Shown one piece after another: positions 1 through 64,000 of a stretch of DNA of 64,000 nucleotides. A model generated the notes under the pieces. That model was not told the DNA's origin, made no database searches, and worked only from the letters and a program-made list of their open reading frames with translations. Position 1 is the first letter of the stretch, and each line of letters opens with the position of its first letter. Source of the DNA: Candidatus Magasanikiibacteriota bacterium (GTDB taxonomy: Bacteria; Patescibacteriota; Patescibacteriia; Magasanikbacterales; GWA2-37-8); assembly GCA_017991415.1 (NCBI GenBank), contig JAGOQR010000002.1:97109-161108 (forward strand), in the 5' to 3' direction. Made by a program: the position numbers and the translations under genes.

Positions 1-1
1 G

Positions 2-469
2 CCAAATGGCATTGGTAAAAGCACACTTCTGCAGGCACTTGCAAGCGGCACAGAAGAAGGCGCAACTATCGCTCCCGACGTTCGTGTTGGATACTACCGC
101 CAAGATTTTTCTGGTTTAGATTTTGAAAAAACTGCCTATCAAGCGCTCGAAGAAATGATGGATGACCCATGGAACCAGGAAATTTATGCTACTGGCGCGC
201 AATTCTTGCTTTCTTCGCAAGTATTAAAAAATAAAGTAGGAGCGCTGTCCGAAGGTCAAAAAGGACTCCTCTGTTATGCCAGATTTGTGTTGCAAAAACC
301 AGGACTCTTAATCATGGACGAACCTACCAACCATATTAACTTCCGTCACTTACCTATTATTGCCAAAGCCCTGGATGAATTTGAAGGTGCTATTATTTTG
401 GTCAGTCACGTACCAGAATTTGTGGACCAAATTAAGATTAATCAAGTTTTAGACTTAGAAACTTTATAA
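2..469 (+). CDS. ABC-F family ATP-binding protein, C-terminal part (5' end outside window)
   Basis: Frame continuous from position 2. The translation PNGIGKSTLLQALAS gives a Walker A motif. Downstream LSEGQKGLLCYARFV is an ABC signature (LSGGQ-like) and LLIMDEPTNHIN is a Walker B motif, typical of the second ABC domain of ABC-F proteins. Confidence 0.7.
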   Translation, partial: PNGIGKSTLLQALASGTEEGATIAPDVRVGYYRQDFSGLDFEKTAYQALEEMMDDPWNQEIYATGAQFLLSSQVLKNKVGALSEGQKGLLCYARFVLQKPGLLIMDEPTNHINFRHLPIIAKALDEFEGAIILVSHVPEFVDQIKINQVLDLETL

Positions 470-530
470 AGTTCGCATTGACTTCTTCATAGTTTTTTTG
501 ATAAACTAGGGCTACAAAAATTACAAAACT

Positions 531-620
531 GGAGAGATGGCCGAGTGGTTTAAGGCAGCAGTTTACTAAACTGCCGGGCTCGAAAGGGCCTCTAGAGTTC
601 GAATCTCTATCTCTCCGCCA
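531..620 (+). tRNA. Class II (long variable arm) tRNA, Ser-like (G73 discriminator, encoded CCA); apparent anticodon loop TTACTAA
   Basis: Acceptor stem GGAGAGA/TCTCTCC. D-stem GCC/GGC. T-arm TAGAG-TTCGAAT-CTCTA. Long variable arm. 3' GCCA encoded. Anticodon stem GCAGT/ACTGC encloses loop TTACTAA, which reads as anticodon ACT. That is atypical (A34); see findings. Confidence 0.65.
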
Positions 621-672
621 AAGAAACAAGCAAAATAAAGCAATCGACTTAATTAATTTAAGAACCTTAAAC

Positions 673-1047
673 ATGTCAGAGCGTGAATATAGCCCTATTC
701 AAGAAACACAAGAAATTACCCAAAGACCAGAATACGCTCAGGCTTGTGAAAATACCAGATATTCTGGCGACTTAGTTCGTGAACTCCTGAGATTAGGGGT
801 GCCCGCACCCGAAGTAAAAACATTTGCACTAGGCCGTTTAGAAATAAATATTAAAAATGGTTATGGCCTAAATACTTTGCGCAGTATCGCAAAGCAAGGC
901 GGAGCACTATCTGAAACAGAAGTAGAGACCATGTTTGCAGAAGTGACTGCTAAAATGTTAGCCGAAACACCCGCTGAAACCGAAGAACAAAAAGCAACCA
1001 GAGAAGCGAGAGAGCTAGAAGAAATGTTAAGCTTATACGAAAAATAA
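673..1047 (+). CDS. hypothetical protein (124 aa, acidic C-terminus)
   Basis: ORF sits between two tRNA genes with no recognisable motif. Coding-like composition. Confidence 0.4.
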   Translation: MSEREYSPIQETQEITQRPEYAQACENTRYSGDLVRELLRLGVPAPEVKTFALGRLEINIKNGYGLNTLRSIAKQGGALSETEVETMFAEVTAKMLAETPAETEEQKATREARELEEMLSLYEK

Positions 1048-1080
1048 AATTAAATAATTTTATATAAAGCGGCAACACCT

Positions 1081-1168
<88 letters not shown>

Positions 1169-1186
1169 AGTTTACACTCAAATAAA

Positions 1187-1215
1187 AAATACACGGATTG
1201 GCCGTGTATTTTTTA
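1187..1215. terminator. Rho-independent terminator hairpin, bidirectional (tRNA on + strand, ATP-grasp gene on - strand)
   Basis: ATACACGG-attgg-CCGTGTAT stem-loop followed by a T-run. A-run on the other side. Confidence 0.6.
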
Positions 1216-1226
1216 TTTTTAAAAAA

Positions 1227-2300
1227 CTAAGATCTAAGCTCTGGAAACATAAGGTAAATAAACTCTTTAGTCACCTCTCGTGATTTACCTTGCATTGGCA
1301 AGTCATGCATAGCAAATTCAGGCGCGGAATTCATTTCAATAATTGTATACGTTTCAGCAGTTTGCTGCTGAGATAAATCCTTGCACATAAAATCAATCCC
1401 CGTCCAACTTAAACCAGGAATTGCTCGAACTGCCTCAATTGCAATCTTTTTAACAGAAGGGTGCGCATCATCAGTTCTATCGACAGCGATGCCGCCTGCC
1501 ATAATATTTGAAACTTTCTGCAAACGTACTAATTGATTTTTTTCTGGAACTGAATTTTCAACCAAACCTTGAATATTAAGCAAATCAACAGAATTAGCAT
1601 CTAATACAATATAAGGATACAGGTGCTGAGAAATATTTCTCAAAGGATTTTTGTTTTCAATTTCAACCAACTCACTCACCGTATGAACACCATCACCAAT
1701 AACATGCGCTGGGATTCGCTCCATAACAGCAAGTACTTTTTCTTTGGTGGCCATAATACGATATTCACACCCAACAAACATTTCTTCTAAAATAAGAAGG
1801 CCTGGATACAACGGATTCTTAAAATAAGTTCGGATTTTTTCTAAACACTTATCAAAGTCAACCAGCTCCATCTCAACGCCTTTTCCATGAGAACCTTTTG
1901 CTGGTTTAAGTACAAGCGGTTTTTGTAACGAATCCCATATTGATTTAATTCGAGAATCTGAATCAGACTGATAAATAGTATACCCAGGCATTACAGATAA
2001 ACCAGATCTTTTAAGCATTATTTTACATAACTGCTTATCAGAGCAGGATTCCACGCCAGTAAAATTTGTAGTACTCGGGATTCTTTCTCTAAAAGTTAGA
2101 GTGTTATTTTTATAGTTCATTTGCACCACATCAGTATCTGGTATAACAGAGGCATCTATCCCCATTTTTTGCGCCTCTTCTATAATCATCTGTGTAGATA
2201 AAAATGGATCAATCTCCTCTTCACGAACAACTCCTTCAGGTAAGGATCTTGCAAAATACAACGGTTTAAATGAAGACATATATTGGTAAAATAAACACAA
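1227..2300 (-). CDS. ATP-grasp family ligase (RimK/cyanophycin-synthetase-like amidoligase)
   Basis: The protein shows a C-terminal ATP-grasp core. Motifs include KPAKGSHGKGVEM (Gly-rich ATP loop) and IIEMNSAPEF (E-x-N Mg-binding motif). Overall layout matches RimK-like ligases. Confidence 0.65.
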   Translation of the reverse strand: MCLFYQYMSSFKPLYFARSLPEGVVREEEIDPFLSTQMIIEEAQKMGIDASVIPDTDVVQMNYKNNTLTFRERIPSTTNFTGVESCSDKQLCKIMLKRSGLSVMPGYTIYQSDSDSRIKSIWDSLQKPLVLKPAKGSHGKGVEMELVDFDKCLEKIRTYFKNPLYPGLLILEEMFVGCEYRIMATKEKVLAVMERIPAHVIGDGVHTVSELVEIENKNPLRNISQHLYPYIVLDANSVDLLNIQGLVENSVPEKNQLVRLQKVSNIMAGGIAVDRTDDAHPSVKKIAIEAVRAIPGLSWTGIDFMCKDLSQQQTAETYTIIEMNSAPEFAMHDLPMQGKSREVTKEFIYLMFPELRS

Positions 2301-2306
2301 ATTAAT

Positions 2307-3341
2307 TTAAGACATTGCTTGAACTAACATCTCTGCCATAGCATCCATATATCGGCGCGCATCTATAGACAAAGAAGGTATACAAACTGCAGGGCGAGAA
2401 TTAAGCTCTACTAATTTAAATCCATCTTTAGAATTAACAAAGTCTGAAGCAAAAATACTTGGTCGATATTGCGCCAATACAGTGTTTATACGCTCTATCA
2501 TAGGAAGAAGTATTGGTGGTAACTGATCTAAAGACACCTGCACTTCACTGCCTCCCTGAGATACATTTGCTAAAAAAGAGCCGGGTTGTGGCACTCGCAC
2601 CAACATAAATACTGGGTTACCATTAATAGTAATAACACGAATATCGTGCAGGCCATCTACGATTCTCGGGATACCCACAGAATTATCTACAAATTCTTGC
2701 AATAAAATATTATCCCAACTGTCATAGAGGAATTCGTCAATCTCACCTACTGAACGTATATATATTCCTCGCCCGCCGGATAAAAAATTCTTCTTTACAA
2801 CGATTTTATCTGTTTTTTTTAAACCCCACTGGTTTACTATTTGCACATACTCATCATAGGAGCAAATAGTAGAAGTTTTGGGTGATAGATCTGGAAATAA
2901 ACGCGCCGTAGCAACCTTATCAACACAAATTTGATCAAGGTCAGGATGATTAATAATTGGACAATCATAAATAGCAGGAATTGTATTTTTATCATCACGA
3001 TTAAAAATAAGGTCTGCCTCAATATGTTTGTTTATCAATATAAGTTGCCCGTCCCGCACCTGCCATCCATGAGAAAAAATTCCTTTCCCCATATACGAAT
3101 TGCCTCGCACTATATATACTTCAATATTATGCTCTTCGACATTTTTGATAAGACCCTGATACACCTCCCAGTAAGGGTATACTGAGGAATTAAACGGGTA
3201 TCCCATCGGCTCTGAGTCAGAAAAATATATGGCTAATTTTTTCATAATACCTATAACAATAACTCTAACAACATACTCTGTCAACCATATTATTGTCTGA
3301 AAAAAAACCCTATGGTATAGTACGTTTTTAATCTGAAACAC
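2307..3341 (-). CDS. ATP-grasp family ligase (alpha-L-glutamate ligase/RimK-related)
   Basis: Motifs VVKKNFLSGGRGIYI and LVELNSRPA (E-x-N) are ATP-grasp hallmarks. It lies tail-to-tail/adjacent to another ATP-grasp gene. Confidence 0.65.
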   Translation of the reverse strand: MFQIKNVLYHRVFFQTIIWLTEYVVRVIVIGIMKKLAIYFSDSEPMGYPFNSSVYPYWEVYQGLIKNVEEHNIEVYIVRGNSYMGKGIFSHGWQVRDGQLILINKHIEADLIFNRDDKNTIPAIYDCPIINHPDLDQICVDKVATARLFPDLSPKTSTICSYDEYVQIVNQWGLKKTDKIVVKKNFLSGGRGIYIRSVGEIDEFLYDSWDNILLQEFVDNSVGIPRIVDGLHDIRVITINGNPVFMLVRVPQPGSFLANVSQGGSEVQVSLDQLPPILLPMIERINTVLAQYRPSIFASDFVNSKDGFKLVELNSRPAVCIPSLSIDARRYMDAMAEMLVQAMS

Positions 3342-3349
3342 TATAGTTT

Positions 3350-4876
3350 ATGATAAAAAAAATACTTGTACTCTGCACATTTACTTCTCTGATAAATGGC
3401 ATAATTTTTATACCTGCAAAAGCTCAAACACCCACTCCTACTACACCACCAATAACTACAAGCTTTTCTCTTGATGCAAAAATCACCGCTGAAAAAAATA
3501 TTCGAATCAACAAAAAAGCAATCTTTGACGCGTCTGATTCTATTTTAGCTACATCAACTATTCCTGCTGAATATATTTGGGATTTTGGTGTCGGACCTAA
3601 AATAGAAGGCAAAGAAGTTGTTCAATCATTTTCCGCTACTGGTAAACAAATAGTCACCCTTACCGTACGCCAAGGACAAGCACAAGCGAGCGCACAAAAG
3701 GAGATATTTATATTTAATAAAAAAGCTTTGCTAGTTGCAGACCAAACTAATATTGCTGCCATAGAAAGCATACAAGCGCAGGCAGCAGAAAATGGCATCG
3801 CCCTAGAACTACTGCCTACAGCAGAAAAAGAAGGAACGCTCCTCACCGAAGATGCTTTGGTACAAAAAATTAAAGAGGCAACAGACTATATTAAAGATTC
3901 CGATATTCTTCTTTTTTATACCCAATCTCCCGTAGGGCTGCAGGCGTTTAATTTATACTGGAGAGATCTTGACACCTCAACTAAAGAAATCATTAAAAAT
4001 AAGTTTCTTGCAGTTATTTCTGATAACAACCTGGACACTGCGGCAAATCTTGCATATCAAACATTTAACATTGTTGAACCAAGCTATATTTTACTGACAA
4101 GACCAGAAGCCATCAACCCTATATTCCTCACTGAAGATACAACCGACATAACCGAAACACTTGCAAATCGCGGCATTGAATACAAAATAATTGATAGACG
4201 CGGTGAAAAACCTCCGTTGTTTATGCTTTCTCGTTTCGTTACAGATCTTGTCTCAAAAGGCGTCTCATCAAACATTATCTATATCATTCTTATTGTCCCC
4301 TTTTTAGCCTGCATCGCATCTCTCGGCAAACAAATTATTGGCATCAGTACTTTTGGTATTTACACACCAGTCATTATTACCATCTCATTTTTTATTCTTG
4401 GCTTACGATTAGGCATTACTACCTTTATCTTCGCGGTCACCGTTGGCTATATCGTAAAATATATTCTTAATAAATTTGAATTATTGTACTTGCCAAAAAT
4501 AGCACTTAACCTGGCTATTATCAGTCTTTCTTTCCTATTTGTTATCTGGCTCGTGCTGCAATATGGCACATCGGTTCCATTATCAATGGCTATATTTCCA
4601 ATGCTTGTTATGTCAACTGTTTCAGAAAAATTTATGGCTGCGCAAAACGAAGAAGGCGTGCGCAGCGCAATTTTCGCCATTATCGGCACTTTATTTATCG
4701 TCATAGTATCATACTATTTTATTACCTGGTCTTATTTTAATAACCTCCTATTATCATGGCCAGAGCTCGTACTTACACCTGTTCTTATTACAATTATCTT
4801 AGGCAAATTTACTGGCCTTCGCCTTGCAGAACTGGTCCGCTTCCGCAGTTTACTTACTGAACATCAAGAAGAATAG
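3350..4876 (+). CDS. Membrane protein with an N-terminal signal, a PT-rich linker, an extracytoplasmic PKD-like domain and about 7 C-terminal TM helices
   Basis: N-terminus MIKKILVLCTFTSLINGIIFIPAKA is signal-like. YIWDFGVGP...GKQIVTLTV matches the PKD WDFGDG...Y-V-LTV signature. C-terminal 220 aa contain about 7 hydrophobic helices. It may correspond to the 7TM partner seen in RimK-related ligase cassettes (memory-based inference). Confidence 0.55.
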   Translation: MIKKILVLCTFTSLINGIIFIPAKAQTPTPTTPPITTSFSLDAKITAEKNIRINKKAIFDASDSILATSTIPAEYIWDFGVGPKIEGKEVVQSFSATGKQIVTLTVRQGQAQASAQKEIFIFNKKALLVADQTNIAAIESIQAQAAENGIALELLPTAEKEGTLLTEDALVQKIKEATDYIKDSDILLFYTQSPVGLQAFNLYWRDLDTSTKEIIKNKFLAVISDNNLDTAANLAYQTFNIVEPSYILLTRPEAINPIFLTEDTTDITETLANRGIEYKIIDRRGEKPPLFMLSRFVTDLVSKGVSSNIIYIILIVPFLACIASLGKQIIGISTFGIYTPVIITISFFILGLRLGITTFIFAVTVGYIVKYILNKFELLYLPKIALNLAIISLSFLFVIWLVLQYGTSVPLSMAIFPMLVMSTVSEKFMAAQNEEGVRSAIFAIIGTLFIVIVSYYFITWSYFNNLLLSWPELVLTPVLITIILGKFTGLRLAELVRFRSLLTEHQEE

Positions 4877-4878
4877 GT

Positions 4879-7236
4879 ATGGCTTTATCTCGTAATTACA
4901 AATTATCTTTTTTTGAACGGCTTGATGGAGTGCTTGGCATTAACGCACGCAATCTTTTGTACATAAGTCGATTTAATAGTAAAGCAAACAAAAGTTTTGC
5001 TGACGACAAAATGTTTACAAAAAATTATTTACAATCTCGAGGACTTGGCGCAGCCAAGGTATACACGGTGCTTAAAAATTATAACGATCTAAAACAATTC
5101 AACCCAAAAAGCCTACCCGACAATTTTGTTATCAAGCCAAATCATGGCTATGGCGGCGAAGGCATTGTGGTTTTTGCCGAAAAAAAAGGAAATAATTTTA
5201 TCGATATCGCTGGCCAAGAATATGACTGGAAAGCAATAAGCCGACATATATCCTCTATTCTGGACGGAGAATATGCTATTTCAGGATTAACAGACCAGGC
5301 AATTATTGAGGAACGTTTGGTAGCTCATAGTTTTTTTAAGCCCTATGCCAAACGCGGACTACCCGACATTCGAGTAATTGTATTCAACTATATTCCAATT
5401 ATTGCCATGCTTCGTTTACCAACCGACGAATCTCAAGGAAAAGCAAACCTTCATTTAGGGGCAGTTGGGGTAGGTATTGATATTGCTTCAGGCTGTGCCA
5501 CATACGGAGTATACAAAAATAAATTTACACGTACCTTACCTGGTGGAGAAAAATTATCAGAAATAAAAATTCCACACTGGGATGAAATTTTACTTGCAGC
5601 ATCTAACGCGCAAAAAGTGAGTCAGATTGGTTTTTTAGCAGTTGATATAGTACTCACAACCACTGGTATAAAAATTTTAGAACTCAACGCTCGCGCAGGT
5701 CTTTCAATCCAAATAGCTAACCAAGTACCGCTGCGAGCTCGCTTAAAAAAAGCAGCTGACCTAAAAGTACCAAGTCCAGAAAAAGGTGTCGAACTATGCA
5801 AGGCACTATTCAGCTCTAATGTATCATCTGATACCCGAGATACCAAAGACAGCCGCACACCTATTGGACTTTTTGAACATGTCGAGCTTCTTAATACTGG
5901 CAATAACACGGTGCTCGCAAAAATTGACCCGCACTATGATGGAGTACTTCTTGATAAGAGCCTGATAACGAATAAGACAGAAAGTTCATTTATTAATATA
6001 AAACTAAAGGGCAAACGGTTGACTATTCCAACTACATGCGGTGATTTATCTAGCCAACCATACAAAATTATTATTGGCGGAAAATTTCTTGAACATTTTA
6101 CTATTCATAGCACACTCAATAAACACCTCCTCTTTCAAGCACCTGCAACCGATAGTGGCCGTGAAGAAAAAATTATTGCCAACATCGATAAAAAACTCTA
6201 CGAGGTAGATAAAAAAATTACCATTGCTGGTTTCTTACGGCCTATAAACCACGACGAAGAAAAACGAGCTTTTTTTGAAAACCCTACCCGATCCCCTCAA
6301 TTTTTTTACCGTACAACTACTTTGGCTACTAACCAGATTAGAAAAGATCTCAAAGCCTTACCCGAAGCAAGCCATCCTTTATACAGCTTGTATCAAAAGA
6401 AAATAGCAGAAATAAATACAAAATTAGATTTACTCGAATCTTTGGATAGCCCTAAATTACAAACTGCCTCAGAAAAACTGTACGGCCCCGCCAACCGCAT
6501 CCTCTACGATCAAGCAGTGCGATATATTCATGAGCATCCGATTAGACCAGACACAAGCAACAAGGTGAGTTTTAAACAAATTGTAAAACGACTCACTACC
6601 TTTTTAGAAGAACATGCGCTCACTAATTGGCACATAAAAGTTGCCGCAGATAGAGTGAACGATATTTCAATTAGCTTAGACGGCACCATACATTTGCGCG
6701 AAGGAACGACCTTTACAGAAAATCGATTAAAGGCAGTTATTGCGCATGAAATTGAAACTCATATTTATAGAGCCGAAAATAGCAAACTACAAAAATATAA
6801 AATTTTTGAAATCGGTACCGCTGGCTATATTGCCACAGAAGAAGGTTTGGCAGTATACAATCAACGAGCCCTCAATGTACCGCTCGGAGAAAAAGAAATT
6901 TGGGCACCATTACGAAGTATCGGCGCATATTTGGCTCAAGAAATGTCATTTGTTGATTTGTTTCATTATTTAAAAAGTAATTACGGCCTAGAAGATGATT
7001 CGGCTTGGCGCACGTGTGTTAAAGTAAAACGAGGACTCGCTGATACAAGTAAAAAAATAGCCTTCACCCGAGATACTATTTACTTCAGAGGCTTGCAGAT
7101 GGTAGAAGAATTTTTAACAGATAACACTGCTGAAAAACTAAAAAATTTATATATTGGAAAAATTGGTATTGAAGACATAGACCAGCTTGGCGCGTTAAGT
7201 CAGTACAAAACAAGATATTTATTAAAAACAAAATAA
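4879..7236 (+). CDS. Fusion protein: N-terminal ATP-grasp ligase (alpha-L-glutamate-ligase-related) plus C-terminal DUF1704/QEGLA-motif domain with HExxH
   Basis: N-terminal half has FVIKPNHGYGGEGIVV and ILELNARAGL (ATP-grasp). C-terminal part has AHEIETHIYRAE (HExxH-like) and ATEEGLAVYNQ (QEGLA-like motif of DUF1704). Confidence 0.6.
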   Translation: MALSRNYKLSFFERLDGVLGINARNLLYISRFNSKANKSFADDKMFTKNYLQSRGLGAAKVYTVLKNYNDLKQFNPKSLPDNFVIKPNHGYGGEGIVVFAEKKGNNFIDIAGQEYDWKAISRHISSILDGEYAISGLTDQAIIEERLVAHSFFKPYAKRGLPDIRVIVFNYIPIIAMLRLPTDESQGKANLHLGAVGVGIDIASGCATYGVYKNKFTRTLPGGEKLSEIKIPHWDEILLAASNAQKVSQIGFLAVDIVLTTTGIKILELNARAGLSIQIANQVPLRARLKKAADLKVPSPEKGVELCKALFSSNVSSDTRDTKDSRTPIGLFEHVELLNTGNNTVLAKIDPHYDGVLLDKSLITNKTESSFINIKLKGKRLTIPTTCGDLSSQPYKIIIGGKFLEHFTIHSTLNKHLLFQAPATDSGREEKIIANIDKKLYEVDKKITIAGFLRPINHDEEKRAFFENPTRSPQFFYRTTTLATNQIRKDLKALPEASHPLYSLYQKKIAEINTKLDLLESLDSPKLQTASEKLYGPANRILYDQAVRYIHEHPIRPDTSNKVSFKQIVKRLTTFLEEHALTNWHIKVAADRVNDISISLDGTIHLREGTTFTENRLKAVIAHEIETHIYRAENSKLQKYKIFEIGTAGYIATEEGLAVYNQRALNVPLGEKEIWAPLRSIGAYLAQEMSFVDLFHYLKSNYGLEDDSAWRTCVKVKRGLADTSKKIAFTRDTIYFRGLQMVEEFLTDNTAEKLKNLYIGKIGIEDIDQLGALSQYKTRYLLKTK

Positions 7237-7261
7237 ATTAATATAACTAACATCTTAACAT

Positions 7262-7657
7262 ATGAAAAACCGAGTCGTACACTTTGAAATTCAAGTTAAT
7301 AATCCAGAACGAGCTATGGAATTTTACCAAGGAGTTTTTGGTTGGCAATTCCAAAAATGGGGAGAACAGGCATACTGGGTTATCATGACCGCAGACAAAG
7401 ATAGTAAAGAACCAGGGATCAACGGTGGCATGCTTATCCGCCCCTGCCCAGCACCTGCACAACAACAAGGAACAAATGCGTACGTCTGTACTGTACAAGT
7501 AGACAACTACGATGATATAGAGAAAAAAATAATAGCTAATGGTGGAGTTGTAGCTATGCCAAAATTTGCGTTGCCAGGTATGGCTTGGCAAGGATACTAT
7601 CTCGATACCGAAGGCAATACGTTTGGACTTCACGAGGCAGACCCTAATGCGAAATAA
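7262..7657 (+). CDS. VOC family protein (glyoxalase/bleomycin-resistance fold)
   Basis: VHFEIQVNNPERAMEFYQGVFGW at the N-terminus and GNTFGLHE at the C-terminus, typical of glyoxalase-fold proteins. Confidence 0.7.
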   Translation: MKNRVVHFEIQVNNPERAMEFYQGVFGWQFQKWGEQAYWVIMTADKDSKEPGINGGMLIRPCPAPAQQQGTNAYVCTVQVDNYDDIEKKIIANGGVVAMPKFALPGMAWQGYYLDTEGNTFGLHEADPNAK

Positions 7658-7734
7658 CAGCTAACACCCTTAGATAGATAAACAAAACACAAAAACACTC
7701 TAAATTATAGGGTGTTTTTATTTATATAATACCA

Positions 7735-7763
7735 TTGACTATCCAACTTTTTGCCTGTATTAT
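7735..7763 (+). promoter_or_regulatory. sigma70-like promoter for the suf operon (TTGACT-17-TATTAT)
   Basis: Hexamers at 7735-7740 and 7758-7763 with a 17-nt spacer, about 20 nt upstream of the sufC ATG. Confidence 0.4.
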
Positions 7764-7784
7764 AAGTCTGTTATAGATAAAATT

Positions 7785-8549
7785 ATGCCTAACTTAACAA
7801 TAAAAAACCTACACGCCACTGTTGGCAATACCAAGATTCTTAGTGGAGTGTCTTTGGATATGGCAGCTGGTGAAGTCCACGTAATAATGGGCCAAAATGG
7901 ATCTGGTAAAAGCACGCTACTATCGGTGCTTATGGGCAGTCCCAAATACACCGTTACGATGGGGTCTGTAAAGCTGGATAAAAAAAATATATTAGATCTC
8001 TCTCCTTCCGAGCGCGCCCAAGCTGGATTATTTTTAGGCTTTCAACACCCGCAAGTAGTTGCTGGTGTAGCCTTAGGAAATTTTCTACGATTAGCGCGCA
8101 ACACGATTAGCGCTTCTCAAAAAAATAAAGAGCAACCTATTGCTCCTGCTGCTTTTGCCGTGATGATGCGCGAACAAATGGAAAAACTAAAGATAGATCC
8201 AGGGTTTATATCTCGCTCTATAAACGAGGGGTTTTCTGGTGGTGAAAAAAAGAAATCAGAAGTACTCCAAATGGCAATGCTAAAACCTACCTTTGCCTTT
8301 TTAGATGAGATTGATTCTGGGCTCGATATTGACGCTCTAAAAATAGTTGGAAAAGAATTAAATGCTATTCAAAAAAAACAAGGCATGGGCATGATAATTG
8401 TAAGCCATAACCCTAAAATTTTAGACTTCATTAAGCCCGAAAAAATTCATATCATGTCTAAAGGTAAAATCATAGCTCATGGCGGCAAAGAAATTATCCA
8501 AAAAGTAGAAAAAAATGGTTTTGAATCTTTTCTTAAAAAGAAAAAGTAA
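7785..8549 (+). CDS. sufC: Fe-S cluster assembly ATPase SufC
   Basis: Walker A GQNGSGKST. ABC signature FSGGEKK. Walker B LDEIDSGLD. Directly followed by sufB. Confidence 0.9.
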   Translation: MPNLTIKNLHATVGNTKILSGVSLDMAAGEVHVIMGQNGSGKSTLLSVLMGSPKYTVTMGSVKLDKKNILDLSPSERAQAGLFLGFQHPQVVAGVALGNFLRLARNTISASQKNKEQPIAPAAFAVMMREQMEKLKIDPGFISRSINEGFSGGEKKKSEVLQMAMLKPTFAFLDEIDSGLDIDALKIVGKELNAIQKKQGMGMIIVSHNPKILDFIKPEKIHIMSKGKIIAHGGKEIIQKVEKNGFESFLKKKK

Positions 8550-8560
8550 TATAAAAAATC

Positions 8561-9979
8561 ATGACTATCCCGATAAAAACCAAAAAAATAATTTCGGGTG
8601 CTGGTGATAAATCTGCTTTTTCTTTTCATACCAAAACTAACAGTGTCTTTACGTCCAAAAAAGGATTAGACGAAAATATTATCCGTGAACTTTCTCGCCA
8701 AAAATCAGAGCCTGCTTGGATGCTTGAATTTCGTTTGCAGGCTTACAAAATATTTTTGGAGAAAAAAATGCCAGACTGGGGTGCTGACTTAACTGGTATT
8801 AATTTTGAAAATATTCATTACTATGTTCGACCTCAAGACAAAACCAAACGCAACTGGGACGATGTTCCTGAAGAAATAAAAAATACATTTGAAAAATTAG
8901 GCATCCCCGAAGCTGAACGAAAATTTTTAGCTGGCACAGGTGCACAATTTGAATCTGAAATGGTCTACCACTCACTGGCCAAAAATCTAGCCAAGCAGGG
9001 CGTAATTTTTGAATCAACTGATGACGCTCTCAAAAATCACCCTGAACTTTTTAAAAAATATTTTGGCACTGTAATACCACCTCGAGACAATAAATTTGCT
9101 GCCCTTAATTCGGCTGTTTGGTCTGGGGGCAGTTTTATCTATGTACCAAAAGGTGTCCACGTAGAACTTCCCTTACAAGCCTACTTCCGTATTAATATAG
9201 AAAACATGGGTCAATTCGAACGAACCCTTATTATTGCTGACGAAGGCAGCTCTGTTCATTATGTAGAAGGCTGTACTGCCCCAACATACTCAAGTGATTC
9301 GCTTCATTCGGCGGTAGTAGAGATTATTGTCAAAAAAGGTGCTCGGGTACAATATACCACTATCCAAAACTGGTCTGGTAATGTCTATAACCTTGTAACT
9401 AAACGAGCCGTAGCCGACCAAGATGCTACCATGTTTTGGCTGGATTGTAATCTAGGATCGAAAGTAACCATGAAATATCCAAGCATTATCTTGCGCGAAC
9501 GTGGAGCCAAGGGCGAAATTCAATCACTCGCTTTTGCCTCCAAGGGCCAACATCAAGATGCTGGAGGTAAAGTAATCCATCTAGCGCCCGACACGAGCTC
9601 TACCATTGTTTCAAAATCAATTAGTAAAAATGGCGGACAAACAACCTATCGCGGCCTGGTAAAAGTTATTAAAGGAGCAAAAAATGTCAAAACGCGCGTT
9701 GTGTGTGATGCGCTCATGCTTGACCCTGCTTCCAGGTCTGACACCTACCCAACCATGGATATAAAAGAAAAAGATGTCGCAATTGCTCACGAAGCGACTG
9801 TTGCAAGCATTGGCGAAGATGAACTGTTTTATCTTATGAGCCGCGGGTTATCCGAGGAACAGGCGGCCACTCTTATTGTAAATGGTTTTGCGAGTCCAAT
9901 TATCAAGCAACTGCCGATGGAATATGCCGTAGAATTAAACCGGCTACTCGCACTTGAGATGACTGGCTCAGTTGGATAA
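8561..9979 (+). CDS. sufB: Fe-S cluster assembly protein SufB
   Basis: 472 aa. Conserved SufB core ([33 protein letters not shown]...CTAP) and C-terminal ...[24 protein letters not shown]. Confidence 0.9.
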
Positions 9980-9982
9980 TAT

Positions 9983-10642
9983 ATGAAAATAGAAACCATT
10001 AGTAATTTTTCTAAACCTTTGACTATACAAGCAAACAAACAAGTTTGTTATTTTTTAAATACTATTCCGAGCGTTCAAATACATCTTAAGAAAAATTCTC
10101 ACCTGACCCTGATAGCTTTAGTAACGGACGGATGGGAGGACGAACGCAAACTTGCTATTAATACTCAAGAGCGTGGCGCCACGTGCCAACTGATTGTTTT
10201 TATTCTAGGTAAAAACAACACAACATATACTGCTAAGATACAAGGAATTCATCATGCTCCCGGCACTGGTATTAAAGCAAAAATACGCACCGCCCTAACT
10301 GACAAATCCACCTGCCGCATTGATGGCGATTGGGTAATAGAAAAAAAAGCAAAAGGCACTGATACTCATTTTGCAGCCCATACACTTATACTTTCCGAAG
10401 AGGCAGCGGCCAAAACTTCACCAAATTTAGAAATTAAAACAGATGATGTAAAGGCTGGGCACTCAGCTAGTGTAGGCAAAATCGATGAAGACGCATTATT
10501 CTACCTCCTCTCTCGTGGTATCGATGAGGCAGGCGCTCGGGCGCTTATGGTGCAAGGATTTTTTGAGACTGAAATAAATCATGTCGCAGACGAAAATACC
10601 AAAGAAATTATTCGTGAAGCAATCAAAAAATTTCTTTCTTAA
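9983..10642 (+). CDS. sufD: SufD-like Fe-S assembly protein (short form)
   Basis: C-terminal SufBD motif GHSASVGKIDEDALFYLLSRGIDEAGARALMVQGF. Position between sufB and sufS. Only 219 aa, shorter than canonical SufD. Confidence 0.7.
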   Translation: MKIETISNFSKPLTIQANKQVCYFLNTIPSVQIHLKKNSHLTLIALVTDGWEDERKLAINTQERGATCQLIVFILGKNNTTYTAKIQGIHHAPGTGIKAKIRTALTDKSTCRIDGDWVIEKKAKGTDTHFAAHTLILSEEAAAKTSPNLEIKTDDVKAGHSASVGKIDEDALFYLLSRGIDEAGARALMVQGFFETEINHVADENTKEIIREAIKKFLS

Positions 10643-10645
10643 CTT

Positions 10646-11863
10646 ATGAAAAATTTTAAAAAAGACTTCCCTATTCTTACACGAAAAATCAATAACAAAC
10701 CATTGGTTTATTTAGATAATGCTTCAACTACCCAAAAACCTCGGGCCATGCTTGCCGCATTACAAAAATTTTATACGACCAGCAATGCCAACATTCACCG
10801 CGGCATCCACACTCTATCCGAAGAAGCAACTGCTCAGTACGAAAATACTAGAAAAAAAATTGCCTCATTTATTGGAGCCTCGGTAGCGGAAGAAATAATT
10901 TTTACCAAAAATTGCACGGAGTCCATAAACTGCATTGCTTTTTCTTGGGGAGAACAAAATATTAATGCGGGTGATGAAATCATCATCAGCGCTTTGGAAC
11001 ACCACGCCAACCTAATACCTTGGCAAGAATTAACCAAAAAGAAAAAAGCTACTCTAAAGGTTATCCCGCTAACTACAGACCTAACGCTTGATTTGGATTC
11101 TTATCAAAAACTACTCTCTCATAAAACTAAATTAGTTTGTATTACATCCCAATCCAACGTAACAGGCACCATAAATCCAATTAAAAAAATTGCAGATCTG
11201 GCCCATGCCGCAGGTGCAAAAGTATTAATAGACGGAGCCCAAAGTGCTGGCCATTCCCCTATCAATCTCCGTGATATTAATTGTGATTTTTTTGTTTTTT
11301 CTGCACACAAGATGATGGGGCCAACCGGTGTTGGGGTTTTGTATATCAAGAAAGAAACCATGGCAGGCATGCCACCGTTTATGTATGGTGGCGAAATGGT
11401 AGAATCAGTTAACCAAGAAACTGCCTCTTATCGCTCTGGGCCTTGGAAATTTGAAGCTGGCACACCTAATATTGCCGATGTTGTTGCCTTTGGCGCGAGC
11501 ATAGACTATATAAACAGTATTGGTCTAAAAAATATAGACAGCCATAGCCGCACGCTACTTGCCTACGCAAAAAAGGTTTTTGGTAAATATAATAAAATTA
11601 AAATATTTTCTCCTCCTCATAATTCCGAGGCAGGGCCTGTTTTATCTTTTTCTATTAACGGCGTACACCCACACGACATAGCCACTATATTTAACAACGA
11701 AGGTGTAGCTATACGCTCTGGACTGCACTGCGCCGAACCACTCATGAACCAACTTGGCGTAAACGGCACAGCCCGAATGAGCTTCTATATATATAATACA
11801 AAAAAAGATATAGATGTGGCAGAAAAAGCTTTAAAAAAGGTATTAAAAATATTTAAAATCTAA
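10646..11863 (+). CDS. sufS: Cysteine desulfurase SufS (PLP-dependent)
   Basis: LDNASTTQKP and HRGIHTLSEEAT at the N-terminus. Class-V aminotransferase with the PLP lysine region SAHKMMGPTGVGVLY. Active-site Cys in RSGLHCAEP. Confidence 0.9.
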   Translation: MKNFKKDFPILTRKINNKPLVYLDNASTTQKPRAMLAALQKFYTTSNANIHRGIHTLSEEATAQYENTRKKIASFIGASVAEEIIFTKNCTESINCIAFSWGEQNINAGDEIIISALEHHANLIPWQELTKKKKATLKVIPLTTDLTLDLDSYQKLLSHKTKLVCITSQSNVTGTINPIKKIADLAHAAGAKVLIDGAQSAGHSPINLRDINCDFFVFSAHKMMGPTGVGVLYIKKETMAGMPPFMYGGEMVESVNQETASYRSGPWKFEAGTPNIADVVAFGASIDYINSIGLKNIDSHSRTLLAYAKKVFGKYNKIKIFSPPHNSEAGPVLSFSINGVHPHDIATIFNNEGVAIRSGLHCAEPLMNQLGVNGTARMSFYIYNTKKDIDVAEKALKKVLKIFKI

Positions 11864-12229
11864 ATGGATATATACACCGAGACAATTCTCGATCATTATC
11901 AAAACCCTCACCACGCAGGCGCGCTTAGCGACCCCACAAACTCCACCACCGAATACAACCCCTTATGCGGAGACACTATTAAAATTGATTTAAAAATAAA
12001 AAATAGCACTATCACTCAAGTTGGTTTTGTTGGTAATGGCTGCGCTATTAGTCAAGCTGCTATGTCTATGCTAGCAGACCAAATAGAGGGCAAAAAGATT
12101 TCTTCTATAAAAAAAATAAAACCAAAAACTATATACGACCTACTTGGAGTTACCATTAGCCCAGGTAGAACAAAATGCGCCTTACTTGGTTTAAGCGCTC
12201 TACAAAAACTAATTAACAAACATGAGTAA
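11864..12229 (+). CDS. sufU: SufU/IscU-family Fe-S scaffold or sulfur-transfer protein
   Basis: NPLCGD...GNGCAISQAAMS...KCALL cysteine triad pattern of the NifU-like N-terminal domain. Confidence 0.8.
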   Translation: MDIYTETILDHYQNPHHAGALSDPTNSTTEYNPLCGDTIKIDLKIKNSTITQVGFVGNGCAISQAAMSMLADQIEGKKISSIKKIKPKTIYDLLGVTISPGRTKCALLGLSALQKLINKHE

Positions 12230-12542
12230 AATAATCCCAACACCACCCGAAGAGCGCACCCAAAAATATTGGGATTCGCTTAATAATATTATAGACCCAG
12301 AAATTGGTATTGGTATTATTGATCTTGGACTCGTCTATGCTATAGAAATAAAAAATAGCACTGCCTTAGTTACTATGACCTTTACCAGTATGGGCTGCCC
12401 AGCTGGACCAAGTCTTATCGAGCAAATAAAAGAAGAGATGGAAAAATTACCTAAAATAAAAAAAGTAAAAATAACAATTGTTTGGGACCCAATCTGGACC
12501 GTTGATCGAATAAACCCCGATGTTCGAGAAATGCTCCCCTAA
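12222..12542 (+). CDS. sufT: SufT/DUF59 (MIP18-family) Fe-S cluster assembly protein
   Basis: DPEIGIGIIDLGLVY...TFTSMGCPAGP motif is typical of DUF59/PaaD-like proteins found at the end of suf operons. Confidence 0.7.
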   Translation: MSKIIPTPPEERTQKYWDSLNNIIDPEIGIGIIDLGLVYAIEIKNSTALVTMTFTSMGCPAGPSLIEQIKEEMEKLPKIKKVKITIVWDPIWTVDRINPDVREMLP

Positions 12543-13198
12543 CCTTTGGCTAACACCATACCCCAAACAGTTTTAACACCAGCATTTTTAAGAACTTTGG
12601 CACACTCTTGCATCGTAGAACCTGTTGTAAAAACATCGTCTATAAGCAAAACTTTTTTTGGAATAGAATTATTATCACTAAAAACAAAAGCTTCATTTAA
12701 ATTTTTTCTTCTTTCTTCACCAGATAGCTTGGCTTGTTGTTTGGTATACATTTTTCGAAATAAACGCTGACAAATAGGAAGCTCTAATTTTTCAGAAAAT
12801 AAATTAGCAATATATTCCGCCTGATTAAACCCTCGCTCACGCTCACGACGGGGATGTAACGGCACGGACATAATCACAAAACCGTCTAATTTTGGATAAC
12901 CAGAAACACCTACAATCAGCTGGCGCAACTCAACGAGCACCTCAGTTATATATTTATATTTTAACATTTTCAATAATTCTGAAACTGGGTTTTCTCCATA
13001 ACTAAAAAAGGCAGTTAGGCCGTCCAAATAAGATTTGCCTTCTACTGCCTCTAATGCAAAATTTTCTGCGGTAGTATTTTTAGGAAAACATGCCTGACAC
13101 AACCAGGTTCCTTCGGCTTTACAACTAACACAGTATGTTGGAAATAATAAATCCTTTAGCCACGCCAGAGTTCTGCCCATAGCGCTCATTAATTCCAA
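12539..13198 (-). CDS. comF: ComF family protein (phosphoribosyltransferase-domain competence protein)
   Basis: N-terminal Cys-rich finger (CVSCKAEGTWLCQAC). C-terminal PRTase motif VLLIDDVFTTGSTM. Confidence 0.8.
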   Translation of the reverse strand: MELMSAMGRTLAWLKDLLFPTYCVSCKAEGTWLCQACFPKNTTAENFALEAVEGKSYLDGLTAFFSYGENPVSELLKMLKYKYITEVLVELRQLIVGVSGYPKLDGFVIMSVPLHPRRERERGFNQAEYIANLFSEKLELPICQRLFRKMYTKQQAKLSGEERRKNLNEAFVFSDNNSIPKKVLLIDDVFTTGSTMQECAKVLKNAGVKTVWGMVLAKG

Positions 13199-13773
13199 GT
13201 CAGCTTATCAGCCAACCAAACCCCACTCTCTTTAACCATTTCGACTGTCACATTTTGATAGCGATTAGTAATTACTCCGTTTTTATCTTCCGTTCTCATG
13301 GTCTTCAAACTAACAGTTGCCTTATCAGCAGACCAGCTTACTAAATCGATGCTCATAACTTTGGTAGTAAGACCCAAAAATGTCTGATTTGTATTTTTTG
13401 TATTAAGACCTGTACTAATTCTAGACCACAACGATTTGGTTACCAAAGATTGAGACTCGACAATGTTTTGTCCATTATTATCAGTGGAATAGGTGCCGTA
13501 ACGCTCTATAAATATTTTTGAAAGCTGCTCAACTGCATTTTTTTCAACCTCTTCTGAAGAAGGTTGCTTAACAGAAACCCCCGCTGGTATTTCTGTAGCT
13601 ACCTGACCAATAGACAGATCATTATTTTGGTTATTATTAACATTTACATCCGTAGAAACATCTGTTATTTGCGTAGTTTTATTTTTATTTCTTACTATCA
13701 AAAATATACTTATAGCGAGTACTAAAAACACTACTACGCTGATGATAAAGAAAATTCGAGCACGAAGTGACAT
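13189..13773 (-). CDS. Bitopic membrane protein (N-terminal TM, Q/N-rich linker, C-terminal globular domain); possible VirB8-like component
   Basis: A single N-terminal hydrophobic helix is followed by a roughly 150-aa domain. It lies next to the VirB4-like gene. No diagnostic motif. The VirB8-like role is inference from topology and context. Confidence 0.35.
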   Translation of the reverse strand: MSLRARIFFIISVVVFLVLAISIFLIVRNKNKTTQITDVSTDVNVNNNQNNDLSIGQVATEIPAGVSVKQPSSEEVEKNAVEQLSKIFIERYGTYSTDNNGQNIVESQSLVTKSLWSRISTGLNTKNTNQTFLGLTTKVMSIDLVSWSADKATVSLKTMRTEDKNGVITNRYQNVTVEMVKESGVWLADKLTWN

Positions 13774-13797
13774 ATTATATAGTAGATTAAATACTAA

Positions 13798-15669
13798 TTA
13801 CTGTGTTTGTTTTTCAAATTCTTTTTTAGAACGCTCTATCTCTAAGAGCTGCTCTGGATTAGTAGTAACTAATTGATCCTCGGTATAGGAAGCAACAACC
13901 TTAATGGCCGCATGCTTATTACCAGCAAAGAAAATACCTTCCCCCACTCCACTCTCTAATAATAAGTATTTTTCTCCTTCTGTAAGAATAAATACTTTTT
14001 GCACCAAATCAATGGCTGCTGGAGACTGACGCAACAACAATTGCAAAGCAGAGTTAGTCACAATCGCTTGGCCGTACTGAGATTTAAGAAAATCGTTTAC
14101 ATCCTGAGTAATAGTTGTGACACCAAGATAATATTTACGGGCTCGTTTAACAAGCGCAAAAATAAACCTAGCACTATCTTCATGCTGCATCAACCACCAG
14201 GCCTCGTCGATCACCAGGATTCTTTTTTTACGCTCAGAACGAACTACATTCCAAATGTAATTTATAATTGCATAAATTGCCATTGGACGTAGCTCATCCT
14301 CCAAATCACGGACACTGAAAACTACTAACTGATTTTTCATGTCCACATTAGTTGGCGAGTTGAAAAGTCCGCTAAACGTACCTTCAGTATATTTTTTTAA
14401 TCGCAAGACCAAATCTCCAGAACCTTCCATACCTTCTAAAATTTCTTGCAGGTCTTGGATTATTGGCGGCTGCACCAGGCTTAAGTCAGCTTCGGGAGTA
14501 ATATCTTTTTTGGCATACGTTTCAATGAGAGCCCGATCTATAATCGAGTCTTGCTCCGTAGTAAGATTGCCCAACATAATGCGCAGCAAACCTTTGACAG
14601 TTATGACTGCTCCACGAATAATGTCTTCGGTAGAAAAATCTTCGCCACCAGTAGGTCTTGGTAAATCAAAAGGGTTTACCTTACTTTCTGAAGAAAGAGA
14701 GATATTAATATATGTTCCTCCAACAGCGTCGGCTAAATGCTTGTACTCCATTTCAGGGTCAATCACAATTACATCTACACCCATCATCATAGAACGTAAA
14801 ATTTCTAGTTTTATGGTATAACTTTTTCCCGCACCAGATGTAGCAAACACGGCCATATTAGCATTCTGGAGAGAAAATCTATCAAATAAAATAAGGCTGT
14901 TGTTGTGGCGATTAACGCCATACAAAATTCCATCATCGGAGGTAAGTTCGGCAGAAGTGAACGGAAACGAAGCTGCAATTGGCGAAGAATTAAGATTGAA
15001 CGAGACCATAAGCTCGTCGTTAGCGAGTGGTAACGTAGAATTAAACCCTTGCTCTGCCTGATACAAAACTTTACGACTAGTAATTAGCTTGGAGCCAAAA
15101 ATATTTTCAACATCTTCCGAAGTTTGATCAAGTTCTTCTTTAGTTTTGGCATACAAAGTGACATAAAAAGCAAACTGAAAGAAATGCTCTATGCCCTGGG
15201 TAAGATCGTCGCGCAGCTGCTCTATGTCGCGCAACGCTGTTTCACGGACCGGATCACGCGGCGCTCCTTTTTCGGAATCAGCGGTGAGCTGAGCTTCCAA
15301 GGCACCTACTTTATTTCTTAATTGCTTTAAAATTACAGCGGATTTTACAGGATAAAAAAACATACTCACATCCATAGTAATGGACAAGTTGAGCACTGGA
15401 GAGCTCCAACCAATAGAAATATACCTTGGATATGTCACGATAAAAATAGTGCGACAAAAAATATCTCCTAATTTTACAAAGTTTGATTCTACATTAAAGG
15501 CAGATGGCGCTAACAAATCTTTGATGGAAACCGTGCCCTCACGATACACCCGCTCCTCTTCCAGGGTTACGAGCTCCTCGGTTGATTTTTTAGCAATTTC
15601 CTCTTCTTTACTTGCCAAGACTCCCTTTTGTTTTACAGAGCCTGTGGCAAATTTTGGTTTAAAAGCCAT
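13798..15669 (-). CDS. VirB4/TraC/PrgJ-like type IV secretion or conjugation ATPase
   Basis: Walker A AVFATSGAGKSYT. Walker B with the VirB4-family signature RILVIDEAWWLM (DEAW). Size 623 aa. Adjacent PrgI/VirB3-like gene. Confidence 0.8.
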   Translation of the reverse strand: MAFKPKFATGSVKQKGVLASKEEEIAKKSTEELVTLEEERVYREGTVSIKDLLAPSAFNVESNFVKLGDIFCRTIFIVTYPRYISIGWSSPVLNLSITMDVSMFFYPVKSAVILKQLRNKVGALEAQLTADSEKGAPRDPVRETALRDIEQLRDDLTQGIEHFFQFAFYVTLYAKTKEELDQTSEDVENIFGSKLITSRKVLYQAEQGFNSTLPLANDELMVSFNLNSSPIAASFPFTSAELTSDDGILYGVNRHNNSLILFDRFSLQNANMAVFATSGAGKSYTIKLEILRSMMMGVDVIVIDPEMEYKHLADAVGGTYINISLSSESKVNPFDLPRPTGGEDFSTEDIIRGAVITVKGLLRIMLGNLTTEQDSIIDRALIETYAKKDITPEADLSLVQPPIIQDLQEILEGMEGSGDLVLRLKKYTEGTFSGLFNSPTNVDMKNQLVVFSVRDLEDELRPMAIYAIINYIWNVVRSERKKRILVIDEAWWLMQHEDSARFIFALVKRARKYYLGVTTITQDVNDFLKSQYGQAIVTNSALQLLLRQSPAAIDLVQKVFILTEGEKYLLLESGVGEGIFFAGNKHAAIKVVASYTEDQLVTTNPEQLLEIERSKKEFEKQTQ

Positions 15670-15710
15670 ACAAATTTTTAAATCCTAAATCGTATTTGTT
15701 AAAGTTAGCC

Positions 15711-16388
15711 TTATTCAACGCGCAAATCACTCACAGCGGGCATATGCTCGCTAAAGGCGATGTCTGGATTATAGGTAGAATAAAATAGTTCGATAAGTGA
15801 TTGGGTATCTAATCGCACTACCTCTAAATTCATACTGGTAAGGCCAGACTCAATCTGTCGCACTCTCATATCCAGGTCATGTTTACGCAACTGAAACCGT
15901 TCGTCTTTGAGTTTAATGGTAACGGCTGGGTTAATAACTTCTTTTATCCTAGACCAAAAGCCTCTCTTTTTATTGGAAAGCGGGTCGTAAGGAACCACCA
16001 CAAAGAACTGCTTACTCATAATATTTCCCAAACTTACCAATTCTGAAACAAAAGATCTGTAATCAGCAATCTGAACGCGTAATAATTCATTGGTTTGCTC
16101 TCGTTCTTTTTTTAATAATTTTTCTAAATACGGCTTAATATATAGTTGGCGTGACTGCACCAAAATCTGCAAAGGAAAATCAATGCCGTTTAAAAAAGAA
16201 ACATACGAAGATACTATCGCATTTTGTTCATCTTCGTTTTTTAAAGCAAAATTAATGCTAGAAACCAAAAGCACCGCTCGCAATGTGCCATCTTTCATTA
16301 CCACTGTATCAAACTTTACTTCTGCAAATGGCAAATGACTCTGCGCGCTTGGTACTTTTATTTTTTTAGTTTTTGGTTTTTCTTCCAT
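15711..16388 (-). CDS. hypothetical protein within the T4SS-like cluster
   Basis: 225-aa ORF tightly packed between the PrgI-like and VirB4-like genes. No motif recognised. Confidence 0.4.
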   Translation of the reverse strand: MEEKPKTKKIKVPSAQSHLPFAEVKFDTVVMKDGTLRAVLLVSSINFALKNEDEQNAIVSSYVSFLNGIDFPLQILVQSRQLYIKPYLEKLLKKEREQTNELLRVQIADYRSFVSELVSLGNIMSKQFFVVVPYDPLSNKKRGFWSRIKEVINPAVTIKLKDERFQLRKHDLDMRVRQIESGLTSMNLEVVRLDTQSLIELFYSTYNPDIAFSEHMPAVSDLRVE

Positions 16389-16415
16389 ACGCTATATATG
16401 TAACTAATACCATAA

Positions 16416-16850
16416 CTACCTCGGTTCATTTCCAGAATAGTAGCCGCCTGTATTAACTATTAACGATAAATCTCTAATCCGACTATACGACATTCGAGGT
16501 ACTTCTTTTGCCATTTCAACAACTTCTACCTTACCTAGGCTTATTGAATCTTGTAACTCAGCTTTACTAAATGTTTTATACCAAATTCTACGACTTGGCC
16601 TCCGTACTGTTTGAATAATATTAAGCAAAAAATAATGAAAAGGCTGTCCGTTAACTTTTACAAAAGCGAGTACAAGAGCCAAACCGCCAATAAGCGCTGC
16701 TAAAAAAATAAACAAAGCTGTGTCCGCTAATTTAAAAGCAATAAATAAAATAAGGCCTGCTACCAATAAAATAATAAACTGCCTGGTAGTTATAGGACCA
16801 AAAATTTTATCTTCCACTTCAATAAATTGCGGCACTACGAACTGATCCAT
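16416..16850 (-). CDS. PrgI/VirB3-like small membrane protein
   Basis: 144 aa with two adjacent TM helices (FIILLVAGLILFIAF...LFIFLAALIGGLALVLAF). It sits immediately upstream of the VirB4-like ATPase, as VirB3/PrgI homologues do. Confidence 0.55.
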   Translation of the reverse strand: MDQFVVPQFIEVEDKIFGPITTRQFIILLVAGLILFIAFKLADTALFIFLAALIGGLALVLAFVKVNGQPFHYFLLNIIQTVRRPSRRIWYKTFSKAELQDSISLGKVEVVEMAKEVPRMSYSRIRDLSLIVNTGGYYSGNEPR

Positions 16851-16864
16851 ATTGACAAATTACA

Positions 16865-17980
16865 CTATAAATCTTTTTCCATTTCAATTATTGCCATTAC
16901 CTCTGTTAATTTTATACTATTTTTTGTACTAAGTACATTGGCTAGTGTTTTTCTTTCAACAAGCGACTGAGAAACTGCAGCCATATACTCTAAATAAAGG
17001 GGCGAATTATGATAGGCAGCAATACCGTCTAAGTACCAAACAAAAGATTCGTCTTTTAGATTAGACATTTTTTGATACAATCTCTTGGCAGCTTCTTCTG
17101 GATTACTTGATAACCTTCTAAATTCTTCGAGGGTTATTGATCTAAACTCTTCAACAGGCCCCATTTCAACATCGGCTGGAGCAGACACGTCCTGCATAAC
17201 AGGTCGAACAGCTGACTTATTACTAATCTTAAATATTGGCTCACTGGCGATACTTTCATTAATTATTTTTGAAATAATTTGGTGACCTGCATTTTTGTCC
17301 ACCACAACCGCAGACGTGCTATTTTTTACTGGAGCAGTATTCTGCACTGGAATAACCATTGGTAATTCTGGTGGCTCTACCATAAGTGCCATATTGCGCG
17401 ACTTACCTTTTAGGACAACGGTGTCTGAATGCGACTCTTTGGGACTAGAATTATTTGCACCAAGCACTTCATGACAAACCGTAATTACTTTTTCTACTTG
17501 CACCTGCGACAAACCAATACCTCCGTTTTTTGTTGGACGTATCAATGCTTCTTTTACCTCTTCTTCGCTTTTAATATCTTTGAGTCTGGCCAAAACAAGG
17601 CTTTTGAGGCGGCCTTGCAGATCTGTAGCTACCCCAAAACCAATTTTTCTTATCACCTCTTCTACTTGGCCATCGCGTTTTACACTTGTAAGCGATGCTT
17701 GGCTTTTGATCGGCATTTTTTCTTCAAGCGGTGAACGAGCATCCTCTCGGGTTAATTTTTTATGTTGAGATGCGCCGCTATTTTGGTTAGAGGTATTTTT
17801 TATTTCAATCGTCGTTTTGTTCATTACTTGATTTGGTGATGAATTACTAACAGCAGCTGACGCAACCACCTTTCCTACCTCTTGCTGTTTTTTTTCTGCT
17901 TGAATTTTTTTAAATTCGCTAAGAGTAACTTTGGTAAAAGTTCCATCTGGTTTTTTAATTGTCATCATTGGTTCTGCCAT
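16865..17980 (-). CDS. hypothetical low-complexity protein (T4SS-like cluster)
   Basis: 371-aa ORF rich in S/N/K/E. No recognisable catalytic motif. Confidence 0.4.
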   Translation of the reverse strand: MAEPMMTIKKPDGTFTKVTLSEFKKIQAEKKQQEVGKVVASAAVSNSSPNQVMNKTTIEIKNTSNQNSGASQHKKLTREDARSPLEEKMPIKSQASLTSVKRDGQVEEVIRKIGFGVATDLQGRLKSLVLARLKDIKSEEEVKEALIRPTKNGGIGLSQVQVEKVITVCHEVLGANNSSPKESHSDTVVLKGKSRNMALMVEPPELPMVIPVQNTAPVKNSTSAVVVDKNAGHQIISKIINESIASEPIFKISNKSAVRPVMQDVSAPADVEMGPVEEFRSITLEEFRRLSSNPEEAAKRLYQKMSNLKDESFVWYLDGIAAYHNSPLYLEYMAAVSQSLVERKTLANVLSTKNSIKLTEVMAIIEMEKDL

Positions 17981-17995
17981 ATAACTATTACTTTA

Positions 17996-18973
17996 TTACT
18001 CTTTCCATTTAAATTTATCGTCTTCTTCGTCATAATAAATCATGTCAGCAATTTTTGGATCATTATACATTTCGGTAAACTCCTCCAACTTGCGCATTAC
18101 CCCCTCTATATTTTCAAAATTTCCCTCTGCGTCTTTTTTAAACTCGGATTCTATTTGTGATTTTATTTCTTGAGGGGTTAGGGGTTCTTCACTACTACCA
18201 ACAACCACATCAGACTCCGAATCAACGGGGCTTTCTTCGGGCAACAACTGCTCAATTGTAATATTTTCTATTTCGTCAGCCTGATCTGCTGATGGCAGAG
18301 TTTGATTCTCCAACTGTTCCGGATTTAAAAATAAATCTACTACAAACCAAATTTTTTCAATATCTATTACTTGAAAAAATTCAATTAGTTCTAAAAATCT
18401 GTTTACACCTACATCTGGATCTGTGTATGTATAGATAAGAGCTTCTTTAGGAAAAAGAATTTGTCTTATTTTACTAATAAGCTCAGCTTCCTCTATAGAA
18501 GAGGCCCTTCTTTTTTGCATCAATATATACTCAGATACCAAATCTTTTAGTATTATTTTTTTTCCTTGCCATAATCCTAAAGACTCCTCGGATTGTAAAA
18601 ATGCCGTTTGAATCTTGAGATAAAAAGCTTGAGTATCCTGTTTATCTAAAGTTCGAAAACCTAAATACCACATCAATGATTCTAGAACAGAATAATTATT
18701 AAACAAAGCCATTGGTACTTGTTGAATAAAAGCGGTTATCACATCCTCTTTAGACAGAGAGTTCAGATTTTTCCAAGTTAGCTCTACATACCATTTCCAA
18801 TAAGTAAATTTAAAAGCCTCCCGCTGCTCTGCCGACACAACAGAAAAATAATCTCTCATTTCTTTCCAAAGGGAATTAGAGGTATTAATATCAGAAATAA
18901 TCCTCTGAAATTCAAGTTCTTTCTGTTTAACCTCTTCAATTGTTAAATTTTTTTTATCAAAAAACATATTCAA
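17996..18973 (-). CDS. hypothetical acidic protein (T4SS-like cluster)
   Basis: 325-aa ORF with a very acidic C-terminus. Tight spacing with neighbours: its stop at 17996 is 16 nt from the next start at 17980. Confidence 0.4.
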   Translation of the reverse strand: MNMFFDKKNLTIEEVKQKELEFQRIISDINTSNSLWKEMRDYFSVVSAEQREAFKFTYWKWYVELTWKNLNSLSKEDVITAFIQQVPMALFNNYSVLESLMWYLGFRTLDKQDTQAFYLKIQTAFLQSEESLGLWQGKKIILKDLVSEYILMQKRRASSIEEAELISKIRQILFPKEALIYTYTDPDVGVNRFLELIEFFQVIDIEKIWFVVDLFLNPEQLENQTLPSADQADEIENITIEQLLPEESPVDSESDVVVGSSEEPLTPQEIKSQIESEFKKDAEGNFENIEGVMRKLEEFTEMYNDPKIADMIYYDEEDDKFKWKE

Positions 18974-21900
18974 TTATGGCAGATTTTTTATCTTATCCAA
19001 TAATTCACTTGCTCTGGCGTCGAACCTATCCTTAGCATTTTTATCAGTCAATACTTTACTAATTTCATTTAAAAGATTCTCGTACTCAGCTTTATTAGTA
19101 GAATTAACATCCGCATTATTCAAAGAACTAAAGAAACCATTCTGCATCTGCGATATAAATAAATCATTTTTACCTTGGAATATAGCCGCAAGCTGCTCTG
19201 CTCTTTTTGAATCAAAGCCCACAATTTGATTCTCAACATTTATTTTTGCATACCCATTGGCTGTAATCCACTTTCTGTGATCAGCTTCAGCAATTTTGGT
19301 AGGATAAAAACCAGACCCCACATTTATTTCTCCAGTATTAACCGTTTTGGTAGCCTGATCATACTGCCCAAAAAATCTTTCCAACTGACCGGAACTAGTT
19401 CTTCTATCGCCTACCAAACCAAATAGCGCACCCGCACCTTTCATACCGGCACTCTTATTCGCATTACTATATAATGTTAAAGCACCTTGAGCTTTTTCGA
19501 TTCCACCAAAAGCATCATATACTTTCTTAGCAGCAAGGGTTTCGTCACCCGCCATAACAACCCTGCCTAAAATTTTACTTAATTCAGCTCTGATACGATT
19601 AGTATCATCAATGACTTCTGTCCAACCAATGGTCTTTAGAGATTCACTATCCCCAAGTTCCGCCGCTTCTTTACCTTCAGATTTGAGGGCTGTTTGTAGT
19701 GCCATGTTTCGTTGAATAGTTTTATTTTTAATCTGCTCTAGACGTTTGACTTCATCTGGTTTGTTAGCTGTACTCGCTGCAGCTATATCAACCTCTAACT
19801 GCTGAATTTTTAATGGCATAGCTTTTAATGCAAAGGTTTTATCTTCCCAACTCATTGCAGAAACTCTATCACTTTCTCTTTTTGCTGTTTTAGATTGAAT
19901 CTCGGCCAAAACTTGATTGGCTCTTAAATCATCACCCATCTTCCTAAATGATTTAGCGCGCTGCTCAGCTTCGGCTTCTTCTTTTGAAATATCAAAATCT
20001 TCTTTTATGTTTGCAGTTTGAGCTTTGGTGAAGTTTATAATTTCCTGAGTTTTTGCACCTTTGCCTTCTAATAATTTTTTTATTTGCTTTAACTCTTCAA
20101 GCTCTTTTTCTGCACGTAATTTTTCATCTAACTGCTTTGACGCCGCCTCTTCTTTTGCTGCCTTATGTTCCAAAGTATGACCTAGTCCAGTTTGAAGTAA
20201 TTTTTCTTTTGTCTCTAACCTATGACGCTCTTCTTCCGCATGCAAGGCATGTTTGGTTAAATCGGCTTTTTCTCCAGCCTCTAAAGCCCTCTTACTTCTG
20301 CTTTGATCAAATATTTGCGCTCGGCTAAACTTTCCAGATTTTGCCAATTCCTCAGGAGTTTTACCCACCTTAAGCTCTGCTGCAATTTCATTACTTGCAT
20401 CATTAAACTTCTTATAGAAAGTTTCTAATTTTTCTTTTTTAATATTGGACCCTGTTTCCTCTAATTTATGTAGTCTGGCCTCGGCCTCTGTCTTAAACTT
20501 TCCTATAGGCGTTTTGCTTGTACTTACCAAATGCTCAAGTTGCTCATGAGCATACTCTGCCCCTGATTCTGCATCTTTTGTGTACTCTTCTTTAAAAGCA
20601 GCTGGCGCGAACCATAAAGCCATGCGCGCCAAAGCCCTCGTATTGCCTGCAAAAGACTTTTTTAATTCTGTCTTTCCATTTTTGTCTGTATCAACTTCAT
20701 AGCCATTATCCTGCAACTGCTTACTGTAATTCTCTATAGCACTGTCATCATGACTAGCCACCGCAGCATTACGGAGAGCAACTAATTTTTGAATCTCTGG
20801 ATGTTCTTTTGATAAATCTTTGACCTTTTCTTTACCGTAAGCTTTATTAATATTTTCTCCAGCTTTATAAAGTCTTGGCTCTACCCACTTCTTTGAATAC
20901 CACTTAGACGCAGCAGCTTTAATTCTCCTACCTCTTCTATTCCACTCATCACCACCAACAATAGGAGCTTTCATTAAAGCAAATTTACCTGCAGCTTTGG
21001 CACCCTCTCCAACCTTACCCGCAGTCCATCTAGCAGCTTGTAGACCAGAGGCGTACATTGCCACTTTCTTACCCAACTCTCCAGCACTTCCCATCATAGA
21101 ACCACCCGCAACTCCTAATTCTTGGGCCATTTTTGCACCAGCAAGAAGCATGGCAATAGCGATTATAAAATTGGCCATTTTGTCCCAACTCATTATTTTG
21201 GTAATACCAACAGTTTCTTCTTCGGCTGTGCCTGATTGCAATAATTGATCTTTTTGTAAGGCGTTATGTTTTACAATGTCGTCGTGAATAGTTCCAGAAC
21301 CAACCGTTACAAAAGAAAGCCACAGAAAAAAAGCAATGACCGGACCAGACACGACATTACTACCAAATTGATGCCACCAATCGTGGGCATATTTTTCGGT
21401 TTGATGTAATACATTGAGGACAAATGCCAAAGGAGATAACACGATAAGCACCCAAAGCATGGCCATGCGAGCTACGATTAAAAACAAAAAGGCAAGCATG
21501 GTAACGAGCATGATAACTGAGAAAGTAATAGAGGCCACAGCCGCCACAAAAGTGACACTGGCACTGCCTGTTGTCCCCTGGCCTGCAGCTAACGCAAAAA
21601 TTTGATCTACCTGGAACATGTTAACCAGATTTCCGCTGGCAGTAGCAGCAATACCATTTACAAAGGTAACCATGACAATCTGTGCAATATCGATAATAAG
21701 ACCACAAATTACACGGCTAAAATTGACAAGTACGGCGGCTATAAGTAATTTTACCAGTAAGTGCTTATATTCGTATTGTTCTATTCCTAAAATAGTGCCG
21801 AATGCAATCATAAGCAGCACAACTACAAAGAACATATTGGTCATGTCGCGAATCATCACCCAACCTACCGTAACAGCCGGAGAGTCTATAAACCCGTTAT

Positions 21901-22165
21901 ACCCTGCAACCTCGATAATAAACTTGAGCACGAAAAAAGTGAGCTTGATAAAAAACCCAGCCAGTGCTAACAAAACAGAAGCAAAAAAATTCATGAGATC
22001 CTCGCCGATACCAGCATGAGCAGTAGGGGTAAAAATCAACCAGGCAGAGATAATAATACTAGACAGAACAACAATACTAACCAAACCTAATTTTTTTCGG
22101 GGACGAAAAAAATCCCAGCCTTTGCTAAGTATCAAGGTAAATGTGCTTTCAAGTTTCGCAAACAT
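18974..22165 (-). CDS. VirB6/TrbL-like polytopic membrane protein with about 700-aa K/E-rich coiled-coil C-terminal extension
   Basis: The N-terminal 330 aa or so contain 7-8 TM helices in a TrbL/VirB6-like arrangement. The remainder is lysine/glutamate-rich and predicted coiled coil. It is the first gene of the minus-strand T4SS-like operon. Confidence 0.55.
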   Translation of the reverse strand: MFAKLESTFTLILSKGWDFFRPRKKLGLVSIVVLSSIIISAWLIFTPTAHAGIGEDLMNFFASVLLALAGFFIKLTFFVLKFIIEVAGYNGFIDSPAVTVGWVMIRDMTNMFFVVVLLMIAFGTILGIEQYEYKHLLVKLLIAAVLVNFSRVICGLIIDIAQIVMVTFVNGIAATASGNLVNMFQVDQIFALAAGQGTTGSASVTFVAAVASITFSVIMLVTMLAFLFLIVARMAMLWVLIVLSPLAFVLNVLHQTEKYAHDWWHQFGSNVVSGPVIAFFLWLSFVTVGSGTIHDDIVKHNALQKDQLLQSGTAEEETVGITKIMSWDKMANFIIAIAMLLAGAKMAQELGVAGGSMMGSAGELGKKVAMYASGLQAARWTAGKVGEGAKAAGKFALMKAPIVGGDEWNRRGRRIKAAASKWYSKKWVEPRLYKAGENINKAYGKEKVKDLSKEHPEIQKLVALRNAAVASHDDSAIENYSKQLQDNGYEVDTDKNGKTELKKSFAGNTRALARMALWFAPAAFKEEYTKDAESGAEYAHEQLEHLVSTSKTPIGKFKTEAEARLHKLEETGSNIKKEKLETFYKKFNDASNEIAAELKVGKTPEELAKSGKFSRAQIFDQSRSKRALEAGEKADLTKHALHAEEERHRLETKEKLLQTGLGHTLEHKAAKEEAASKQLDEKLRAEKELEELKQIKKLLEGKGAKTQEIINFTKAQTANIKEDFDISKEEAEAEQRAKSFRKMGDDLRANQVLAEIQSKTAKRESDRVSAMSWEDKTFALKAMPLKIQQLEVDIAAASTANKPDEVKRLEQIKNKTIQRNMALQTALKSEGKEAAELGDSESLKTIGWTEVIDDTNRIRAELSKILGRVVMAGDETLAAKKVYDAFGGIEKAQGALTLYSNANKSAGMKGAGALFGLVGDRRTSSGQLERFFGQYDQATKTVNTGEINVGSGFYPTKIAEADHRKWITANGYAKINVENQIVGFDSKRAEQLAAIFQGKNDLFISQMQNGFFSSLNNADVNSTNKAEYENLLNEISKVLTDKNAKDRFDARASELLDKIKNLP

Positions 22166-22450
22166 TTTCTAGCAATTATGTTAAACTAATTGTACCATAT
22201 TTTAACTGAATCAACAATTAGATTTAGGTATATAAAATTGGGGTGTGGATAAAAAATAGCATTATTTTTACGATATAAAAAATTTTCATCGCACTACCCC
22301 TTGTACAAAATAATTATAAGTGTGTATACTAAATATAAGAGATGTAAAGTAAAAAATATAACTGATTTTTTAAGCAAAATGAATAATTAAATCTGGATTT
22401 AAAGAATTTGTTCAATTTGCTTAAAATAACAGACGTAGACGCTTTTGGGA

Positions 22451-22479
22451 TTGACAAAAGCCCCGAAAAAGCGTATAAT
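22451..22479 (+). promoter_or_regulatory. Perfect sigma70 consensus promoter TTGACA-17 nt-TATAAT pointing toward the GC-rich island
   Basis: TTGACA at 22451-22456. 17-nt spacer. TATAAT at 22474-22479. Orientation is rightward, toward the ORF at 22697. Confidence 0.5.
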
Positions 22480-22696
22480 ACGACGTTATTGCAAAATAAC
22501 CGCTCCTTACAACGTGCCAAGATTAGCAAAACTGCTAATTTTAGCCAAAATATGATGATGGAATAATTTGACCTAGCTGATAGGCGCAAAGATCTGGGCT
22601 GATACTTACCCCGCTCAAACGAGGTAGTTACAAGCTCAGACTCTAAACCCTGTCTCTAATGTCGCGTGAGCGACTGTTCAACCCCTGGAGGATCCC

Positions 22697-23227
22697 ATGC
22701 GCATCGCCCTCTCGTCTCTTGCCCTCGCCCTGGCCCTCATCGGCTGTACCGACCCCGACGTCAACATCGTCGACGGCGGACCCACGCCGGACGGACCCAA
22801 GCTCGACGCGGAGACCACCGAGGTCGACGCGGGCATCGACGCTCCGGGTGACATCTGCTTGTCGCTCGGTACTCCGCCGGAGGGCGCCTACCTCCTTGGG
22901 GAGGGGTCACGCAGCTGGCGTTGCGGCTTCTCGGCAGCACCGGGAAATCACAACACCTTCGCAATCGCCGCAGGTACGGACTGGATGTGCTCGAGCATCC
23001 GAGTCGAACCGACCACGACGGCCCAGGGTCCCGCCTGCCTGGTTTCCTGTATGGATGCCTCTGGCAACACCATGGACCAGCTCAGCAACACGGACTACCG
23101 TGAGCTGACCGTGGAGCGAGCCGGGGCTACCATGCCGTACAGGTTCTACTACGGCATCCCCGGAACGCCGCCCGCAGAGGCAGAGTTTGTCTGCCACGAC
23201 CCGGCAACGGTGCCATTTCCATCGTGA
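22697..23227 (+). CDS. Putative lipoprotein encoded in a high-GC foreign island
   Basis: 176-aa ORF. GGAGG lies 6 nt before the ATG. Signal peptide with lipobox LALALALIG-C. GC3-rich codons (GCC, CTC, GAC, ACC and so on) are unlike every other gene in the window. Followed by a GC hairpin. Confidence 0.6.
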   Translation: MRIALSSLALALALIGCTDPDVNIVDGGPTPDGPKLDAETTEVDAGIDAPGDICLSLGTPPEGAYLLGEGSRSWRCGFSAAPGNHNTFAIAAGTDWMCSSIRVEPTTTAQGPACLVSCMDASGNTMDQLSNTDYRELTVERAGATMPYRFYYGIPGTPPAEAEFVCHDPATVPFPS

Positions 23228-23248
23228 ACTGTCACGACCCATCATCAC

Positions 23249-23277
23249 GGCAGCCGAACCATCGCGGTTCGGCTGCC
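23249..23277 (+). terminator. Perfect 12-bp GC-rich hairpin (GGCAGCCGAACC-atcgc-GGTTCGGCTGCC) downstream of the island ORF
   Basis: Perfect inverted repeat with no T-tract. This is the high-GC-organism style of terminator or REP-like element. Confidence 0.45.
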
Positions 23278-23317
23278 ACCCTCAACTTAATAGAAAAAAA
23301 TTTTCTCTTGAGTAGAA

Positions 23318-23349
23318 CAAAAAATCTCCTTTTTATAGGAGATTTTTTG
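23318..23349 (-). terminator. Rho-independent terminator of the giant-protein gene
   Basis: AAATCTCCT-ttttat-AGGAGATTT hairpin flanked by A/T runs, immediately downstream (minus strand) of the stop at 23367. Confidence 0.6.
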
Positions 23350-23366
23350 TTTTTTATAAATTATTA

Positions 23367-26300
23367 CTAGTTATTTGGAGGCACAATTATTCTTCCACTA
23401 AATGTAGAAAACGGACCTTCAGGCAATTCACATTCATTCGCATAACAGTTAGACACTCCTGGACTTGCAAAACCACCACATGACCCGTTGCAATAACCCC
23501 AGTTATCTTTTAGCTGTACTTTTGGCTGGAACACACAACAACCGCCAGACAACGATTGTGTTTGTGCATCTGGACAGCTATCTGTCCAACCATTGCCTCC
23601 GCGAAGACATTGATAGACGTGGTCAAATCGGAAATAAGCTGAGTCACATGTTTTTCCTAAAATCTGACCAAAGTTTTGAGCTTTACTTTCGGCAAAACAG
23701 TTATCCAGGTACATACAATCTGTATTGGAGGCGCATGTTTTTCCTGTGTTAAGATCGTAGACTCCTGGTGTCGAAGAAGCAACCATACAAGTACCAGATG
23801 AACCACATCGGCCATTTACTGCCCCGCGCTGATTACGGAAATAACCATCCAAAGATACAACGCTCGTATCTCCCCAATCTAATTTAATTTTCTTAATCGG
23901 CATTTGATTTTTATCTGCAAAGCCAAAGAACTTTGCATTTACCAACGCGATATTAGTATTAAACAAAATATCTCCAGAAGATTTATCATTAATAGACATA
24001 CCAGTTATAGTACTTTCTAAACATTTACCGCCAGGTTTACAGCTTCCCAAAGCCATAGCCTTGGGGACTGGGTTAGCAAAAGAATCAGTAAAATTATATG
24101 GCCGCACCACAGTAGCAGAATCAGTACCTGGAGCAGTGGTTCGAACATAGGCCCAAGAAGTACCTGTAGGTACCCAATTCCAGACACTGTCTATTTTCGC
24201 AAAAATTTGAGCAAAACTACTTTTTGCTTGTGCAATTGATTTTTGGCTTGCCGGACCATTTACTGTTTCATTAGGAGACGGGCTTGTCTTTAAACAATCT
24301 CCGCCACAGCTATATGGTGAACCAAAGATTGCAGGAGGTAAAGATGGTGTAGGTTCACTATAATGGCTAAAAATACTAATGAGTGTTTCTGGTACAAGCG
24401 GAGTAAACATTCCCAAGCTGCCAAATGGCACATTTTGTAAAGAATTTTTATATGCCAATGTTCCTGGGTCGATTACATAGCTACTCCTACTCCACAGTCT
24501 ATCTGTCCAACCAATACTTGAGTATGGATTATCTTCGGTTTGAGCAATATTAAGACACGTTTCTCGCAAACCTACATTCAATGTAAACGAAGCAGACTCA
24601 GTATCACCCGCATCACCTGAAAAACAGGTTAAATTTATCCTATCCAACCTACCGTCCGAATTAAACACAGTTCTAATTGCACAACCATCATCATTGTCGT
24701 CTATATCTCCTCCCAAACAAATATCTTGATAATTATCATTACCCGCAACATCTATACTACCAGCACAATTTGATAATAAATCTTTAAACTGCTCTCCCTG
24801 TATACCGGCAGTATTAGGATCAGCATACTGGTAATGATTATTTCCATCACCCTCACCATCATCATACCGCATATACCAAAAATTTTTATCACGACCATCG
24901 GACCATACATACTTGCCAACATTCAATCCACCAGCTTCACCGACAAATACTTGCGGGTTATTTAAAATTGTTTCTTCAGATCCGTCTCGTTTTACCACCT
25001 GCATCTGAGAATTATACTTGGTAATATATCCATTTCTAATAAAAAATTTATTGGTACCGTTTGGAAACCAGTCACTATTACCGGTTGCTGCAATCATTAT
25101 ATAGTCAATCTCATCTCTATATATAGGCGTATTAACATTCAATGTTATTACGCGTTTTTCACGGCTATTTGATCCGTGACCAGCCGCACTAACCACTGAT
25201 TGCTGTCCAATCAGCTTATCATACGTAACAATGTCTGAGCCTACTATATTGACTACAGTTTGATTGCCTCTGGCTCCTAGACAATAATACTTACCAGATG
25301 CATCATTTGCTTGGAAACCAGCTTCAACGTGTTGATTGTTAATATCAAAAGCACCAGTAATATTATCTTTAGGGAACCAAGTAAGACATGCAAAAAGGTT
25401 TTGTTCGGCATTAAGAAGACGAGAAAAATCTGGCTCGATACAATAACCCTGCCAACCAATAAGACGTGATTGTTTTCTGACTTTTTGACAACTACCGTTT
25501 GTACAGTCTGCATCAGAGCTACAAACCTTATCTGCATTAACACCCCCCATACAAATACCCGGAACAACACTCTTTACGACTTGATTATTTTTATCCAAAA
25601 TACCCTCACTATTAGGACTATTAAAATTCCAATACTTAGCAAGCGAATCACCATACGTTACTTTGGTATAGTTACAATCACAACTATTTGCTTTATCGAT
25701 ATCTGTAGTAAAACCACTTGCTTCATTACATGTATTAACAGAATCAAACGTTACTGAATTTCCTACAGCCTCACTGTTTGGGAAAGGTGAAGTCTCTTCT
25801 GGGTATGCGCGACAAGAAGCAGGAAGTGATTGTCTTGAAACACCCGACAAAGAACTATCTAAATTCTGAACACATACTGGATTAGTGGCTCCAAGACAAA
25901 CACCAATATCACTGCGACCACAGGACTGGCCAATACTTCCTGGCGCACAAATTGGACTCAATGGATTAGCAGTACAATTTGACCCCGTGCCACACGCTAA
26001 TGTTTTTGCCAAACGCCATTCTGGAAGAGAGGCCGTGCCAATATTTACCTCGGAGAGCTCTTCTACTGGAAAGGCATTAAAGATGCTGTAACCACTGAAG
26101 TCTTGGCCTTTCCATTCGATGCTACGATTGCGATATGCATTATCGGTTAAGACTTGACCGCTTAACTCATGCGCATTATCAAGCCAATTAGCACAGTTAA
26201 TAATATCGCCAGTTGACCCAGAAGAAAAAGCCTGATTACAGCGACCAATAGCATCACAGACCTCTTTATAACTACCAGTCTGAGTATCAAAAACTCTATG

Positions 26301-29300
26301 AGAAGAACGGCACTGGAGCCACTCTCCACATTCTCTATCACGAGTTACTTTCAAAATTATATTTGCATCACTTGGTGTTGAACCAGAACCGGCTACCGGT
26401 GCTACAAGCCCATTATTTACTGCCGCACTAGCGGCATAAGATTTTTCTGTACTCCATAATTTATTTGGTAAATCAGTTTTATCAAGAAGAATACAACCAG
26501 ATTTTTCACTCACTTCACCATTACACTCATTTTGATGAGACTTTAATTTATCATCATTAATAAGATAATATGTTTTGTTATTCTGGTTGCGATCTATAAA
26601 CTCCGAACAACCACTTTGCACCTGCGGACACTCACCCACAAAATTATTATACGAACTAGAAACACCATATGACCAGAGACCATAACTGTTTCCAGATTGT
26701 AAATAGTTTGGATAGCACGGCTGCTCGTCTTTATTCTGACAGGTGGCACCTGCGGCACAGTCACTGTCGGTTGAACAGAAACCTGAAGCAGACGAACCAT
26801 TTGTAACACACTTTCCAACACCTTTCCAAAACCAACCGCTATATTTAACACCGTCTTTTGTTACGTTATCTTTGTATGCACAAACTTTTTGGCCAAGATA
26901 CTCTGGATCTTTAAAATACAATGCCCCATCGCCAGATGAATATGAGTTACAACCAACTGCCTCACTCTGACAAAGAGTAGTGTTAAACGTGGCGGGATCT
27001 TTTTTAACTAAAACATCTGCATATGAAGGACCGGTAGCAGTTTGTACTAATTTTCCAGCTTTTATACAACCCAAATCTACTGCATTACAAGTTGATTCTT
27101 TATTGGCAACCAAATAAATAGGCGTTGAGGTTGGAGTGTCAGGCTGAACAAAAATTGTAGAAGAAACTACCCGTGCGCCAGCACTGGTAATAGCAGCCAG
27201 AGTTGCCCCAACAACATTTACATAACAACCCGACTGCCCGATAGTAACCTGACAAGTGTACGCGGTACCAGCAATTGTTCTGCTTGCAGCACTACCTTCT
27301 GCGCCAGATAACCAAACATTGTATGCACGTGAAGTAGTTTCGTCTGGAGTATTATAAGTATCATACACAGCTGTACAGCCGATAGCTTTTTCTCTACACA
27401 AAGATGTAAACCCAGTGAGATACATTGGTCTATTGTCTGGTGTTTTGTACTCAGAACAGCCAAGAGATTCTCCTGGTAGATTGTCGTTTAAATTACTATC
27501 ACAGATAGGATCAACTTTTAAAGTGTTCTTAACTAAATAAATATAGTCAGTTACTTCTTTGAGACTCACATTATCTAGGAACAAACGTCCGTTGCTTTGG
27601 AATTTTAATCTGGTACTTGAAGCTGTACCGCCTAATTCTACTGGACCAAGATGGTAGCTCTGCCAAACATCACCCACACTCACGGTACCAAGAGTAGATA
27701 CTTCGTTATTTTCAAGAGAAACAGTAATGGTTTCGCCAGCAGAGCCTTTGGCCCAGAAAGTTAGATCGTAGCTTGCACCAGGATTAAGGGTTACATTTTT
27801 ATATACTTCTCCCCCACCACTATATGACAAGGAATGCTCTCCTGCATGAGTTGATTCTAATGACTGGGTTACGTTTGCCGAAGGAGCCCAGTTAGCCAGA
27901 GCATCAGAAACAATAGCTTGCTCAAAATTATTACTGAATACATTACGAACATTATTGCCTGAATTTCCTTTATAGGCTCGGCATGTATTTACCGAAGCTG
28001 CACAGGTTTTACTTGTGCCTGCAGTATTAGCAGCGCCACCTGGTAAACCGTAGTAAAAACATTGACCATCACGATATTCTCCACCTTGAGGACAAACTTG
28101 ACAATTATTAGCAGCACTGTCCCATAAACCTTTTTGTAACTCACATTTATCAAAAGACAAGGCAACTGTTTCTAGCTCCGTATCATTTAACCTGTATGGC
28201 ACACAAGCATTGGAAACAGCAATAGTTTTGGAGAGCAACCTGTAATATACAGCACCTTGATCATCATTAAATTGTCGACAATCTGGACTAGCTAAACCTT
28301 GTTTATATAATGTTTCATTACAAATTTCATCGTAATTCTCGAGGGAGCCGCTCGTACGATAGAAATATTTTGGACCACCATCGACTGGATTTTTTTCTAG
28401 AACAAATGCCTTTAATTGGAAACCGCCCACCGAAGATCCTTCGTATGTATAGAAGTTTTTTTGTTTGGTATTATCTGGCAAAATACAAGGACGCAAATAT
28501 GAAAAATGTTCGGTTGTTTCTAAGCCGTTAGTAGTAGCACTTAAATTTGTAAAGCTAGCACACCCCTCGTCTACTGAGCTACATTTTGCTCCTGAAGATG
28601 GAATGACATACGCGACAGATTGTCCAATAGAATAATTACTTGGCATTTCTCTATAGGCAGCATAACCAACACATTTCTTATCACACTGGTCATTCCAGAC
28701 AATTTGATTTTCAACAATTGAAGCTGGTGTAAATTTACCTGGGATACGGTCTCCTGTATAACTACTTGGTTGATACCAATTACAGTTTACTTCATCTGGA
28801 ATACAAGCTTGAGAATAATTACTGCATGCTGGATTTGTCTGCAAACTATTTAAGTCACTAACAGTTTGAGGCCAATCAATTGCAAGCGTCGTTGGATTAG
28901 TATCGTAACACTTGGAGTAATATGGGGCTTTACGCAAATAGAGATTCTGCGATGTGCTGACTGTTTTAAATGCCGAACAACCATCTGAATTTGCTGAACA
29001 ATTGGTTGAAAGCTTGCTATTGAAATAGATAGCCGAATTTTCTCCTACACTACTTAGATCATCTGGAGAATAGCCAGTCCACTTACCTGAATTATCTTGT
29101 TTTAAACTATACTGAGCACAACCAACTGTTTCTTGATTACAAAAACCAGTATCCAAAGAACGGTATAAATAACTAACATTTTTACCAGAACTATCCTGGA
29201 AAGACTGACAGGTTCTAAACTGAGAATCACATTTTGCAGCATCTATTTTCCAAACATTTTTTTCTCTGGTGCAATATCCTTGTGTGGCACAATTACCATC

Positions 29301-30935
29301 TTTATCATAAGCCACACAAGTAGTCATATCTACACACTCCTGAGAACGATTAGCTGTTCCTGGAAAAGATGGAGATGAGCCGTATGCAACAAAATTACAT
29401 TTTGATGGCGGTGCTTTAATTACCCACTCTGGATCAATAAGATGACAGAACGGTTTGTTAACTGGATCATTTTCAACTCCCACCACTTTACCATTCGCAT
29501 CTTTGATAAAATTACAATCATCAAACCCATCAATAACTTGTTTTAGAGTCCACGGCTTATCTGGATTACTATTAAGGACAGCAATTTCAAAACCAAGTGG
29601 CAAAATTCTCGCTTTGCGTAATTTAGCAATATTAGCATAACAGTACGCGCGTTGATGACAGGTTGGATCGGTATTATCAGCGGTTCGATCTGGAGAGATA
29701 AGTTTCCATTCTCCGTGCAACCAATTTTTTTCTAAAGCCTCTGCCACTGTAATAGACTTACCAGAATTTATTTCTTGGGCAGCTTGAGCCAAACCAGCAT
29801 CAGCCACACAATTATCTGGGCTTGGATTGGAAGGGCAGTTAGTAAAATTAAGCAAGGTATTATACTGATCGACTACTATATTAGGCGGCGTAAGCAGATC
29901 ACTAAATAAAGCTTGGGCAGCTTGACGCCCCCCTCGAGAAACCTGACCTTCTAGATTATTGAGCGTGTCTTGTAATGTATTACACTGACCAATCACACCA
30001 GCCACACAACCACCGATTGGTAGCACACCTTTATTTTGCCAATTTTTGAGAACTTGTGAAGCAAGTGTATTTAAAAATAAACTGCCGGCGCTTGCAATAC
30101 TACCTACTGCACCTGTACTAAGCGTGGCTAAAAATCCCGCTTCAGCTTTGTTGGCTTGCTCGCTCGGATTTTGCGACTGCGCTTCTTCTTTGATATTTGC
30201 TGCAGGGATAGTTATCTGATTAGAGATAAGAGTAGTTTTTGGATTATATCCTTCTCCTTCTTGGCGCTGCAATTTTTCAGCTTCAGTTTGTTGAGCAACG
30301 TAATTATTAATTTTTTCTGTTGCGCTCATTAGAATTCCAACATCGGTCTGCTCTACGGAAAAAGCCACATTAAATTTTCGAGCAATATCATCGCTTGAAC
30401 CAAACTGGCTCTGCCAGTTACTGGCGTTTAAAACATTGTTGTTAAACTCAGACCAAGTACACGTTGGTTTACGAACCCCTTGAGTCTGCGTATTTAAACC
30501 TGGGTTTAAATCCATGAATTTATAAGTAAGACCAATACGCATGGCGAGGTCTATTTTTGGATCTGGAATTTTACAAAGGTTTAAACCATATGGAGAACCT
30601 AAAGCTTCGATTGCTACGCCCGCAGCATTGTTGCCCACATCCTTCATATAACTACCAAAATCTTTGTATTGAGCAAACGGTGTTTGCCCTTTTCCACCCG
30701 AAGCCATCCAGACAGCTGTATCGTATGCAATACGACGTAAAAAATATGAAAAAGATTGAATAGCAATATTTACACCCGCAGTTTTTATAAAACGTTCGGC
30801 AAGGGCTGTAAAATCAGAAACAATTTCTACGGGAAACGCTTGTGCTGGCTTTACATATAAAAAAGAACCACCTATGGTCACAAACGTAAATATGGTAAGT
30901 AAAATTTTTAGTCCAAACTTTTTATATGTTGACAT
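23367..30935 (-). CDS. Giant (2522 aa) cysteine-rich secreted or surface protein
   Basis: Single uninterrupted ORF. N-terminal signal or anchor (LKILLTIFTFVTIGGSFLYVKPAQA). Very high Cys content throughout, including many CxxC-like pairs. G/S/T/N-rich. No catalytic motifs recognised. Confidence 0.8.
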   Translation of the reverse strand: MSTYKKFGLKILLTIFTFVTIGGSFLYVKPAQAFPVEIVSDFTALAERFIKTAGVNIAIQSFSYFLRRIAYDTAVWMASGGKGQTPFAQYKDFGSYMKDVGNNAAGVAIEALGSPYGLNLCKIPDPKIDLAMRIGLTYKFMDLNPGLNTQTQGVRKPTCTWSEFNNNVLNASNWQSQFGSSDDIARKFNVAFSVEQTDVGILMSATEKINNYVAQQTEAEKLQRQEGEGYNPKTTLISNQITIPAANIKEEAQSQNPSEQANKAEAGFLATLSTGAVGSIASAGSLFLNTLASQVLKNWQNKGVLPIGGCVAGVIGQCNTLQDTLNNLEGQVSRGGRQAAQALFSDLLTPPNIVVDQYNTLLNFTNCPSNPSPDNCVADAGLAQAAQEINSGKSITVAEALEKNWLHGEWKLISPDRTADNTDPTCHQRAYCYANIAKLRKARILPLGFEIAVLNSNPDKPWTLKQVIDGFDDCNFIKDANGKVVGVENDPVNKPFCHLIDPEWVIKAPPSKCNFVAYGSSPSFPGTANRSQECVDMTTCVAYDKDGNCATQGYCTREKNVWKIDAAKCDSQFRTCQSFQDSSGKNVSYLYRSLDTGFCNQETVGCAQYSLKQDNSGKWTGYSPDDLSSVGENSAIYFNSKLSTNCSANSDGCSAFKTVSTSQNLYLRKAPYYSKCYDTNPTTLAIDWPQTVSDLNSLQTNPACSNYSQACIPDEVNCNWYQPSSYTGDRIPGKFTPASIVENQIVWNDQCDKKCVGYAAYREMPSNYSIGQSVAYVIPSSGAKCSSVDEGCASFTNLSATTNGLETTEHFSYLRPCILPDNTKQKNFYTYEGSSVGGFQLKAFVLEKNPVDGGPKYFYRTSGSLENYDEICNETLYKQGLASPDCRQFNDDQGAVYYRLLSKTIAVSNACVPYRLNDTELETVALSFDKCELQKGLWDSAANNCQVCPQGGEYRDGQCFYYGLPGGAANTAGTSKTCAASVNTCRAYKGNSGNNVRNVFSNNFEQAIVSDALANWAPSANVTQSLESTHAGEHSLSYSGGGEVYKNVTLNPGASYDLTFWAKGSAGETITVSLENNEVSTLGTVSVGDVWQSYHLGPVELGGTASSTRLKFQSNGRLFLDNVSLKEVTDYIYLVKNTLKVDPICDSNLNDNLPGESLGCSEYKTPDNRPMYLTGFTSLCREKAIGCTAVYDTYNTPDETTSRAYNVWLSGAEGSAASRTIAGTAYTCQVTIGQSGCYVNVVGATLAAITSAGARVVSSTIFVQPDTPTSTPIYLVANKESTCNAVDLGCIKAGKLVQTATGPSYADVLVKKDPATFNTTLCQSEAVGCNSYSSGDGALYFKDPEYLGQKVCAYKDNVTKDGVKYSGWFWKGVGKCVTNGSSASGFCSTDSDCAAGATCQNKDEQPCYPNYLQSGNSYGLWSYGVSSSYNNFVGECPQVQSGCSEFIDRNQNNKTYYLINDDKLKSHQNECNGEVSEKSGCILLDKTDLPNKLWSTEKSYAASAAVNNGLVAPVAGSGSTPSDANIILKVTRDRECGEWLQCRSSHRVFDTQTGSYKEVCDAIGRCNQAFSSGSTGDIINCANWLDNAHELSGQVLTDNAYRNRSIEWKGQDFSGYSIFNAFPVEELSEVNIGTASLPEWRLAKTLACGTGSNCTANPLSPICAPGSIGQSCGRSDIGVCLGATNPVCVQNLDSSLSGVSRQSLPASCRAYPEETSPFPNSEAVGNSVTFDSVNTCNEASGFTTDIDKANSCDCNYTKVTYGDSLAKYWNFNSPNSEGILDKNNQVVKSVVPGICMGGVNADKVCSSDADCTNGSCQKVRKQSRLIGWQGYCIEPDFSRLLNAEQNLFACLTWFPKDNITGAFDINNQHVEAGFQANDASGKYYCLGARGNQTVVNIVGSDIVTYDKLIGQQSVVSAAGHGSNSREKRVITLNVNTPIYRDEIDYIMIAATGNSDWFPNGTNKFFIRNGYITKYNSQMQVVKRDGSEETILNNPQVFVGEAGGLNVGKYVWSDGRDKNFWYMRYDDGEGDGNNHYQYADPNTAGIQGEQFKDLLSNCAGSIDVAGNDNYQDICLGGDIDDNDDGCAIRTVFNSDGRLDRINLTCFSGDAGDTESASFTLNVGLRETCLNIAQTEDNPYSSIGWTDRLWSRSSYVIDPGTLAYKNSLQNVPFGSLGMFTPLVPETLISIFSHYSEPTPSLPPAIFGSPYSCGGDCLKTSPSPNETVNGPASQKSIAQAKSSFAQIFAKIDSVWNWVPTGTSWAYVRTTAPGTDSATVVRPYNFTDSFANPVPKAMALGSCKPGGKCLESTITGMSINDKSSGDILFNTNIALVNAKFFGFADKNQMPIKKIKLDWGDTSVVSLDGYFRNQRGAVNGRCGSSGTCMVASSTPGVYDLNTGKTCASNTDCMYLDNCFAESKAQNFGQILGKTCDSAYFRFDHVYQCLRGGNGWTDSCPDAQTQSLSGGCCVFQPKVQLKDNWGYCNGSCGGFASPGVSNCYANECELPEGPFSTFSGRIIVPPNN

Positions 30936-30958
30936 AATTTTTAGAACAAATATCTTAC

Positions 30959-31555
30959 CTATTGAGCTGATGTAGAACTACTTGAATTTAAAATATCTTT
31001 AATCATTTTGATAAGATCTGCATCTGAAGTTTGATCGAGAATAGTTTTATCAAAACCAGAAGCTAATAACATTTTACGTGTTTCGGTAGGGTTATTAAGA
31101 ATAGTTTCTAATTCTTGCATAGAAGGTGCAGCTCCAAGCGTCGTACTTGCTGAATCAAATGGTGTAGTATTTGGCAACGTGTCACCACTCAAGGCCGCTT
31201 CTGAACAATCTTGGCCTTCTGCACAAATCGGGTTAGAACCTTTTTCGATTTCTGTTTTATCTGATATGCCATCTGAATCTGTGTCACCTAAATACGGACT
31301 GGTAATATATACGTATAGCTCATCAAAATCATTGAGGCCATCTTTATCTGTATCTCTATACATAAGCCCTTCATTTGTCTCTATATCATTTTTTACAACA
31401 TAGGGAATCTCTTTGTTAAGAGCAAAGGGAGCGTACATAGTATTTCGAATTTGCAAAATACCAAGACCAACTGCAAGAACAGCAAAAATAGAGAGCAGTG
31501 TAATGCCCATCTTTTGCTCTTTCGACAACCTCGGCGGACCTTGCTCCTCGGACAT
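30959..31555 (-). CDS. Membrane-anchored protein with thrombospondin type-3-like Ca-binding repeats
   Basis: N-terminal TM helix (ITLLSIFAVLAVGLGIL). D-x-D-x-D-G-x-x-D repeats (DTDKDGLNDFDE, DTDSDGISDKTE). Immediately upstream of, and co-oriented with, the giant gene. Confidence 0.6.
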   Translation of the reverse strand: MSEEQGPPRLSKEQKMGITLLSIFAVLAVGLGILQIRNTMYAPFALNKEIPYVVKNDIETNEGLMYRDTDKDGLNDFDELYVYITSPYLGDTDSDGISDKTEIEKGSNPICAEGQDCSEAALSGDTLPNTTPFDSASTTLGAAPSMQELETILNNPTETRKMLLASGFDKTILDQTSDADLIKMIKDILNSSSSTSAQ

Positions 31556-31580
31556 ACAACACAGAAGTTAAAGTGAATCT

Positions 31581-31589
31581 ATTATAGCA
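31581..31589 (-). promoter_or_regulatory. Extended -10 element (TGcTATAAT) upstream of the TSP3-repeat/giant-protein operon
   Basis: Reverse complement of 31581-31589 is TGCTATAAT, located about 25 nt upstream of the 31555 start codon. The -35 is weak. Confidence 0.3.
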
Positions 31590-31659
31590 TACAATAAGCG
31601 TACTTTGATGGGGATAAGTACTCAAAAATAAAAATACAGACAATTAAGGCGTGCCTATT

Positions 31660-32493
31660 TTACAATCTTTCGACCAGAGCTCTCCATCGCTCTACAGAAA
31701 GCTCTTGTGCTCTCACCTTTTCATCTATTCCTAAATCTTGAAAAATGGCTTTTAAAGCCTTCTTATCCACGACTGAACTAAGATTTTTAATAAGCATTTT
31801 TCGGCGGCTTGAAAAACCAGCTTTAACTATTCTAAAAAAATCTTTATGTTTATCTCCAATCCCCGCCTGACTATTGTTAATAGTTATCTTTAATACAGCC
31901 GAATCGACAGCTGGAGCAGGCCAAAAATCTGACCGTGGCACCTGAGTTATAATTTCAGGCTCGCCGTAATATTGAACTGACACAGAAAGCACAGACATTT
32001 CCCCAGCGGGAGCGCAGATTCTTTCTGCAACTTCTTTTTGCACCATCAATACCAAAACTTCTGGCTTATGCTCTAACTCTAGAAAAGTTCTAATAATATG
32101 AGAAGTGATTTGATATGGCAAGTTAGCAACTACCTTATAAGAAGGCAGTGTGTTTATGAATTTTTGAGCTTCCATTTCCCGAAGAACATCTCCCCAAATG
32201 ATTTCTAGATTTTTATTTCTTTCTGTTTCTTCTGCCCAGTATGGCGCCAGCCTTTTTTCGATTTCAAAAGCAATTACTTTTTTTGCTTCCTCCACTAAGG
32301 CAAACGTCAACACGCCAAACCCAGGCCCAACCTCTATGACAGTGCTATCTTTTTTTATTTCTGCAGCTGCCACCATTTTTTCTATTGGCTCTGGATTTAT
32401 CAAAAAATTCTGGCCATATTTTTTACTTGGTATTAGGCTATACTTTTGACACAGATGCTTTAGATAATCTTCGTTAAAAAGTTTCTCATGCAT
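31660..32493 (-). CDS. rsmA: 16S rRNA (adenine1518/1519-N6)-dimethyltransferase RsmA/KsgA
   Basis: KKYGQNFLINPEPIEKMV at the N-terminus. SAM-binding VIEVGPGFGVLT. Size 277 aa. Confidence 0.85.
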   Translation of the reverse strand: MHEKLFNEDYLKHLCQKYSLIPSKKYGQNFLINPEPIEKMVAAAEIKKDSTVIEVGPGFGVLTFALVEEAKKVIAFEIEKRLAPYWAEETERNKNLEIIWGDVLREMEAQKFINTLPSYKVVANLPYQITSHIIRTFLELEHKPEVLVLMVQKEVAERICAPAGEMSVLSVSVQYYGEPEIITQVPRSDFWPAPAVDSAVLKITINNSQAGIGDKHKDFFRIVKAGFSSRRKMLIKNLSSVVDKKALKAIFQDLGIDEKVRAQELSVERWRALVERL

Positions 32494-33703
32494 ATAACTT
32501 ATCGTTAAAACCTGTCTTAATAGGGAAATAAACTATCACAACTCCTCCCAACAACAAGGCCACAGCATACGGCAAAATAATATGTTGATTCACTGCCCAG
32601 GCAATAACCAGTAAAAATGGAACCTCTAATATATGTCTAACAAAATTTGCTAAAGATAACGTGGTAGCTCTATTATATGAGCTAAACTGCATATTGAACA
32701 GATGGGAGAAAAAAGGGTCGCGCAAAGAAGCTGCAGCCATTATAATAATATATAAGCCAAACATAATATATCTTTCTGGATATAAAAACCAAGTCAGAAG
32801 AAACAAAAGCAAAGCAATACATATTATAACATTTAATGAATCAATCTTAAACGCAATTGGCTTTTCAGACCATATCGCGTGGGCAAAATAATTGCCGACA
32901 AACATAGTCATATGATACACGCTCCAAAGAAAGCCAAAAATGATAATCGGTATATGCAAATTTTCAACAAACAAAACTGCAGCATATCGCCAGCAGGCCG
33001 CGGTTAAGATAAGAATAATCAATTTATTAAAAATAGCCCGTAATAAATTTTTATCATTGATTAAGATTTTATACGCATCCTTTATTATGCCTGCTTCCTG
33101 TTTTTCTACATCTATATAATGATTCGGCTCTGTGAGAGTAAAAGCATACACTAACGCTATAACTGAAGCTACTATATCAACTAATATAATCAAAGAAAAC
33201 TGCCAATCTGCCAAATCTTTGGCAATTACTGCACCTAAAAAAGCAGAGAAAATTTTAAACAATCTTTCTGAAGAAAAATAGCGGGCTATTTTTTTTAAAG
33301 ATTCGGAATGGTTGCCTAACTCTTTATTACTATCAAAAACAAATGCTTCATCAGTACCACTCATACAAGACTCGGTCAAGGCATAACAGATAGTGCCTAC
33401 GGCAAACAACACAAACGAGTCAGCGACTAAGTAAAAAACCCAGTGTAATAATCCAAAAAATGTCGCCATAACTATTGTTCGTTTTCGACCAAACCTATCG
33501 GCCAAATAACTGGACGGTACCTCACTGGCTATAACGGCCACTGAATATACAATACCTAGGTAAAAAATATCAGCAACTGTTAGACTGCGATATACATAAA
33601 ACAAAGAAATGATGGCATTTACCATCTTTACATTAAGAAGTGAATTGATAAAAAAAATTTTAAAAAAATTCTTTTCTAATCTTCTCTTTCTGCCATCAGA
33701 CAT
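32486..33703 (-). CDS. MFS transporter
   Basis: About 12 TM helices. MFS signature-like YLADRFGRKRTI between TM2 and TM3. Confidence 0.7.
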   Translation of the reverse strand: MSDGRKRRLEKNFFKIFFINSLLNVKMVNAIISLFYVYRSLTVADIFYLGIVYSVAVIASEVPSSYLADRFGRKRTIVMATFFGLLHWVFYLVADSFVLFAVGTICYALTESCMSGTDEAFVFDSNKELGNHSESLKKIARYFSSERLFKIFSAFLGAVIAKDLADWQFSLIILVDIVASVIALVYAFTLTEPNHYIDVEKQEAGIIKDAYKILINDKNLLRAIFNKLIILILTAACWRYAAVLFVENLHIPIIIFGFLWSVYHMTMFVGNYFAHAIWSEKPIAFKIDSLNVIICIALLLFLLTWFLYPERYIMFGLYIIIMAAASLRDPFFSHLFNMQFSSYNRATTLSLANFVRHILEVPFLLVIAWAVNQHIILPYAVALLLGGVVIVYFPIKTGFNDKLYA

Positions 33704-33711
33704 AATATTTA

Positions 33712-34878
33712 TTATTCTTTTTCCAACCCAGCAACCGTATACCTATTAGAAGCATTCCATAAAATCCATCCATCAGCCCCCGCATCATCAGATGCTTTTA
33801 TCTGTGCCCGAATCTTAGTGCCATCATAAACAGCTCCTAAATTAAAAGCTTGGATCCAAGTGCGTAGTTTTGCTTTTTTATCCTGCGCTTGTTTGACACC
33901 AGCTTTCATAGCATTATAGACGACCTCGTATGGATAATTGGCTGGATTTTTATAACCACGGTAACCAGTTGGATAATGGGACGGATACACCATCGGCATG
34001 ACATAGTCAAAGTACTGCACTGCATCACCAAGTCTCTGGCCAATACTCATATCATCTTCGCCTTTCTTTTCGGTAGTGAGGCCAAACAGATCAGCAGAAG
34101 TATAGACTGGTTCGTCCTTCATTTCTTCGGATACATACTTAAAAAAACCCAAGATCACTTCATAGCGTTTACTTGCCCCATTGCCATAGATAATATCGGC
34201 CAAGCGCCCGTCGGTTGGATACCGAATATAGTCAAAATTGACTTCGTCAAAACCAAGGCGACCAGCTTCTTTGGCTATAGATACCACATATGTCCAGACT
34301 TCTTTATTGGCTGGATCAACCCAAGATAAATTATTTTTATCGCGCCACAATCCTCCTTTTTTAGATTTAATAGCCCATTCTGGTTTTTTCTGCGCCAACA
34401 ACGGATCCTGAAAAACACTAATACGGGCAATTGTATAGATATTATTTTCTTTTAGTTTCACGAGCAGTTTATCTAAATTTTTTATACGATTATCCTGAAG
34501 TTTTAGATTATCAACAAGATCGACCGCAGAATCATACAAAACCTGGCCGCTATAATCCTTTAGATCAATAACTACTGCATTAAGCTCAGTTGTATTTATT
34601 AACGCAATAATTTGATTTATCTTTTTTTCACTCCCCGCAGAATAAGCGGTGAGATACAGCCCTTTAACTTTTATAGGTTCTTGTTTTTGCCGCAACATAA
34701 CGAATGGCTCTTCATGGACAATACTATTCTGCATCAAAATCATTGAGCCTAAAGAGTCAGTCGCTGCATTAACTACCACATATTGAGAAAAACAAATACA
34801 GAAAGCAAAAACTGAAACAGCACCGATAATTAACCAGCTCGTTAGATGACTAATTTTTTTAGAGAAAAAATTAAACAT
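33712..34878 (-). CDS. Putative glycoside-hydrolase-like protein (GHL10/DUF4015-type) with N-terminal signal anchor
   Basis: N-terminal TM helix. Motif GFDEVNFDYIRYP resembles the conserved D-E-x-x-F-D-Y-I-R-F-P block of glycosyl-hydrolase-like families. Confidence 0.5.
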   Translation of the reverse strand: MFNFFSKKISHLTSWLIIGAVSVFAFCICFSQYVVVNAATDSLGSMILMQNSIVHEEPFVMLRQKQEPIKVKGLYLTAYSAGSEKKINQIIALINTTELNAVVIDLKDYSGQVLYDSAVDLVDNLKLQDNRIKNLDKLLVKLKENNIYTIARISVFQDPLLAQKKPEWAIKSKKGGLWRDKNNLSWVDPANKEVWTYVVSIAKEAGRLGFDEVNFDYIRYPTDGRLADIIYGNGASKRYEVILGFFKYVSEEMKDEPVYTSADLFGLTTEKKGEDDMSIGQRLGDAVQYFDYVMPMVYPSHYPTGYRGYKNPANYPYEVVYNAMKAGVKQAQDKKAKLRTWIQAFNLGAVYDGTKIRAQIKASDDAGADGWILWNASNRYTVAGLEKE

Positions 34879-35500
34879 GTTGAATCTGCAATTCTCCTTG
34901 TCTTAAAACTTTAATCATATTGTTGCTTGCATCGACAATAGTTGTTGGCAATCGTTTTGGTAATACACCGCTATCCAAAATTAAATCGGGTTGATTTTTC
35001 TTATCTGCAAACATCTGCACTACATCTTCGGTGTTATAGATATCGCCGCTATTTGAAATATTGCCAGATGTGGCTACAATCGGCCGCCCCAAGCTTTCGC
35101 TTAAAAATTTTGCGGTTGGGTGAGCACTTACCCGCACCGCAACTGTACCAAACTGCGAAACAACACCTCTTGCCAATCCCGAACCTTCCATTGCAAAACC
35201 AACAATCGTAAGAGGACCTGGCCAGTAAGCTTTTGCTAATTGCTCTATTGTATTATTCCATACTAAATATTTTCGCGCCATATCAATAGACGGTACAATG
35301 ATAAGCAGCGACTTACTCTCATCTCTTTCTTTTATCTTAAAAATTTCATCTACTGCTTTTTGACTTGTTGCATCACACCCCAATCCATACGAAGTTTCCG
35401 TAGGAAAAATAAGGGTTTTACCTGCAAACAACTCGGTAATAATTTCTGATAAATAACAATCTTTTAAAACTTTCATATGATAATTTATTGTTTTATCCAT
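34871..35500 (-). CDS. tsaC: L-threonylcarbamoyladenylate synthase (YrdC/TsaC family)
   Basis: TLIFPTETSYGLGCDATS...SLLIIV...GPLTIV match YrdC-domain motifs. About 200 aa. Confidence 0.8.
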   Translation of the reverse strand: MDKTINYHMKVLKDCYLSEIITELFAGKTLIFPTETSYGLGCDATSQKAVDEIFKIKERDESKSLLIIVPSIDMARKYLVWNNTIEQLAKAYWPGPLTIVGFAMEGSGLARGVVSQFGTVAVRVSAHPTAKFLSESLGRPIVATSGNISNSGDIYNTEDVVQMFADKKNQPDLILDSGVLPKRLPTTIVDASNNMIKVLRQGELQIQHV

Positions 35501-36561
35501 TTTAGGTACGCCTCACAAAGCGGCAACAACTCCCCTTCGAGCACTGACTCGGGATCTGCAGATTCGTACTCAGAACGGTAATCTTTTACCAAATGATATG
35601 GGTGGAGCACGTACGAACGAATCTGATTCCCCCATTCTGCAGATTTATATTCTCCACGCATCTCTTGTCTTTCTTTGGCTTTTTTCTCTTCTTCTAGAAT
35701 ATGCAGTTTTGACTGCAAAATTTTCATAGCCATATCTTTATTTTGCTGCTGCGACCGTTCATTCTGGCAAGAGACGGAAATTCCTGTTGGAATATGCACA
35801 ATACGTACTGCCGAATAAGTGGTATTAACACTTTGCCCCCCGTGGCCACCAGCCATAAACGTATCTATTCTAATATCTTTAGCATCAATTTCGATTTTTA
35901 TTTTTTCATCTAATTCAGGAAGGACCTCTATAAGAGCAAATGAAGTATGGCGCATTTTTTCTGCATCAAAGGGAGAGATACGAACTAATCGGTGCACGCC
36001 GTGTTCGGATTTTAAGTACCCATAGGCATATCGGCCTTTTATCTCGAGCATAACCGATTTATAACCAGCTTCTGCACCTCGCGATTCATCTACTATTTTT
36101 ACTCGCCAACTCATCTTGTCACAAAAACGCAGTATCATGCGTAGCAACATTTCGGCCCAATCTTGGGCCTCTGTACCACCAGCGCCAGCATGGATACTCA
36201 TGATGACATTATTTTTATCGTACGGACCATTTAATAAAACCAAAAATTCATAATCTGTAAATTCTTTTTTTAATTTTTCTGTTTGCTCCTCTATTTCTTC
36301 TGCTAATGTTTTGTCTTCGGATGCGGCCAACTCTAATAAATCACTATTTCTTTTTTCTAAACTGGAAAACGTGTCTACTTCTTTTTTTATATCTTGATAA
36401 TCTTGGGAGATTGACTGAGCATTTTCAGGATTGTTCCAAAAATCTGGCGCGTTCATGCTCTCGGCCAGGCTAGACATTTTATTTTGCAAATCTGCAATAT
36501 TTAAAAGTTTTTTTGTCGCTATTATTTTAGATTGCAATTCTTGTAAATCAGCCAAGGACAT
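35485..36561 (-). CDS. prfB: Peptide chain release factor 2 (no programmed frameshift)
   Basis: SPF tripeptide (VRISPFDAE) specifies RF2. GGQ motif (GGHGGQSVNTT). Continuous 358-aa ORF from its own Met. Confidence 0.85.
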   Translation of the reverse strand: MSLADLQELQSKIIATKKLLNIADLQNKMSSLAESMNAPDFWNNPENAQSISQDYQDIKKEVDTFSSLEKRNSDLLELAASEDKTLAEEIEEQTEKLKKEFTDYEFLVLLNGPYDKNNVIMSIHAGAGGTEAQDWAEMLLRMILRFCDKMSWRVKIVDESRGAEAGYKSVMLEIKGRYAYGYLKSEHGVHRLVRISPFDAEKMRHTSFALIEVLPELDEKIKIEIDAKDIRIDTFMAGGHGGQSVNTTYSAVRIVHIPTGISVSCQNERSQQQNKDMAMKILQSKLHILEEEKKAKERQEMRGEYKSAEWGNQIRSYVLHPYHLVKDYRSEYESADPESVLEGELLPLCEAYLKWIKQ

Positions 36562-36582
36562 ATATCGTACTCTTTTTAAATA

Positions 36583-37074
36583 CTAAAATATCTTATTAAT
36601 GCCTACAGAAATAAAAACAGTTACCAAAGAAGAACCGATAACCGCTGCCCAGATATATGGAAGCGACCGCTTAAATGGCACACCCATTAAAAATGCCACC
36701 ATAGAGCCAGTAAAAATACCGCTCCCCGGAATAGGCGACGCAATAAAAAGAGCGAGCCCTAACATGCCATATTTTTCATACCGAGCAAAACTTTCTTGTG
36801 TATGGCGCAAACTTTTCAACCATGCTTTACCAAAAAAAGTACCTGAATTTTTATTTACCCATGTATGAAAATTATCAGCAAAATATAATAGAGCCGTAAT
36901 GGGCAACAAATTCCCTGCAAGCGTAATAAGGAGCGCCTTCCAAACTGGCATATTAAAAAATATAATAGACATGGGCAGTGCCACTCGTTGCTCAAGCACT
37001 GGTGTCATAGCTACTAAAAAAGTGGCAACCTCAGGAGGAAAGCCTGCAAAAGCAGCGGCAATATTTTGAATCAT
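36583..37074 (-). CDS. Small polytopic membrane protein (COG2426/small-multidrug-export-like family)
   Basis: 163 aa with 4-5 TM helices. Weak resemblance to the Sm_multidrug_ex family (MPVWKALLITLAGNLLP). Confidence 0.4.
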   Translation of the reverse strand: MIQNIAAAFAGFPPEVATFLVAMTPVLEQRVALPMSIIFFNMPVWKALLITLAGNLLPITALLYFADNFHTWVNKNSGTFFGKAWLKSLRHTQESFARYEKYGMLGLALFIASPIPGSGIFTGSMVAFLMGVPFKRSLPYIWAAVIGSSLVTVFISVGINKIF

Positions 37075-37132
37075 AGTATATTACTTTATGTTATAAGAAT
37101 AATTTTACTCTGTATCCTGTAATTTTACAAAC

Positions 37133-37165
37133 AAAAAACGCCCGCATCAAAGGGGCGTTTTTGCA
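37133..37165 (-). terminator. Rho-independent terminator downstream of groEL
   Basis: ACGCCC-gcatcaaag-GGGCGT hairpin with a T-run on the minus strand, just past the groEL stop. Confidence 0.65.
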
Positions 37166-37182
37166 TAACCTGGTTTATTTGT

Positions 37183-38835
<1,653 letters not shown>

Positions 38836-38867
38836 TTAATTTAAAAATTAGTGTCGCTACTTGAACC

Positions 38868-39152
38868 TTATTCTATAATCGCCAAAATATCTTCCTGCGA
38901 AACAATTTTATATTCTACTTTTTCTATTTCCACCTTTTCTCCTCCCCAATTTTTTAATAAAACTTTATCTCCTATTTTCACTTCCATAGCACCGCGTTCT
39001 CCATTTTTTAAAACCTTACCGGGACCAACAGCTACCACTTCTGCCTCTGCCTTTTTTTCATCTTTATCTGGTAACACCAAACCGAAAGAAGTAACTTCGT
39101 CGGCTTTAATTTGCTTAACTAAAACATTGTCTCCTAATGGCTTTATACGCAT
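38868..39152 (-). CDS. groS: Co-chaperonin GroES
   Basis: MRIKPLGDNVLVKQ... 94 aa. Immediately upstream of groEL. Confidence 0.9.
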   Translation of the reverse strand: MRIKPLGDNVLVKQIKADEVTSFGLVLPDKDEKKAEAEVVAVGPGKVLKNGERGAMEVKIGDKVLLKNWGGEKVEIEKVEYKIVSQEDILAIIE

Positions 39153-39245
39153 ATATTTTAATTAATTAAAAATTAAACTCGTATTATCACTCGTATTTAT
39201 TGAGTGATAATTCGTAAAGCCATTCTACTATAAAACAAAAATCTG

Positions 39246-40520
39246 TCAAGAGTTTTTTGCAGAGGCTATTCCGAGCAGTACCCACCAAAATACAATACCC
39301 GTAAAAAGGCTGGCAAGCCAATGATCAAACAGTCCTGCCATACAAAGAACTACCAAAACTGGCAGGTACAGAAGGTTATTTTTTACAGCTATTTTCAGTA
39401 TAGTAAAAACAAATAGTAATATACATAAAAACCCGAGCAATCCCATTTCTACAATTGCAAGTAAATAAATATTATGAATTGGTTGATATTGCCAAGAAGC
39501 TCTATGAGGGAATTTTTCATGCAAGGCAACTGTGTACGCACCTGGACCAACTCCTATAATTGGATTTGCTTTAATAAAAGATATTGATCCCTCATATTGG
39601 TCTTTTCTTTCGGCGACCGATGTTGATTCCAAACGATTATGCACATTAAACCGAGCGCTAAAAACTGGATAAAAAATTAGTACCCAAAAAATAATCACAG
39701 CCAAAGAAAATGCTAATTGTTTTACAATGTCGCGCAAAGAATCTCTGTGTTTAAAAAATAAAATAACCACCAAAGAAAAAATTCCTGCCAGAGCAGCCAA
39801 CCAGGCGCTGCGAGAAAAAGAAAGGAGCAATCCAGACAGCACTACAACCTGACCGACACTTATTAAAATCTTACCTTGAGCAGATTGCGCGTATAGATAT
39901 AAGATTATTCCTAATACAAATAAAACTGCCATATAAATACCAAGAGAATTTGGAGATCCAAAACTACCATAGGCCCGAAGCCATCGCTCATCACCAAACT
40001 CAATAACACTCGGACCCAAATTATATGACTCCTGCGCAGCCATACCAAGCCATTTATTCGCAGGTACGTGTTGGGTTAAAAACTGAGATACAGCCAGCAC
40101 ACCCTGCACCACTGCGCCCAACCAAAGAGCAAAAGTACACATACGATTATCCCCTTCTTTTATAAGCACAACTGAAAGAACAATCGCTTCGAGGATATGA
40201 AAAATATAATAATAAGAAAGATTAAAATTAATACTTAAACTAGTTGCAATAATAAGTCCAGCTACAAATAATAAAAAACTCAAAGAAAATGAGTTTCTTT
40301 TTTTTAAAACAGCAGACCACACTTCTTTTTTTAAAAAATTACATACAAAAAATATTAGTACGATAATCCACAATAAAATCTCTGTCCCATATATACTATA
40401 GGTACCATACTCCCAATATCCCTGATTTAATTCGCCATAGTGCCAAATATACCTCGTTTGCCAAGGCAGCACAAACAAAAAAATCATTAACAGATAATCT
40501 TGAATTTTTTTTAAGGTCAT
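39246..40520 (-). CDS. O-antigen ligase/polymerase-like (Wzy_C-type) polytopic membrane protein
   Basis: About 10-12 TM helices with a central periplasmic loop. Overall architecture of O-antigen ligase family. No precise motif. Confidence 0.45.
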   Translation of the reverse strand: MTLKKIQDYLLMIFLFVLPWQTRYIWHYGELNQGYWEYGTYSIYGTEILLWIIVLIFFVCNFLKKEVWSAVLKKRNSFSLSFLLFVAGLIIATSLSINFNLSYYYIFHILEAIVLSVVLIKEGDNRMCTFALWLGAVVQGVLAVSQFLTQHVPANKWLGMAAQESYNLGPSVIEFGDERWLRAYGSFGSPNSLGIYMAVLFVLGIILYLYAQSAQGKILISVGQVVVLSGLLLSFSRSAWLAALAGIFSLVVILFFKHRDSLRDIVKQLAFSLAVIIFWVLIFYPVFSARFNVHNRLESTSVAERKDQYEGSISFIKANPIIGVGPGAYTVALHEKFPHRASWQYQPIHNIYLLAIVEMGLLGFLCILLFVFTILKIAVKNNLLYLPVLVVLCMAGLFDHWLASLFTGIVFWWVLLGIASAKNS

Positions 40521-40526
40521 ATGCTC

Positions 40527-41465
40527 TTAGTTAATTTTACGCTGCCACAAAGCTCTATACTCAAGCCGAGTATCCTTCTCATGAAATTTCAATACTGAAT
40601 CTGAAATAACAACATTTGTGCCCCCTTTTCTGTCTATAGAGTTCCCTGAAAACTTCATTTTTGATAGCTGTATTTTTTTTGCTTCGGTATTAACGAGCGT
40701 GCCGTAGTTACCTTGCCACATCTTTTCCCACATAGTTTTCCAAGCTGCTCCCCACACAGTCTCTGCTACATGGAAAATATAAGACGACGTGTTGAAAAAA
40801 TTAATATGGGGTATATATTTTTCCACCCAACTATTGGCTTGCAAAAATCTGGCATGATACTGTTGTGGATCAAAAATTGGCACCATTTGGTTGAGCCAAA
40901 AAATAAAATGAATATCATCGTCCACTGCTCGCAAACCAGATAGATCTAAATTGTCTTCTGTTATATAAAAACTCAAACAAATTTTATCTTTAATACTTGT
41001 TTTTGTTCTCCGAAGTCCAAAAATTTGCAAAATAAAAGTAATAAGTAACCGAGTAATCCAAATTCTATTTGAAGCAGCAATAATAAAAAAATCTATATCA
41101 CTATCCTTTTCTGCCTGCTCCGACGCAACGGTATTACATACAAAAACTGCTTTCAGAAAAGGCACAGATCGAATGAGTCTTGCTGCCCGACAAGCAATCT
41201 TTAATTTTTTCTCAGATATAACCAAGCTACGCTGTCTTTTTTCTATAATCTCTTTTCTACCAGATAAGAAAAAATAGCCACCAGCACTTTCAAAGCCAGA
41301 AGTGGTAGAACTAGATTTTTGCAAATAGACAAGGAACGCTTCATAGCTTATAGAGGGCGGCTGCCACAAAAAAACAAAAAGTTCCTCTTTGGTAAGAGGA
41401 AAATTTGCTAAATCAAAATACGTAAGTGTTTGCAGTATAGAGCGACGTAAGAGTTCTTCATTCAT
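40527..41465 (-). CDS. Nucleotidyltransferase-domain protein (Pol-beta superfamily)
   Basis: Motif SEQAEKDSDIDFFIIA is a GS...D-x-D nucleotidyltransferase signature. Start placed at internal Met (VMNEELL) to avoid a 58-nt overlap with the upstream gene. The ORF could extend to 41528. Confidence 0.5.
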   Translation of the reverse strand: MNEELLRRSILQTLTYFDLANFPLTKEELFVFLWQPPSISYEAFLVYLQKSSSTTSGFESAGGYFFLSGRKEIIEKRQRSLVISEKKLKIACRAARLIRSVPFLKAVFVCNTVASEQAEKDSDIDFFIIAASNRIWITRLLITFILQIFGLRRTKTSIKDKICLSFYITEDNLDLSGLRAVDDDIHFIFWLNQMVPIFDPQQYHARFLQANSWVEKYIPHINFFNTSSYIFHVAETVWGAAWKTMWEKMWQGNYGTLVNTEAKKIQLSKMKFSGNSIDRKGGTNVVISDSVLKFHEKDTRLEYRALWQRKIN

Positions 41466-41469
41466 AACA

Positions 41470-41730
41470 CTACTCTTCAGAAACAATGGTAGGGGCAGTT
41501 TTTTTTGCTTTAACCACTGCATCATCAACTATCATTCTGTCATTTGTTATTTTTTGAACTTGTGCCGATTGAATCAAAAAATTTTGCAGGCTTATAAAGT
41601 TTGGTCTGACCAGATATCGCAATACAAAATGATTTTCTATGTCTAATTCAAAATCAAAAATCTTTCCCAGTTTTGCGCCTGATTCAGTATATACTGGCAA
41701 ATCTAATAATTTGCGGAGATTAATAATCAT
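41470..41730 (-). CDS. PRC-barrel-like small protein (YlmC/YmxH-like)
   Basis: 86 aa. LPVYTESGAKLGKIFDFELDIENHFVLRYLV resembles PRC-barrel proteins. Confidence 0.4.
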   Translation of the reverse strand: MIINLRKLLDLPVYTESGAKLGKIFDFELDIENHFVLRYLVRPNFISLQNFLIQSAQVQKITNDRMIVDDAVVKAKKTAPTIVSEE

Positions 41731-41784
41731 AGTACCGTTAGATATAATCTACAAATTACACCTTGAAGAGAGCAGGCCTAAATA

Positions 41785-42540
41785 CTATTTAACTATTTGA
41801 CCTTCTATAACACCACCTTTTTGAGCGTCATGATTTTTGAAAAGCCAAATTTGCTGTAAGGCCATCAGCAATGTACCGAAGAACCAGTACAAAGTAAGAC
41901 CAGCAGGTAAATTCAAACCGATAAGCACAGTCATAACAGGCATAAAATAAAGCATCTGCTTGTTCATCATCGACATCATAGCTTCATCTTTTGAGCCTTC
42001 ACCAGCCTGAAGCGGAGGATTTTTTCTACTTAATGTTTTTGCTTGGAAATATTGAGCCAACCCTGCCAACACAGCTAATACATAATTTGGTTTGGCCATG
42101 TTAAAGAAGTGCAACGAAATTTGATTAATGCTACCTGGATTAGCCACAAATGAGTAGAGTGAATCTGCTAAATTTTTGGAATGGAGACCGTCTTGCAAAA
42201 CTTTATACAAAGCAATTAAAATTGGCAATTGGATAAGTACTGGCAAACAAGAAGCGAGCGGATTAACTTTGTTGTTTTTATACATTTCCATTATAGCCTG
42301 AGTTTGTTTTTGTTTGTCATCAGGATACTGCAATTTTATAGCTGCCATTTTTGGCTGCAAATCTTGCAATGAACGCTGTGATTTTATGGACGCGCTCGTA
42401 AGTGGATACAATACAAGCCGCACCAAAATAGTTATGGCCAAAATTACCAAACCAACATCATGGCCAGGGAGGACATTATATAAGAATACAAAGACATTAA
42501 ATATTGGTTGATAGAGAACGACATGAAAAAGAGAAAGCAT
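41785..42540 (-). CDS. yidC: Membrane protein insertase YidC (short Gram-positive type)
   Basis: QPIFNVFVFLY...GLVILAITILVRLVLYPLT...NPLASCLPVLIQLPILIALYKVL are conserved YidC/Oxa1 core helices. 251 aa. Confidence 0.85.
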   Translation of the reverse strand: MLSLFHVVLYQPIFNVFVFLYNVLPGHDVGLVILAITILVRLVLYPLTSASIKSQRSLQDLQPKMAAIKLQYPDDKQKQTQAIMEMYKNNKVNPLASCLPVLIQLPILIALYKVLQDGLHSKNLADSLYSFVANPGSINQISLHFFNMAKPNYVLAVLAGLAQYFQAKTLSRKNPPLQAGEGSKDEAMMSMMNKQMLYFMPVMTVLIGLNLPAGLTLYWFFGTLLMALQQIWLFKNHDAQKGGVIEGQIVK

Positions 42541-42589
42541 AAATTATGTTTAACTCTACCCAACTAATGAATAGAGATTGAGAAATAAA

Positions 42590-43810
42590 TTAAGATGCCG
42601 CTTCTTCGGTTTTTTCTTCTTCAGCAACTTCAGCCGGTTCTGCCTTTACCTCTTCACTGGAAACTTCTTGTTTTCCGCCTTCTTCAACTACATCAATTCT
42701 CCAGCCACTCAAATCGGCAGCCAAACGAACATTTTGTCCGTTGCGACCAATGGCCAAAGAAAATTGATCTGGAGCCACGCTTACTTCAGCGATTTTTTCG
42801 CTTTCACTTAATTTTACATTTAAAATTTTAGCAGGAGCAAGAGCGTGGGCAATATATTCTTTAGCATCTTCACTGTACTGAATAACATCTATCTTTTCTC
42901 CACCAAGCTCTTCGATGATAGTATTGATACGACTACCTCTTTGACCAATACAAGACCCAATTGGATCTATAGATTTATCCGAGGTAAATACTGATACTTT
43001 GGAACGGAAACCAGCTTCTCGCGCGATACCTTTAATTTCAATGAGGCCATCGTTAATTTCTGGAATTTCTTGTTTAAAAATTTCTCGAACCATAGCAACG
43101 TCACTGCGAGATAACAGCACTTCCAAACCACGAGCACTCATTTGCACTGATAACAGTAAAAATTTCATACGAGCTCCTGGACGATAATGATCTCGAGGAT
43201 TTTGCTGTTCAGAAAGCAATACACCAGTAACTTTGCCAAAATCTACCAATACTTTGCGAGCCTCCGCGCGCTGGATAGTCCCCATAATTAATTGGCCTTC
43301 CTGGCCTTTGAAATCAGTAAACATAATACCTCGTTCTGCTTCACGGATTTTTTGGATAATAACCTGTTTAGCAGTTTGCGCAGCCATACGACCAAAATCA
43401 TGGCCAATTTCCAAAGGAATTTCCATAACTTCTCCTAATTTTACTTTTTTATCTATTTCTTTTGCCGCACTAATCATGAGCTCTGTTTTTGGATTAAAAC
43501 GAGGCAGATCAGCAGTTTCTTCTTCGGTTAGCTCTCTTTTTTCTTCCTTTGCTGTTTCTCGTCTTTTAGTAAGCTCTTCTTGAGCAGCCAAAAGAACATC
43601 TTCGGCAATATCTTCTACTACTGTTTTTACATCCCACGCTTTCATATCACCAGTCTCGGGATTAAACTTTACTTTAATATTTTGTTGTTTATTACCAAAA
43701 TCTTTACGATACGCAGCAGCGAGGGCAAATTCAATTGCTTCCATTACAGATTCGTAAGAAAGATTTTTTTCATCGCACAACACCTGGATAGCTTTTGTAA
43801 TGTCTGACAT
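42590..43810 (-). CDS. nusA: Transcription termination/antitermination factor NusA
   Basis: N-terminal NusA domain (MSDITKAIQVLCDEKNLSYESVMEAIEFALAAAYRKDFG). S1 and two KH regions. Acidic tail. ATG at 43810 chosen over the upstream TTG at 43867. Confidence 0.85.
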   Translation of the reverse strand: MSDITKAIQVLCDEKNLSYESVMEAIEFALAAAYRKDFGNKQQNIKVKFNPETGDMKAWDVKTVVEDIAEDVLLAAQEELTKRRETAKEEKRELTEEETADLPRFNPKTELMISAAKEIDKKVKLGEVMEIPLEIGHDFGRMAAQTAKQVIIQKIREAERGIMFTDFKGQEGQLIMGTIQRAEARKVLVDFGKVTGVLLSEQQNPRDHYRPGARMKFLLLSVQMSARGLEVLLSRSDVAMVREIFKQEIPEINDGLIEIKGIAREAGFRSKVSVFTSDKSIDPIGSCIGQRGSRINTIIEELGGEKIDVIQYSEDAKEYIAHALAPAKILNVKLSESEKIAEVSVAPDQFSLAIGRNGQNVRLAADLSGWRIDVVEEGGKQEVSSEEVKAEPAEVAEEEKTEEAAS

Positions 43811-43934
43811 ACTCAAATATTTAGTTAAAATATAGTTAATTAATGATAGCACAAAAATTGCTAACAAAAAAGAGCATTTCTTTATGAAATACTCTTCTTT
43901 AATGCATCTATACTACCATTTCTACCTTCACATG

Positions 43935-44810
43935 TCAATACCGAATGATATCTCCTAACATATCGGTTCGTAATATTTCCATCTGGGCCCTCTCGAGCTT
44001 GCGCATAACCCGTAAAGAAGGGTGTCCATATGTATTTTTACCTACAGAAATAATAGCCTCTTTAGACTGTACTGCTTTCAAAAAATCATCGCCCGAAGAA
44101 GTATCGCTGCCATGATGGCCTACTTTTAACGTATGAGCCTCGAGCGCTGGACAAGAAAAAGTGGAGGTACTGAGACAATACTTATTAAGCAAGGCAGCTT
44201 CAAGCGGCATTTCCATATCAGCGGTAAATAGAAAACTACTATCTCCATTTTTTAACCTAAAAACTATTGAGCGATTATTACTATCATCGGCAGGAACCTT
44301 GAGATCTAATGATGGATCGGGAGATAAAAACTCTAGGGTAGAACTAGCAACTACCCAAACTTCTGGCCTGTCTATTATTTTTATAACAGCCCCCTCATTT
44401 TTCATAGCCCGATCCCATTCTTGCCAATAGGGGTCATACTCTTTTGCATTCCCATTGGTAATAATTTCTTTTACCGTATAATTTTTTAAGACATCTACAC
44501 AACCACCGTAATGATCTAGATCTGGGTGAGTAGCTAACACATAATCTATTGTACGATCATAAAAAGGAAGAACCGTTCCCAACCTCGCTAAAATTTTTCT
44601 ATCTTTTCCACAATCTACCAACATTTTTTTACCATTACCAAACTCAATAAGGGTAGCGTCCCCTTGCCCAATATCCAAAAAAGTTACCCTAAATTGACGT
44701 GTCTGGCTTTTTGTAATTACAAAATATAAAAGCAAGCCAAGTGATGCCACGAGCGCAATTCCTGCTACTAAAAGAATCTTTCTATGTTTAGGCATTGGCT
44801 CGAAAATCAA
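43935..44810 (-). CDS. Membrane-anchored MBL-fold metallo-hydrolase (ComEC C-terminal nuclease-domain-like)
   Basis: N-terminal TM helix. HPDLDHYGG (HxHxDH-type) MBL motif. Resembles the beta-lactamase-like domain normally fused to ComEC. Confidence 0.6.
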   Translation of the reverse strand: MIFEPMPKHRKILLVAGIALVASLGLLLYFVITKSQTRQFRVTFLDIGQGDATLIEFGNGKKMLVDCGKDRKILARLGTVLPFYDRTIDYVLATHPDLDHYGGCVDVLKNYTVKEIITNGNAKEYDPYWQEWDRAMKNEGAVIKIIDRPEVWVVASSTLEFLSPDPSLDLKVPADDSNNRSIVFRLKNGDSSFLFTADMEMPLEAALLNKYCLSTSTFSCPALEAHTLKVGHHGSDTSSGDDFLKAVQSKEAIISVGKNTYGHPSLRVMRKLERAQMEILRTDMLGDIIRY

Positions 44811-44841
44811 AATTATATTTTATATATGGCAAGAAAGCGTA

Positions 44842-45426
44842 CTAACCAAAGATGGTACGCGTAATAAATCCTGCAAAATCCTTGCCGAGGAATATAAAAA
44901 GTGCACAAAAAATCCCTTCACCCAGCACCACACCAATCAGAAATTTTTTATAATTAATACGAAGTGTTCCGCAGACATAACACATGGCATCTGTGGCCAA
45001 AAATGGTACAAAACTCCAAATAGTAATAATTGGCAATTCGTATTTTTTAAGAATATTTGTTAATTGCTCAATAGCTTTGGGATAGGTATGTTTAAAATAA
45101 TTTCCTAGACTCAAGTATTCAGAAAAAAAGTAAATACAAGTGGCCGAAACTCCAACACCAACAATAGTCAGCGCATATACCAGTGGGGTTGGCAAAAACA
45201 ACAAACCAAGAATCATGGTATAAGTAACTGGAATAAAGGTGAAACCTCGCAAACAATTAATAACCAAATAGCCGGCGCAAAGCCAAAACAAAGGTAGGTG
45301 GCGAATCTTAATAATCTGCGCCATCATGAGATCGCTCTGGAAAAAATATAAATACAAGACACTGGCTATAAATAATAGCCAGATCAGAATAACCTTATTT
45401 TTTGTACTATGTTTTAATAATTTCAT
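44842..45426 (-). CDS. DedA/TVP38/TMEM64-family membrane protein
   Basis: 194 aa with 4-5 TM helices. Pattern TFIPVTYTMILGLLF...FVPFLATDAMCYVCG resembles the VTT/SNARE-associated domain. Confidence 0.45.
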   Translation of the reverse strand: MKLLKHSTKNKVILIWLLFIASVLYLYFFQSDLMMAQIIKIRHLPLFWLCAGYLVINCLRGFTFIPVTYTMILGLLFLPTPLVYALTIVGVGVSATCIYFFSEYLSLGNYFKHTYPKAIEQLTNILKKYELPIITIWSFVPFLATDAMCYVCGTLRINYKKFLIGVVLGEGIFCALFIFLGKDFAGFITRTIFG

Positions 45427-45430
45427 GTAG

Positions 45431-46039
45431 TTATTTTTTTACAACGAGTATCTGATTAACCCATACACTGTTTTCTTTTACAAAAATTTCTTCTTCAATG
45501 TGAAACGCAAGTGATTCTAAGATTTCTCTTATTTTTTCTGGCCGATGATAGAATGATTCGATAATAATTGGGTCTGCTTTGGTTTTTACCAGTGGCGGAT
45601 CTTTTTGATTAATGTTAGTAACAACAAACATACCGCCATCTTTTAAGACTCTGTAGACCTCATCAAAAAACCTCGTCGGGTCCTTAAGGTGCACAATTAA
45701 AAAAGCTGCCGCTATAATATCAAAAGTATCCTGATCAAAAGATAAACGCTCGGCATCCCCCACTACAGTTTGAATCTTACTATTTTTCTTTTGTACCAAT
45801 TCTAGCATCTTGGGCGATATATCAAGCGCCGTTACCTGAGCGCCCTTATTTGCCAAAAACAAAGACAACCGCCCTGTACCAGCTCCAATATCTAATACTT
45901 TTTTACCAGTCAATTCACCCAACAAAGGAATAACCTTTCCTTGCTCAAAACTATTCAGATATTTTTCTTTCTCATCATAAAACTGAGCCGCTTGATTGTA
46001 GCCTTCTTCAGAAGAGAGTACTTTTATCTTTTTAGACAT
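45431..46039 (-). CDS. Class I SAM-dependent methyltransferase
   Basis: VLDIGAGTGRLSLFLA (motif I) and a downstream acidic residue (ALDIS). Confidence 0.7.
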   Translation of the reverse strand: MSKKIKVLSSEEGYNQAAQFYDEKEKYLNSFEQGKVIPLLGELTGKKVLDIGAGTGRLSLFLANKGAQVTALDISPKMLELVQKKNSKIQTVVGDAERLSFDQDTFDIIAAAFLIVHLKDPTRFFDEVYRVLKDGGMFVVTNINQKDPPLVKTKADPIIIESFYHRPEKIREILESLAFHIEEEIFVKENSVWVNQILVVKK

Positions 46040-47606
46040 ATATATTAGTTTTTTTACTATTTCTTACTACGACCAGCACCATGAGCAGATAGAGCACTGC
46101 CATAACCCACCCCGAAATACGCATATCAAATGCAGACCAGCTCTGACGACCAAACCAATTCACTACCATTATAACATACCGAGTACCAACCCAAGCGAAC
46201 CATGCAACTATTTGACCTATAGGAAAAAATAGAGCGCTTAAGATAAGAGCTATAAAACCAAATAGCATTAAAAATGGCATGATCCACAAGATAAGGATAT
46301 TTACGAACGGTGCCGAAACTGAAAATCGCCCAAATTGGTATAAGATAAGTGGTAGCGTAGCAACAATAGCTGACATGGTGGTAAGAAACACTTCAACTAT
46401 ACCTACCATAAATGAATTATTAATTTTAATTTTCTTATCAAATAATTTTTGCAACATGGGTGAAATATACACTAATCCAATAGTGGCTAAAAAAGATAAC
46501 TGAAATCCTGCATCCCAAATTAATAAATATGGATTAAATAAAAGCATAACTACCGCTGCATATATAAGCACTCGGTCTATAGCCGACAGCCTGCCAATAT
46601 GTTGGGAGACAAGTACAAGCAGAGCCATTACACCAGCCCGCAACACCGAAGCGCTAGCACCAGTAAAAAGGACAAAAACAATAATAAGAAATACTAGCAA
46701 CCAAAATGATTGACGCCGAAAAAATCCTAAGTAAATCAAAATTGAATGTAAGGCAACAATAATGATAGTTACGTTATATCCCGAAACTGCCACAATATGG
46801 CTCACACCTGTGCGACTAAAATTATCTGCCAAATCATCGGGTAAGCCACTACGACTGCCGTATAAAATACCTGCCAACAAACTATTATCTGGCTCGGGCC
46901 ACAGTCGCGACATCTGAGACTGAATTTTATTTTTAAATTGTAGTATTATACTCATCAAAAAATTTCCTTTATTTTCTCCTAAGGATTTTATTTTTGGATT
47001 GCCACAAATAGACCATACATCTTGCTTGGCTAAATATTTTACATAATTAAACCTACTGTCTTCAAAATTTTTTGGTGCTTGTAAAGAACAGTCGATTTGC
47101 AAAAACTCTCCATACGCATATTGCGGATAGAACCTTGTTTTCAACATAATATTTCCAGATACTGCCTGCCAATTATTATTAATTTTTAATTGATTGACTT
47201 GAACAATATACTGCACGTCCCCTATTCCCATATCAGGCTCTTTTGCAACAAAACCTTGCACTAACAACTTTTCTCCATTATAAAAATGGATTTGCTTTGG
47301 ACTAGTCTCTGGAATAGTTATTAAAAAACGACAACCACCTAAAACAAAAACTAATATACAGAGACTAAAAAATCTAATCCATTGTTTAGACCAACAGATA
47401 ATAATTAAAAAAAGTAAAAGAAAGGCAAAACCATAAAGATATAAAAGGGCTCTACTATTATTTAAAAAAGAGAAGCCGCTGGCACCCAGAATAAAACAAA
47501 AACAAAATGTGAGAAACATTTTGTTTTTTGATTTAATAAAATCATGTCGCGTAATTGTCCATTGAAGCACGGTGCTTTTAATCTTACCCATCCCCTCCTT
47601 TATCAT
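46032..47606 (-). CDS. comEC: ComEC/Rec2 competence membrane channel (DUF4131 plus Competence domain, no fused MBL domain)
   Basis: Polytopic. Conserved Competence-domain block SRTGVSHIVAVSGYNVTII. 524 aa ending before any MBL domain. Confidence 0.75.
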   Translation of the reverse strand: MIKEGMGKIKSTVLQWTITRHDFIKSKNKMFLTFCFCFILGASGFSFLNNSRALLYLYGFAFLLLFLIIICWSKQWIRFFSLCILVFVLGGCRFLITIPETSPKQIHFYNGEKLLVQGFVAKEPDMGIGDVQYIVQVNQLKINNNWQAVSGNIMLKTRFYPQYAYGEFLQIDCSLQAPKNFEDSRFNYVKYLAKQDVWSICGNPKIKSLGENKGNFLMSIILQFKNKIQSQMSRLWPEPDNSLLAGILYGSRSGLPDDLADNFSRTGVSHIVAVSGYNVTIIIVALHSILIYLGFFRRQSFWLLVFLIIVFVLFTGASASVLRAGVMALLVLVSQHIGRLSAIDRVLIYAAVVMLLFNPYLLIWDAGFQLSFLATIGLVYISPMLQKLFDKKIKINNSFMVGIVEVFLTTMSAIVATLPLILYQFGRFSVSAPFVNILILWIMPFLMLFGFIALILSALFFPIGQIVAWFAWVGTRYVIMVVNWFGRQSWSAFDMRISGWVMAVLYLLMVLVVVRNSKKTNIYV

Positions 47607-47609
47607 ACG

Positions 47610-48245
47610 CTATACTTCAATGCTTTTTCCATCTTCAATAACTTCCCAGTTAATACCTTCTTGAGACAAAAATGTTTCTGGCATTTTATGAAATCCTGTT
47701 GTTATTTTTAACATTCCATCATGAATCGGAAAAGCAATTTTTGGCTTTACCGCCTTAGCATAATCAATCACTTCACTAACCTTACTCCATGGCGCACATA
47801 CTGGTAACGCTAATATCTCTATAGGTTTTAATGGAACATATAATGAATCCCCTGGATGAAATAACTTACCGCCAATAAGAAAACCGGTATTATCTAGATG
47901 TTGCAAAACAGGATAAATAATAGCATGGTCTTTTCCAAAAGCCTCTACACTAACTCCACCCACAACAACAGTTTGCCCATTTTCTAATAGTCTGAATGGC
48001 AACTTTGCTTCTTCTAATTTCTTTCCCACTCCTTGATTGGTATAGATAACTACTTGAGAATTATATGATAAATTTTTTTGCAACCATTCAATATTTAAAT
48101 GATCTAGATGCTCATGCGTAATAAGAATGGCATCTAAAGTTTTTACATCGGACGGGATAGTTGACCATATCCCGGGATCAATAAGAATTCGAGCACTAGC
48201 TTCTTCTACCAACAAACAAGAGTGTCCGAACTTGGTAATACGCAT
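47610..48245 (-). CDS. MBL-fold metallo-hydrolase
   Basis: ILITHEHLDHLN (HxHxDH) motif. 211 aa. Adjacent to comEC. Confidence 0.65.
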   Translation of the reverse strand: MRITKFGHSCLLVEEASARILIDPGIWSTIPSDVKTLDAILITHEHLDHLNIEWLQKNLSYNSQVVIYTNQGVGKKLEEAKLPFRLLENGQTVVVGGVSVEAFGKDHAIIYPVLQHLDNTGFLIGGKLFHPGDSLYVPLKPIEILALPVCAPWSKVSEVIDYAKAVKPKIAFPIHDGMLKITTGFHKMPETFLSQEGINWEVIEDGKSIEV

Positions 48246-48246
48246 A

Positions 48247-51200
48247 CTAAACTACTATACTAATTAATTTTCCTTTCACGTAAATAATTTTCTTTGGCTC
48301 TTTGCCTTCTAGCCATTTCTGAATTTTCTCGCTTGATAAGACTGCTTTTTTAGCATCTTCTTCGGAAATTTCGGCAGGCATTGTTATGGTATCGCGTAAT
48401 TTGCCATTTACTTGTACTGCCAAAGTGATTTCGTTTTCTATGGTTAGTTTTTCATCATATTCTGGCCAAGATTCTAGGGCAATACTTTTTTTATGACCGA
48501 GCTGACTCCATATTTCTTCGCACATGTGCGGAGCAAACGGAGACAGCGCTTTAACAAACAGAGCGTAGTGTGCAGCAAGTATTTTTTCTTGCTTGGACAT
48601 TTCATTTGCAAGCTCCATCATTTTGGCTATAGCTGTATTAAACCGCATTGTTTCTATATCTTCGGTTACTTTTTTAATTGTTTGATGTAATTGTGTTTCC
48701 AGTTTAGCATCAACAACATGAGATTTAGATAAAGCGCCCGCTACAATTTTTTCTTGTAACGCCCAAACTTTATCCAAAAACCGACGCACACCAACAAGCC
48801 CATTTGTATCCCACTCTACGGCCTGGTCGAATGGACCCATAAACATGATATACGTACGCAGCGTATCCGCACCAAATTGATCTACCATCTCATCTGGATT
48901 GATAACATTACCACGAGACTTACTCATCTTTTCTCCACCTTTAGCCAGAATCATGCCATGTGAAGTGCGTTTTTTATACGGCTCACCGGTTGGCACCAAC
49001 CCAATATCGTATAAAAATTGATTCCAAAAACGAGAATACAACAAATGCAAAACCGTATGTTCCATACCGCCATTATACCAATCTACTGGCTGCCAATATG
49101 CAAGCAAATCTTGATTCCAAAATTTATCGCCCTTAAGGTTCAACATTTTTTCGCCACCGAGTGCATATGCCAAGAAATACCAACTAGAACCTGCCCAATT
49201 TGGCATAGTATCTGTTTCGCGCTTGGCAGGATTGCCACACTGCGGACATTTGGTATGTACCCATTTAGTAATAGCCGCGAGCGGAGATTCGCCCGTATCA
49301 GTCGGCTGATATTTTTCTACTTTTGGAAGTTTGAGTGGTAATTCACTTTCTGGCAATGGCACCCAACCAGTGTTTTTACTGTGTAAAAATTCTTCTAAAA
49401 GTTCTGGGATTTTTTTGTCCGTAAAATGCCTAAAGCCATTCCATTTTTTAAATACCCAAGTACTTGGGACAGTACCACGCATACTACCAGGTAGCATATG
49501 ATCATCGGCAGAAATAATAACAGTCTTATTGAGTGCATGCTTTTCAACCTGTTTCCAATCAAACGATACATTCCAAAACTTTTTTAATGCTTCAACATCA
49601 ACACCACTATGTTTTTGCGCAAACTCTTTCCAATCACGCGATTCAATTTCACCGATAGCTGAGGCAACCAAATATACATGGCCAATTTTCTTTTTACTTT
49701 TTTCGAGTAAATGCAACGCCGCCTTGCTGCCTAGGCTATGACCAACCAGCACGTCATTTTCTCCAAGTGTATCAAAATATGGTTGCAACGCAGCAAGCCA
49801 TTTATTAAGGTCTGGATGATTACTATCTGGTAACGTTGGTACCATTACTTCAAATCCTTGTTTTTCTAATTCTGTTTTCATCCATGGCAGCCAATTACTA
49901 TCTCCACTTGCTTCAAAGCCATGTATTAATAATACTTTTTGTTTTTGGTTTTTACAATGTTCACAAAAAACAAGCGGGATTGGTTCACCCCAATAGCGCT
50001 GACGAGAAAATACCCAGTCACGTAATTTATAATTAATCTGTTTTTTACCTATGTTATTTTTTTCTACAAATTCTAAAACCTTTTGTTTTGCCGCACTTGT
50101 TGTTAAGCCATTTAAAAAATCAGAATGCACTGATACGCCTTCACCAGCATAGAGCTCTTGTGTAAATAAACGGTGCACATCTTGAGGCACTTTTAAAATC
50201 TGTTCGTCTGGTAATAACTCTTTTAATAAATCATACCCGCAATAACCCCATGCACAGCCAATTATTTTTTTACGATCCATGCAATTTTCTAATTCATAGA
50301 CATCCGCTTTGGAGTCGGTAAAATAATAGACATCTTGCATAGAAATCCCCCACTCTTTACAAACTTGTTCTATTTTTTCTTCTTTAGAGTGATGATCTTC
50401 GTATGTTAAAACATGGGTTGGATTAAGACCAGTTTCTTGTATTCTATTTTTAATGTACAAACTAGATCCAGCAGAAATAATTGCGATCTTGGTATTAGGA
50501 ATACGCTGCAACTCTTTATTAAAATCAGAAAATAAAGGATAGTTAATTTTTGCCATTGCCTCGCCAAACCGACGGGTCCAATCAAGCTTTGCTGCCACCT
50601 CTGCTTCGGTTAGGCTATGCCCTTTAACATGGTTCGGTTTATTGCTAAAGTATTTTGTCATGGACTCAATTACTTCTTCTCTACTCTTATCACCATCCAT
50701 GGTCATTTGCGATGCAACACACGCCTCAAACGTATCACCAATCACCCCATCAAAATCAAAAATCAAATATTTAGTTTTTTCGTTTGCTCCACTATTTGTC
50801 TGTACCACTTGCTTAATCGGCAGACCAAACTTCTTAGCAAAATCAAAATCACGTTCATCGTGAGCTGGCACGCCCATAATGGCGCCAGTACCAACACCGC
50901 CCATAACATAATTAGTTACCCACACTGGTACTTCTTCTTTGGAAACTGGATTAACGGCCATAATGCCAGCATATATACCAGTTTTCTCTTGCTCTTCACG
51001 CGTAGTTGTTGCCGCGCGATTTTTTAATTCCTGGTCAATATATGTTGTTACTTCGTTACTAGCAGCCCAACCAACATCTAGCCAACTCTTGGCCAATTCT
51101 GGAGAGATAGCCAAAAATGTTACACCAAAAATAGTATCTGGTCGTGTAGTAAATACAGTTACCGAATGTGCACCTTCTGGTTGAGATAGCACGCGTAATG

Positions 51201-51900
51201 GAAATATTACTTCTACACCTTCGCTTTTACCAATCCAATTTTCTTGACTGGTACGAGCGCGCTCAATATAATCTACTTCTTTTAAGCCTTCTAATAATTT
51301 ATCCGCATATTTGGTAATAGCAAGCATCCATTGTTCTTTATTTCTTTTTTCTACCACCGTACCACAACGCTCACAACAACCACCAACCACTTCTTCGTTG
51401 GCCAATCCGATCTTATCTTTTGGGCACCAATTAATTGGCTGATTCTTTTTATATGCCAGTCCATGTTTATAGAATTGTAAAAATAACCATTGGGTCCATT
51501 TGTAATACTGCGGATCGGTGGTATCTACTTGTCTGGACCAATCAAAACCAAACCCAAGCATTTTGAGCTGGCGAGTAAAATTAGCAATATTTTTTTTGGT
51601 TACCTCGGCCGGTGGCTTACCGGTTTTAATAGCAAAATTTTCGGTAGGCAGCCCAAACGCATCAAATCCAATCGGAAATAATACATTTTTTCCTTCCATT
51701 CTTTTTTTGCGCGTAATAACATCCATGGCCGTAAACGGACGCGGATGACCAACATGCAACCCTTCACCACTTGGGTACGGAAACTCAATAAGACCATAAA
51801 ACTTTTCTTTTGTTTTACTTTCTGTAACTTCAAATGTTTTTTCTTTTGCCCAATATTTTTGCCATTTTGGCTCTATTTTTTTCGGGTCGTATTTTTTCAT
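48247..51900 (-). CDS. leuS: Leucyl-tRNA synthetase with two inserted enzyme-like domains (HAD-like and YdeN/RBBP9-like alpha/beta hydrolase)
   Basis: HVGHPRPFTAMDV (HIGH region). Editing-domain motifs. LRDWVFSRQRYWGEPIP, RETDTMPNWAGSSWYF and KMSKSRGNV. Extra segments: IFDFDGVIGDT... (HAD DxDG) and VLLIHGFEASGDSNWLPWMK...VGHSLGSKAA (GxSxG hydrolase). Confidence 0.85.
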   Translation of the reverse strand: MKKYDPKKIEPKWQKYWAKEKTFEVTESKTKEKFYGLIEFPYPSGEGLHVGHPRPFTAMDVITRKKRMEGKNVLFPIGFDAFGLPTENFAIKTGKPPAEVTKKNIANFTRQLKMLGFGFDWSRQVDTTDPQYYKWTQWLFLQFYKHGLAYKKNQPINWCPKDKIGLANEEVVGGCCERCGTVVEKRNKEQWMLAITKYADKLLEGLKEVDYIERARTSQENWIGKSEGVEVIFPLRVLSQPEGAHSVTVFTTRPDTIFGVTFLAISPELAKSWLDVGWAASNEVTTYIDQELKNRAATTTREEQEKTGIYAGIMAVNPVSKEEVPVWVTNYVMGGVGTGAIMGVPAHDERDFDFAKKFGLPIKQVVQTNSGANEKTKYLIFDFDGVIGDTFEACVASQMTMDGDKSREEVIESMTKYFSNKPNHVKGHSLTEAEVAAKLDWTRRFGEAMAKINYPLFSDFNKELQRIPNTKIAIISAGSSLYIKNRIQETGLNPTHVLTYEDHHSKEEKIEQVCKEWGISMQDVYYFTDSKADVYELENCMDRKKIIGCAWGYCGYDLLKELLPDEQILKVPQDVHRLFTQELYAGEGVSVHSDFLNGLTTSAAKQKVLEFVEKNNIGKKQINYKLRDWVFSRQRYWGEPIPLVFCEHCKNQKQKVLLIHGFEASGDSNWLPWMKTELEKQGFEVMVPTLPDSNHPDLNKWLAALQPYFDTLGENDVLVGHSLGSKAALHLLEKSKKKIGHVYLVASAIGEIESRDWKEFAQKHSGVDVEALKKFWNVSFDWKQVEKHALNKTVIISADDHMLPGSMRGTVPSTWVFKKWNGFRHFTDKKIPELLEEFLHSKNTGWVPLPESELPLKLPKVEKYQPTDTGESPLAAITKWVHTKCPQCGNPAKRETDTMPNWAGSSWYFLAYALGGEKMLNLKGDKFWNQDLLAYWQPVDWYNGGMEHTVLHLLYSRFWNQFLYDIGLVPTGEPYKKRTSHGMILAKGGEKMSKSRGNVINPDEMVDQFGADTLRTYIMFMGPFDQAVEWDTNGLVGVRRFLDKVWALQEKIVAGALSKSHVVDAKLETQLHQTIKKVTEDIETMRFNTAIAKMMELANEMSKQEKILAAHYALFVKALSPFAPHMCEEIWSQLGHKKSIALESWPEYDEKLTIENEITLAVQVNGKLRDTITMPAEISEEDAKKAVLSSEKIQKWLEGKEPKKIIYVKGKLISIVV

Positions 51901-51995
51901 ATTCTTAACTTTACTTATACAAAAACATAGAAACCTATTTTCTTAGTTTACCTAAGAAAAAATAAATAATCAACCCTGCATATTCTAACTTTTCA

Positions 51996-52030
51996 ACAAA
52001 GAAAACAGGCCTGCCGCCTGTTTTCTTTGT
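51996..52030. terminator. Bidirectional hairpin terminator (AAAACAGGC-ctgcc-GCCTGTTTT) between leuS start region and the upstream gene's end
   Basis: Perfect 9-bp stem with U-runs on both strands. Lies just downstream of the stop of the 52046-53428 gene. Confidence 0.55.
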
Positions 52031-52045
52031 TGAAATTTTATTTAA

Positions 52046-53428
52046 TTAAACTGTAACTGGCAAATCTGCAGTTTTACTGGTTTCAAAAGTTTTATTAATA
52101 CTTATGGCTACTACTATAAACGCTTTTTCAAAAGAATGTTTAGCTAGCATATCTTTAATACCTTGAATTGATTCTGGGCTATCTGCAAATTCTTGCTCTA
52201 ATTGTTTCCATAACTTAGATTTAAAATCTAATAACTCTTGAGTAAAATTTCTTACTGCCTGCTCTCTCATTATTTTACGATCTTCTAAAGATCCTGCATA
52301 ATATTCATCCCCACGCACAGCCAACATACTATTAACATAACGCTCCATTATTTGAACAGGCAGACGATCGACTATAATATCCCCCTTTAATTTACTTGAA
52401 ATTCTAGCACTTCCCAATTCAGGAGTAACGAGTACACGCGAATCTGCACTAATATAAAAAACTGCCCGATTATTCGCAATAACATCTTGTGTAGGAAGCC
52501 TATCTTTAATAAAAGAATAAAAACGAACATGAGGTGACGCTTTTAACCCTGCCTCAAAATCAAATCCTTTTTCACCTCTTTTGACTCCTGAATCTAGAAT
52601 TGGCTGTAACGAAGGTTCGGGAGAAATATTCGGCTCTTGATCTACCTCAGTTGGTGCAGATGGCTCTACATGTCCATTATCTTCTTCTACTGTTTCTGAT
52701 TCAGAAATTCCAGAATCATCTAACAACTGAGATGATAAAAATCCGGGTTCTTCTTGAAAACTTTTTTTATCACCGTTATATATTGAAGCAAAATATCTAA
52801 TTTTATCTGTCTTTTCCCTATCCTCCGACATCAAAGTTCCAGATGCACCCACAGATAAATACCACAGCTTTTCTATATCAGGCTTTTTTAACAACACTTC
52901 TTGATCACTAAGCTCTTTCATTGCGCCCTGCAAAGAGTTATGAATAAGATAGTAGTCAGCCAAAGAAGTTACTAACAATTCTGGGCGAGGATCCATATCA
53001 ATCTGAGCAGATACTTTTTCGGATGAAATATAATAACCCCAAATTCCTACCAGATTATTATACAGCTCTTCATTACGACTACTATCAACTAACAATTTTA
53101 CCTGCGCGTCAACTATTTGTTTTTTTAAATCTGCATCAATTGATTTTGCCAATAAATTCATTGAATAATCAAATGCCTGTATCGCCGCTATTCCAGGTAA
53201 TTTATACTCAGAGCCATGGCCTTGATTTACCATAAACAAATCACTCTCCCACAAGGAGAGCAACTTTTTTGCTTGATCATTTGGATTAACTAAACCTTCT
53301 ATGGTAGAAAAATCTTCTTTGAAGAGTTTATAATTCGCAGCAGAATAGTCGCTCACAAAAGAGAATACTTCATCTTTATTTCTGCGTAATTCTTCTAACG
53401 CTATTCCCGCGAATCTTTCAGCCGACAT
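52046..53428 (-). CDS. hypothetical protein (460 aa)
   Basis: Long ORF with coding-like composition between trxA and leuS. No motif recognised. Confidence 0.45.
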   Translation of the reverse strand: MSAERFAGIALEELRRNKDEVFSFVSDYSAANYKLFKEDFSTIEGLVNPNDQAKKLLSLWESDLFMVNQGHGSEYKLPGIAAIQAFDYSMNLLAKSIDADLKKQIVDAQVKLLVDSSRNEELYNNLVGIWGYYISSEKVSAQIDMDPRPELLVTSLADYYLIHNSLQGAMKELSDQEVLLKKPDIEKLWYLSVGASGTLMSEDREKTDKIRYFASIYNGDKKSFQEEPGFLSSQLLDDSGISESETVEEDNGHVEPSAPTEVDQEPNISPEPSLQPILDSGVKRGEKGFDFEAGLKASPHVRFYSFIKDRLPTQDVIANNRAVFYISADSRVLVTPELGSARISSKLKGDIIVDRLPVQIMERYVNSMLAVRGDEYYAGSLEDRKIMREQAVRNFTQELLDFKSKLWKQLEQEFADSPESIQGIKDMLAKHSFEKAFIVVAISINKTFETSKTADLPVTV

Positions 53429-53451
53429 AATAAAAAATTAATTTTATATGC

Positions 53452-53772
53452 TTATAATTGTTTATCTATCATTGCCTGTAATTTTTCTTTTTGCACACCG
53501 CCAACTACCTGGTCTACAGGCTGACCATCTTTAAAGACTAAGAAAGAAGGAATACTCATAATGTTATACTTAGCAGAAATTTCTGGATTCTCGTCTACAT
53601 TGCATTTGCCAATTTTAATATTTTTACCTTCGTATGCCTTGGCCATTTCTTCTACAATCGGACCCATAATTTGACATGGACCACACCATGGAGCCCAAAA
53701 ATCAACAAAAACTGGAGTAGTTGATTTGAGAACTTCGGCATCAAAATTTGCTTCTGTAAATATATGTTCCAT
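53452..53772 (-). CDS. trxA: Thioredoxin
   Basis: WAPWCGPCQ active site. 106 aa. Confidence 0.9.
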   Translation of the reverse strand: MEHIFTEANFDAEVLKSTTPVFVDFWAPWCGPCQIMGPIVEEMAKAYEGKNIKIGKCNVDENPEISAKYNIMSIPSFLVFKDGQPVDQVVGGVQKEKLQAMIDKQL

Positions 53773-53791
53773 ATAGTTTGTAAATTAATTT

Positions 53792-55807
53792 TTATTCAAG
53801 GATTAATTTCTTTTCTTTTTCTTCTTCTTTGTAGGCTTCGAGGACGTCGCCTATTTCTAATTTTACTTTACCATCATATTGCAAACCGCCTTCGTTACCT
53901 TCTGGCAACTCGTTAACTGTCTGCTTGCCCGATTGTAATTGAAAAATTTTACCCATGCCGATTATTTCGCCATCTCGTTTTACCCGTACGCGGGCATCTT
54001 TTTTGAGTTTTCCCGAGATAACACGGCCGCCGACAATCATACTATTTTTAGCAGTTCTAAAGATTGCTGCCACTTTGAGACTACCCAATTCGATAATAAT
54101 TTTTTCTGGATTGAGTAATTTTTTAAGCTCTACTTTTACAAAATCAATGAGATCGTATATTACACTAAATTGTAAAAATTGTATATTTTTATCTTGAATC
54201 ATGTTTTTGGCAAGCGGTACTGGCACCACATTAAACCCGCAGATAATACCATGACTTGTTTCGGCTTTGGAGACATCATCGGCCATAACATTGCCCAAAC
54301 CTTTACCAACGATACGAACTCCTACTTCTTCGTTTTTAATCTTATCAAGCGAACCAATAATCGCTTCGAGCGAACCGAGCGTATCGGCTTTGACTATTAA
54401 ATTTAATACTTTTTTCTTTTCTTCATCTTCTGGATCTGCCATTAGGGACACTGTTTTCTTTTCAGCTCCAGATTGAATATTTCTTTTTTCTTTTATATTA
54501 ATAATATTGGCGCTACTTGCACTACCAACATCCAAAATATCTCCTACTTGCGGAGCAACTTTAAAACCAAGAATTCGTACAGGGCAACTTGGACCAGCTT
54601 GCACCAAATTTTCTCCTTTGTAATCTTTCATGGCGCGCACCTTGCCATATATTTCTCCATTAACTACAAGCGGATCATTTAATCGCAATGTTCCAGTCTG
54701 GACTAATAAAGTAGCTACTGGACCTTCTCCTTTATCTACATGGGCTTCGATTACCGTACCTGCGGCAGCACGATCTGGATTGGCTTTGATATTTTCGGCA
54801 TTTACATCTGCAACAAGTAATAATACATCGAGTAATTTATCGATATTTAAATTTTGTTTAGCAGAAATTTCTACCACTGGCACCTCACCACCCCACTCTT
54901 CAGCCAAAATATCGTGTTGAGATAAATCGGCGCGCACTCTTTTTGGATCAGCGCCTTCTTTATCCATTTTGTTGATTGCCACCACAACTGGCAACTTGGC
55001 AGCTTTGATAATTTTGATCGCTTCGATTGTTTGCGGCTTAACACTATCGTCGGCAGCTACTACCAGCACGGCAATATCGGCAACTTTGGCACCACGACCT
55101 CGCATTACGGAAAACGCTTCGTGACCAGGAGTATCGATAAATGTAAGTGGAGATTTTTCTTTGGTTTTTGGATTGTTCCATATTACCTGGTACGCACCAA
55201 TATGCTGTGTAATACCACCGGCTTCTTGCGCCATAACATTGGCACTGCGAATAGAGTCGAGTAATTTGGTTTTTCCATGATCAACGTGACCCATCACCAC
55301 AATAACTGGAGCTCTAGCCACACCTGCATCGGTAGTTAAAATATTTTGTAGATTTTCAACATGAGAGGTTTCTTCGGCTTTGGTTTCAACAGAACCTTCG
55401 GCTACAGTAAAACCAAGATCTTGCGCTACAAGCGCAGCTGTATCGTGGTCTACATTTTCATTTTGGGTAGCCAAAATACCGTTCTTCATGAATTCCATTA
55501 TCAACCGAGTAAGCGGCACCTGTAACAAATCAGCAAGCTCTTTTACGGTAAGCTTGTCACCAATTGTAACGGTAATACCACTACTCTTGCGGGCTTCTTT
55601 TTCTAATTCTTTTTGTTTTTCTTTTTCTTTTATTTCTCTATCTTCCAAAACAAACTTGATACGTTTCCATTGGCGCTGAATTTGCTGGGCGACTCTGTCG
55701 TCTACTTTTACCGCTCTGGCTCCAATATCAAAACCAAACTCTGGCAAAATCTGCAAAAGTTTTTGAGGATGAATTTTTAATTGTCTGGCTAGTTCGGTAA
55801 CATTCAT
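53792..55807 (-). CDS. infB: Translation initiation factor IF-2
   Basis: G domain motifs [20 protein letters not shown] and NKMD. Domain order typical of IF-2. 671 aa. Confidence 0.9.
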
Positions 55808-55910
55808 GTAAATAATTTATAACGAATACATCATATTATATAGGAGAAAATATTAAAAGTCAATTACGGCATCTTGTTCTTTTTTCCAAACTCTTGCATA
55901 CTATTGCTAT

Positions 55911-56603
55911 ATGGATTTCTTACTCATCAACAAACCCGAAGGCTGGACCAGTTTCGATGTAGTGGCGTTTGTGCGCAAGTACGCCAAACAAACAGCCACC
56001 CAAACTGACCCAAAACAAAAACGAATTAAAGTCGGACACGCTGGCACGCTCGACCCATTTGCCACCGGTCTTTTAATTGTCGGGGTTGGCCGAGATGCCA
56101 CCAAAAGACTGGACGAATTTAAACAATTACCAAAAACCTATATTGCCACCATAAAACTCGGAGAAACAAGTGATACCTACGACAAAACTGGTACTATTAC
56201 TGCAAATAGCAATCAAACACCTGTACCAGAAAATCAGATTATAGAAACACTTAAAACCTTTATCGGCAAACAACTCCAGGTTCCACCCATGTTCTCGGCT
56301 AAAAAAATAAACGGCCAACGCCTATATACTTTGGCCAGAAAAGGCGTAGAAGTAGAACGCCAACCAAACGAAATAGAAATATATGAAATTAAATTGCTGG
56401 AATATGCTTGGCCGATACTAAAAATAGAGGTGCGGTGCGCAGCAGGCACATATATTCGGTCTTTGGCCTATGATATTGGCACCAAACTGGGCGTGGGCGC
56501 ATATTGCCAAGAACTCGTTCGTACTAAAATCGGAACATACTTACTTACCAACGCAATAGACGTACAACAAATCAAAGACTCACCTACAACATTATTAAAT
56601 TAA
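55911..56603 (+). CDS. truB: tRNA pseudouridine(55) synthase TruB
   Basis: Catalytic Asp motif GHAGTLDPFATGLLIVGVG. 230 aa. Confidence 0.85.
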   Translation: MDFLLINKPEGWTSFDVVAFVRKYAKQTATQTDPKQKRIKVGHAGTLDPFATGLLIVGVGRDATKRLDEFKQLPKTYIATIKLGETSDTYDKTGTITANSNQTPVPENQIIETLKTFIGKQLQVPPMFSAKKINGQRLYTLARKGVEVERQPNEIEIYEIKLLEYAWPILKIEVRCAAGTYIRSLAYDIGTKLGVGAYCQELVRTKIGTYLLTNAIDVQQIKDSPTTLLN

Positions 56604-56612
56604 CATAATTAT

Positions 56613-56819
56613 ATGCCCCCTATTGAATGGATGCCAGGCATCGAACCATTACCCCAAGGAGAAATAAAGAGGATTAACGACGATGAACGAAACCGAGAAA
56701 CACCTCCCCCAACCCAACCTACCGTGGAAATTCATATACCAGCTACGCCTTCCGAACCAACCCCACAAAAACCCCAGGACGGCGGCTGGAGAAGAGGTGT
56801 AGAAGAAATTGAGATTTAA
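56613..56819 (+). CDS. small Pro-rich hypothetical ORF (possibly spurious)
   Basis: 68-aa ORF directly after truB. Pro/Glu-rich with no motif. Retained only because of tight spacing. Confidence 0.2.
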   Translation: MPPIEWMPGIEPLPQGEIKRINDDERNRETPPPTQPTVEIHIPATPSEPTPQKPQDGGWRRGVEEIEI

Positions 56820-57218
56820 AACCACTATCCTCTCGTTATTCGGGCAAGGCTTCGGTTTGACAAAACTGCCCACCAGTGCTACGATATTGGCAGATTTAAT
56901 AATTAACGATCTTTGAGTAACTACCGTTAAATTTCAAGAAGAACCAGGAAAGATCAAGCTAAAAACACCTTCTAGTTCGGCCAATATATGCTAAAAAAAT
57001 CACAAAAAACATCCCAAAAAGAACTAAACTGGACTAGCAAACCTTCGCTTTTTTGTATTTTCTCGCTATAAAACTTCGCCGAGACTAGCACTTCTTCTCT
57101 AACTTTAAACTGGTACCAACTCAAAGATTTTGAGGATTTTTTATAATCGAAGTGAGTTTATGTACAGCGGCAACTTTTGTTAGCACGCATACAAACGATC
57201 GAGATTATAGATACATAT

Positions 57219-58745
57219 ATGAATAGTATAATTTGGGCTGTTATCGTAATAGCCGGAACCGGAGCTGGTGTCGGCTTTGGATATATCATGAGGAAAAAGC
57301 TGGCTCAAGCAGAAGCCAACTCTATCGAAGCAAAGGCAGAAAAACTTCTTACCGAAGCCAAGACCCAGCAACAACAGCTTGTCTTGGAAGGTAAAGAAAA
57401 AGCTGCTCAAATAATAGACGAGGCTAAGCGTGAAGAAAAAACTGTCCGCCAAGAATTGCATAATGTGCAAGAAAGACTCGAGAGACGCGAAACTATGTTT
57501 GATCAAAAATTGATTGAACTCGAAAGCAGCAAACAAAAACTACAAGAACAGGCAAACAAAATCCAACAAGTAAAAACAGATATCGAAAAATTACGCGACC
57601 AAGAATTAGAAAAATTACAGACTATCTCCAACCTCAACCGAGACCAAGCTAAAGAAGAACTACTCAAACGCATCGAAGAACAAAGTAAAGCAGATCTCAC
57701 TGCTCGCATTTTGAAATTGGACAAACAATCAGTCGAAGTCTACGAAGAGAAAGCTCGCGAACTTATCGCCGATGCAGTCCAGCGCTGCGCTTCTTCTCAT
57801 GCTGCCGAAATTACTTCTACTACTGTTCACCTTACCAGCGAAGACATGAAGGGTCGTATTATCGGAAAAGAAGGACGCAACATTAAGACCCTCGAAAAAC
57901 TAACTGGCTGCGAACTTATCATCGACGACACCCCAGATGCCATTGTGGTTTCTGGCTTCTCCCCTATCCGCCGTCAAATTGCCAAACTTGCCCTGGAAAA
58001 ATTAATGGCTGATGGCCGTATCCAACCTGCTCGTATCGAAGAATTTGTAGAAAAAGCAAAACAAGATTTGGCTCTCGACATCAAAAAAGCTGGTGAAGAA
58101 GCATTGTACAAAATGGGTATTACTGGCATCGATCCAAAACTAGTAAGCATCGTTGGCCGTCTTAAATACCGCACCAGTTATGGCCAAAATATTATCAACC
58201 ATTCCATGGAAACTGGCTACTTGGCTGCTATGATTGCAAGCGAACTCGGACTCGACGCTGCTAAAGCCAAAAAATGTGGTTTCTTCCACGATATTGGTAA
58301 AGCCGTAGACCAAGAAACACAAGGCTCTCACCCAGAAATCGGCCACATGATTCTCAAGAAATTCAACATGGACGAAGATATTTGCCAAGCTGCTCTTACC
58401 CACCACCAAGATAAAACCTACAATATCTATTCTTCTATTGCCAAAGCAGCCGACGCAATTTCTGGTGCACGCGTTGGTGCCCGCAAGGATAGCTACGAAC
58501 AATTTGTAGCTCGCCTCGAAGAACTAGAAAAAACTGCACGCACCTTCCCTGGCATCGACAAAGTCTATGCTATCCAAGCTGGTCGTGAAATCCGCGTGTT
58601 TGTAAAACCAAACGAAGTGGATGACTATTCTGCCTTCCAATTGGCCAAAGATATTTCTCGCAAAATTGAACAAGAATTACAATATCCTGGTGAAATCCGC
58701 GTAACCATTATCCGCGAAACACGCGTAGTGGAATATGCAAAATAA
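57219..58745 (+). CDS. rny: Ribonuclease Y
   Basis: N-terminal TM helix (MNSIIWAVIVIAGTGAG). Coiled coil. KH domain (GRIIGKEGRNIKTLE). HD domain (HSMETGYLAAMIA...HDIGK). ATG at 57219 preferred over the TTG at 57177. Confidence 0.85.
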   Translation: MNSIIWAVIVIAGTGAGVGFGYIMRKKLAQAEANSIEAKAEKLLTEAKTQQQQLVLEGKEKAAQIIDEAKREEKTVRQELHNVQERLERRETMFDQKLIELESSKQKLQEQANKIQQVKTDIEKLRDQELEKLQTISNLNRDQAKEELLKRIEEQSKADLTARILKLDKQSVEVYEEKARELIADAVQRCASSHAAEITSTTVHLTSEDMKGRIIGKEGRNIKTLEKLTGCELIIDDTPDAIVVSGFSPIRRQIAKLALEKLMADGRIQPARIEEFVEKAKQDLALDIKKAGEEALYKMGITGIDPKLVSIVGRLKYRTSYGQNIINHSMETGYLAAMIASELGLDAAKAKKCGFFHDIGKAVDQETQGSHPEIGHMILKKFNMDEDICQAALTHHQDKTYNIYSSIAKAADAISGARVGARKDSYEQFVARLEELEKTARTFPGIDKVYAIQAGREIRVFVKPNEVDDYSAFQLAKDISRKIEQELQYPGEIRVTIIRETRVVEYAK

Positions 58746-58865
58746 GCCATGGGGATAACTAGATTCGCTTAACATAGGCAAAAAAAATTCATCGTGCTAC
58801 AATACAGGCTAACCTTAGGGAAATTAATGTATGTACAAATCTTATACTCGAAAGGGGGTGACACT

Positions 58866-59141
58866 ATGAATAAAGCAGATTTAGCTCAAGCAGTAGCAGA
58901 AAAATTAAGCCTACCAAAGCGTCAAGTTGAGGAAACACTAAACACTCTTCTCGACACTATCGTAGCTCAATTAAAGAAAAACGAAGAAGTAGTATTAACA
59001 GGTTTCGGCGCTTTCTCCGCAAAAAAACGTGCTGCAAGACAAGGCGTAAACCCACAAAATCCTACTCAGAAAATCCAGATTCCAGCTGTTACCGTTCCAA
59101 AATTCAAAGCAGGTAAAGGCTTGAAAGATGCGTTGAAATAA
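58866..59141 (+). CDS. hup: HU family DNA-binding protein
   Basis: MNKADLAQAVAEKLSLPKRQVEETLNTLLDTI...GFGAFSAKKRAARQGVNPQNP. Strong RBS AAGGGGG 7 nt upstream of the ATG at 58866. The longer ORF from 58794 was rejected. Confidence 0.85.
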   Translation: MNKADLAQAVAEKLSLPKRQVEETLNTLLDTIVAQLKKNEEVVLTGFGAFSAKKRAARQGVNPQNPTQKIQIPAVTVPKFKAGKGLKDALK

Positions 59142-59157
59142 AAATTTTAATTTCAAA

Positions 59158-59195
59158 AACAAAAACCCTTGGAGTGATCTGAGGGTTTTTGTTTT
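59158..59195. terminator. Bidirectional Rho-independent terminator between hup (+) and the histidine kinase gene (-)
   Basis: AAAACCCT-ttggagtgatctg-AGGGTTTT hairpin with flanking A/T runs. Confidence 0.6.
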
Positions 59196-61185
59196 AAACG
59201 AAGTAATTTTCTTCCACTAACGGCAAGAAAACCTCTACTATTGTACCCTTACTCAACTGACTTTTTATACTAACCTGCCCACCGTGGAGCGTGATAATTT
59301 TTTTACAAATTGCCAAACCTAAACCAGTGCCACTTCCCATGAGTCTATGGCCACGATAAAATTTCTGAAATAAATTTGGAAAGTCGTCTAACGGTATACC
59401 AACGCCTGTATCAATAATTTTTAAGCTTGCCTGCTTGCCAACACTACAAAGACTAACTACAACCACTCTTTCATTCGAAATATACTTCATCGCGTTGCTT
59501 ACTAAATTACTAACAAGCTCAACTAGCTTATTTTTATCACCTTTAATAAAAATATTATCTCTAATATTAGATTTAAATACTATATTACTTTCCTGAGCTA
59601 TAACCAAGAACTCTTCGACTAGACTATTTAAAAGCTGGCTTAGATTAACTTTTTCTATATTACACTCTTCTGCAAAATCCAACCTTGCGAGCCTCAGTAG
59701 GCTGGTAATAAAACGGGATATCCTATCAATATTCTTTTCTAAAATTTGCACCTTTTCTTTTTCTTTTGAGCTCGTAATTAAAACACTGAGCTCACCTTTC
59801 AAAACAGTTAAGGGGGTTTGTAATTCATGCGCGATTTCAAACAGCTCTTGTGACTGTCTTTCTTGAAGATTTTTAATCTCAGCTATACGTTCTGCTATTT
59901 TTATTTCTAAATTTTTAGAATAGTCTTTTACCTCCTCGTAAAGCTGTGATTTTTCTAATGCCAATGTCATCTGGTGAGCAAAGGTATTTAACAAAGCAAG
60001 ATCTTCGCTGGTATAGTCATCTCCCGATAATTTACCATCTAGAAACATAGCCCCTACCAACCTTTGATCTCTTGCCAAAGGGATAACCAGAACAGACATA
60101 TAATTTTCACTTTTGTTTTTCAGCTCTTCTTTTGATTTTTCTCGATCTACTGATAACAAATTTATATAAACTTTTTTTATTTTTAAATTATGCTCTAGCA
60201 GACCAGAGGTTTTTAATATAAGATCGGATAAATTAAGGCTACTATTTAAAGCCTCGCTTAGGAGTCCAAGAACTTCAGTAGCATTATATCGATCTTTAAA
60301 AAAGACTCTATTAGTAACTCGCCGTAAAAAGGAATCTATTTTTGGCACAAAAAATATACCCATTAAACAGACCGCAACAGCACTAATCAAATAAACAGTT
60401 TGATCGGATCTAAAAAAAATTGACTGGACTAAAAACAAAAATATCAAATAAACTAAGACTATGAGGCCTGATAAAACACTAAAAATCAAACCTCTTTGAA
60501 CAACTATTTTAATATCTAAAAATCTATGCCTATAAATAACATAGATAGTTAAAAAAACAGATACCATAGTAAACTGGGCCGCCAAAGAAAAAAGCATAAA
60601 ATTGCCCAGTAAAGGTAGGATGATTGTAAAAATAATCCCTGCACTCAAATTAACCAGAAACCCAATTTTAATATATAAAATCTGTCGTTGCTTAATAAAA
60701 GATAGAGAATGGTAAATATTTCGCAAACGCGATAGCCCATAGACAATTACGCCGAGCGAGTAAGCGAGTATAAGATAATTAACTTTTCCAGGGACAGTAA
60801 TAGCTGGAGTAACCCCGGTAATGTCTATCTCTGTAATATAAATACCACTGAACGCAATCACCGAGAAAAATAGGGCGGGGAATAAAATGAAAAAAATAGT
60901 AAAATAATTTTTAAAGATACGACTAGTTAAAAACTGTTCCAAAAAAATTATATAAAATACAATAAAAATCATTGAACCAATTAGAGCCATACCACACCAC
61001 AATCGAACAGTAAACTCACTCCAAGATAAATCAGCAAAGGCATTGGCTACATTCCAAAGGCTAACACCAATTACATGAGTAGCTAAGAGTAAAGAAAGGC
61101 GGTCATGCTTTTTAAGAAAAATTAAAATTGCCATGACCAGGCATATAACGGCAAAAATTGCAGCGGAATAAGAAAATAAAAACAT
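59194..61185 (-). CDS. Sensor histidine kinase with multi-TM N-terminal sensor region
   Basis: About 8 N-terminal TM helices. HisKA H-box (ELQTPLTVLKGEL). HATPase_c motifs (NLVSNAMKY, DTGVGIP, GSGTGLGLAI). Confidence 0.8.
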   Translation of the reverse strand: MFLFSYSAAIFAVICLVMAILIFLKKHDRLSLLLATHVIGVSLWNVANAFADLSWSEFTVRLWCGMALIGSMIFIVFYIIFLEQFLTSRIFKNYFTIFFILFPALFFSVIAFSGIYITEIDITGVTPAITVPGKVNYLILAYSLGVIVYGLSRLRNIYHSLSFIKQRQILYIKIGFLVNLSAGIIFTIILPLLGNFMLFSLAAQFTMVSVFLTIYVIYRHRFLDIKIVVQRGLIFSVLSGLIVLVYLIFLFLVQSIFFRSDQTVYLISAVAVCLMGIFFVPKIDSFLRRVTNRVFFKDRYNATEVLGLLSEALNSSLNLSDLILKTSGLLEHNLKIKKVYINLLSVDREKSKEELKNKSENYMSVLVIPLARDQRLVGAMFLDGKLSGDDYTSEDLALLNTFAHQMTLALEKSQLYEEVKDYSKNLEIKIAERIAEIKNLQERQSQELFEIAHELQTPLTVLKGELSVLITSSKEKEKVQILEKNIDRISRFITSLLRLARLDFAEECNIEKVNLSQLLNSLVEEFLVIAQESNIVFKSNIRDNIFIKGDKNKLVELVSNLVSNAMKYISNERVVVVSLCSVGKQASLKIIDTGVGIPLDDFPNLFQKFYRGHRLMGSGTGLGLAICKKIITLHGGQVSIKSQLSKGTIVEVFLPLVEENYFV

Positions 61186-61200
61186 ACTAAATACAGCCCG

Positions 61201-61869
61201 CTACTCCAATTTATAACCTCGACCTGGTACTGTATAAATAAAATTCTGTTGATTATTTTTGAGTTTAAGTTTTTTTCGCAAACTTAAAACATGAGTTTCA
61301 ATTGTATTAGAAAAAGGATCAACGTCTGTTTCCCATACATGCTCCATTAACATCCCTCGAGTCACTACTGTTCCATGATGACGCATCAAATACTCTAATA
61401 ACATGAATTGTTTTCTAGTTAAGTTTATCTCAATGCCGTTATGCGTCACGAGATTTCTTCTCAAATCTAACTTAAGCGCACCTACCTGCAAAATCTCATC
61501 TTGAATTTGTTGGGGCCTACGTAGAACAGCTCTGATTCTAGATAAAAGCTCTTGAAAAGAAAAGGGCTTAGTAAGATAATCATCAGCACCCGCTTCTAAC
61601 AGCTCCACTTTTTTATTAGTCTCTGACAATACTGAAAGGACTATTATTGGCAAAACTTTCTTATGAGAACGTATGGCATGACAAACCTCGATACCAGATT
61701 TTTTTGGTAAAAAATTATCGAGGATAATAAGGTCATAATCATTTGTTAAGGCAAAAAATACACCCTTCTCTCCATCACTTGCGACATCTACAACAAAAAA
61801 CTCTGCTTCAAGGCTCGGTTTTATAATATTGATTATATCTTTTTCATCCTCAATGATTAAAATTTTCAT
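61201..61869 (-). CDS. OmpR-family response regulator (receiver plus winged-helix)
   Basis: MKILIIEDE...D (phospho-acceptor region LIILDNFLP). C-terminal trans_reg_C (LTRKQFMLLEYLMRH...VLSLRKKL). Start at internal Met MKIL at 61869. The ORF could extend to 61899. Confidence 0.8.
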   Translation of the reverse strand: MKILIIEDEKDIINIIKPSLEAEFFVVDVASDGEKGVFFALTNDYDLIILDNFLPKKSGIEVCHAIRSHKKVLPIIVLSVLSETNKKVELLEAGADDYLTKPFSFQELLSRIRAVLRRPQQIQDEILQVGALKLDLRRNLVTHNGIEINLTRKQFMLLEYLMRHHGTVVTRGMLMEHVWETDVDPFSNTIETHVLSLRKKLKLKNNQQNFIYTVPGRGYKLE

Positions 61870-62017
61870 ACTATATCTTATTTTTAAATTAAAAAACAAT
61901 CAGATCTAAAATAAAACATATGATCTTATATAAAGATAAATAAATTATAAATTTTAAATAAATTCACCTCAGCCTTAAACATAAAAGCACCCCTCCCAGG
62001 TGCTCCTATCCCCCTCC

Positions 62018-62368
62018 CTAAGTCTTCTTAAACTTCACCGTAAACAGTGGCTCATAATTGTTATTATACTCATCCACTACCTGTACCGTCTCCCCTTTCA
62101 CTAGTTTGTTTAAGGCCAAATCGCTTAACATGACAGAATCGGATTCGAGATCTATTTTGAGATCGTCGAGCTTGGTGAGTTCGCCTGCATAGGACTCTTT
62201 GGTAGTGTTTTCTATTTGCTTCTTGCGTTCTCGGAGGGTTTTTATTTTGTCGTTTATTTCTTTATACTCTTCGGAGCCATCGAGCGCTTCTTTGTAAGCG
62301 CTGCGGATATCTTTTTGTTGTTTTCGAATAGCTTGCATTCGGTTGAATATTTCTTGGATATCTTGCAT
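62018..62368 (-). CDS. hypothetical coiled-coil protein (116 aa)
   Basis: ORF with heptad-like K/E pattern. No motif. Confidence 0.35.
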   Translation of the reverse strand: MQDIQEIFNRMQAIRKQQKDIRSAYKEALDGSEEYKEINDKIKTLRERKKQIENTTKESYAGELTKLDDLKIDLESDSVMLSDLALNKLVKGETVQVVDEYNNNYEPLFTVKFKKT

Positions 62369-62505
62369 ACAATAATATAGTTAATTTAGCCTGCATATTA
62401 TATCCTGATTTATTAAAATAATAAAGACCCCTTTTCGGCAACTCTATTGTAAAGTTTTTTAACTTACGCTACAGTATCTAGAGCTAATTATTATCTTTAA
62501 TACGT

Positions 62506-63837
62506 ATGAAAAAAGTCTTAGCAGGGGTACTGGTGCTTGTAGTTGGTTTGGCTATAGGGTGGTCGCTCAAAAAACCAGCCAGCGCACCAGATAACGCGAA
62601 TGTAAAAACCAATAAAAACGCCACATTTGGCGCCCAAATATCACTTGTTTCGGGAGCAGTGGAATACAAACAAAAAGATGGTGAGTGGAAACGAGCCGAA
62701 CTTAACACGACACTAGCCGAAGGTGATTCTATAGAAGTACGCGGTACAGGTAAGGCAATTATTAGTATAGACGATGGAAGCGCTATACGCTTGGACAGCA
62801 ATTCTACGGTAACCCTCAATAAATTGTCGGGAGAGATAAATATTACCAACGAAAAAGGCCAGGTCTATACCAGAGTAGTTAAAGCAGACAGACCATTTGT
62901 GGTTATGGCCAATGCAGTTGCATACAACTCTCTTGGCACTGCTTTCAAAACTATTAACACCGAAGAGAGCCAAGGTGTAGAAGTATATGAAAGTAAAGTA
63001 AAAATTGTAGGGGTAAATGAAAAAGAAATACTCGTTGGAACTGGTGAGAAATATTACGTAGTAAATAAAGAAAATAAAAAAATAGAAAAAGTAGTTGCCA
63101 AAATTGATGCTAAAGAACTAAAGGCTGCGTTTACTGAATGGAACAAAGAAGAAGATAGCAAAAACGCTGAATTCAAAGATGAGATGGGCGTACTTATCAC
63201 TGCAGCTGAACAAAAAGAAGCTGAAGTAAAAGCAACGACCGACGACTCCTCAAGCGCACTTACCCTTACTGCAGTAAAAACTGCTGACGGTGTAAAACTT
63301 AGCTGGACAGCAAAAGATTTGGATACTAGCTACGGATTCAAAGTAGTAAAAGGCGAAGCGGCAAACCCGGTATTTCCTGGCAATGAGTACGAATATATCA
63401 CCAGTCCAAGCGCCCGATCGTATGTCTGGAATGTAGATAAAAACAAACAATACTACTTCCGTGTTTGCCAATATTCGGATAACGGATGTAAAGCATATAG
63501 TAATAATGTAAAAATTACGGCCACCGATACCGAAACCAAAGAACCAGAAACAAGTGGCAATATATCACTCTCTGCCAAAGCCGTAGGCAACCAACTAACT
63601 TGGACTACCACTGGGTATTCCGAACATGGCTATAAAGTAGTGTGGTCCAAACAACCACTTCCAACATTTCCACTACGCGAAAGTGATAGGTACGAATATG
63701 TATCAAGTCCGCAAGGACGATCTGCAACCATGAATGCTTTTGATGGATCGGGGCTATACTACGCCAGAGTATGCCAATATATTTATAGCGTAGGCTGCGG
63801 AACATATTCCAACCAAGTACAAGTAAACTTGGAATAA
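62506..63837 (+). CDS. Secreted/anchored FecR-domain-like protein with two C-terminal tandem repeat domains
   Basis: N-terminal signal anchor (VLAGVLVLVVGLAIGW). FecR-like block (GDSIEVRGTGKAIISIDDGSAIRLDSNSTVTL). Two roughly 95-aa repeats, each ending YYFRVCQY...GC..YSN.V.V. Confidence 0.6.
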   Translation: MKKVLAGVLVLVVGLAIGWSLKKPASAPDNANVKTNKNATFGAQISLVSGAVEYKQKDGEWKRAELNTTLAEGDSIEVRGTGKAIISIDDGSAIRLDSNSTVTLNKLSGEINITNEKGQVYTRVVKADRPFVVMANAVAYNSLGTAFKTINTEESQGVEVYESKVKIVGVNEKEILVGTGEKYYVVNKENKKIEKVVAKIDAKELKAAFTEWNKEEDSKNAEFKDEMGVLITAAEQKEAEVKATTDDSSSALTLTAVKTADGVKLSWTAKDLDTSYGFKVVKGEAANPVFPGNEYEYITSPSARSYVWNVDKNKQYYFRVCQYSDNGCKAYSNNVKITATDTETKEPETSGNISLSAKAVGNQLTWTTTGYSEHGYKVVWSKQPLPTFPLRESDRYEYVSSPQGRSATMNAFDGSGLYYARVCQYIYSVGCGTYSNQVQVNLE

Positions 63838-63847
63838 AAAAACAAAT

Positions 63848-63877
63848 AAAAAACGGCCAAGAAAACCTTGGTCGTTT
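63848..63877 (+). terminator. Rho-independent terminator after the FecR-like gene
   Basis: ACGGCCAAG-aaaac-CTTGGTCGT hairpin (one G-U pair) followed by TTTTTTT. Confidence 0.65.
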
Positions 63878-64000
63878 TTTTGTGTATAGAAATAAAAAAA
63901 CACCTTTTGGGTGAATTGGCGCTGTCGGGGCGCGAACACCGTAGGCTGGTGAACAGCCCCGACAGACGGGTTGCAAACTGGGTTGCGAGGCTACTCGAGC

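Follow-up and report, generated by a model that had tools for sequence, protein, structure and literature searches.

How does a single gene in the chromosome of an AT-rich bacterium come to look like a piece of a GC-rich genome, and is such a gene foreign, an artefact of assembly, or native? The question is raised by a short island in the window, by which we mean the whole 64-kb stretch of Candidatus Magasanikbacteria DNA that represents the source genome in this analysis. Positions 22600-23290 form the sole stretch above 52% GC across these 64 kb: 200-nt windows from 22600 to 23299 have a GC of 0.60-0.70, those on both sides lie at 0.23-0.40, and no 200-nt window outside the island exceeds 0.52. 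The original prediction had seen here the strongest compositional anomaly of the window, which windowed GC and GC3 bear out; the background, which it had put at about one third G+C, was measured at about 0.38.

A GC-rich lipoprotein gene and its signals

The ORF that fills most of the island (GC1/2/3 = 0.61/0.57/0.785) stands 14 SD away from the 41 other window ORFs of at least 150 aa, whose GC3 is 0.308 ± 0.034 with a maximum of 0.382. GC1 and GC2 are raised as well as GC3, and the adjacent parts of the UTRs share the high GC of the gene. The codon style is that of a genome of about 65% GC (GC3>GC1>GC2, C3>G3), pooled third positions (C.52/T.11, G.31/A.07) showing about equal bias in Y-ending and R-ending codons, and the encoded proteins are rich in Ala, Gly, Pro, Asp and Thr and poor in Lys (1.8% vs 9.2%). 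The GC-rich zone is confined within the transcript; upstream, GC climbs from about 22600, while the 3′ edge is sharp, falling from 0.62 to 0.29 within 100 nt without a gradient. We agree with the earlier view that the additional overlapping ORFs in other frames are an artefact of high GC.

The island had been described as a self-contained lipoprotein gene with its own ribosome binding site, lipobox and 3′ hairpin, and we confirmed all of these (Table 1). Two details needed correction, since the 176 aa given for the mature part are those of the precursor, the mature part having 160 aa, and the GGAGG lies 5 nt rather than 6 nt before the ATG. The protein is identical to the NCBI hypothetical protein KBC69_03010 (Candidatus Magasanikbacteria). 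Its N-terminus, MRIALSSLALALAL-IG-C17, fits the lipobox pattern [LVI][ASTVI][GAS]C, both lipobox and signal peptide being called by pattern inspection. A signal peptide with lipobox occurs in the same frame and orientation in 12/12 of the loci first compared, and a lipobox in every GC-rich syntenic gene examined, including further loci beyond these 12. The conservation of this frame, together with a dN/dS of about 0.3 for the gene, indicates that the gene model is right. Behind the acidic, Pro/Gly-rich tether, AF2 models a beta domain at residues 65-170 (pLDDT about 70-84), residues 1-64 being disordered. Domain types A and B have a common Cys framework (hhalign 97.5%), and representatives of all five domain types have no match in Pfam, NCBIfam, PHROGs or PADLOC. 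The window ORFs that were scanned, a subset of all those present, include no Lgt or LspA. The idea that new domain types arise by frameshift was rejected, as alternative-frame translations match no real island protein at E<0.01.

Table 1. Features of the lipoprotein locus and its neighbours, in window coordinates
Feature	Position	Strand	Remarks
VirB4-like ATPase of T4SS-like operon	13798-15669		
1063-aa polytopic membrane protein, putative 'VirB6-like'	18974..22165	-	first gene of T4SS-like operon
Sigma-70-type promoter TTGACA-17-TATAAT	22451..22479	+	12/12 match; about 217 nt upstream of ATG
Conserved 5′ leader, about 210 nt	22480..22696	+	conserved blocks and hairpins
Leader hairpin GTTAT..ATAAC	22485-22500	+	
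Leader hairpin GCCAAGATTAGCA..TGCTAATTTTAGC	22516-22545	+	
Covarying leader stem-loop CTGGGCTGATAcTTaCCcCG ... CGaGGTAGTTAcaAGCTCAG	22594..22639	+	RNAalifold
Small GC hairpin GTCGC-GTGA-GCGAC	22661..22674	+	just upstream of RBS
Shine-Dalgarno GGAGG	22687..22691	+	5 nt before ATG; GGAG(R) in other loci
Lipoprotein precursor gene, 176 aa	22697..23227	+	GC 0.655, GC3 0.785
Signal peptide	residues 1-16 of precursor	+	pattern inspection
Lipobox Cys17	22745-22747	+	L-I-G-C17
D/P/G-rich disordered linker	Cys17 to about residue 53	+	
Cys-rich all-beta domain	about residues 54-176, 22856-23224	+	
Hypervariable module, codon 49 to just before 3′ hairpin	22841..23240	+	divergent allele in L001
Perfect 12-bp GC hairpin, 3′ UTR, without T-tract	23249..23277	+	arms 23249-23260/23266-23277
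Sequence-conserved AT-rich 3′-UTR hairpin ACTTAATAGAAAA...TTTTCTCTTGAGT	23285..23313	+	
Bidirectional intrinsic T-tract terminator AACAAAAAATCTCCT / AGGAGATTTTTTGTT	23316..23351	.	15 nt, 100% complementary
Giant Cys-rich protein gene, 2522 aa, CBM_4_9 domain	23367..30935	-	convergent to lipoprotein gene

The signals around the gene are also found in its relatives. A promoter matching the consensus at 9-12 of 12 positions is found at the corresponding position of each of the 12 loci and is kept in the alignment with the sister genome L001. The leader, whose 5′ half is AT-rich, contains the conserved blocks CGCTCyTTACAA and TTAGCCAAA. Its main stem-loop has 18 pairs, 11 of them with compensatory double changes (RNAalifold), and the covariance model R1 gave one match per locus, always this stem-loop (22587-22646 in the window, 56 bits), with no second copy in the window. 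An Rfam search of 21800-23800 at a relaxed threshold returned only terminator-like noise, and no family matches the leader. Most loci have a hairpin of the GTCGCC..GGCGAC type before the ribosome binding site. At the 3′ end, the pairing of the 12-bp GC hairpin is kept in L001 through an A-T to C-G double change, and every locus has a strong GC hairpin at the equivalent place, though of differing sequence. This hairpin had been taken for a terminator lacking a T-tract; it is indeed perfect, but it is not the last 3′ element, since the AT-rich hairpin and then a T-tract terminator follow downstream. The latter serves the lipoprotein gene as well as the giant gene convergent to it, and its stems covary among loci. 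The covarying leader hairpin and the 3′ elements are thus common to the 12 closest loci.

The island lies, as had been stated, between a T4SS-like operon, which also includes PrgI/TraC-like genes, and the giant-protein gene. The VirB6-like gene, transcribed divergently, adjoins the lipoprotein gene in every locus; its product has no Pfam or NCBIfam match, and this protein too has a hypervariable portion, the C-terminal 360 aa or so (about 18974-20068). The giant gene, mosaic between close genomes, is the other constant neighbour. The surroundings are core chromosome (Suf, KsgA, RF1, GroEL, YidC, NusA), and no integrase, transposase, tRNA or meaningful flanking or direct repeat was found at the island borders or in the window.

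Distribution in relatives and the question of origin

A GC-rich lipoprotein gene (GC 0.57-0.70, GC3 0.72-0.91) with a native promoter close to consensus occupies the same site in at least 20 independent related genomes, the conserved arrangement and the GC peak being present in L001, L003-L012 (10 GTDB-species loci), 8 metagenome loci and L043-L047. The synteny holds where the neighbouring VirB6-like protein is 48-77% identical; some related lineages have an intermediate GC3 of 0.55-0.61, and relatives further removed do not keep this gene order and have no such gene at the site. Conservation across the Magasanikbacteria clade therefore extends to the gene itself, to its orientation and to the regulatory elements, and a comparison that had been proposed, with syntenic relatives lacking the insert, instead met related genomes that carry the gene at the orthologous site.

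An assembly chimera, a contaminant read or an engineered insert had been offered as explanations, and the abrupt compositional edges as well as a GGATCC site just before the ATG could be read in that way. However, an independent Logan contig (L002) is 100% identical across both island junctions, and more than 20 assemblies, made in unrelated studies and with different assemblers, show the same architecture. The GGATCC site is missing in L001, and native conserved regulatory elements both flank the unit and lie inside it, so that we give an artefact or an insertion practically no credence.

The same observations bear on a very recent horizontal acquisition, not yet ameliorated, from a high-GC donor (Myxococcota or Actinobacteria-like). 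Such a transfer, also proposed originally, would account for codon usage and amino-acid makeup resembling those of a genome of about 65% GC. It is contradicted by synteny in relatives down to 48% VirB6-like identity, by the graded GC3 of some lineages, by the absence of integrase, tRNA and flanking repeats, and by the substitution balance described below. Nor did we find a donor: HMMER with type A against 1.84e9 representative proteins yielded only 4 real matches, all of the same kind, profile searches of 5.8e9 proteins gave 6 clusters for type A and 8 for type B, and neither collection held a homologue outside the clade. We thus regard recent transfer as extremely unlikely. An ancient transfer into the ancestor of the clade may have occurred, and would leave the maintenance of GC unexplained. 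Our literature search found no account of Magasanikbacteria lipoproteins, or of GC-rich hypervariable lipoproteins in AT-rich genomes.

Allele exchange and the maintenance of high GC

When L001 was compared with the window, the module from codon 49 onward showed a dS of 1.05, a dN of 0.34 and indels, against a flank dS of about 0.09, and in close genomes generally the dS of the lipoprotein domain is 1.05 or higher against the same flank value. In three close genome pairs the N-termini of the VirB6-like protein are more than 95% identical while the lipoprotein domains differ, and in all three the VirB6-like C-terminus has been swapped too. Divergence between close genomes amounts to 12-18% in the island but 0.3-3% in the T4SS genes, and mosaicism is evident in the alleles P0013, P0014 and P0015. 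The differences comprise indels and all types of substitution and are not adenine-specific. The folded domain is hence a hypervariable module, represented by old, functionally constrained allelic lineages built on one cysteine framework, and strains trade alleles through homologous recombination, the breakpoints lying in the linker and in the 3′ UTR. Three samples yielded the loci L044, L045 and L046, which share 99.8-99.95% identity and encode the same lipoprotein; this argues against rapid switching within a lineage.

The joint swapping of both modules, and the adjacency of the divergent lipoprotein and VirB6-like genes in every locus, could mean that the lipoprotein is a T4SS partner, either cognate to the VirB6-like C-terminus, as TraS/Eex is to TraG, or a structural lipoprotein resembling VirB7. 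As in the VirB7 and TraG-TraS/Eex cases, a small, fast-evolving lipoprotein lies in a T4SS locus beside a VirB6/TraG-like protein, and TraG-like and VirB6-like polytopic proteins alike have a polymorphic C-terminal domain. VirB7 has indeed been described as a small, fast-evolving lipoprotein (PMC12102498). Yet VirB7 binds VirB9 in the outer-membrane core complex, whereas the T4SS of Patescibacteria are of the monoderm type without a VirB7/9/10 core complex (PMC12102498); the likeness is limited to locus position and fast evolution, and neither the sequence nor the fold of the island lipoprotein was found to resemble a known component. Moreover, lipoprotein types are uncorrelated with VirB6-like C-terminus types. 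One C-terminus type (window, L003 and L012; 63-75% identity) occurs with lipoprotein types A, D and B, and another (L006 and L008) with types A and E. The idea of a cognate pair was rejected on this independent assortment, and a partnership of either sort, which addresses function only and leaves the GC unexplained, appears to us quite improbable.

We then asked whether the high GC is decaying. Polarised changes in the island are balanced (AT→GC 41 vs GC→AT 43). At third positions, 16 AT→GC against 21 GC→AT changes fell on 25 AT and 154 GC sites, a per-site ratio of 4.7 that implies an equilibrium GC3 of 0.82, compared with 0.86 observed. The T4SS flank, by contrast, has a ratio of 0.53 (equilibrium GC 0.35) and the giant gene one of 0.87, and the flanks sit at their own compositional equilibrium. 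Binomial p is 7e-8 for all sites and 6e-9 for third positions; the further close locus pairs available for polarising were duplicates only (L013 = L005, L015 = L008). Alleles separated by a dS of 1 or more still have a GC3 of 0.8-0.9. This substitutional equilibrium at high GC means that active maintenance, and not the gradual loss of a foreign signal, accounts for the composition.

As to what maintains it, the controls are the hypervariable VirB6-like C-terminus, with a GC3 of 0.27-0.39, patches of the giant gene at 23-32% divergence, with a GC of 0.36-0.42, and GroEL, whose GC3 is ordinary and on whose account codon bias due to high expression was rejected as the cause of the island's GC. 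Neither recombination or hypervariability nor high expression as such yields high GC in Magasanikbacteria genomes. These controls also weigh on the possibility that GC rises passively, through GC-biased gene conversion or a locus-specific GC-biased repair or mutation driven by frequent recombination. Recombination at the lipoprotein gene is frequent, all codon positions and the adjacent non-coding sequence are affected, the equal bias of Y- and R-ending codons is expected under a compositional force but not under a tRNA-driven one, and such conversion would give the same equilibrium signature as observed. However, the VirB6-like C-terminus and giant-gene patches, which lie within a few kb and recombine and diverge to an equal degree, keep a normal or low GC, the 3′ edge drops without a gradient, and the effects of biased conversion described in bacteria amount to a few GC3 points and not 50. 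Although several observations fit it, we judge a passive rise of this kind to be fairly unlikely.

Selection on RNA structure offers another route. Compared with synonymous shuffles, the lipoprotein coding sequences fold with a mean z of -3.2 (L008, -10.6) as opposed to -0.6 for native genes. Only about half of the alleles show a strong excess, z being near 0 in L003, L004 and L010 despite a GC of 0.60-0.66, and the antisense strand, with a mean z of -2.8, is almost as strongly folded as the sense strand. A folding excess so patchy and strand-symmetric cannot explain the GC alone, nor does it prove a target at the RNA level, and mRNA structure was rejected as the sole cause.

It could also be supposed that the gene is adapted to being expressed in a partner cell of high GC, to which its DNA or mRNA would be delivered by the T4SS-like machine in the style of Agrobacterium T-DNA. 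Codon and amino-acid usage like that of a genome of about 65% GC, a universal-consensus promoter, a strong Shine-Dalgarno sequence, a GC hairpin without a T-tract and the position directly beside the T4SS would all suit this idea, as would the essential role of the T4SS in the epibiotic lifestyle of a cultured relative (PMC12102498). Most T4SS clusters of Patescibacteria, however, have no relaxase, the system being thought repurposed, possibly for import; no relaxase or oriT-like feature was found in the window, and both the long structured leader and the T-tract terminator of the gene are native. Delivery to a partner cell is accordingly a reading that we hold to be scarcely credible.

The explanation we prefer, and which we consider reasonably probable, is that the island is a native, vertically conserved and fast-diversifying surface-lipoprotein gene of Magasanikbacteria, a group of ultra-small CPR bacteria, that is actively kept at about 65% G+C, presumably by selection on the nucleic acid. 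Its product would be a small secreted lipoprotein, in which a signal peptide ending in a lipobox is followed by an acidic tether rich in Pro and Gly and by a disulfide-rich beta domain, expressed from its own predicted very strong promoter and structured leader between the T4SS-like operon and the giant gene. It would act as a cell-surface specificity determinant at the interface of symbiont and host (or phage), under diversifying or frequency-dependent selection, with the T4SS-like machine or the giant protein as its probable partner. The weakest step in this explanation is the last one, that selection acting on the transcript's nucleic acid would keep the GC high; our favoured guess for the target is an unusually stable, structured and A/U-poor mRNA enclosed between protective 5′ and 3′ GC hairpins.

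Known systems and the meaning of the island

The closest parallel we found is the vls locus of Borrelia, whose G+C of 49.1% against a background of about 28.6% led its authors to infer 'strong selective pressure' (PMC11499132). Like the island, vls encodes a hypervariable surface lipoprotein in an AT-rich genome, with a G+C far above background across species, a GC contrast of similar size in points and variation through recombination of segments. The island could then be the expression site of a vls-like system of antigenic variation, in which anomalous GC promotes segmental conversion from silent cassettes. In favour of this are the excess of about 25 GC points over background, the mosaic alleles and the many inverted repeats in several of them. 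The vls locus, however, is a contiguous array of silent cassettes with unidirectional conversion within one cell line, a positive GC skew (0.52) and coding-strand G-runs. The coding strand of the island gene has a skew of -0.16 to +0.01, G4 motifs number 0 in the island alleles, and C-runs equal or exceed G-runs in most of them. No silent copy was seen in the window, in the locus flanks or in the protein searches: neither the 64-kb window nor the 10-20 kb around any locus contains a further GC-rich segment, and 5.8e9 predicted proteins yield full-length single genes only, with no cassette-like fragments. Variation is found between strains and not within a lineage, L044, L045 and L046 having an identical protein, the GC3 reaches up to 0.91, and the proteins are unrelated. 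A vls-like mechanism is thus very unlikely. The two loci considered together suggest that anomalous GC may recur at diversifying surface-lipoprotein loci of AT-rich bacteria.

Other systems share fewer traits with the island. The lpp and ompA genes of E. coli combine a strong promoter and an abundant envelope protein or lipoprotein with a stable, base-paired mRNA protected by 5′ and 3′ stem-loops. They resemble the island gene, whose transcript may be similarly abundant and stable, in encoding a small envelope protein under a strong promoter, but they are neither compositional outliers nor hypervariable. Diversity-generating retroelements (DGRs) are common in CPR bacteria, and their targets likewise carry the variable region at the C-terminus of a surface protein, with a GC-rich hairpin behind it. 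Here, no reverse transcriptase was found among the scanned window ORFs and no template repeat in the window; the changes include indels and show no adenine specificity, and dN/dS is about 0.3 with dS saturated. An integron cassette is at odds with the lack of an integrase and with 3′ hairpins that, on inspection, share no core motif among loci. A classical genomic island would show the same sharp compositional discontinuity around a complete gene; this one, however, is syntenic across a deep clade, has a stationary composition and comes without mobility genes, tRNA, direct repeats or a donor.

Compositional islands are routinely read as signs of HGT or contamination. As its 25-point GC excess is native, ancient and at equilibrium, the island provides a clean counter-example to this reading, and it amounts to a natural experiment on what holds base composition against genome-wide mutational pressure. 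It could be, although we think it unlikely, that the locus reveals a GC-favouring diversification or repair specific to one CPR surface-protein gene, or an unusual selection that keeps its transcript GC-rich. If true, the mechanism would differ from DGRs, vls-type cassette conversion and genome-wide GC-biased gene conversion alike, and the hypervariability of a host-interface lipoprotein would be coupled to an inverted base composition. CPR bacteria, or Patescibacteria, depend on host cells, and the T4SS-like machine is essential for this lifestyle in one cultured model. The lipoprotein is therefore a concrete candidate for a determinant of host range or strain specificity, and one that could be tracked in metagenomes by its composition.

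The GC-rich lipoprotein gene and its conserved setting

In 200-nt windows, the GC content of positions 22600-23299 is 0.60-0.70 against 0.23-0.45 in the surroundings, and nowhere else in the 64 kb does it exceed 0.52, so that the striking GC island of the original prediction is real and unique in the window. GC1, GC2 and GC3 of its lipoprotein ORF are 0.61, 0.57 and 0.785, while GC3 in the other long ORFs (n = 41) is 0.308 ± 0.034 (maximum 0.382). The predicted gene model was also correct, with lipobox, GGAGG and perfect 12-bp hairpin all confirmed, and only details changed: the ribosome-binding site lies 5 nt rather than 6 nt before the ATG, the 176 amino acids are the precursor and not the mature part, and the GC hairpin, taken for the 3′ terminator, is not the last element, since an AT-rich hairpin and a T-tract terminator lie downstream.

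Features of the lipoprotein transcription unit and of other genes in the window ("12 loci" is the basic comparison set)
Feature	Position	Strand	Remarks
Peptide-modification-like cluster	1227-7236		
ComFC-like gene	12539-13198		phosphoribosyltransferase domain, double zinc ribbon
VirB4-like ATPase	13798-15669		
325-aa gene	17996-18973		next after VirB6-like gene
VirB6-like gene	18974-22165	-	1063-aa membrane protein; last ~360 aa, 18974-20068
Promoter TTGACA-17-TATAAT	22451-22479	+	perfect; near-consensus in 12 loci (9-12/12 positions matched)
Structured conserved 5′ leader	22480-22696		~210 nt; 150-340 nt in 12 loci
Leader stem-loop	22594-22639		18 predicted pairs, 11 with compensatory double changes
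Small GC hairpin			directly before GGAG ribosome-binding site in 12 loci
Shine-Dalgarno GGAGG	22687-22691	+	
Lipoprotein ORF	22697-23227	+	GC-rich in 12 loci
Lipobox …LALIG-C17		+	sequence inspection of ORF
Strong GC hairpin	23249-23277	+	3′ of coding sequence; sequence variable in 12 loci
AT-rich hairpin	23285-23313		sequence-conserved, CTTAAyAGAA…TTCTyTTGAG
Bidirectional T-tract terminator	23316-23351	both	stems covary in 12 loci
Giant gene	23367-30935	-	2522 aa, Cys-rich, CBM_4_9 domain

The order promoter, leader, small GC hairpin, coding sequence, strong GC hairpin, AT-rich hairpin and terminator is common to 12/12 loci of the basic set. As these regulatory elements are conserved, the lipoprotein gene is embedded in native conserved regulatory sequence. 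The core of the leader stem-loop is conserved in sequence (GATAATTGCTCCG...CGAGGTAGTTATC), its covariance model found exactly one match per locus and none elsewhere in the window, and no Rfam family matches the leader; the stem-loop may be a new cis-regulatory RNA. In the 3′ UTR, the variable GC hairpin and the terminator flank the AT-rich hairpin, whose sequence is better conserved than that of the coding region over 11 loci; it could serve as a binding site for a protein or an sRNA, or belong to an sRNA derived from the 3′ UTR. Over about 43 kb of the window (12500-55800) every gene except the lipoprotein gene is on the - strand; the orientation of the lipoprotein gene is the same in all loci. 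Since the + strand GC skew is negative throughout the window, this lone + strand gene may be a strongly promoted head-on (lagging-strand) gene.

The island had been explained as a chimeric or contaminant join, an engineered insertion or a very recent acquisition from a high-GC donor. The first is refuted by an independent 1402-bp Logan contig with 100% identity across both island junctions, and by the sister genome (L001), where the gene order is as in the window, the flanks are 95-97% identical and the GC peak is also found. Engineering is untenable as well, since the GGATCC before the window ATG is not kept in the sister genome and the 3′ hairpin retains its pairing there through an A-T to C-G double change. 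Recent transfer is contradicted by synteny in relatives and by the lack of any donor lineage in the protein collections: HMMER, run exhaustively against 1.84 billion representative proteins, returned only 4 true relatives, all of the same kind, and profile searches of 5.8 billion proteins returned 6 clusters of domain type A and 8 of type B. A protein identical to the window lipoprotein and annotated as hypothetical is found in a Candidatus Magasanikbacteria MAG. The window is core chromosome (Suf genes, KsgA, RF1, TsaC, GroEL, YidC, NusA), and no integrase, transposase or reverse transcriptase was found among the ORFs scanned.

When GTDB species representatives were searched with the N-terminus of the neighbouring VirB6-like protein, 10 loci were obtained at 65-73% identity. 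All ten have a GC peak of 0.60-0.76 at the equivalent place and a same-orientation ORF of 126-207 aa (GC 0.60-0.70, GC3 0.73-0.91) encoding a signal peptide with lipobox, a D/P/G-rich linker and a Cys-containing domain. Pooled third positions of island genes are C 0.52, G 0.31, T 0.11 and A 0.07, those of native genes A 0.31, T 0.40, C 0.14 and G 0.15. A metagenome scan gave 30 more loci; GC-rich lipoprotein genes occur down to 48% neighbour identity (L014, L016, L020, L024, L033, L034, L035), GC3 is intermediate (0.55-0.61) in three lineages (L018, L032, L040), and in several distant lineages the gene is missing from the site, where synteny is disrupted. In L043-L047 the order is PrgI, two genes, a 1058-aa gene, the divergent lipoprotein gene and the convergent giant gene. 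The island is thus a native conserved syntenic gene, neither artefact nor engineered nor recently transferred.

Eight of the GTDB-representative records (L004, L006-L012; TPA assemblies) are titled 'uncultured Gammaproteobacteria bacterium' despite their Magasanikbacteria-type locus, apparently a labelling fault of the source records. In a relative of 29% GC (L027), the equivalent region, some 100-400 nt before the VirB6-like gene, holds ~70-nt tandem repeats (…GGGTGACAATGAGAGGGATCCTTCAATTCTTCAGGATGACAGTGGTGGGGA…) of ~50% GC and no lipoprotein gene.

Allelic exchange at the locus

Between the window and the sister genome, the promoter, leader and first 48 codons are near-identical, whereas strong divergence, including indels, begins at codon 49 and ends shortly before the 3′ hairpin. 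By the Nei-Gojobori method, dS and dN are 0.10 and 0 in the first 40 codons, 0.085 and 0.004 in the VirB6-like N-terminus, and 1.05 and 0.34 in the mature domain of the lipoprotein. Recombination has therefore brought the domain in from an allelic lineage of long standing, and hypermutation in place is rejected; the domain is under purifying selection. The pairs L006/L009 and L003/L004 have neighbour N-termini more than 95% identical and different lipoprotein domains, with breakpoints in the linker. In L043/L044 the island differs by 12-18% and the T4SS genes by 0.3-3%, and the alleles P0013, P0014 and P0015 are mosaics of one another. Sequence clustering gave five domain types, A to E. Since A and B match in profile-profile comparison (97.5% probability), with an alignment that reaches into the domain and a shared cysteine framework ending C-x-[VLAF]-x-C, and since this motif is visible in all types, the types are deep lineages of one family. 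Frameshift-driven novelty of the domain was rejected.

The VirB6-like protein is 100% identical to that of the sister genome over ~700 aa, then drops to 16-42% identity over the last ~360 aa, with no more than 45% identity in the 325-aa product of the next gene. L006/L009 and L003/L004 show the same sudden switch. The C-terminus types, of normal GC3, have been shuffled between species without regard to phylogeny or lipoprotein type, so that the T4SS locus has a further hypervariable module. The giant gene is a mosaic between close genomes, with alternating patches of 0% and 23-32% divergence in L043/L044 (6800-12546) and 87% overall identity between window and sister genome, against 97% for the T4SS genes.

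Base composition at equilibrium

Substitutions were polarised with three alleles ~80% identical (L043, L044, L047), for which each 2:1 site of the three-taxon star tree is a change on one terminal branch; flanks were analysed likewise with L006 as outgroup. The island coding sequence has 41 AT→GC and 43 GC→AT changes, of which 16 and 21 are at third positions, on 25 AT and 154 GC sites, hence the third-position values tabulated below. The AT→GC excess over flank expectation is highly significant (p = 7e-8 for all sites, 6e-9 for third positions).

Substitution flux and equilibrium GC (GC3 for third positions)
Region	AT→GC:GC→AT per site	Implied equilibrium	Actual
T4SS genes	0.53	0.35	0.39
Giant gene	0.87	0.46	0.43
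Island CDS, all positions	1.78	0.64	0.65
Island CDS, third positions	4.7	0.82	0.86

As the implied equilibria lie near the actual values, each region is stationary at its own composition. By our own two-state calculation under the genomic bias, a GC3 of ~0.85 should have fallen to ~0.55 at a dS of ~1, which is not observed. The GC content of the island is actively maintained, and the inverted base composition of the gene family is kept at equilibrium by a gene-specific force.

Several candidates for this force were rejected. Hypervariability or recombination as such fails because the VirB6-like C-terminal 350-650 aa, swapped in the same genome pairs, have GC3 of 0.27-0.39, and the divergent giant-gene patches (23-32%) have GC of 0.36-0.42. 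High expression as such fails on the ordinary GC3 of GroEL, and tRNA-driven codon choice on the near-equal preferences for C over T and G over A and on the raised GC1 and GC2. The encoded protein is poor in Lys and rich in Pro, Asp and Thr.

The transcript encloses the GC-rich zone, whose end is abrupt (0.62 to 0.29 within 100 nt), and GC-rich hairpins flank both the ribosome-binding site and the stop codon. Island coding sequences form more stable folds than their synonymous-codon shuffles, with a mean z of -3.2 (L008 -10.6, L011 -5.6, L006 -5.4, window -3.2) as compared with -0.6 in native genes. Selection would then act on an exceptionally stable, A/U-poor mRNA of the lipoprotein gene. Because the folding excess is absent in L003, L004 and L010 and almost as strong on the antisense strand, it supports but does not prove such selection, whose main rival is a locus-specific GC-biased repair or conversion process. 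Some alleles (L008 9077-9472, which equals L015, and the L006, L009 and L011 islands) are nearly a chain of near-perfect GC palindromes within coding sequence, with an MFE of -284 kcal/mol over 396 nt in the L008 island; other alleles have none of this pattern.

A probable surface lipoprotein beside a T4SS-like operon

Profile libraries and a fold search did not recognise the lipoprotein, for which AF2 models a disordered tether (residues 1-64) and, at moderate confidence, an all-beta domain. A surface-exposed specificity factor at a cell-cell (or phage) interface is suggested by several features: the lipid anchor, flexible acidic tether and disulfide-rich domain, the very strong promoter, the constant location of the gene between the T4SS-like operon and that of a giant CBM-containing surface protein, and the exchange of old alleles among strains. 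Lipoprotein types and VirB6-like C-terminus types assort independently of each other, which gives no support to a simple cognate pair. The T4SS of Patescibacteria is of the monoderm conjugative type, usually without relaxase, is frequently found close to KsgA and oriC, and may import macromolecules; epibiotic growth of the cultured model depends on it (PMC12102498). The ComFC-like gene directly adjoins the T4SS-like operon, placing a competence-type protein beside a secretion machine proposed to import macromolecules. Elsewhere in the window, a cluster of ATP-grasp proteins, a 7TM-transglutaminase-associated protein with PKD domain and an ATP-grasp/MATCAP-like peptidase fusion resembles a peptide-modification module.

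No published description of the lipoprotein locus was found in the literature. The closest known case is Borrelia vls, a variable surface lipoprotein locus of 49% GC in a 28.6% GC genome (PMC11499132), with GC held far above the genome as at the island. However, a vls-like DNA design was rejected, as the island is without GC skew, G-runs or G4 motifs, and neither silent copies nor a cassette array occur in any sequence available (window, locus flanks, protein collections); the island is therefore an analogue and not a member. A native gene family with inverted base composition at equilibrium is more interesting than the transfer, chimera or engineering first proposed.

Follow-up and report, generated by a model that had tools for sequence, protein, structure and literature searches.

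Two small hydrolase modules nested in a leucyl-tRNA synthetase of a Candidatus Magasanikbacteria-like bacterium, probably as passenger enzymes

Class Ia aminoacyl-tRNA synthetases (aaRS) gained their editing domain when a hydrolase became inserted in the Rossmann fold, and this CP1 domain is ancient, universal and mechanistically integrated. A 2026 survey lists 213 events for the CP1 editing domain PF13603, each time as the insert and not once as the host (PMC13114784). Leucyl-tRNA synthetase (LeuRS) may also lack a domain, as the enzyme of Mycoplasma mobile is devoid of the leucine-specific domain (PMC3643597). The human serine hydrolase RBBP9 forms an acyl-enzyme with Leu/Ile, Met, Phe, Tyr and Trp, with a requirement for a free alpha-amine, and its authors allow for amide, ester or thioester substrates (PMC8866121). 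Immunity to inhibitors that mimic aminoacyl-adenylates is provided by the serine peptidase MccF, the GNAT MccE2 and the HIT hydrolase MccH; TM84, a leucyl-adenylate mimic, has LeuRS as its target (PMC8323819). A description of nested hydrolase modules such as those reported below was not found in the searchable literature.

The window, i.e. the whole stretch of 64,000 nucleotides that was analyzed, carries a leuS gene (Table 1). A sequence-only reading had proposed that it is a single in-frame ORF enlarged by two inserted enzyme-like domains, and its extent, length and strand were confirmed. The product is a bacterial LeuRS according to NCBIfam (TIGR00396 leuS_bact, 963 bits for a curated cutoff of 548); in Pfam, tRNA-synt_1 and tRNA-synt_1_2 match aa 220-375, Anticodon_1 matches aa 1064-1179 and the CP1 editing domain PF13603 scores 176 bits. 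The class I motifs HIGH (HVGH, 49-52) and KMSKS (991-995) are invariant in the LeuRS alignment (A3), as are the T-rich editing motif TTRPDT (251-256) and residues D348 and D351 of the motif AHDERD (346-351). Alignment with the T. thermophilus enzyme (1h3n) is colinear; in the C-terminal part, aa 845-1217 correspond to Tt 443-581 (aa 845-988) and Tt 637-876 (aa 991-1217), and the leucine-specific domain is absent from the query in this alignment. Gaps in the same alignment set the bounds of the inserts at aa ~369-581 and 650-844, about 200 aa each; the LeuRS sequence is colinear on both sides, and both inserts are foreign, enzyme-like modules. The nearest relatives of the protein belong to Candidatus Magasanikbacteria (CPR). 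Synteny around leuS is conserved (trx-leuS-MBL-ComEC-methyltransferase). Composition of the modules is native, with a GC3 of 0.27-0.31 compared to 0.28-0.38 for other genes of the window. The gene is probably the genuine housekeeping LeuRS gene of an ultrasmall Candidatus Magasanikbacteria-like (Patescibacteria/CPR) bacterium.

Table 1. Features of the leuS gene (positions in the window; Tt, T. thermophilus LeuRS, 1h3n)
Feature	Position	Strand	Basis or equivalence
leuS ORF, complete, 1217 aa, two nested enzyme modules	48247..51900	-	ORF list, NCBIfam leuS_bact
LeuRS aa 1-368: Rossmann first half (HIGH), ZN-1 cysteines, most of CP1	50797..51900	-	Tt 1-364
Insert 1, aa 369-581: complete capped HAD-IA phosphatase-type module (core ~377-580) and short linkers	50158..50796	-	
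LeuRS aa 582-649: CP1 end, catalytic-core return (RDWVFSRQRYWGEPIP), first CxxC (C646, C649)	49954..50157	-	Tt 375-442
Insert 2, aa 650-844: YdeN/RBBP9-type alpha/beta serine hydrolase	49369..49953	-	Pfam PF06821, 1uxo
LeuRS aa 845-1217: hairpin, second CxxC (C885, C888), Rossmann second half, KMSKS, anticodon-binding and C-terminal domains	48247..49368	-	

The first insert is placed in a CP1 loop (Tt 364-375), ~20 residues past the conserved editing Asp. Pfam HAD_2 matches aa 379-534 with 38 bits (gathering threshold 23.8), and no variation at the motif residues D382/D384 (I), S476 (II), K506/K509 (III) and D529/D533 (IV) is seen across 22 sequences, some of them modules from other sites. The assignment of this segment to the HAD superfamily stands. 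A family model above its cutoff and a HAD fold with a helical cap place it in HAD-IA (C1 cap). The further label beta-phosphoglucomutase-like was not retained, as the resemblance is confined to motif I. The PDB profile match to beta-phosphoglucomutase had an E value of 0.6 and covered the N-terminal half only, the equivalog model TIGR01990 had no match to the query module at E ≤ 0.01, and a free-standing relative (P0149) reached 16.7 bits with this model for a cutoff of 189. Additional invariant residues, e.g. C(A/S)WGY close to the C-terminus, distinguish a separate subfamily that has no characterized member; its solved relatives are 9-21% identical, and the structural neighbours include a HAD pyrophosphatase. 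Between residue 2 and the C-terminal tail, 79 free-standing representatives of ~205 aa align colinearly with the nested HAD, and the module is a full copy of a widespread free-standing gene.

The second insert is nested exactly between CEHC and GWVPLP, right after the first CxxC of the zinc knuckle. It had been likened to YdeN/RBBP9-type serine hydrolases, and profile searches agree: Pfam Ser_hydrolase PF06821 matches aa 656-804 with 57 bits (gathering threshold 22), and PDB matches were obtained with B. subtilis YdeN (1uxo, E 4e-18) and human RBBP9 (2qs9, E 4e-5). The catalytic residues are H660 (oxyanion HG), S722 in GHSLG, D799/D800 and H825. H660, S722, G724 and H825 do not vary among 34 nested and free-standing sequences, nor among 61 nested ones; D799/D800 is found in most hydrolase sequences, the Asp being shifted in one subtype. 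Free-standing PF06821 proteins of 176-205 aa exist in CPR lineages; identity of the module to free-standing relatives is only ~30-38%.

An AF2 model of LeuRS aa 1-1150 (pLDDT 83.7, pTM 0.70) superposes on the solved LeuRS 1h3n, 7nua and 3zgz with target-normalised TM scores of 0.72-0.82. In this model the LeuRS core is predicted to be intact around both modules, the insertion points are predicted surface loops, and each module is predicted with confidence to fold as a separate globular domain; pLDDT in the hydrolase module is mostly 86-95, with lower values in two 10-residue blocks. Both modules are under purifying selection, with dN/dS values of 0.09-0.11 for the HAD and 0.165 for the hydrolase compared to 0.06-0.11 for the LeuRS core. 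In part, the low dN/dS might stem from a need of the modules to fold properly, which would spare the host from poisoning. The invariance of the catalytic residues suggests that more than foldability is selected, and their conservation across homologues argues against purely structural, lineage-specific inserts, which had been offered as an alternative. From the pattern of conserved residues, the modules are probably enzymatically active.

An NCBI contig of 831 kb and a contig of a separately built Logan assembly both contain the identical leuS ORF, and the same uninterrupted two-module architecture is present in at least 10 orthologues from other samples; neither a frameshift nor a mis-assembly is indicated. 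The earlier statement that intein hallmarks are missing also holds: no Hint or intein Pfam family matched the query LeuRS at E ≤ 0.1, splice-junction residues are absent from it, and instead of a Hint fold the inserts show HAD and alpha/beta-hydrolase folds. Rfam covariance models gave no match to an intron or other RNA at E ≤ 0.1 over positions 47500-52600, and the frame is open across both junctions. It is true that all sequences come from metagenome assemblies and that the NCBI and Logan contigs may share one sample. However, the frame through both modules is kept in more than 10 orthologues from different runs, the LeuRS segments flanking each insert are colinear with solved structures, module dN/dS is well under 1 and the intein and intron searches were negative, so that a fusion of separate HAD, hydrolase and leuS genes by mis-assembly or a missed frameshift, or inserts removed as inteins or introns, is scarcely credible.

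Homologous inserts do occur in related genomes, in changing combinations. Close LeuRS relatives carry varying sets of HAD, serine hydrolase, NUDIX, Ham1, methyltransferase and two unknown modules, and some carry none; about five insertion sites are used, giving many architectures. The HAD is present at at least 3 different LeuRS positions and NUDIX at two, with an intact Nudix box in 43 of the 45 NUDIX modules. LeuRS cores 75-84% identical to the query are without one or both modules, and near-identical cores bear NUDIX, Ham1 or methyltransferase instead, or no module. The HAD is further found inside ValRS-like enzymes, AlaRS, a class II aaRS, the GTPase EngA/Der, PNPase and CTP synthase, the last three of which do not handle aminoacyl compounds; its association with LeuRS is specific neither to host nor to position. 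Of the 120 closest LeuRS, 61 have the hydrolase, each time at the one site beside the catalytic core; outside LeuRS, the only hosts identifiable for it in the sample are ValRS-like class Ia enzymes. Every host identified works with nucleotides or aminoacyl-nucleotides, and a chemical link may be shared by the modules and these hosts. In the database, several module-bearing LeuRS are annotated 'alpha/beta fold hydrolase' or 'hypothetical protein'.

The history of the modules was compared with that of the host. Identity of the hydrolase module is not correlated with that of the core (Spearman ~0, 1830 pairs), compared to 0.77 between the two core halves, and the HAD co-diverges moderately with the host (Spearman 0.59). 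In one gene pair, dS rises from 0.10 in the N-terminal core to ~2 in the central segment, and a stretch of ~0.8 kb (codons ~14-284) is without any nucleotide difference. The LeuRS segment aa 582-649, with a dS of 1.4-1.9, goes with the two inserts, unlike the flanking core. The central part of leuS has a history separate from that of the flank, and the gene is mosaic and recombinant. Module-free alleles, together with short probable deletion scars at one insertion site (s2), indicate that precise loss of a module does happen.

We consider it somewhat probable that two small hydrolase genes are nested in this LeuRS as passenger enzymes that act on their own and are exchanged through recombination, and that they do not provide LeuRS-specific proofreading. 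Two complete genes would sit in frame in surface loops of the connective polypeptides, each forming, as fold and catalytic residues suggest, an autonomous enzyme tethered to LeuRS, which would retain normal aminoacylation and CP1 editing. The modules would belong to a guild of 'house-cleaning' type (HAD, serine hydrolase, NUDIX, Ham1/ITPase, methyltransferase) that appears repeatedly inside large essential proteins, namely class I and class II aaRS, EngA/Der, PNPase and CTP synthase, and they would be gained, swapped and lost over short evolutionary time, with homologous recombination via the conserved host sequence that flanks them as the vehicle. Their role may be independent of leucylation, e.g. 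sanitation or salvage of nucleotides or metabolites in a reduced genome, and nesting in an essential gene may keep the modules constitutively co-expressed and guard them against gene loss. A wider proposal is put forward tentatively and may well not hold: that Patescibacteria possess an undescribed class of cassettes, made of complete small-hydrolase genes (HAD, PF06821, NUDIX, Ham1 and others) and nested in frame in loops of essential proteins of translation and nucleotide metabolism, which are retained as active enzymes in the mature protein and exchanged between strains via recombination in the conserved host gene, with an intein-like persistence that does not involve splicing and, in aaRS, maybe a sanitation or antidote role.

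The sequence-only reading had envisaged a new proofreading, deacylation or aminoacyl-AMP hydrolase activity. Its view of the inserts as foreign, enzyme-like, non-intein modules stands, and the tie to LeuRS is weakened because the HAD exists free-standing, at multiple sites and in hosts that do not handle aminoacyl compounds, and because close cores carry other modules or none. In the most explicit form of host-coupled quality control, the hydrolase would deacylate mischarged aminoacyl-tRNA(Leu), esters or adenylates, the HAD would remove PPi, AMP or aminoacyl-phosphate, and both would supplement CP1. RBBP9, of the same Pfam family, does take hydrophobic aminoacyl groups with a free alpha-amine (PMC8866121), the hydrolase keeps a constant site next to the catalytic core and is otherwise placed only in ValRS-like class Ia enzymes, and for the HAD one can point to the pyrophosphatase among its structural neighbours and to its insertion shortly after the editing Asp. 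Yet members of this HAD subfamily also exist as separate genes and inside EngA, PNPase and CTP synthase, module sites vary for HAD and NUDIX, cores 75-84% identical do without either or both modules, and intact CP1 editing residues leave no obvious editing deficit to compensate; we regard this coupling as rather unlikely. If there is a LeuRS-coupled role, it may lie mainly with the serine hydrolase, which fits it better than the HAD since its hosts, where identifiable, are only class Ia aaRS.

A related suggestion is that the modules detoxify aminoacyl-adenylate-mimic antibiotics at the target aaRS itself, in analogy to the immunity enzymes MccF, MccE2 and MccH. We know of no such inhibitors from these communities, some hosts are not aaRS, the HAD co-diverges moderately with its host, and neither the HAD nor the hydrolase module matched a PADLOC defence model (the NUDIX module of a relative gave a weak match of 21.8 bits). 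This embedded immunity is thus quite improbable, even though the known antidotes include a serine peptidase and TM84 hits LeuRS (PMC8323819), NCBIfam NF040702 describes an IleRS with a built-in GNAT domain, and the cassette-like turnover of the hydrolase, uncoupled from host phylogeny, resembles that of conflict genes. The modules could also be selfish nested genes of little or no benefit to the cell that persist, in the manner of inteins without splicing, since imprecise deletion, a frameshift or a stop kills an essential host. Every host gene is large, conserved and essential, presence is sporadic among close relatives, the ORFs are complete with precise junctions, and recombination-borne spread via conserved flanks is visible. 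Such selfishness is nevertheless improbable: catalytic residues dispensable for folding are invariant even at 25-30% module identity, the same families are kept as free-standing genes, the modules carry no homing endonuclease or any other function for mobility, and precise loss does occur, as seen from module-free alleles and probable deletion scars.

Passenger enzymes of this kind would show domain accretion in an essential enzyme under way, and the variety of enzymes and sites, the presence/absence polymorphism and the breakpoints make the process testable. The reduced genomes of Patescibacteria would conceal part of their small-molecule enzymes inside housekeeping genes; metabolic reconstructions based on gene counts would overlook such nested enzymes, and annotation pipelines misname the hosts. 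Should the HAD or the serine hydrolase act on aminoacyl-nucleotides, a new aaRS quality control or antibiotic self-protection would be at hand. The insertion sites are naturally validated permissive positions for engineering LeuRS, EngA and PNPase.

Outside the inserts, the protein is colinear with bacterial LeuRS (1h3n; E. coli 4aq7/3zgz; N. gonorrhoeae 7nua) and shares their HIGH, KMSKS and CP1 motifs and zinc cysteines; unlike these solved enzymes, it has two ~200-aa catalytic-type modules and lacks the leucine-specific domain. The HAD module has the Rossmannoid core, helical cap and four motifs of C1-capped HAD-IA phosphatases (2hsz, 4ex7 AlnB, 2hi0 and the pyrophosphatase 3qu2), but it is only 13-18% identical to them and forms a distinct subfamily. 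The hydrolase shares fold, size, HG oxyanion motif, GHSLG elbow and triad Asp and His with YdeN (1uxo) and RBBP9 (2qs9), which, in contrast, are free-standing. As with CP1 of class Ia aaRS, a hydrolase is nested in a connective-polypeptide loop, and the modules lie in or beside the same CP regions; unlike CP1, they are recent, optional, interchangeable and common to unrelated hosts, and CP1 itself serves here as a host, which differs from the events of the 2026 survey (PMC13114784). Inteins are similarly sporadic in-frame inserts at conserved sites of essential proteins with a history uncoupled from the host, but the present modules have neither Hint fold, splice residues nor homing endonuclease; they have ordinary metabolic enzyme folds and are presumably kept in the mature protein. 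Finally, the IleRS-GNAT of NF040702 (which matches the query weakly, 68 bits for a cutoff of 1999, at aa 973-1018 in the shared class I core) and eukaryotic aaRS with appended domains also bear an extra enzyme or accessory domain. Whereas these additions are fixed, lineage-wide and of one domain, the LeuRS modules occupy several internal sites, belong to several families and turn over fast.

The single leuS ORF that a sequence-only reading had delimited is present, uninterrupted, in the ORF list. The canonical LeuRS blocks that this reading had described in order were recovered by the score against the NCBIfam model leuS_bact (963 bits; cutoff 548), by Pfam matches to tRNA-synt_1, the LeuRS editing domain and Anticodon_1, by the sequence motifs and by a colinear alignment in four blocks with the T. 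thermophilus enzyme (Tt, 1h3n). All these tests identify the protein as a bacterial LeuRS. The nearest reference genomes to this LeuRS are those of Candidatus Magasanikbacteria. Mapping on 1h3n leaves two foreign segments, termed insert 1 and insert 2. In the LeuRS alignment, conservation extends to the CP1 editing residues and to all four cysteines of the zinc knuckle. The leucine-specific domain (T. thermophilus 577-634) is missing; the few residues that replace it recall the GKDG tetrapeptide of Mycoplasma mobile LeuRS (PMC3643597). A predicted model of residues 1-1150 (mean pLDDT 83.7, pTM 0.70) shows two well-folded modules, with a drop in confidence at the 370-372 junction. The model superimposes on solved LeuRS structures with a target-normalised TM of 0.72-0.82, from which the synthetase is predicted to fold intact around its two passengers.

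Positions of leuS features, of module insertion sites in the 120 closest LeuRS and of other genes in the window
Feature	Window position (strand)	LeuRS residues	Remarks
leuS ORF	48247..51900 (-)		1217 aa
HVGH		49-52	motif
TTRPDT		251-256	motif
AHDERD		346-351	motif
KMSKS		991-995	motif
Block 1		1-368	Tt 1-364
Block 2		582-649	Tt 375-442
Block 3		845-988	Tt 443-581
Block 4		991-1217	Tt 637-876
Insert 1 (HAD)		~369-581	in place of a short loop within the CP1 editing domain
Insert 2 (serine hydrolase)		650-844	exactly between the first CxxC of the zinc knuckle (CEHC) and the GWVPLP hairpin
KGGE	48934-48945	986-989	ahead of KMSKS, replaces the leucine-specific domain
Invariant HAD residues		F-D382-F-D384-G-V; S476/G478/S479; K506/K509; D529/D533	22 modules
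Tract identical to the L003 orthologue	~51050-51860	codons ~14-284	~0.8 kb
Site s0			ahead of CP1; Ham1/ITPase or NUDIX
Site s1			CP1 loop; HAD, NUDIX, tandem NUDIX+HAD, SAM methyltransferase or unknown 124-aa module
Site s2			after first CxxC; serine hydrolase (61/120)
Site s2b			second-CxxC region, upstream of RETDTMPNW; HAD
Site s3			ahead of VDWYNGG; HAD or unknown 177-aa module
ATP-grasp/MATCAP fusion	4879-7236 (+)		785 aa
TraG/VirB4-like P-loop ATPase	13798-15669 (-)
Large ORF	18974-22165 (-)		1063 aa
Large ORF	23367-30935 (-)		2522 aa
ComEC competence protein	46032-47606 (-)		two genes downstream of leuS
ORF without Pfam match	52046-53428 (-)		460 aa; between thioredoxin and leuS

Insert 1 belongs to the HAD superfamily as proposed (Pfam HAD_2, 38 bits, above the gathering threshold); its suggested likeness to beta-phosphoglucomutase found no support beyond motif I. 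All four HAD motifs are invariant in 22 modules, including some from other LeuRS positions, and the module modelled alone gives a confident predicted structure (pLDDT 93.4, pTM 0.89). The YdeN/RBBP9-type hydrolase recognised in insert 2 was retrieved by Pfam Ser_hydrolase (PF06821, 57 bits, above the gathering threshold) and by matches to B. subtilis YdeN (1uxo, E 4e-18) and RBBP9 (4e-5). H660, S722, G724 and H825 are invariant across 61 nested modules, and also when nested modules are aligned together with free-standing relatives; an acidic residue at 799/800 is retained in most. Relative to the orthologue at locus L005, dN/dS (Nei-Gojobori) is 0.114 for the HAD module, 0.165 for the hydrolase module and 0.06-0.08 for the core. 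Both modules look like working enzymes and their catalytic residues are under purifying selection. Combined, these results show two complete hydrolase genes lodged in permissive loops of a LeuRS that remains intact.

There is next to no chance that an artefact explains this nested architecture, as an 831-kb NCBI contig and a Logan contig that was assembled separately encode exactly the same protein, and orthologues of 68-83% identity from other sequencing runs, the relatives in which homologous inserts were to be sought, hold both modules in frame. The orthologous leuS neighbourhood is shared (thioredoxin, leuS, an MBL-fold protein, ComEC and a methyltransferase). At the orthologous loci L003, L004 and L005 the 460-aa ORF is missing, and thioredoxin lies directly upstream of leuS. 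No Hint/intein family was detected by Pfam in the query, in agreement with the earlier remark that the inserts lack intein hallmarks, and the intein reading was rejected. The same holds for an intron or structured RNA, as no Rfam family matched across 47500-52600, and for a defence system, as neither module matched PADLOC families. With a GC3 of 0.27-0.31, the modules match the LeuRS core and other window genes.

A profile of the HAD module, searched against 1.84 billion cluster representatives, matched 822 proteins at E <= 1e-3 and 86 at E <= 1e-30. Among the best 150 matches, 79 are free-standing proteins of ~205 aa and 49 are embedded in larger proteins. Colinearity between the free-standing proteins and the nested module starts at residue 2 (K-YLIFDFDG) and runs to the C-terminal tail, which reads '...LPDGQILKQFTDIHRLFVS' in the free-standing form and '...LPDEQILKVPQDVHRLF' in the query. 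To judge from sequence, the HAD module corresponds to an entire gene, and LeuRS is only one among its hosts. The hosts within the best 150 are LeuRS (~17), EngA/Der GTPase (10), ValRS-like class Ia enzymes (5, some of which add NUDIX, Ham1 or alpha/beta-hydrolase modules), PNPase (2), AlaRS (2), CTP synthase, a class II Asp/Lys-type aaRS and a ThrRS/AlaRS-type fragment. Nesting is extreme in EngA (proteins P0132 and P0134), where up to three HAD-type domains occur in one chain and one of the three lies within the second GTPase domain. Homologue searches with the hydrolase insert or its profile listed short free-standing proteins only, not the nested ones; the hydrolase host range therefore rests on local HMM matches within the proteins gathered by the HAD search, which is an indirect sampling. 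The free-standing hydrolase relatives (176-205 aa) are named from Paceibacterota, Parcubacteria, Saccharibacteria and Gracilibacteria.

Module variation was analyzed in the 120 closest LeuRS by anchoring the conserved LeuRS blocks by BLAST and measuring the intervening segments, instead of by hmmalign to an insert-free LeuRS HMM, which merges both inserts into one. In this sample, 26 proteins of ~770-890 aa are module-free, the upper end of architectures carries at least three modules and reaches 1536 aa, and cores that share 75-84% identity with the query bear differing module sets. Of the 45 NUDIX modules, 43 retain an intact Nudix box. Two further kinds of nested module, one of 124 aa and one of ~177 aa, at s1 and s3 (P0067, P0074, P0119) had no Pfam or PADLOC family match. 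Extreme nesting is also seen in some LeuRS-like chains (P0179, P0207), which combine a serine hydrolase with two or three NUDIX and one HAD. The idea that P0046 captured its methyltransferase module from the methyltransferase gene close to leuS was considered and rejected, the two having only a generic SAM-binding motif in common. Combined with the searches outside LeuRS, these data show that the modules form a guild of small enzymes (HAD, PF06821, NUDIX, Ham1, methyltransferase), and that HAD nests in several essential nucleotide-using housekeeping proteins, often beside other guild members. Several such LeuRS are filed in public records under 'alpha/beta fold hydrolase', 'hypothetical protein' or 'class I tRNA ligase family protein'; automatic annotation of an essential gene is led astray by modules nested in it.

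The query was compared with its orthologue at locus L003, which comes from a different sequencing run (Logan SRR12762311). The two genes are 100% nucleotide-identical over a tract at the 5' end of leuS (codons ~14-284); identity is 58-77% in the HAD segment and 44-59% in the hydrolase segment, returns to mostly 84-97% in the C-terminal core, and is below 60% in the upstream intergenic and flanking sequence. The identical tract looks like a very recent recombination tract beginning at the gene start. Synonymous divergence is not shaped by protein constraint; within this gene pair, dS is 0.10 in the N-terminal core against ~2 in the HAD, mid-core and hydrolase segments, which points to a history of its own for the central ~1.4 kb. 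Among the 61 LeuRS that bear the hydrolase (1830 pairs), the Spearman correlation between hydrolase and core identity is -0.001 and the two core halves correlate at 0.77; some pairs have cores 96% identical and hydrolase modules 38% identical. Divergence of the HAD module follows that of its host more closely (Spearman 0.59). The hydrolase modules split into 3-4 subtypes of at most 44% mutual identity, about equally distant from one another and from free-standing proteins, and different subtypes are found in 18% of pairs with 80-90% core identity. Short inserts of 15-42 aa at s2, between CxxC and GW(V/I/F)PL, in P0068, P0051 and P0094 end in '...GE(E/I/M)(M/L)NP' (e.g. '...GEEMNP-GW'), matching the C-terminal linker of one hydrolase subtype, and are probably scars of deleted hydrolase modules. 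In conclusion, leuS is a recombination mosaic in which the hydrolase module behaves like a cassette, and modules are exchanged or lost through recombination.

Assembly GCA_020049755.1 (loci L001 and L005) carries the query LeuRS on the 831-kb contig and also, on a contig of 9 kb, a variant (P0002) that is 83% identical to it; with contig numbers exceeding 21,000, it looks like a metagenome assembly of co-occurring strains bearing different module alleles. The TraG/VirB4-like ATPase and ComEC, linked to DNA transfer and uptake, could feed recombination at leuS. Elsewhere in the window, the 785-aa protein is a fusion in which a sugar-transfer-associated ATP-grasp domain is joined with a MATCAP (tyrosine carboxypeptidase-like) domain, and the 2522-aa and 1063-aa ORFs, almost without recognisable domains (a weak CBM_4_9 in the former is the sole match), are probably surface or host-interaction proteins.

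Our favoured reading, which we hold to be reasonably probable, is that each module is an active enzyme in its own right, tethered to LeuRS but acting outside leucylation and editing, because the same module is found free-standing, at different LeuRS positions and in chemically unrelated hosts. NUDIX, Ham1 and many HAD phosphatases are classic 'house-cleaning' families for nucleotides and metabolites. Where a genome is reduced, regulators are few and deletion pressure is strong, a module housed inside an essential gene would be expressed constitutively and guarded against loss. Persistence of the modules might also be purely selfish, which we consider improbable.

The proofreading or deacylation activity suggested by the sequence-only reading stays as a host-coupled role, mainly for the serine hydrolase, and is weakened for the HAD module, which also occurs free-standing, elsewhere in LeuRS and in unrelated hosts. 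Such coupling is rather unlikely, even if the related RBBP9 cleaves free-alpha-amine Leu/Ile/Met/aromatic acyl groups (PMC8866121) and every host in which the hydrolase module was placed, by indirect sampling, is a class Ia aaRS. By analogy with MccF, MccE2 and MccH, the modules might detoxify aminoacyl-adenylate-mimic antibiotics on their target, and TM84 does target LeuRS (PMC8323819); we give this very little weight.

A full-text literature search, in which absence is not proof, returned no enzyme modules nested in Patescibacteria aaRS, no description of catalytic HAD, PF06821, NUDIX or Ham1 modules within bacterial LeuRS, and no account of module polymorphism among close LeuRS relatives or of one module recurring inside EngA, PNPase, CTP synthase and several aaRS. 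The chance that the overall pattern merits naming as a new class of nested gene cassettes is not negligible. Domain insertion is likewise the origin of CP1 in class I synthetases, the classic case, and the NCBIfam IleRS-with-GNAT model likewise describes an aaRS with an appended enzyme domain. In a 2026 survey of domain insertions, the LeuRS editing domain was the insert in 213 of 213 events and the host in none (PMC13114784), whereas in the LeuRS described here the editing domain itself serves as host.
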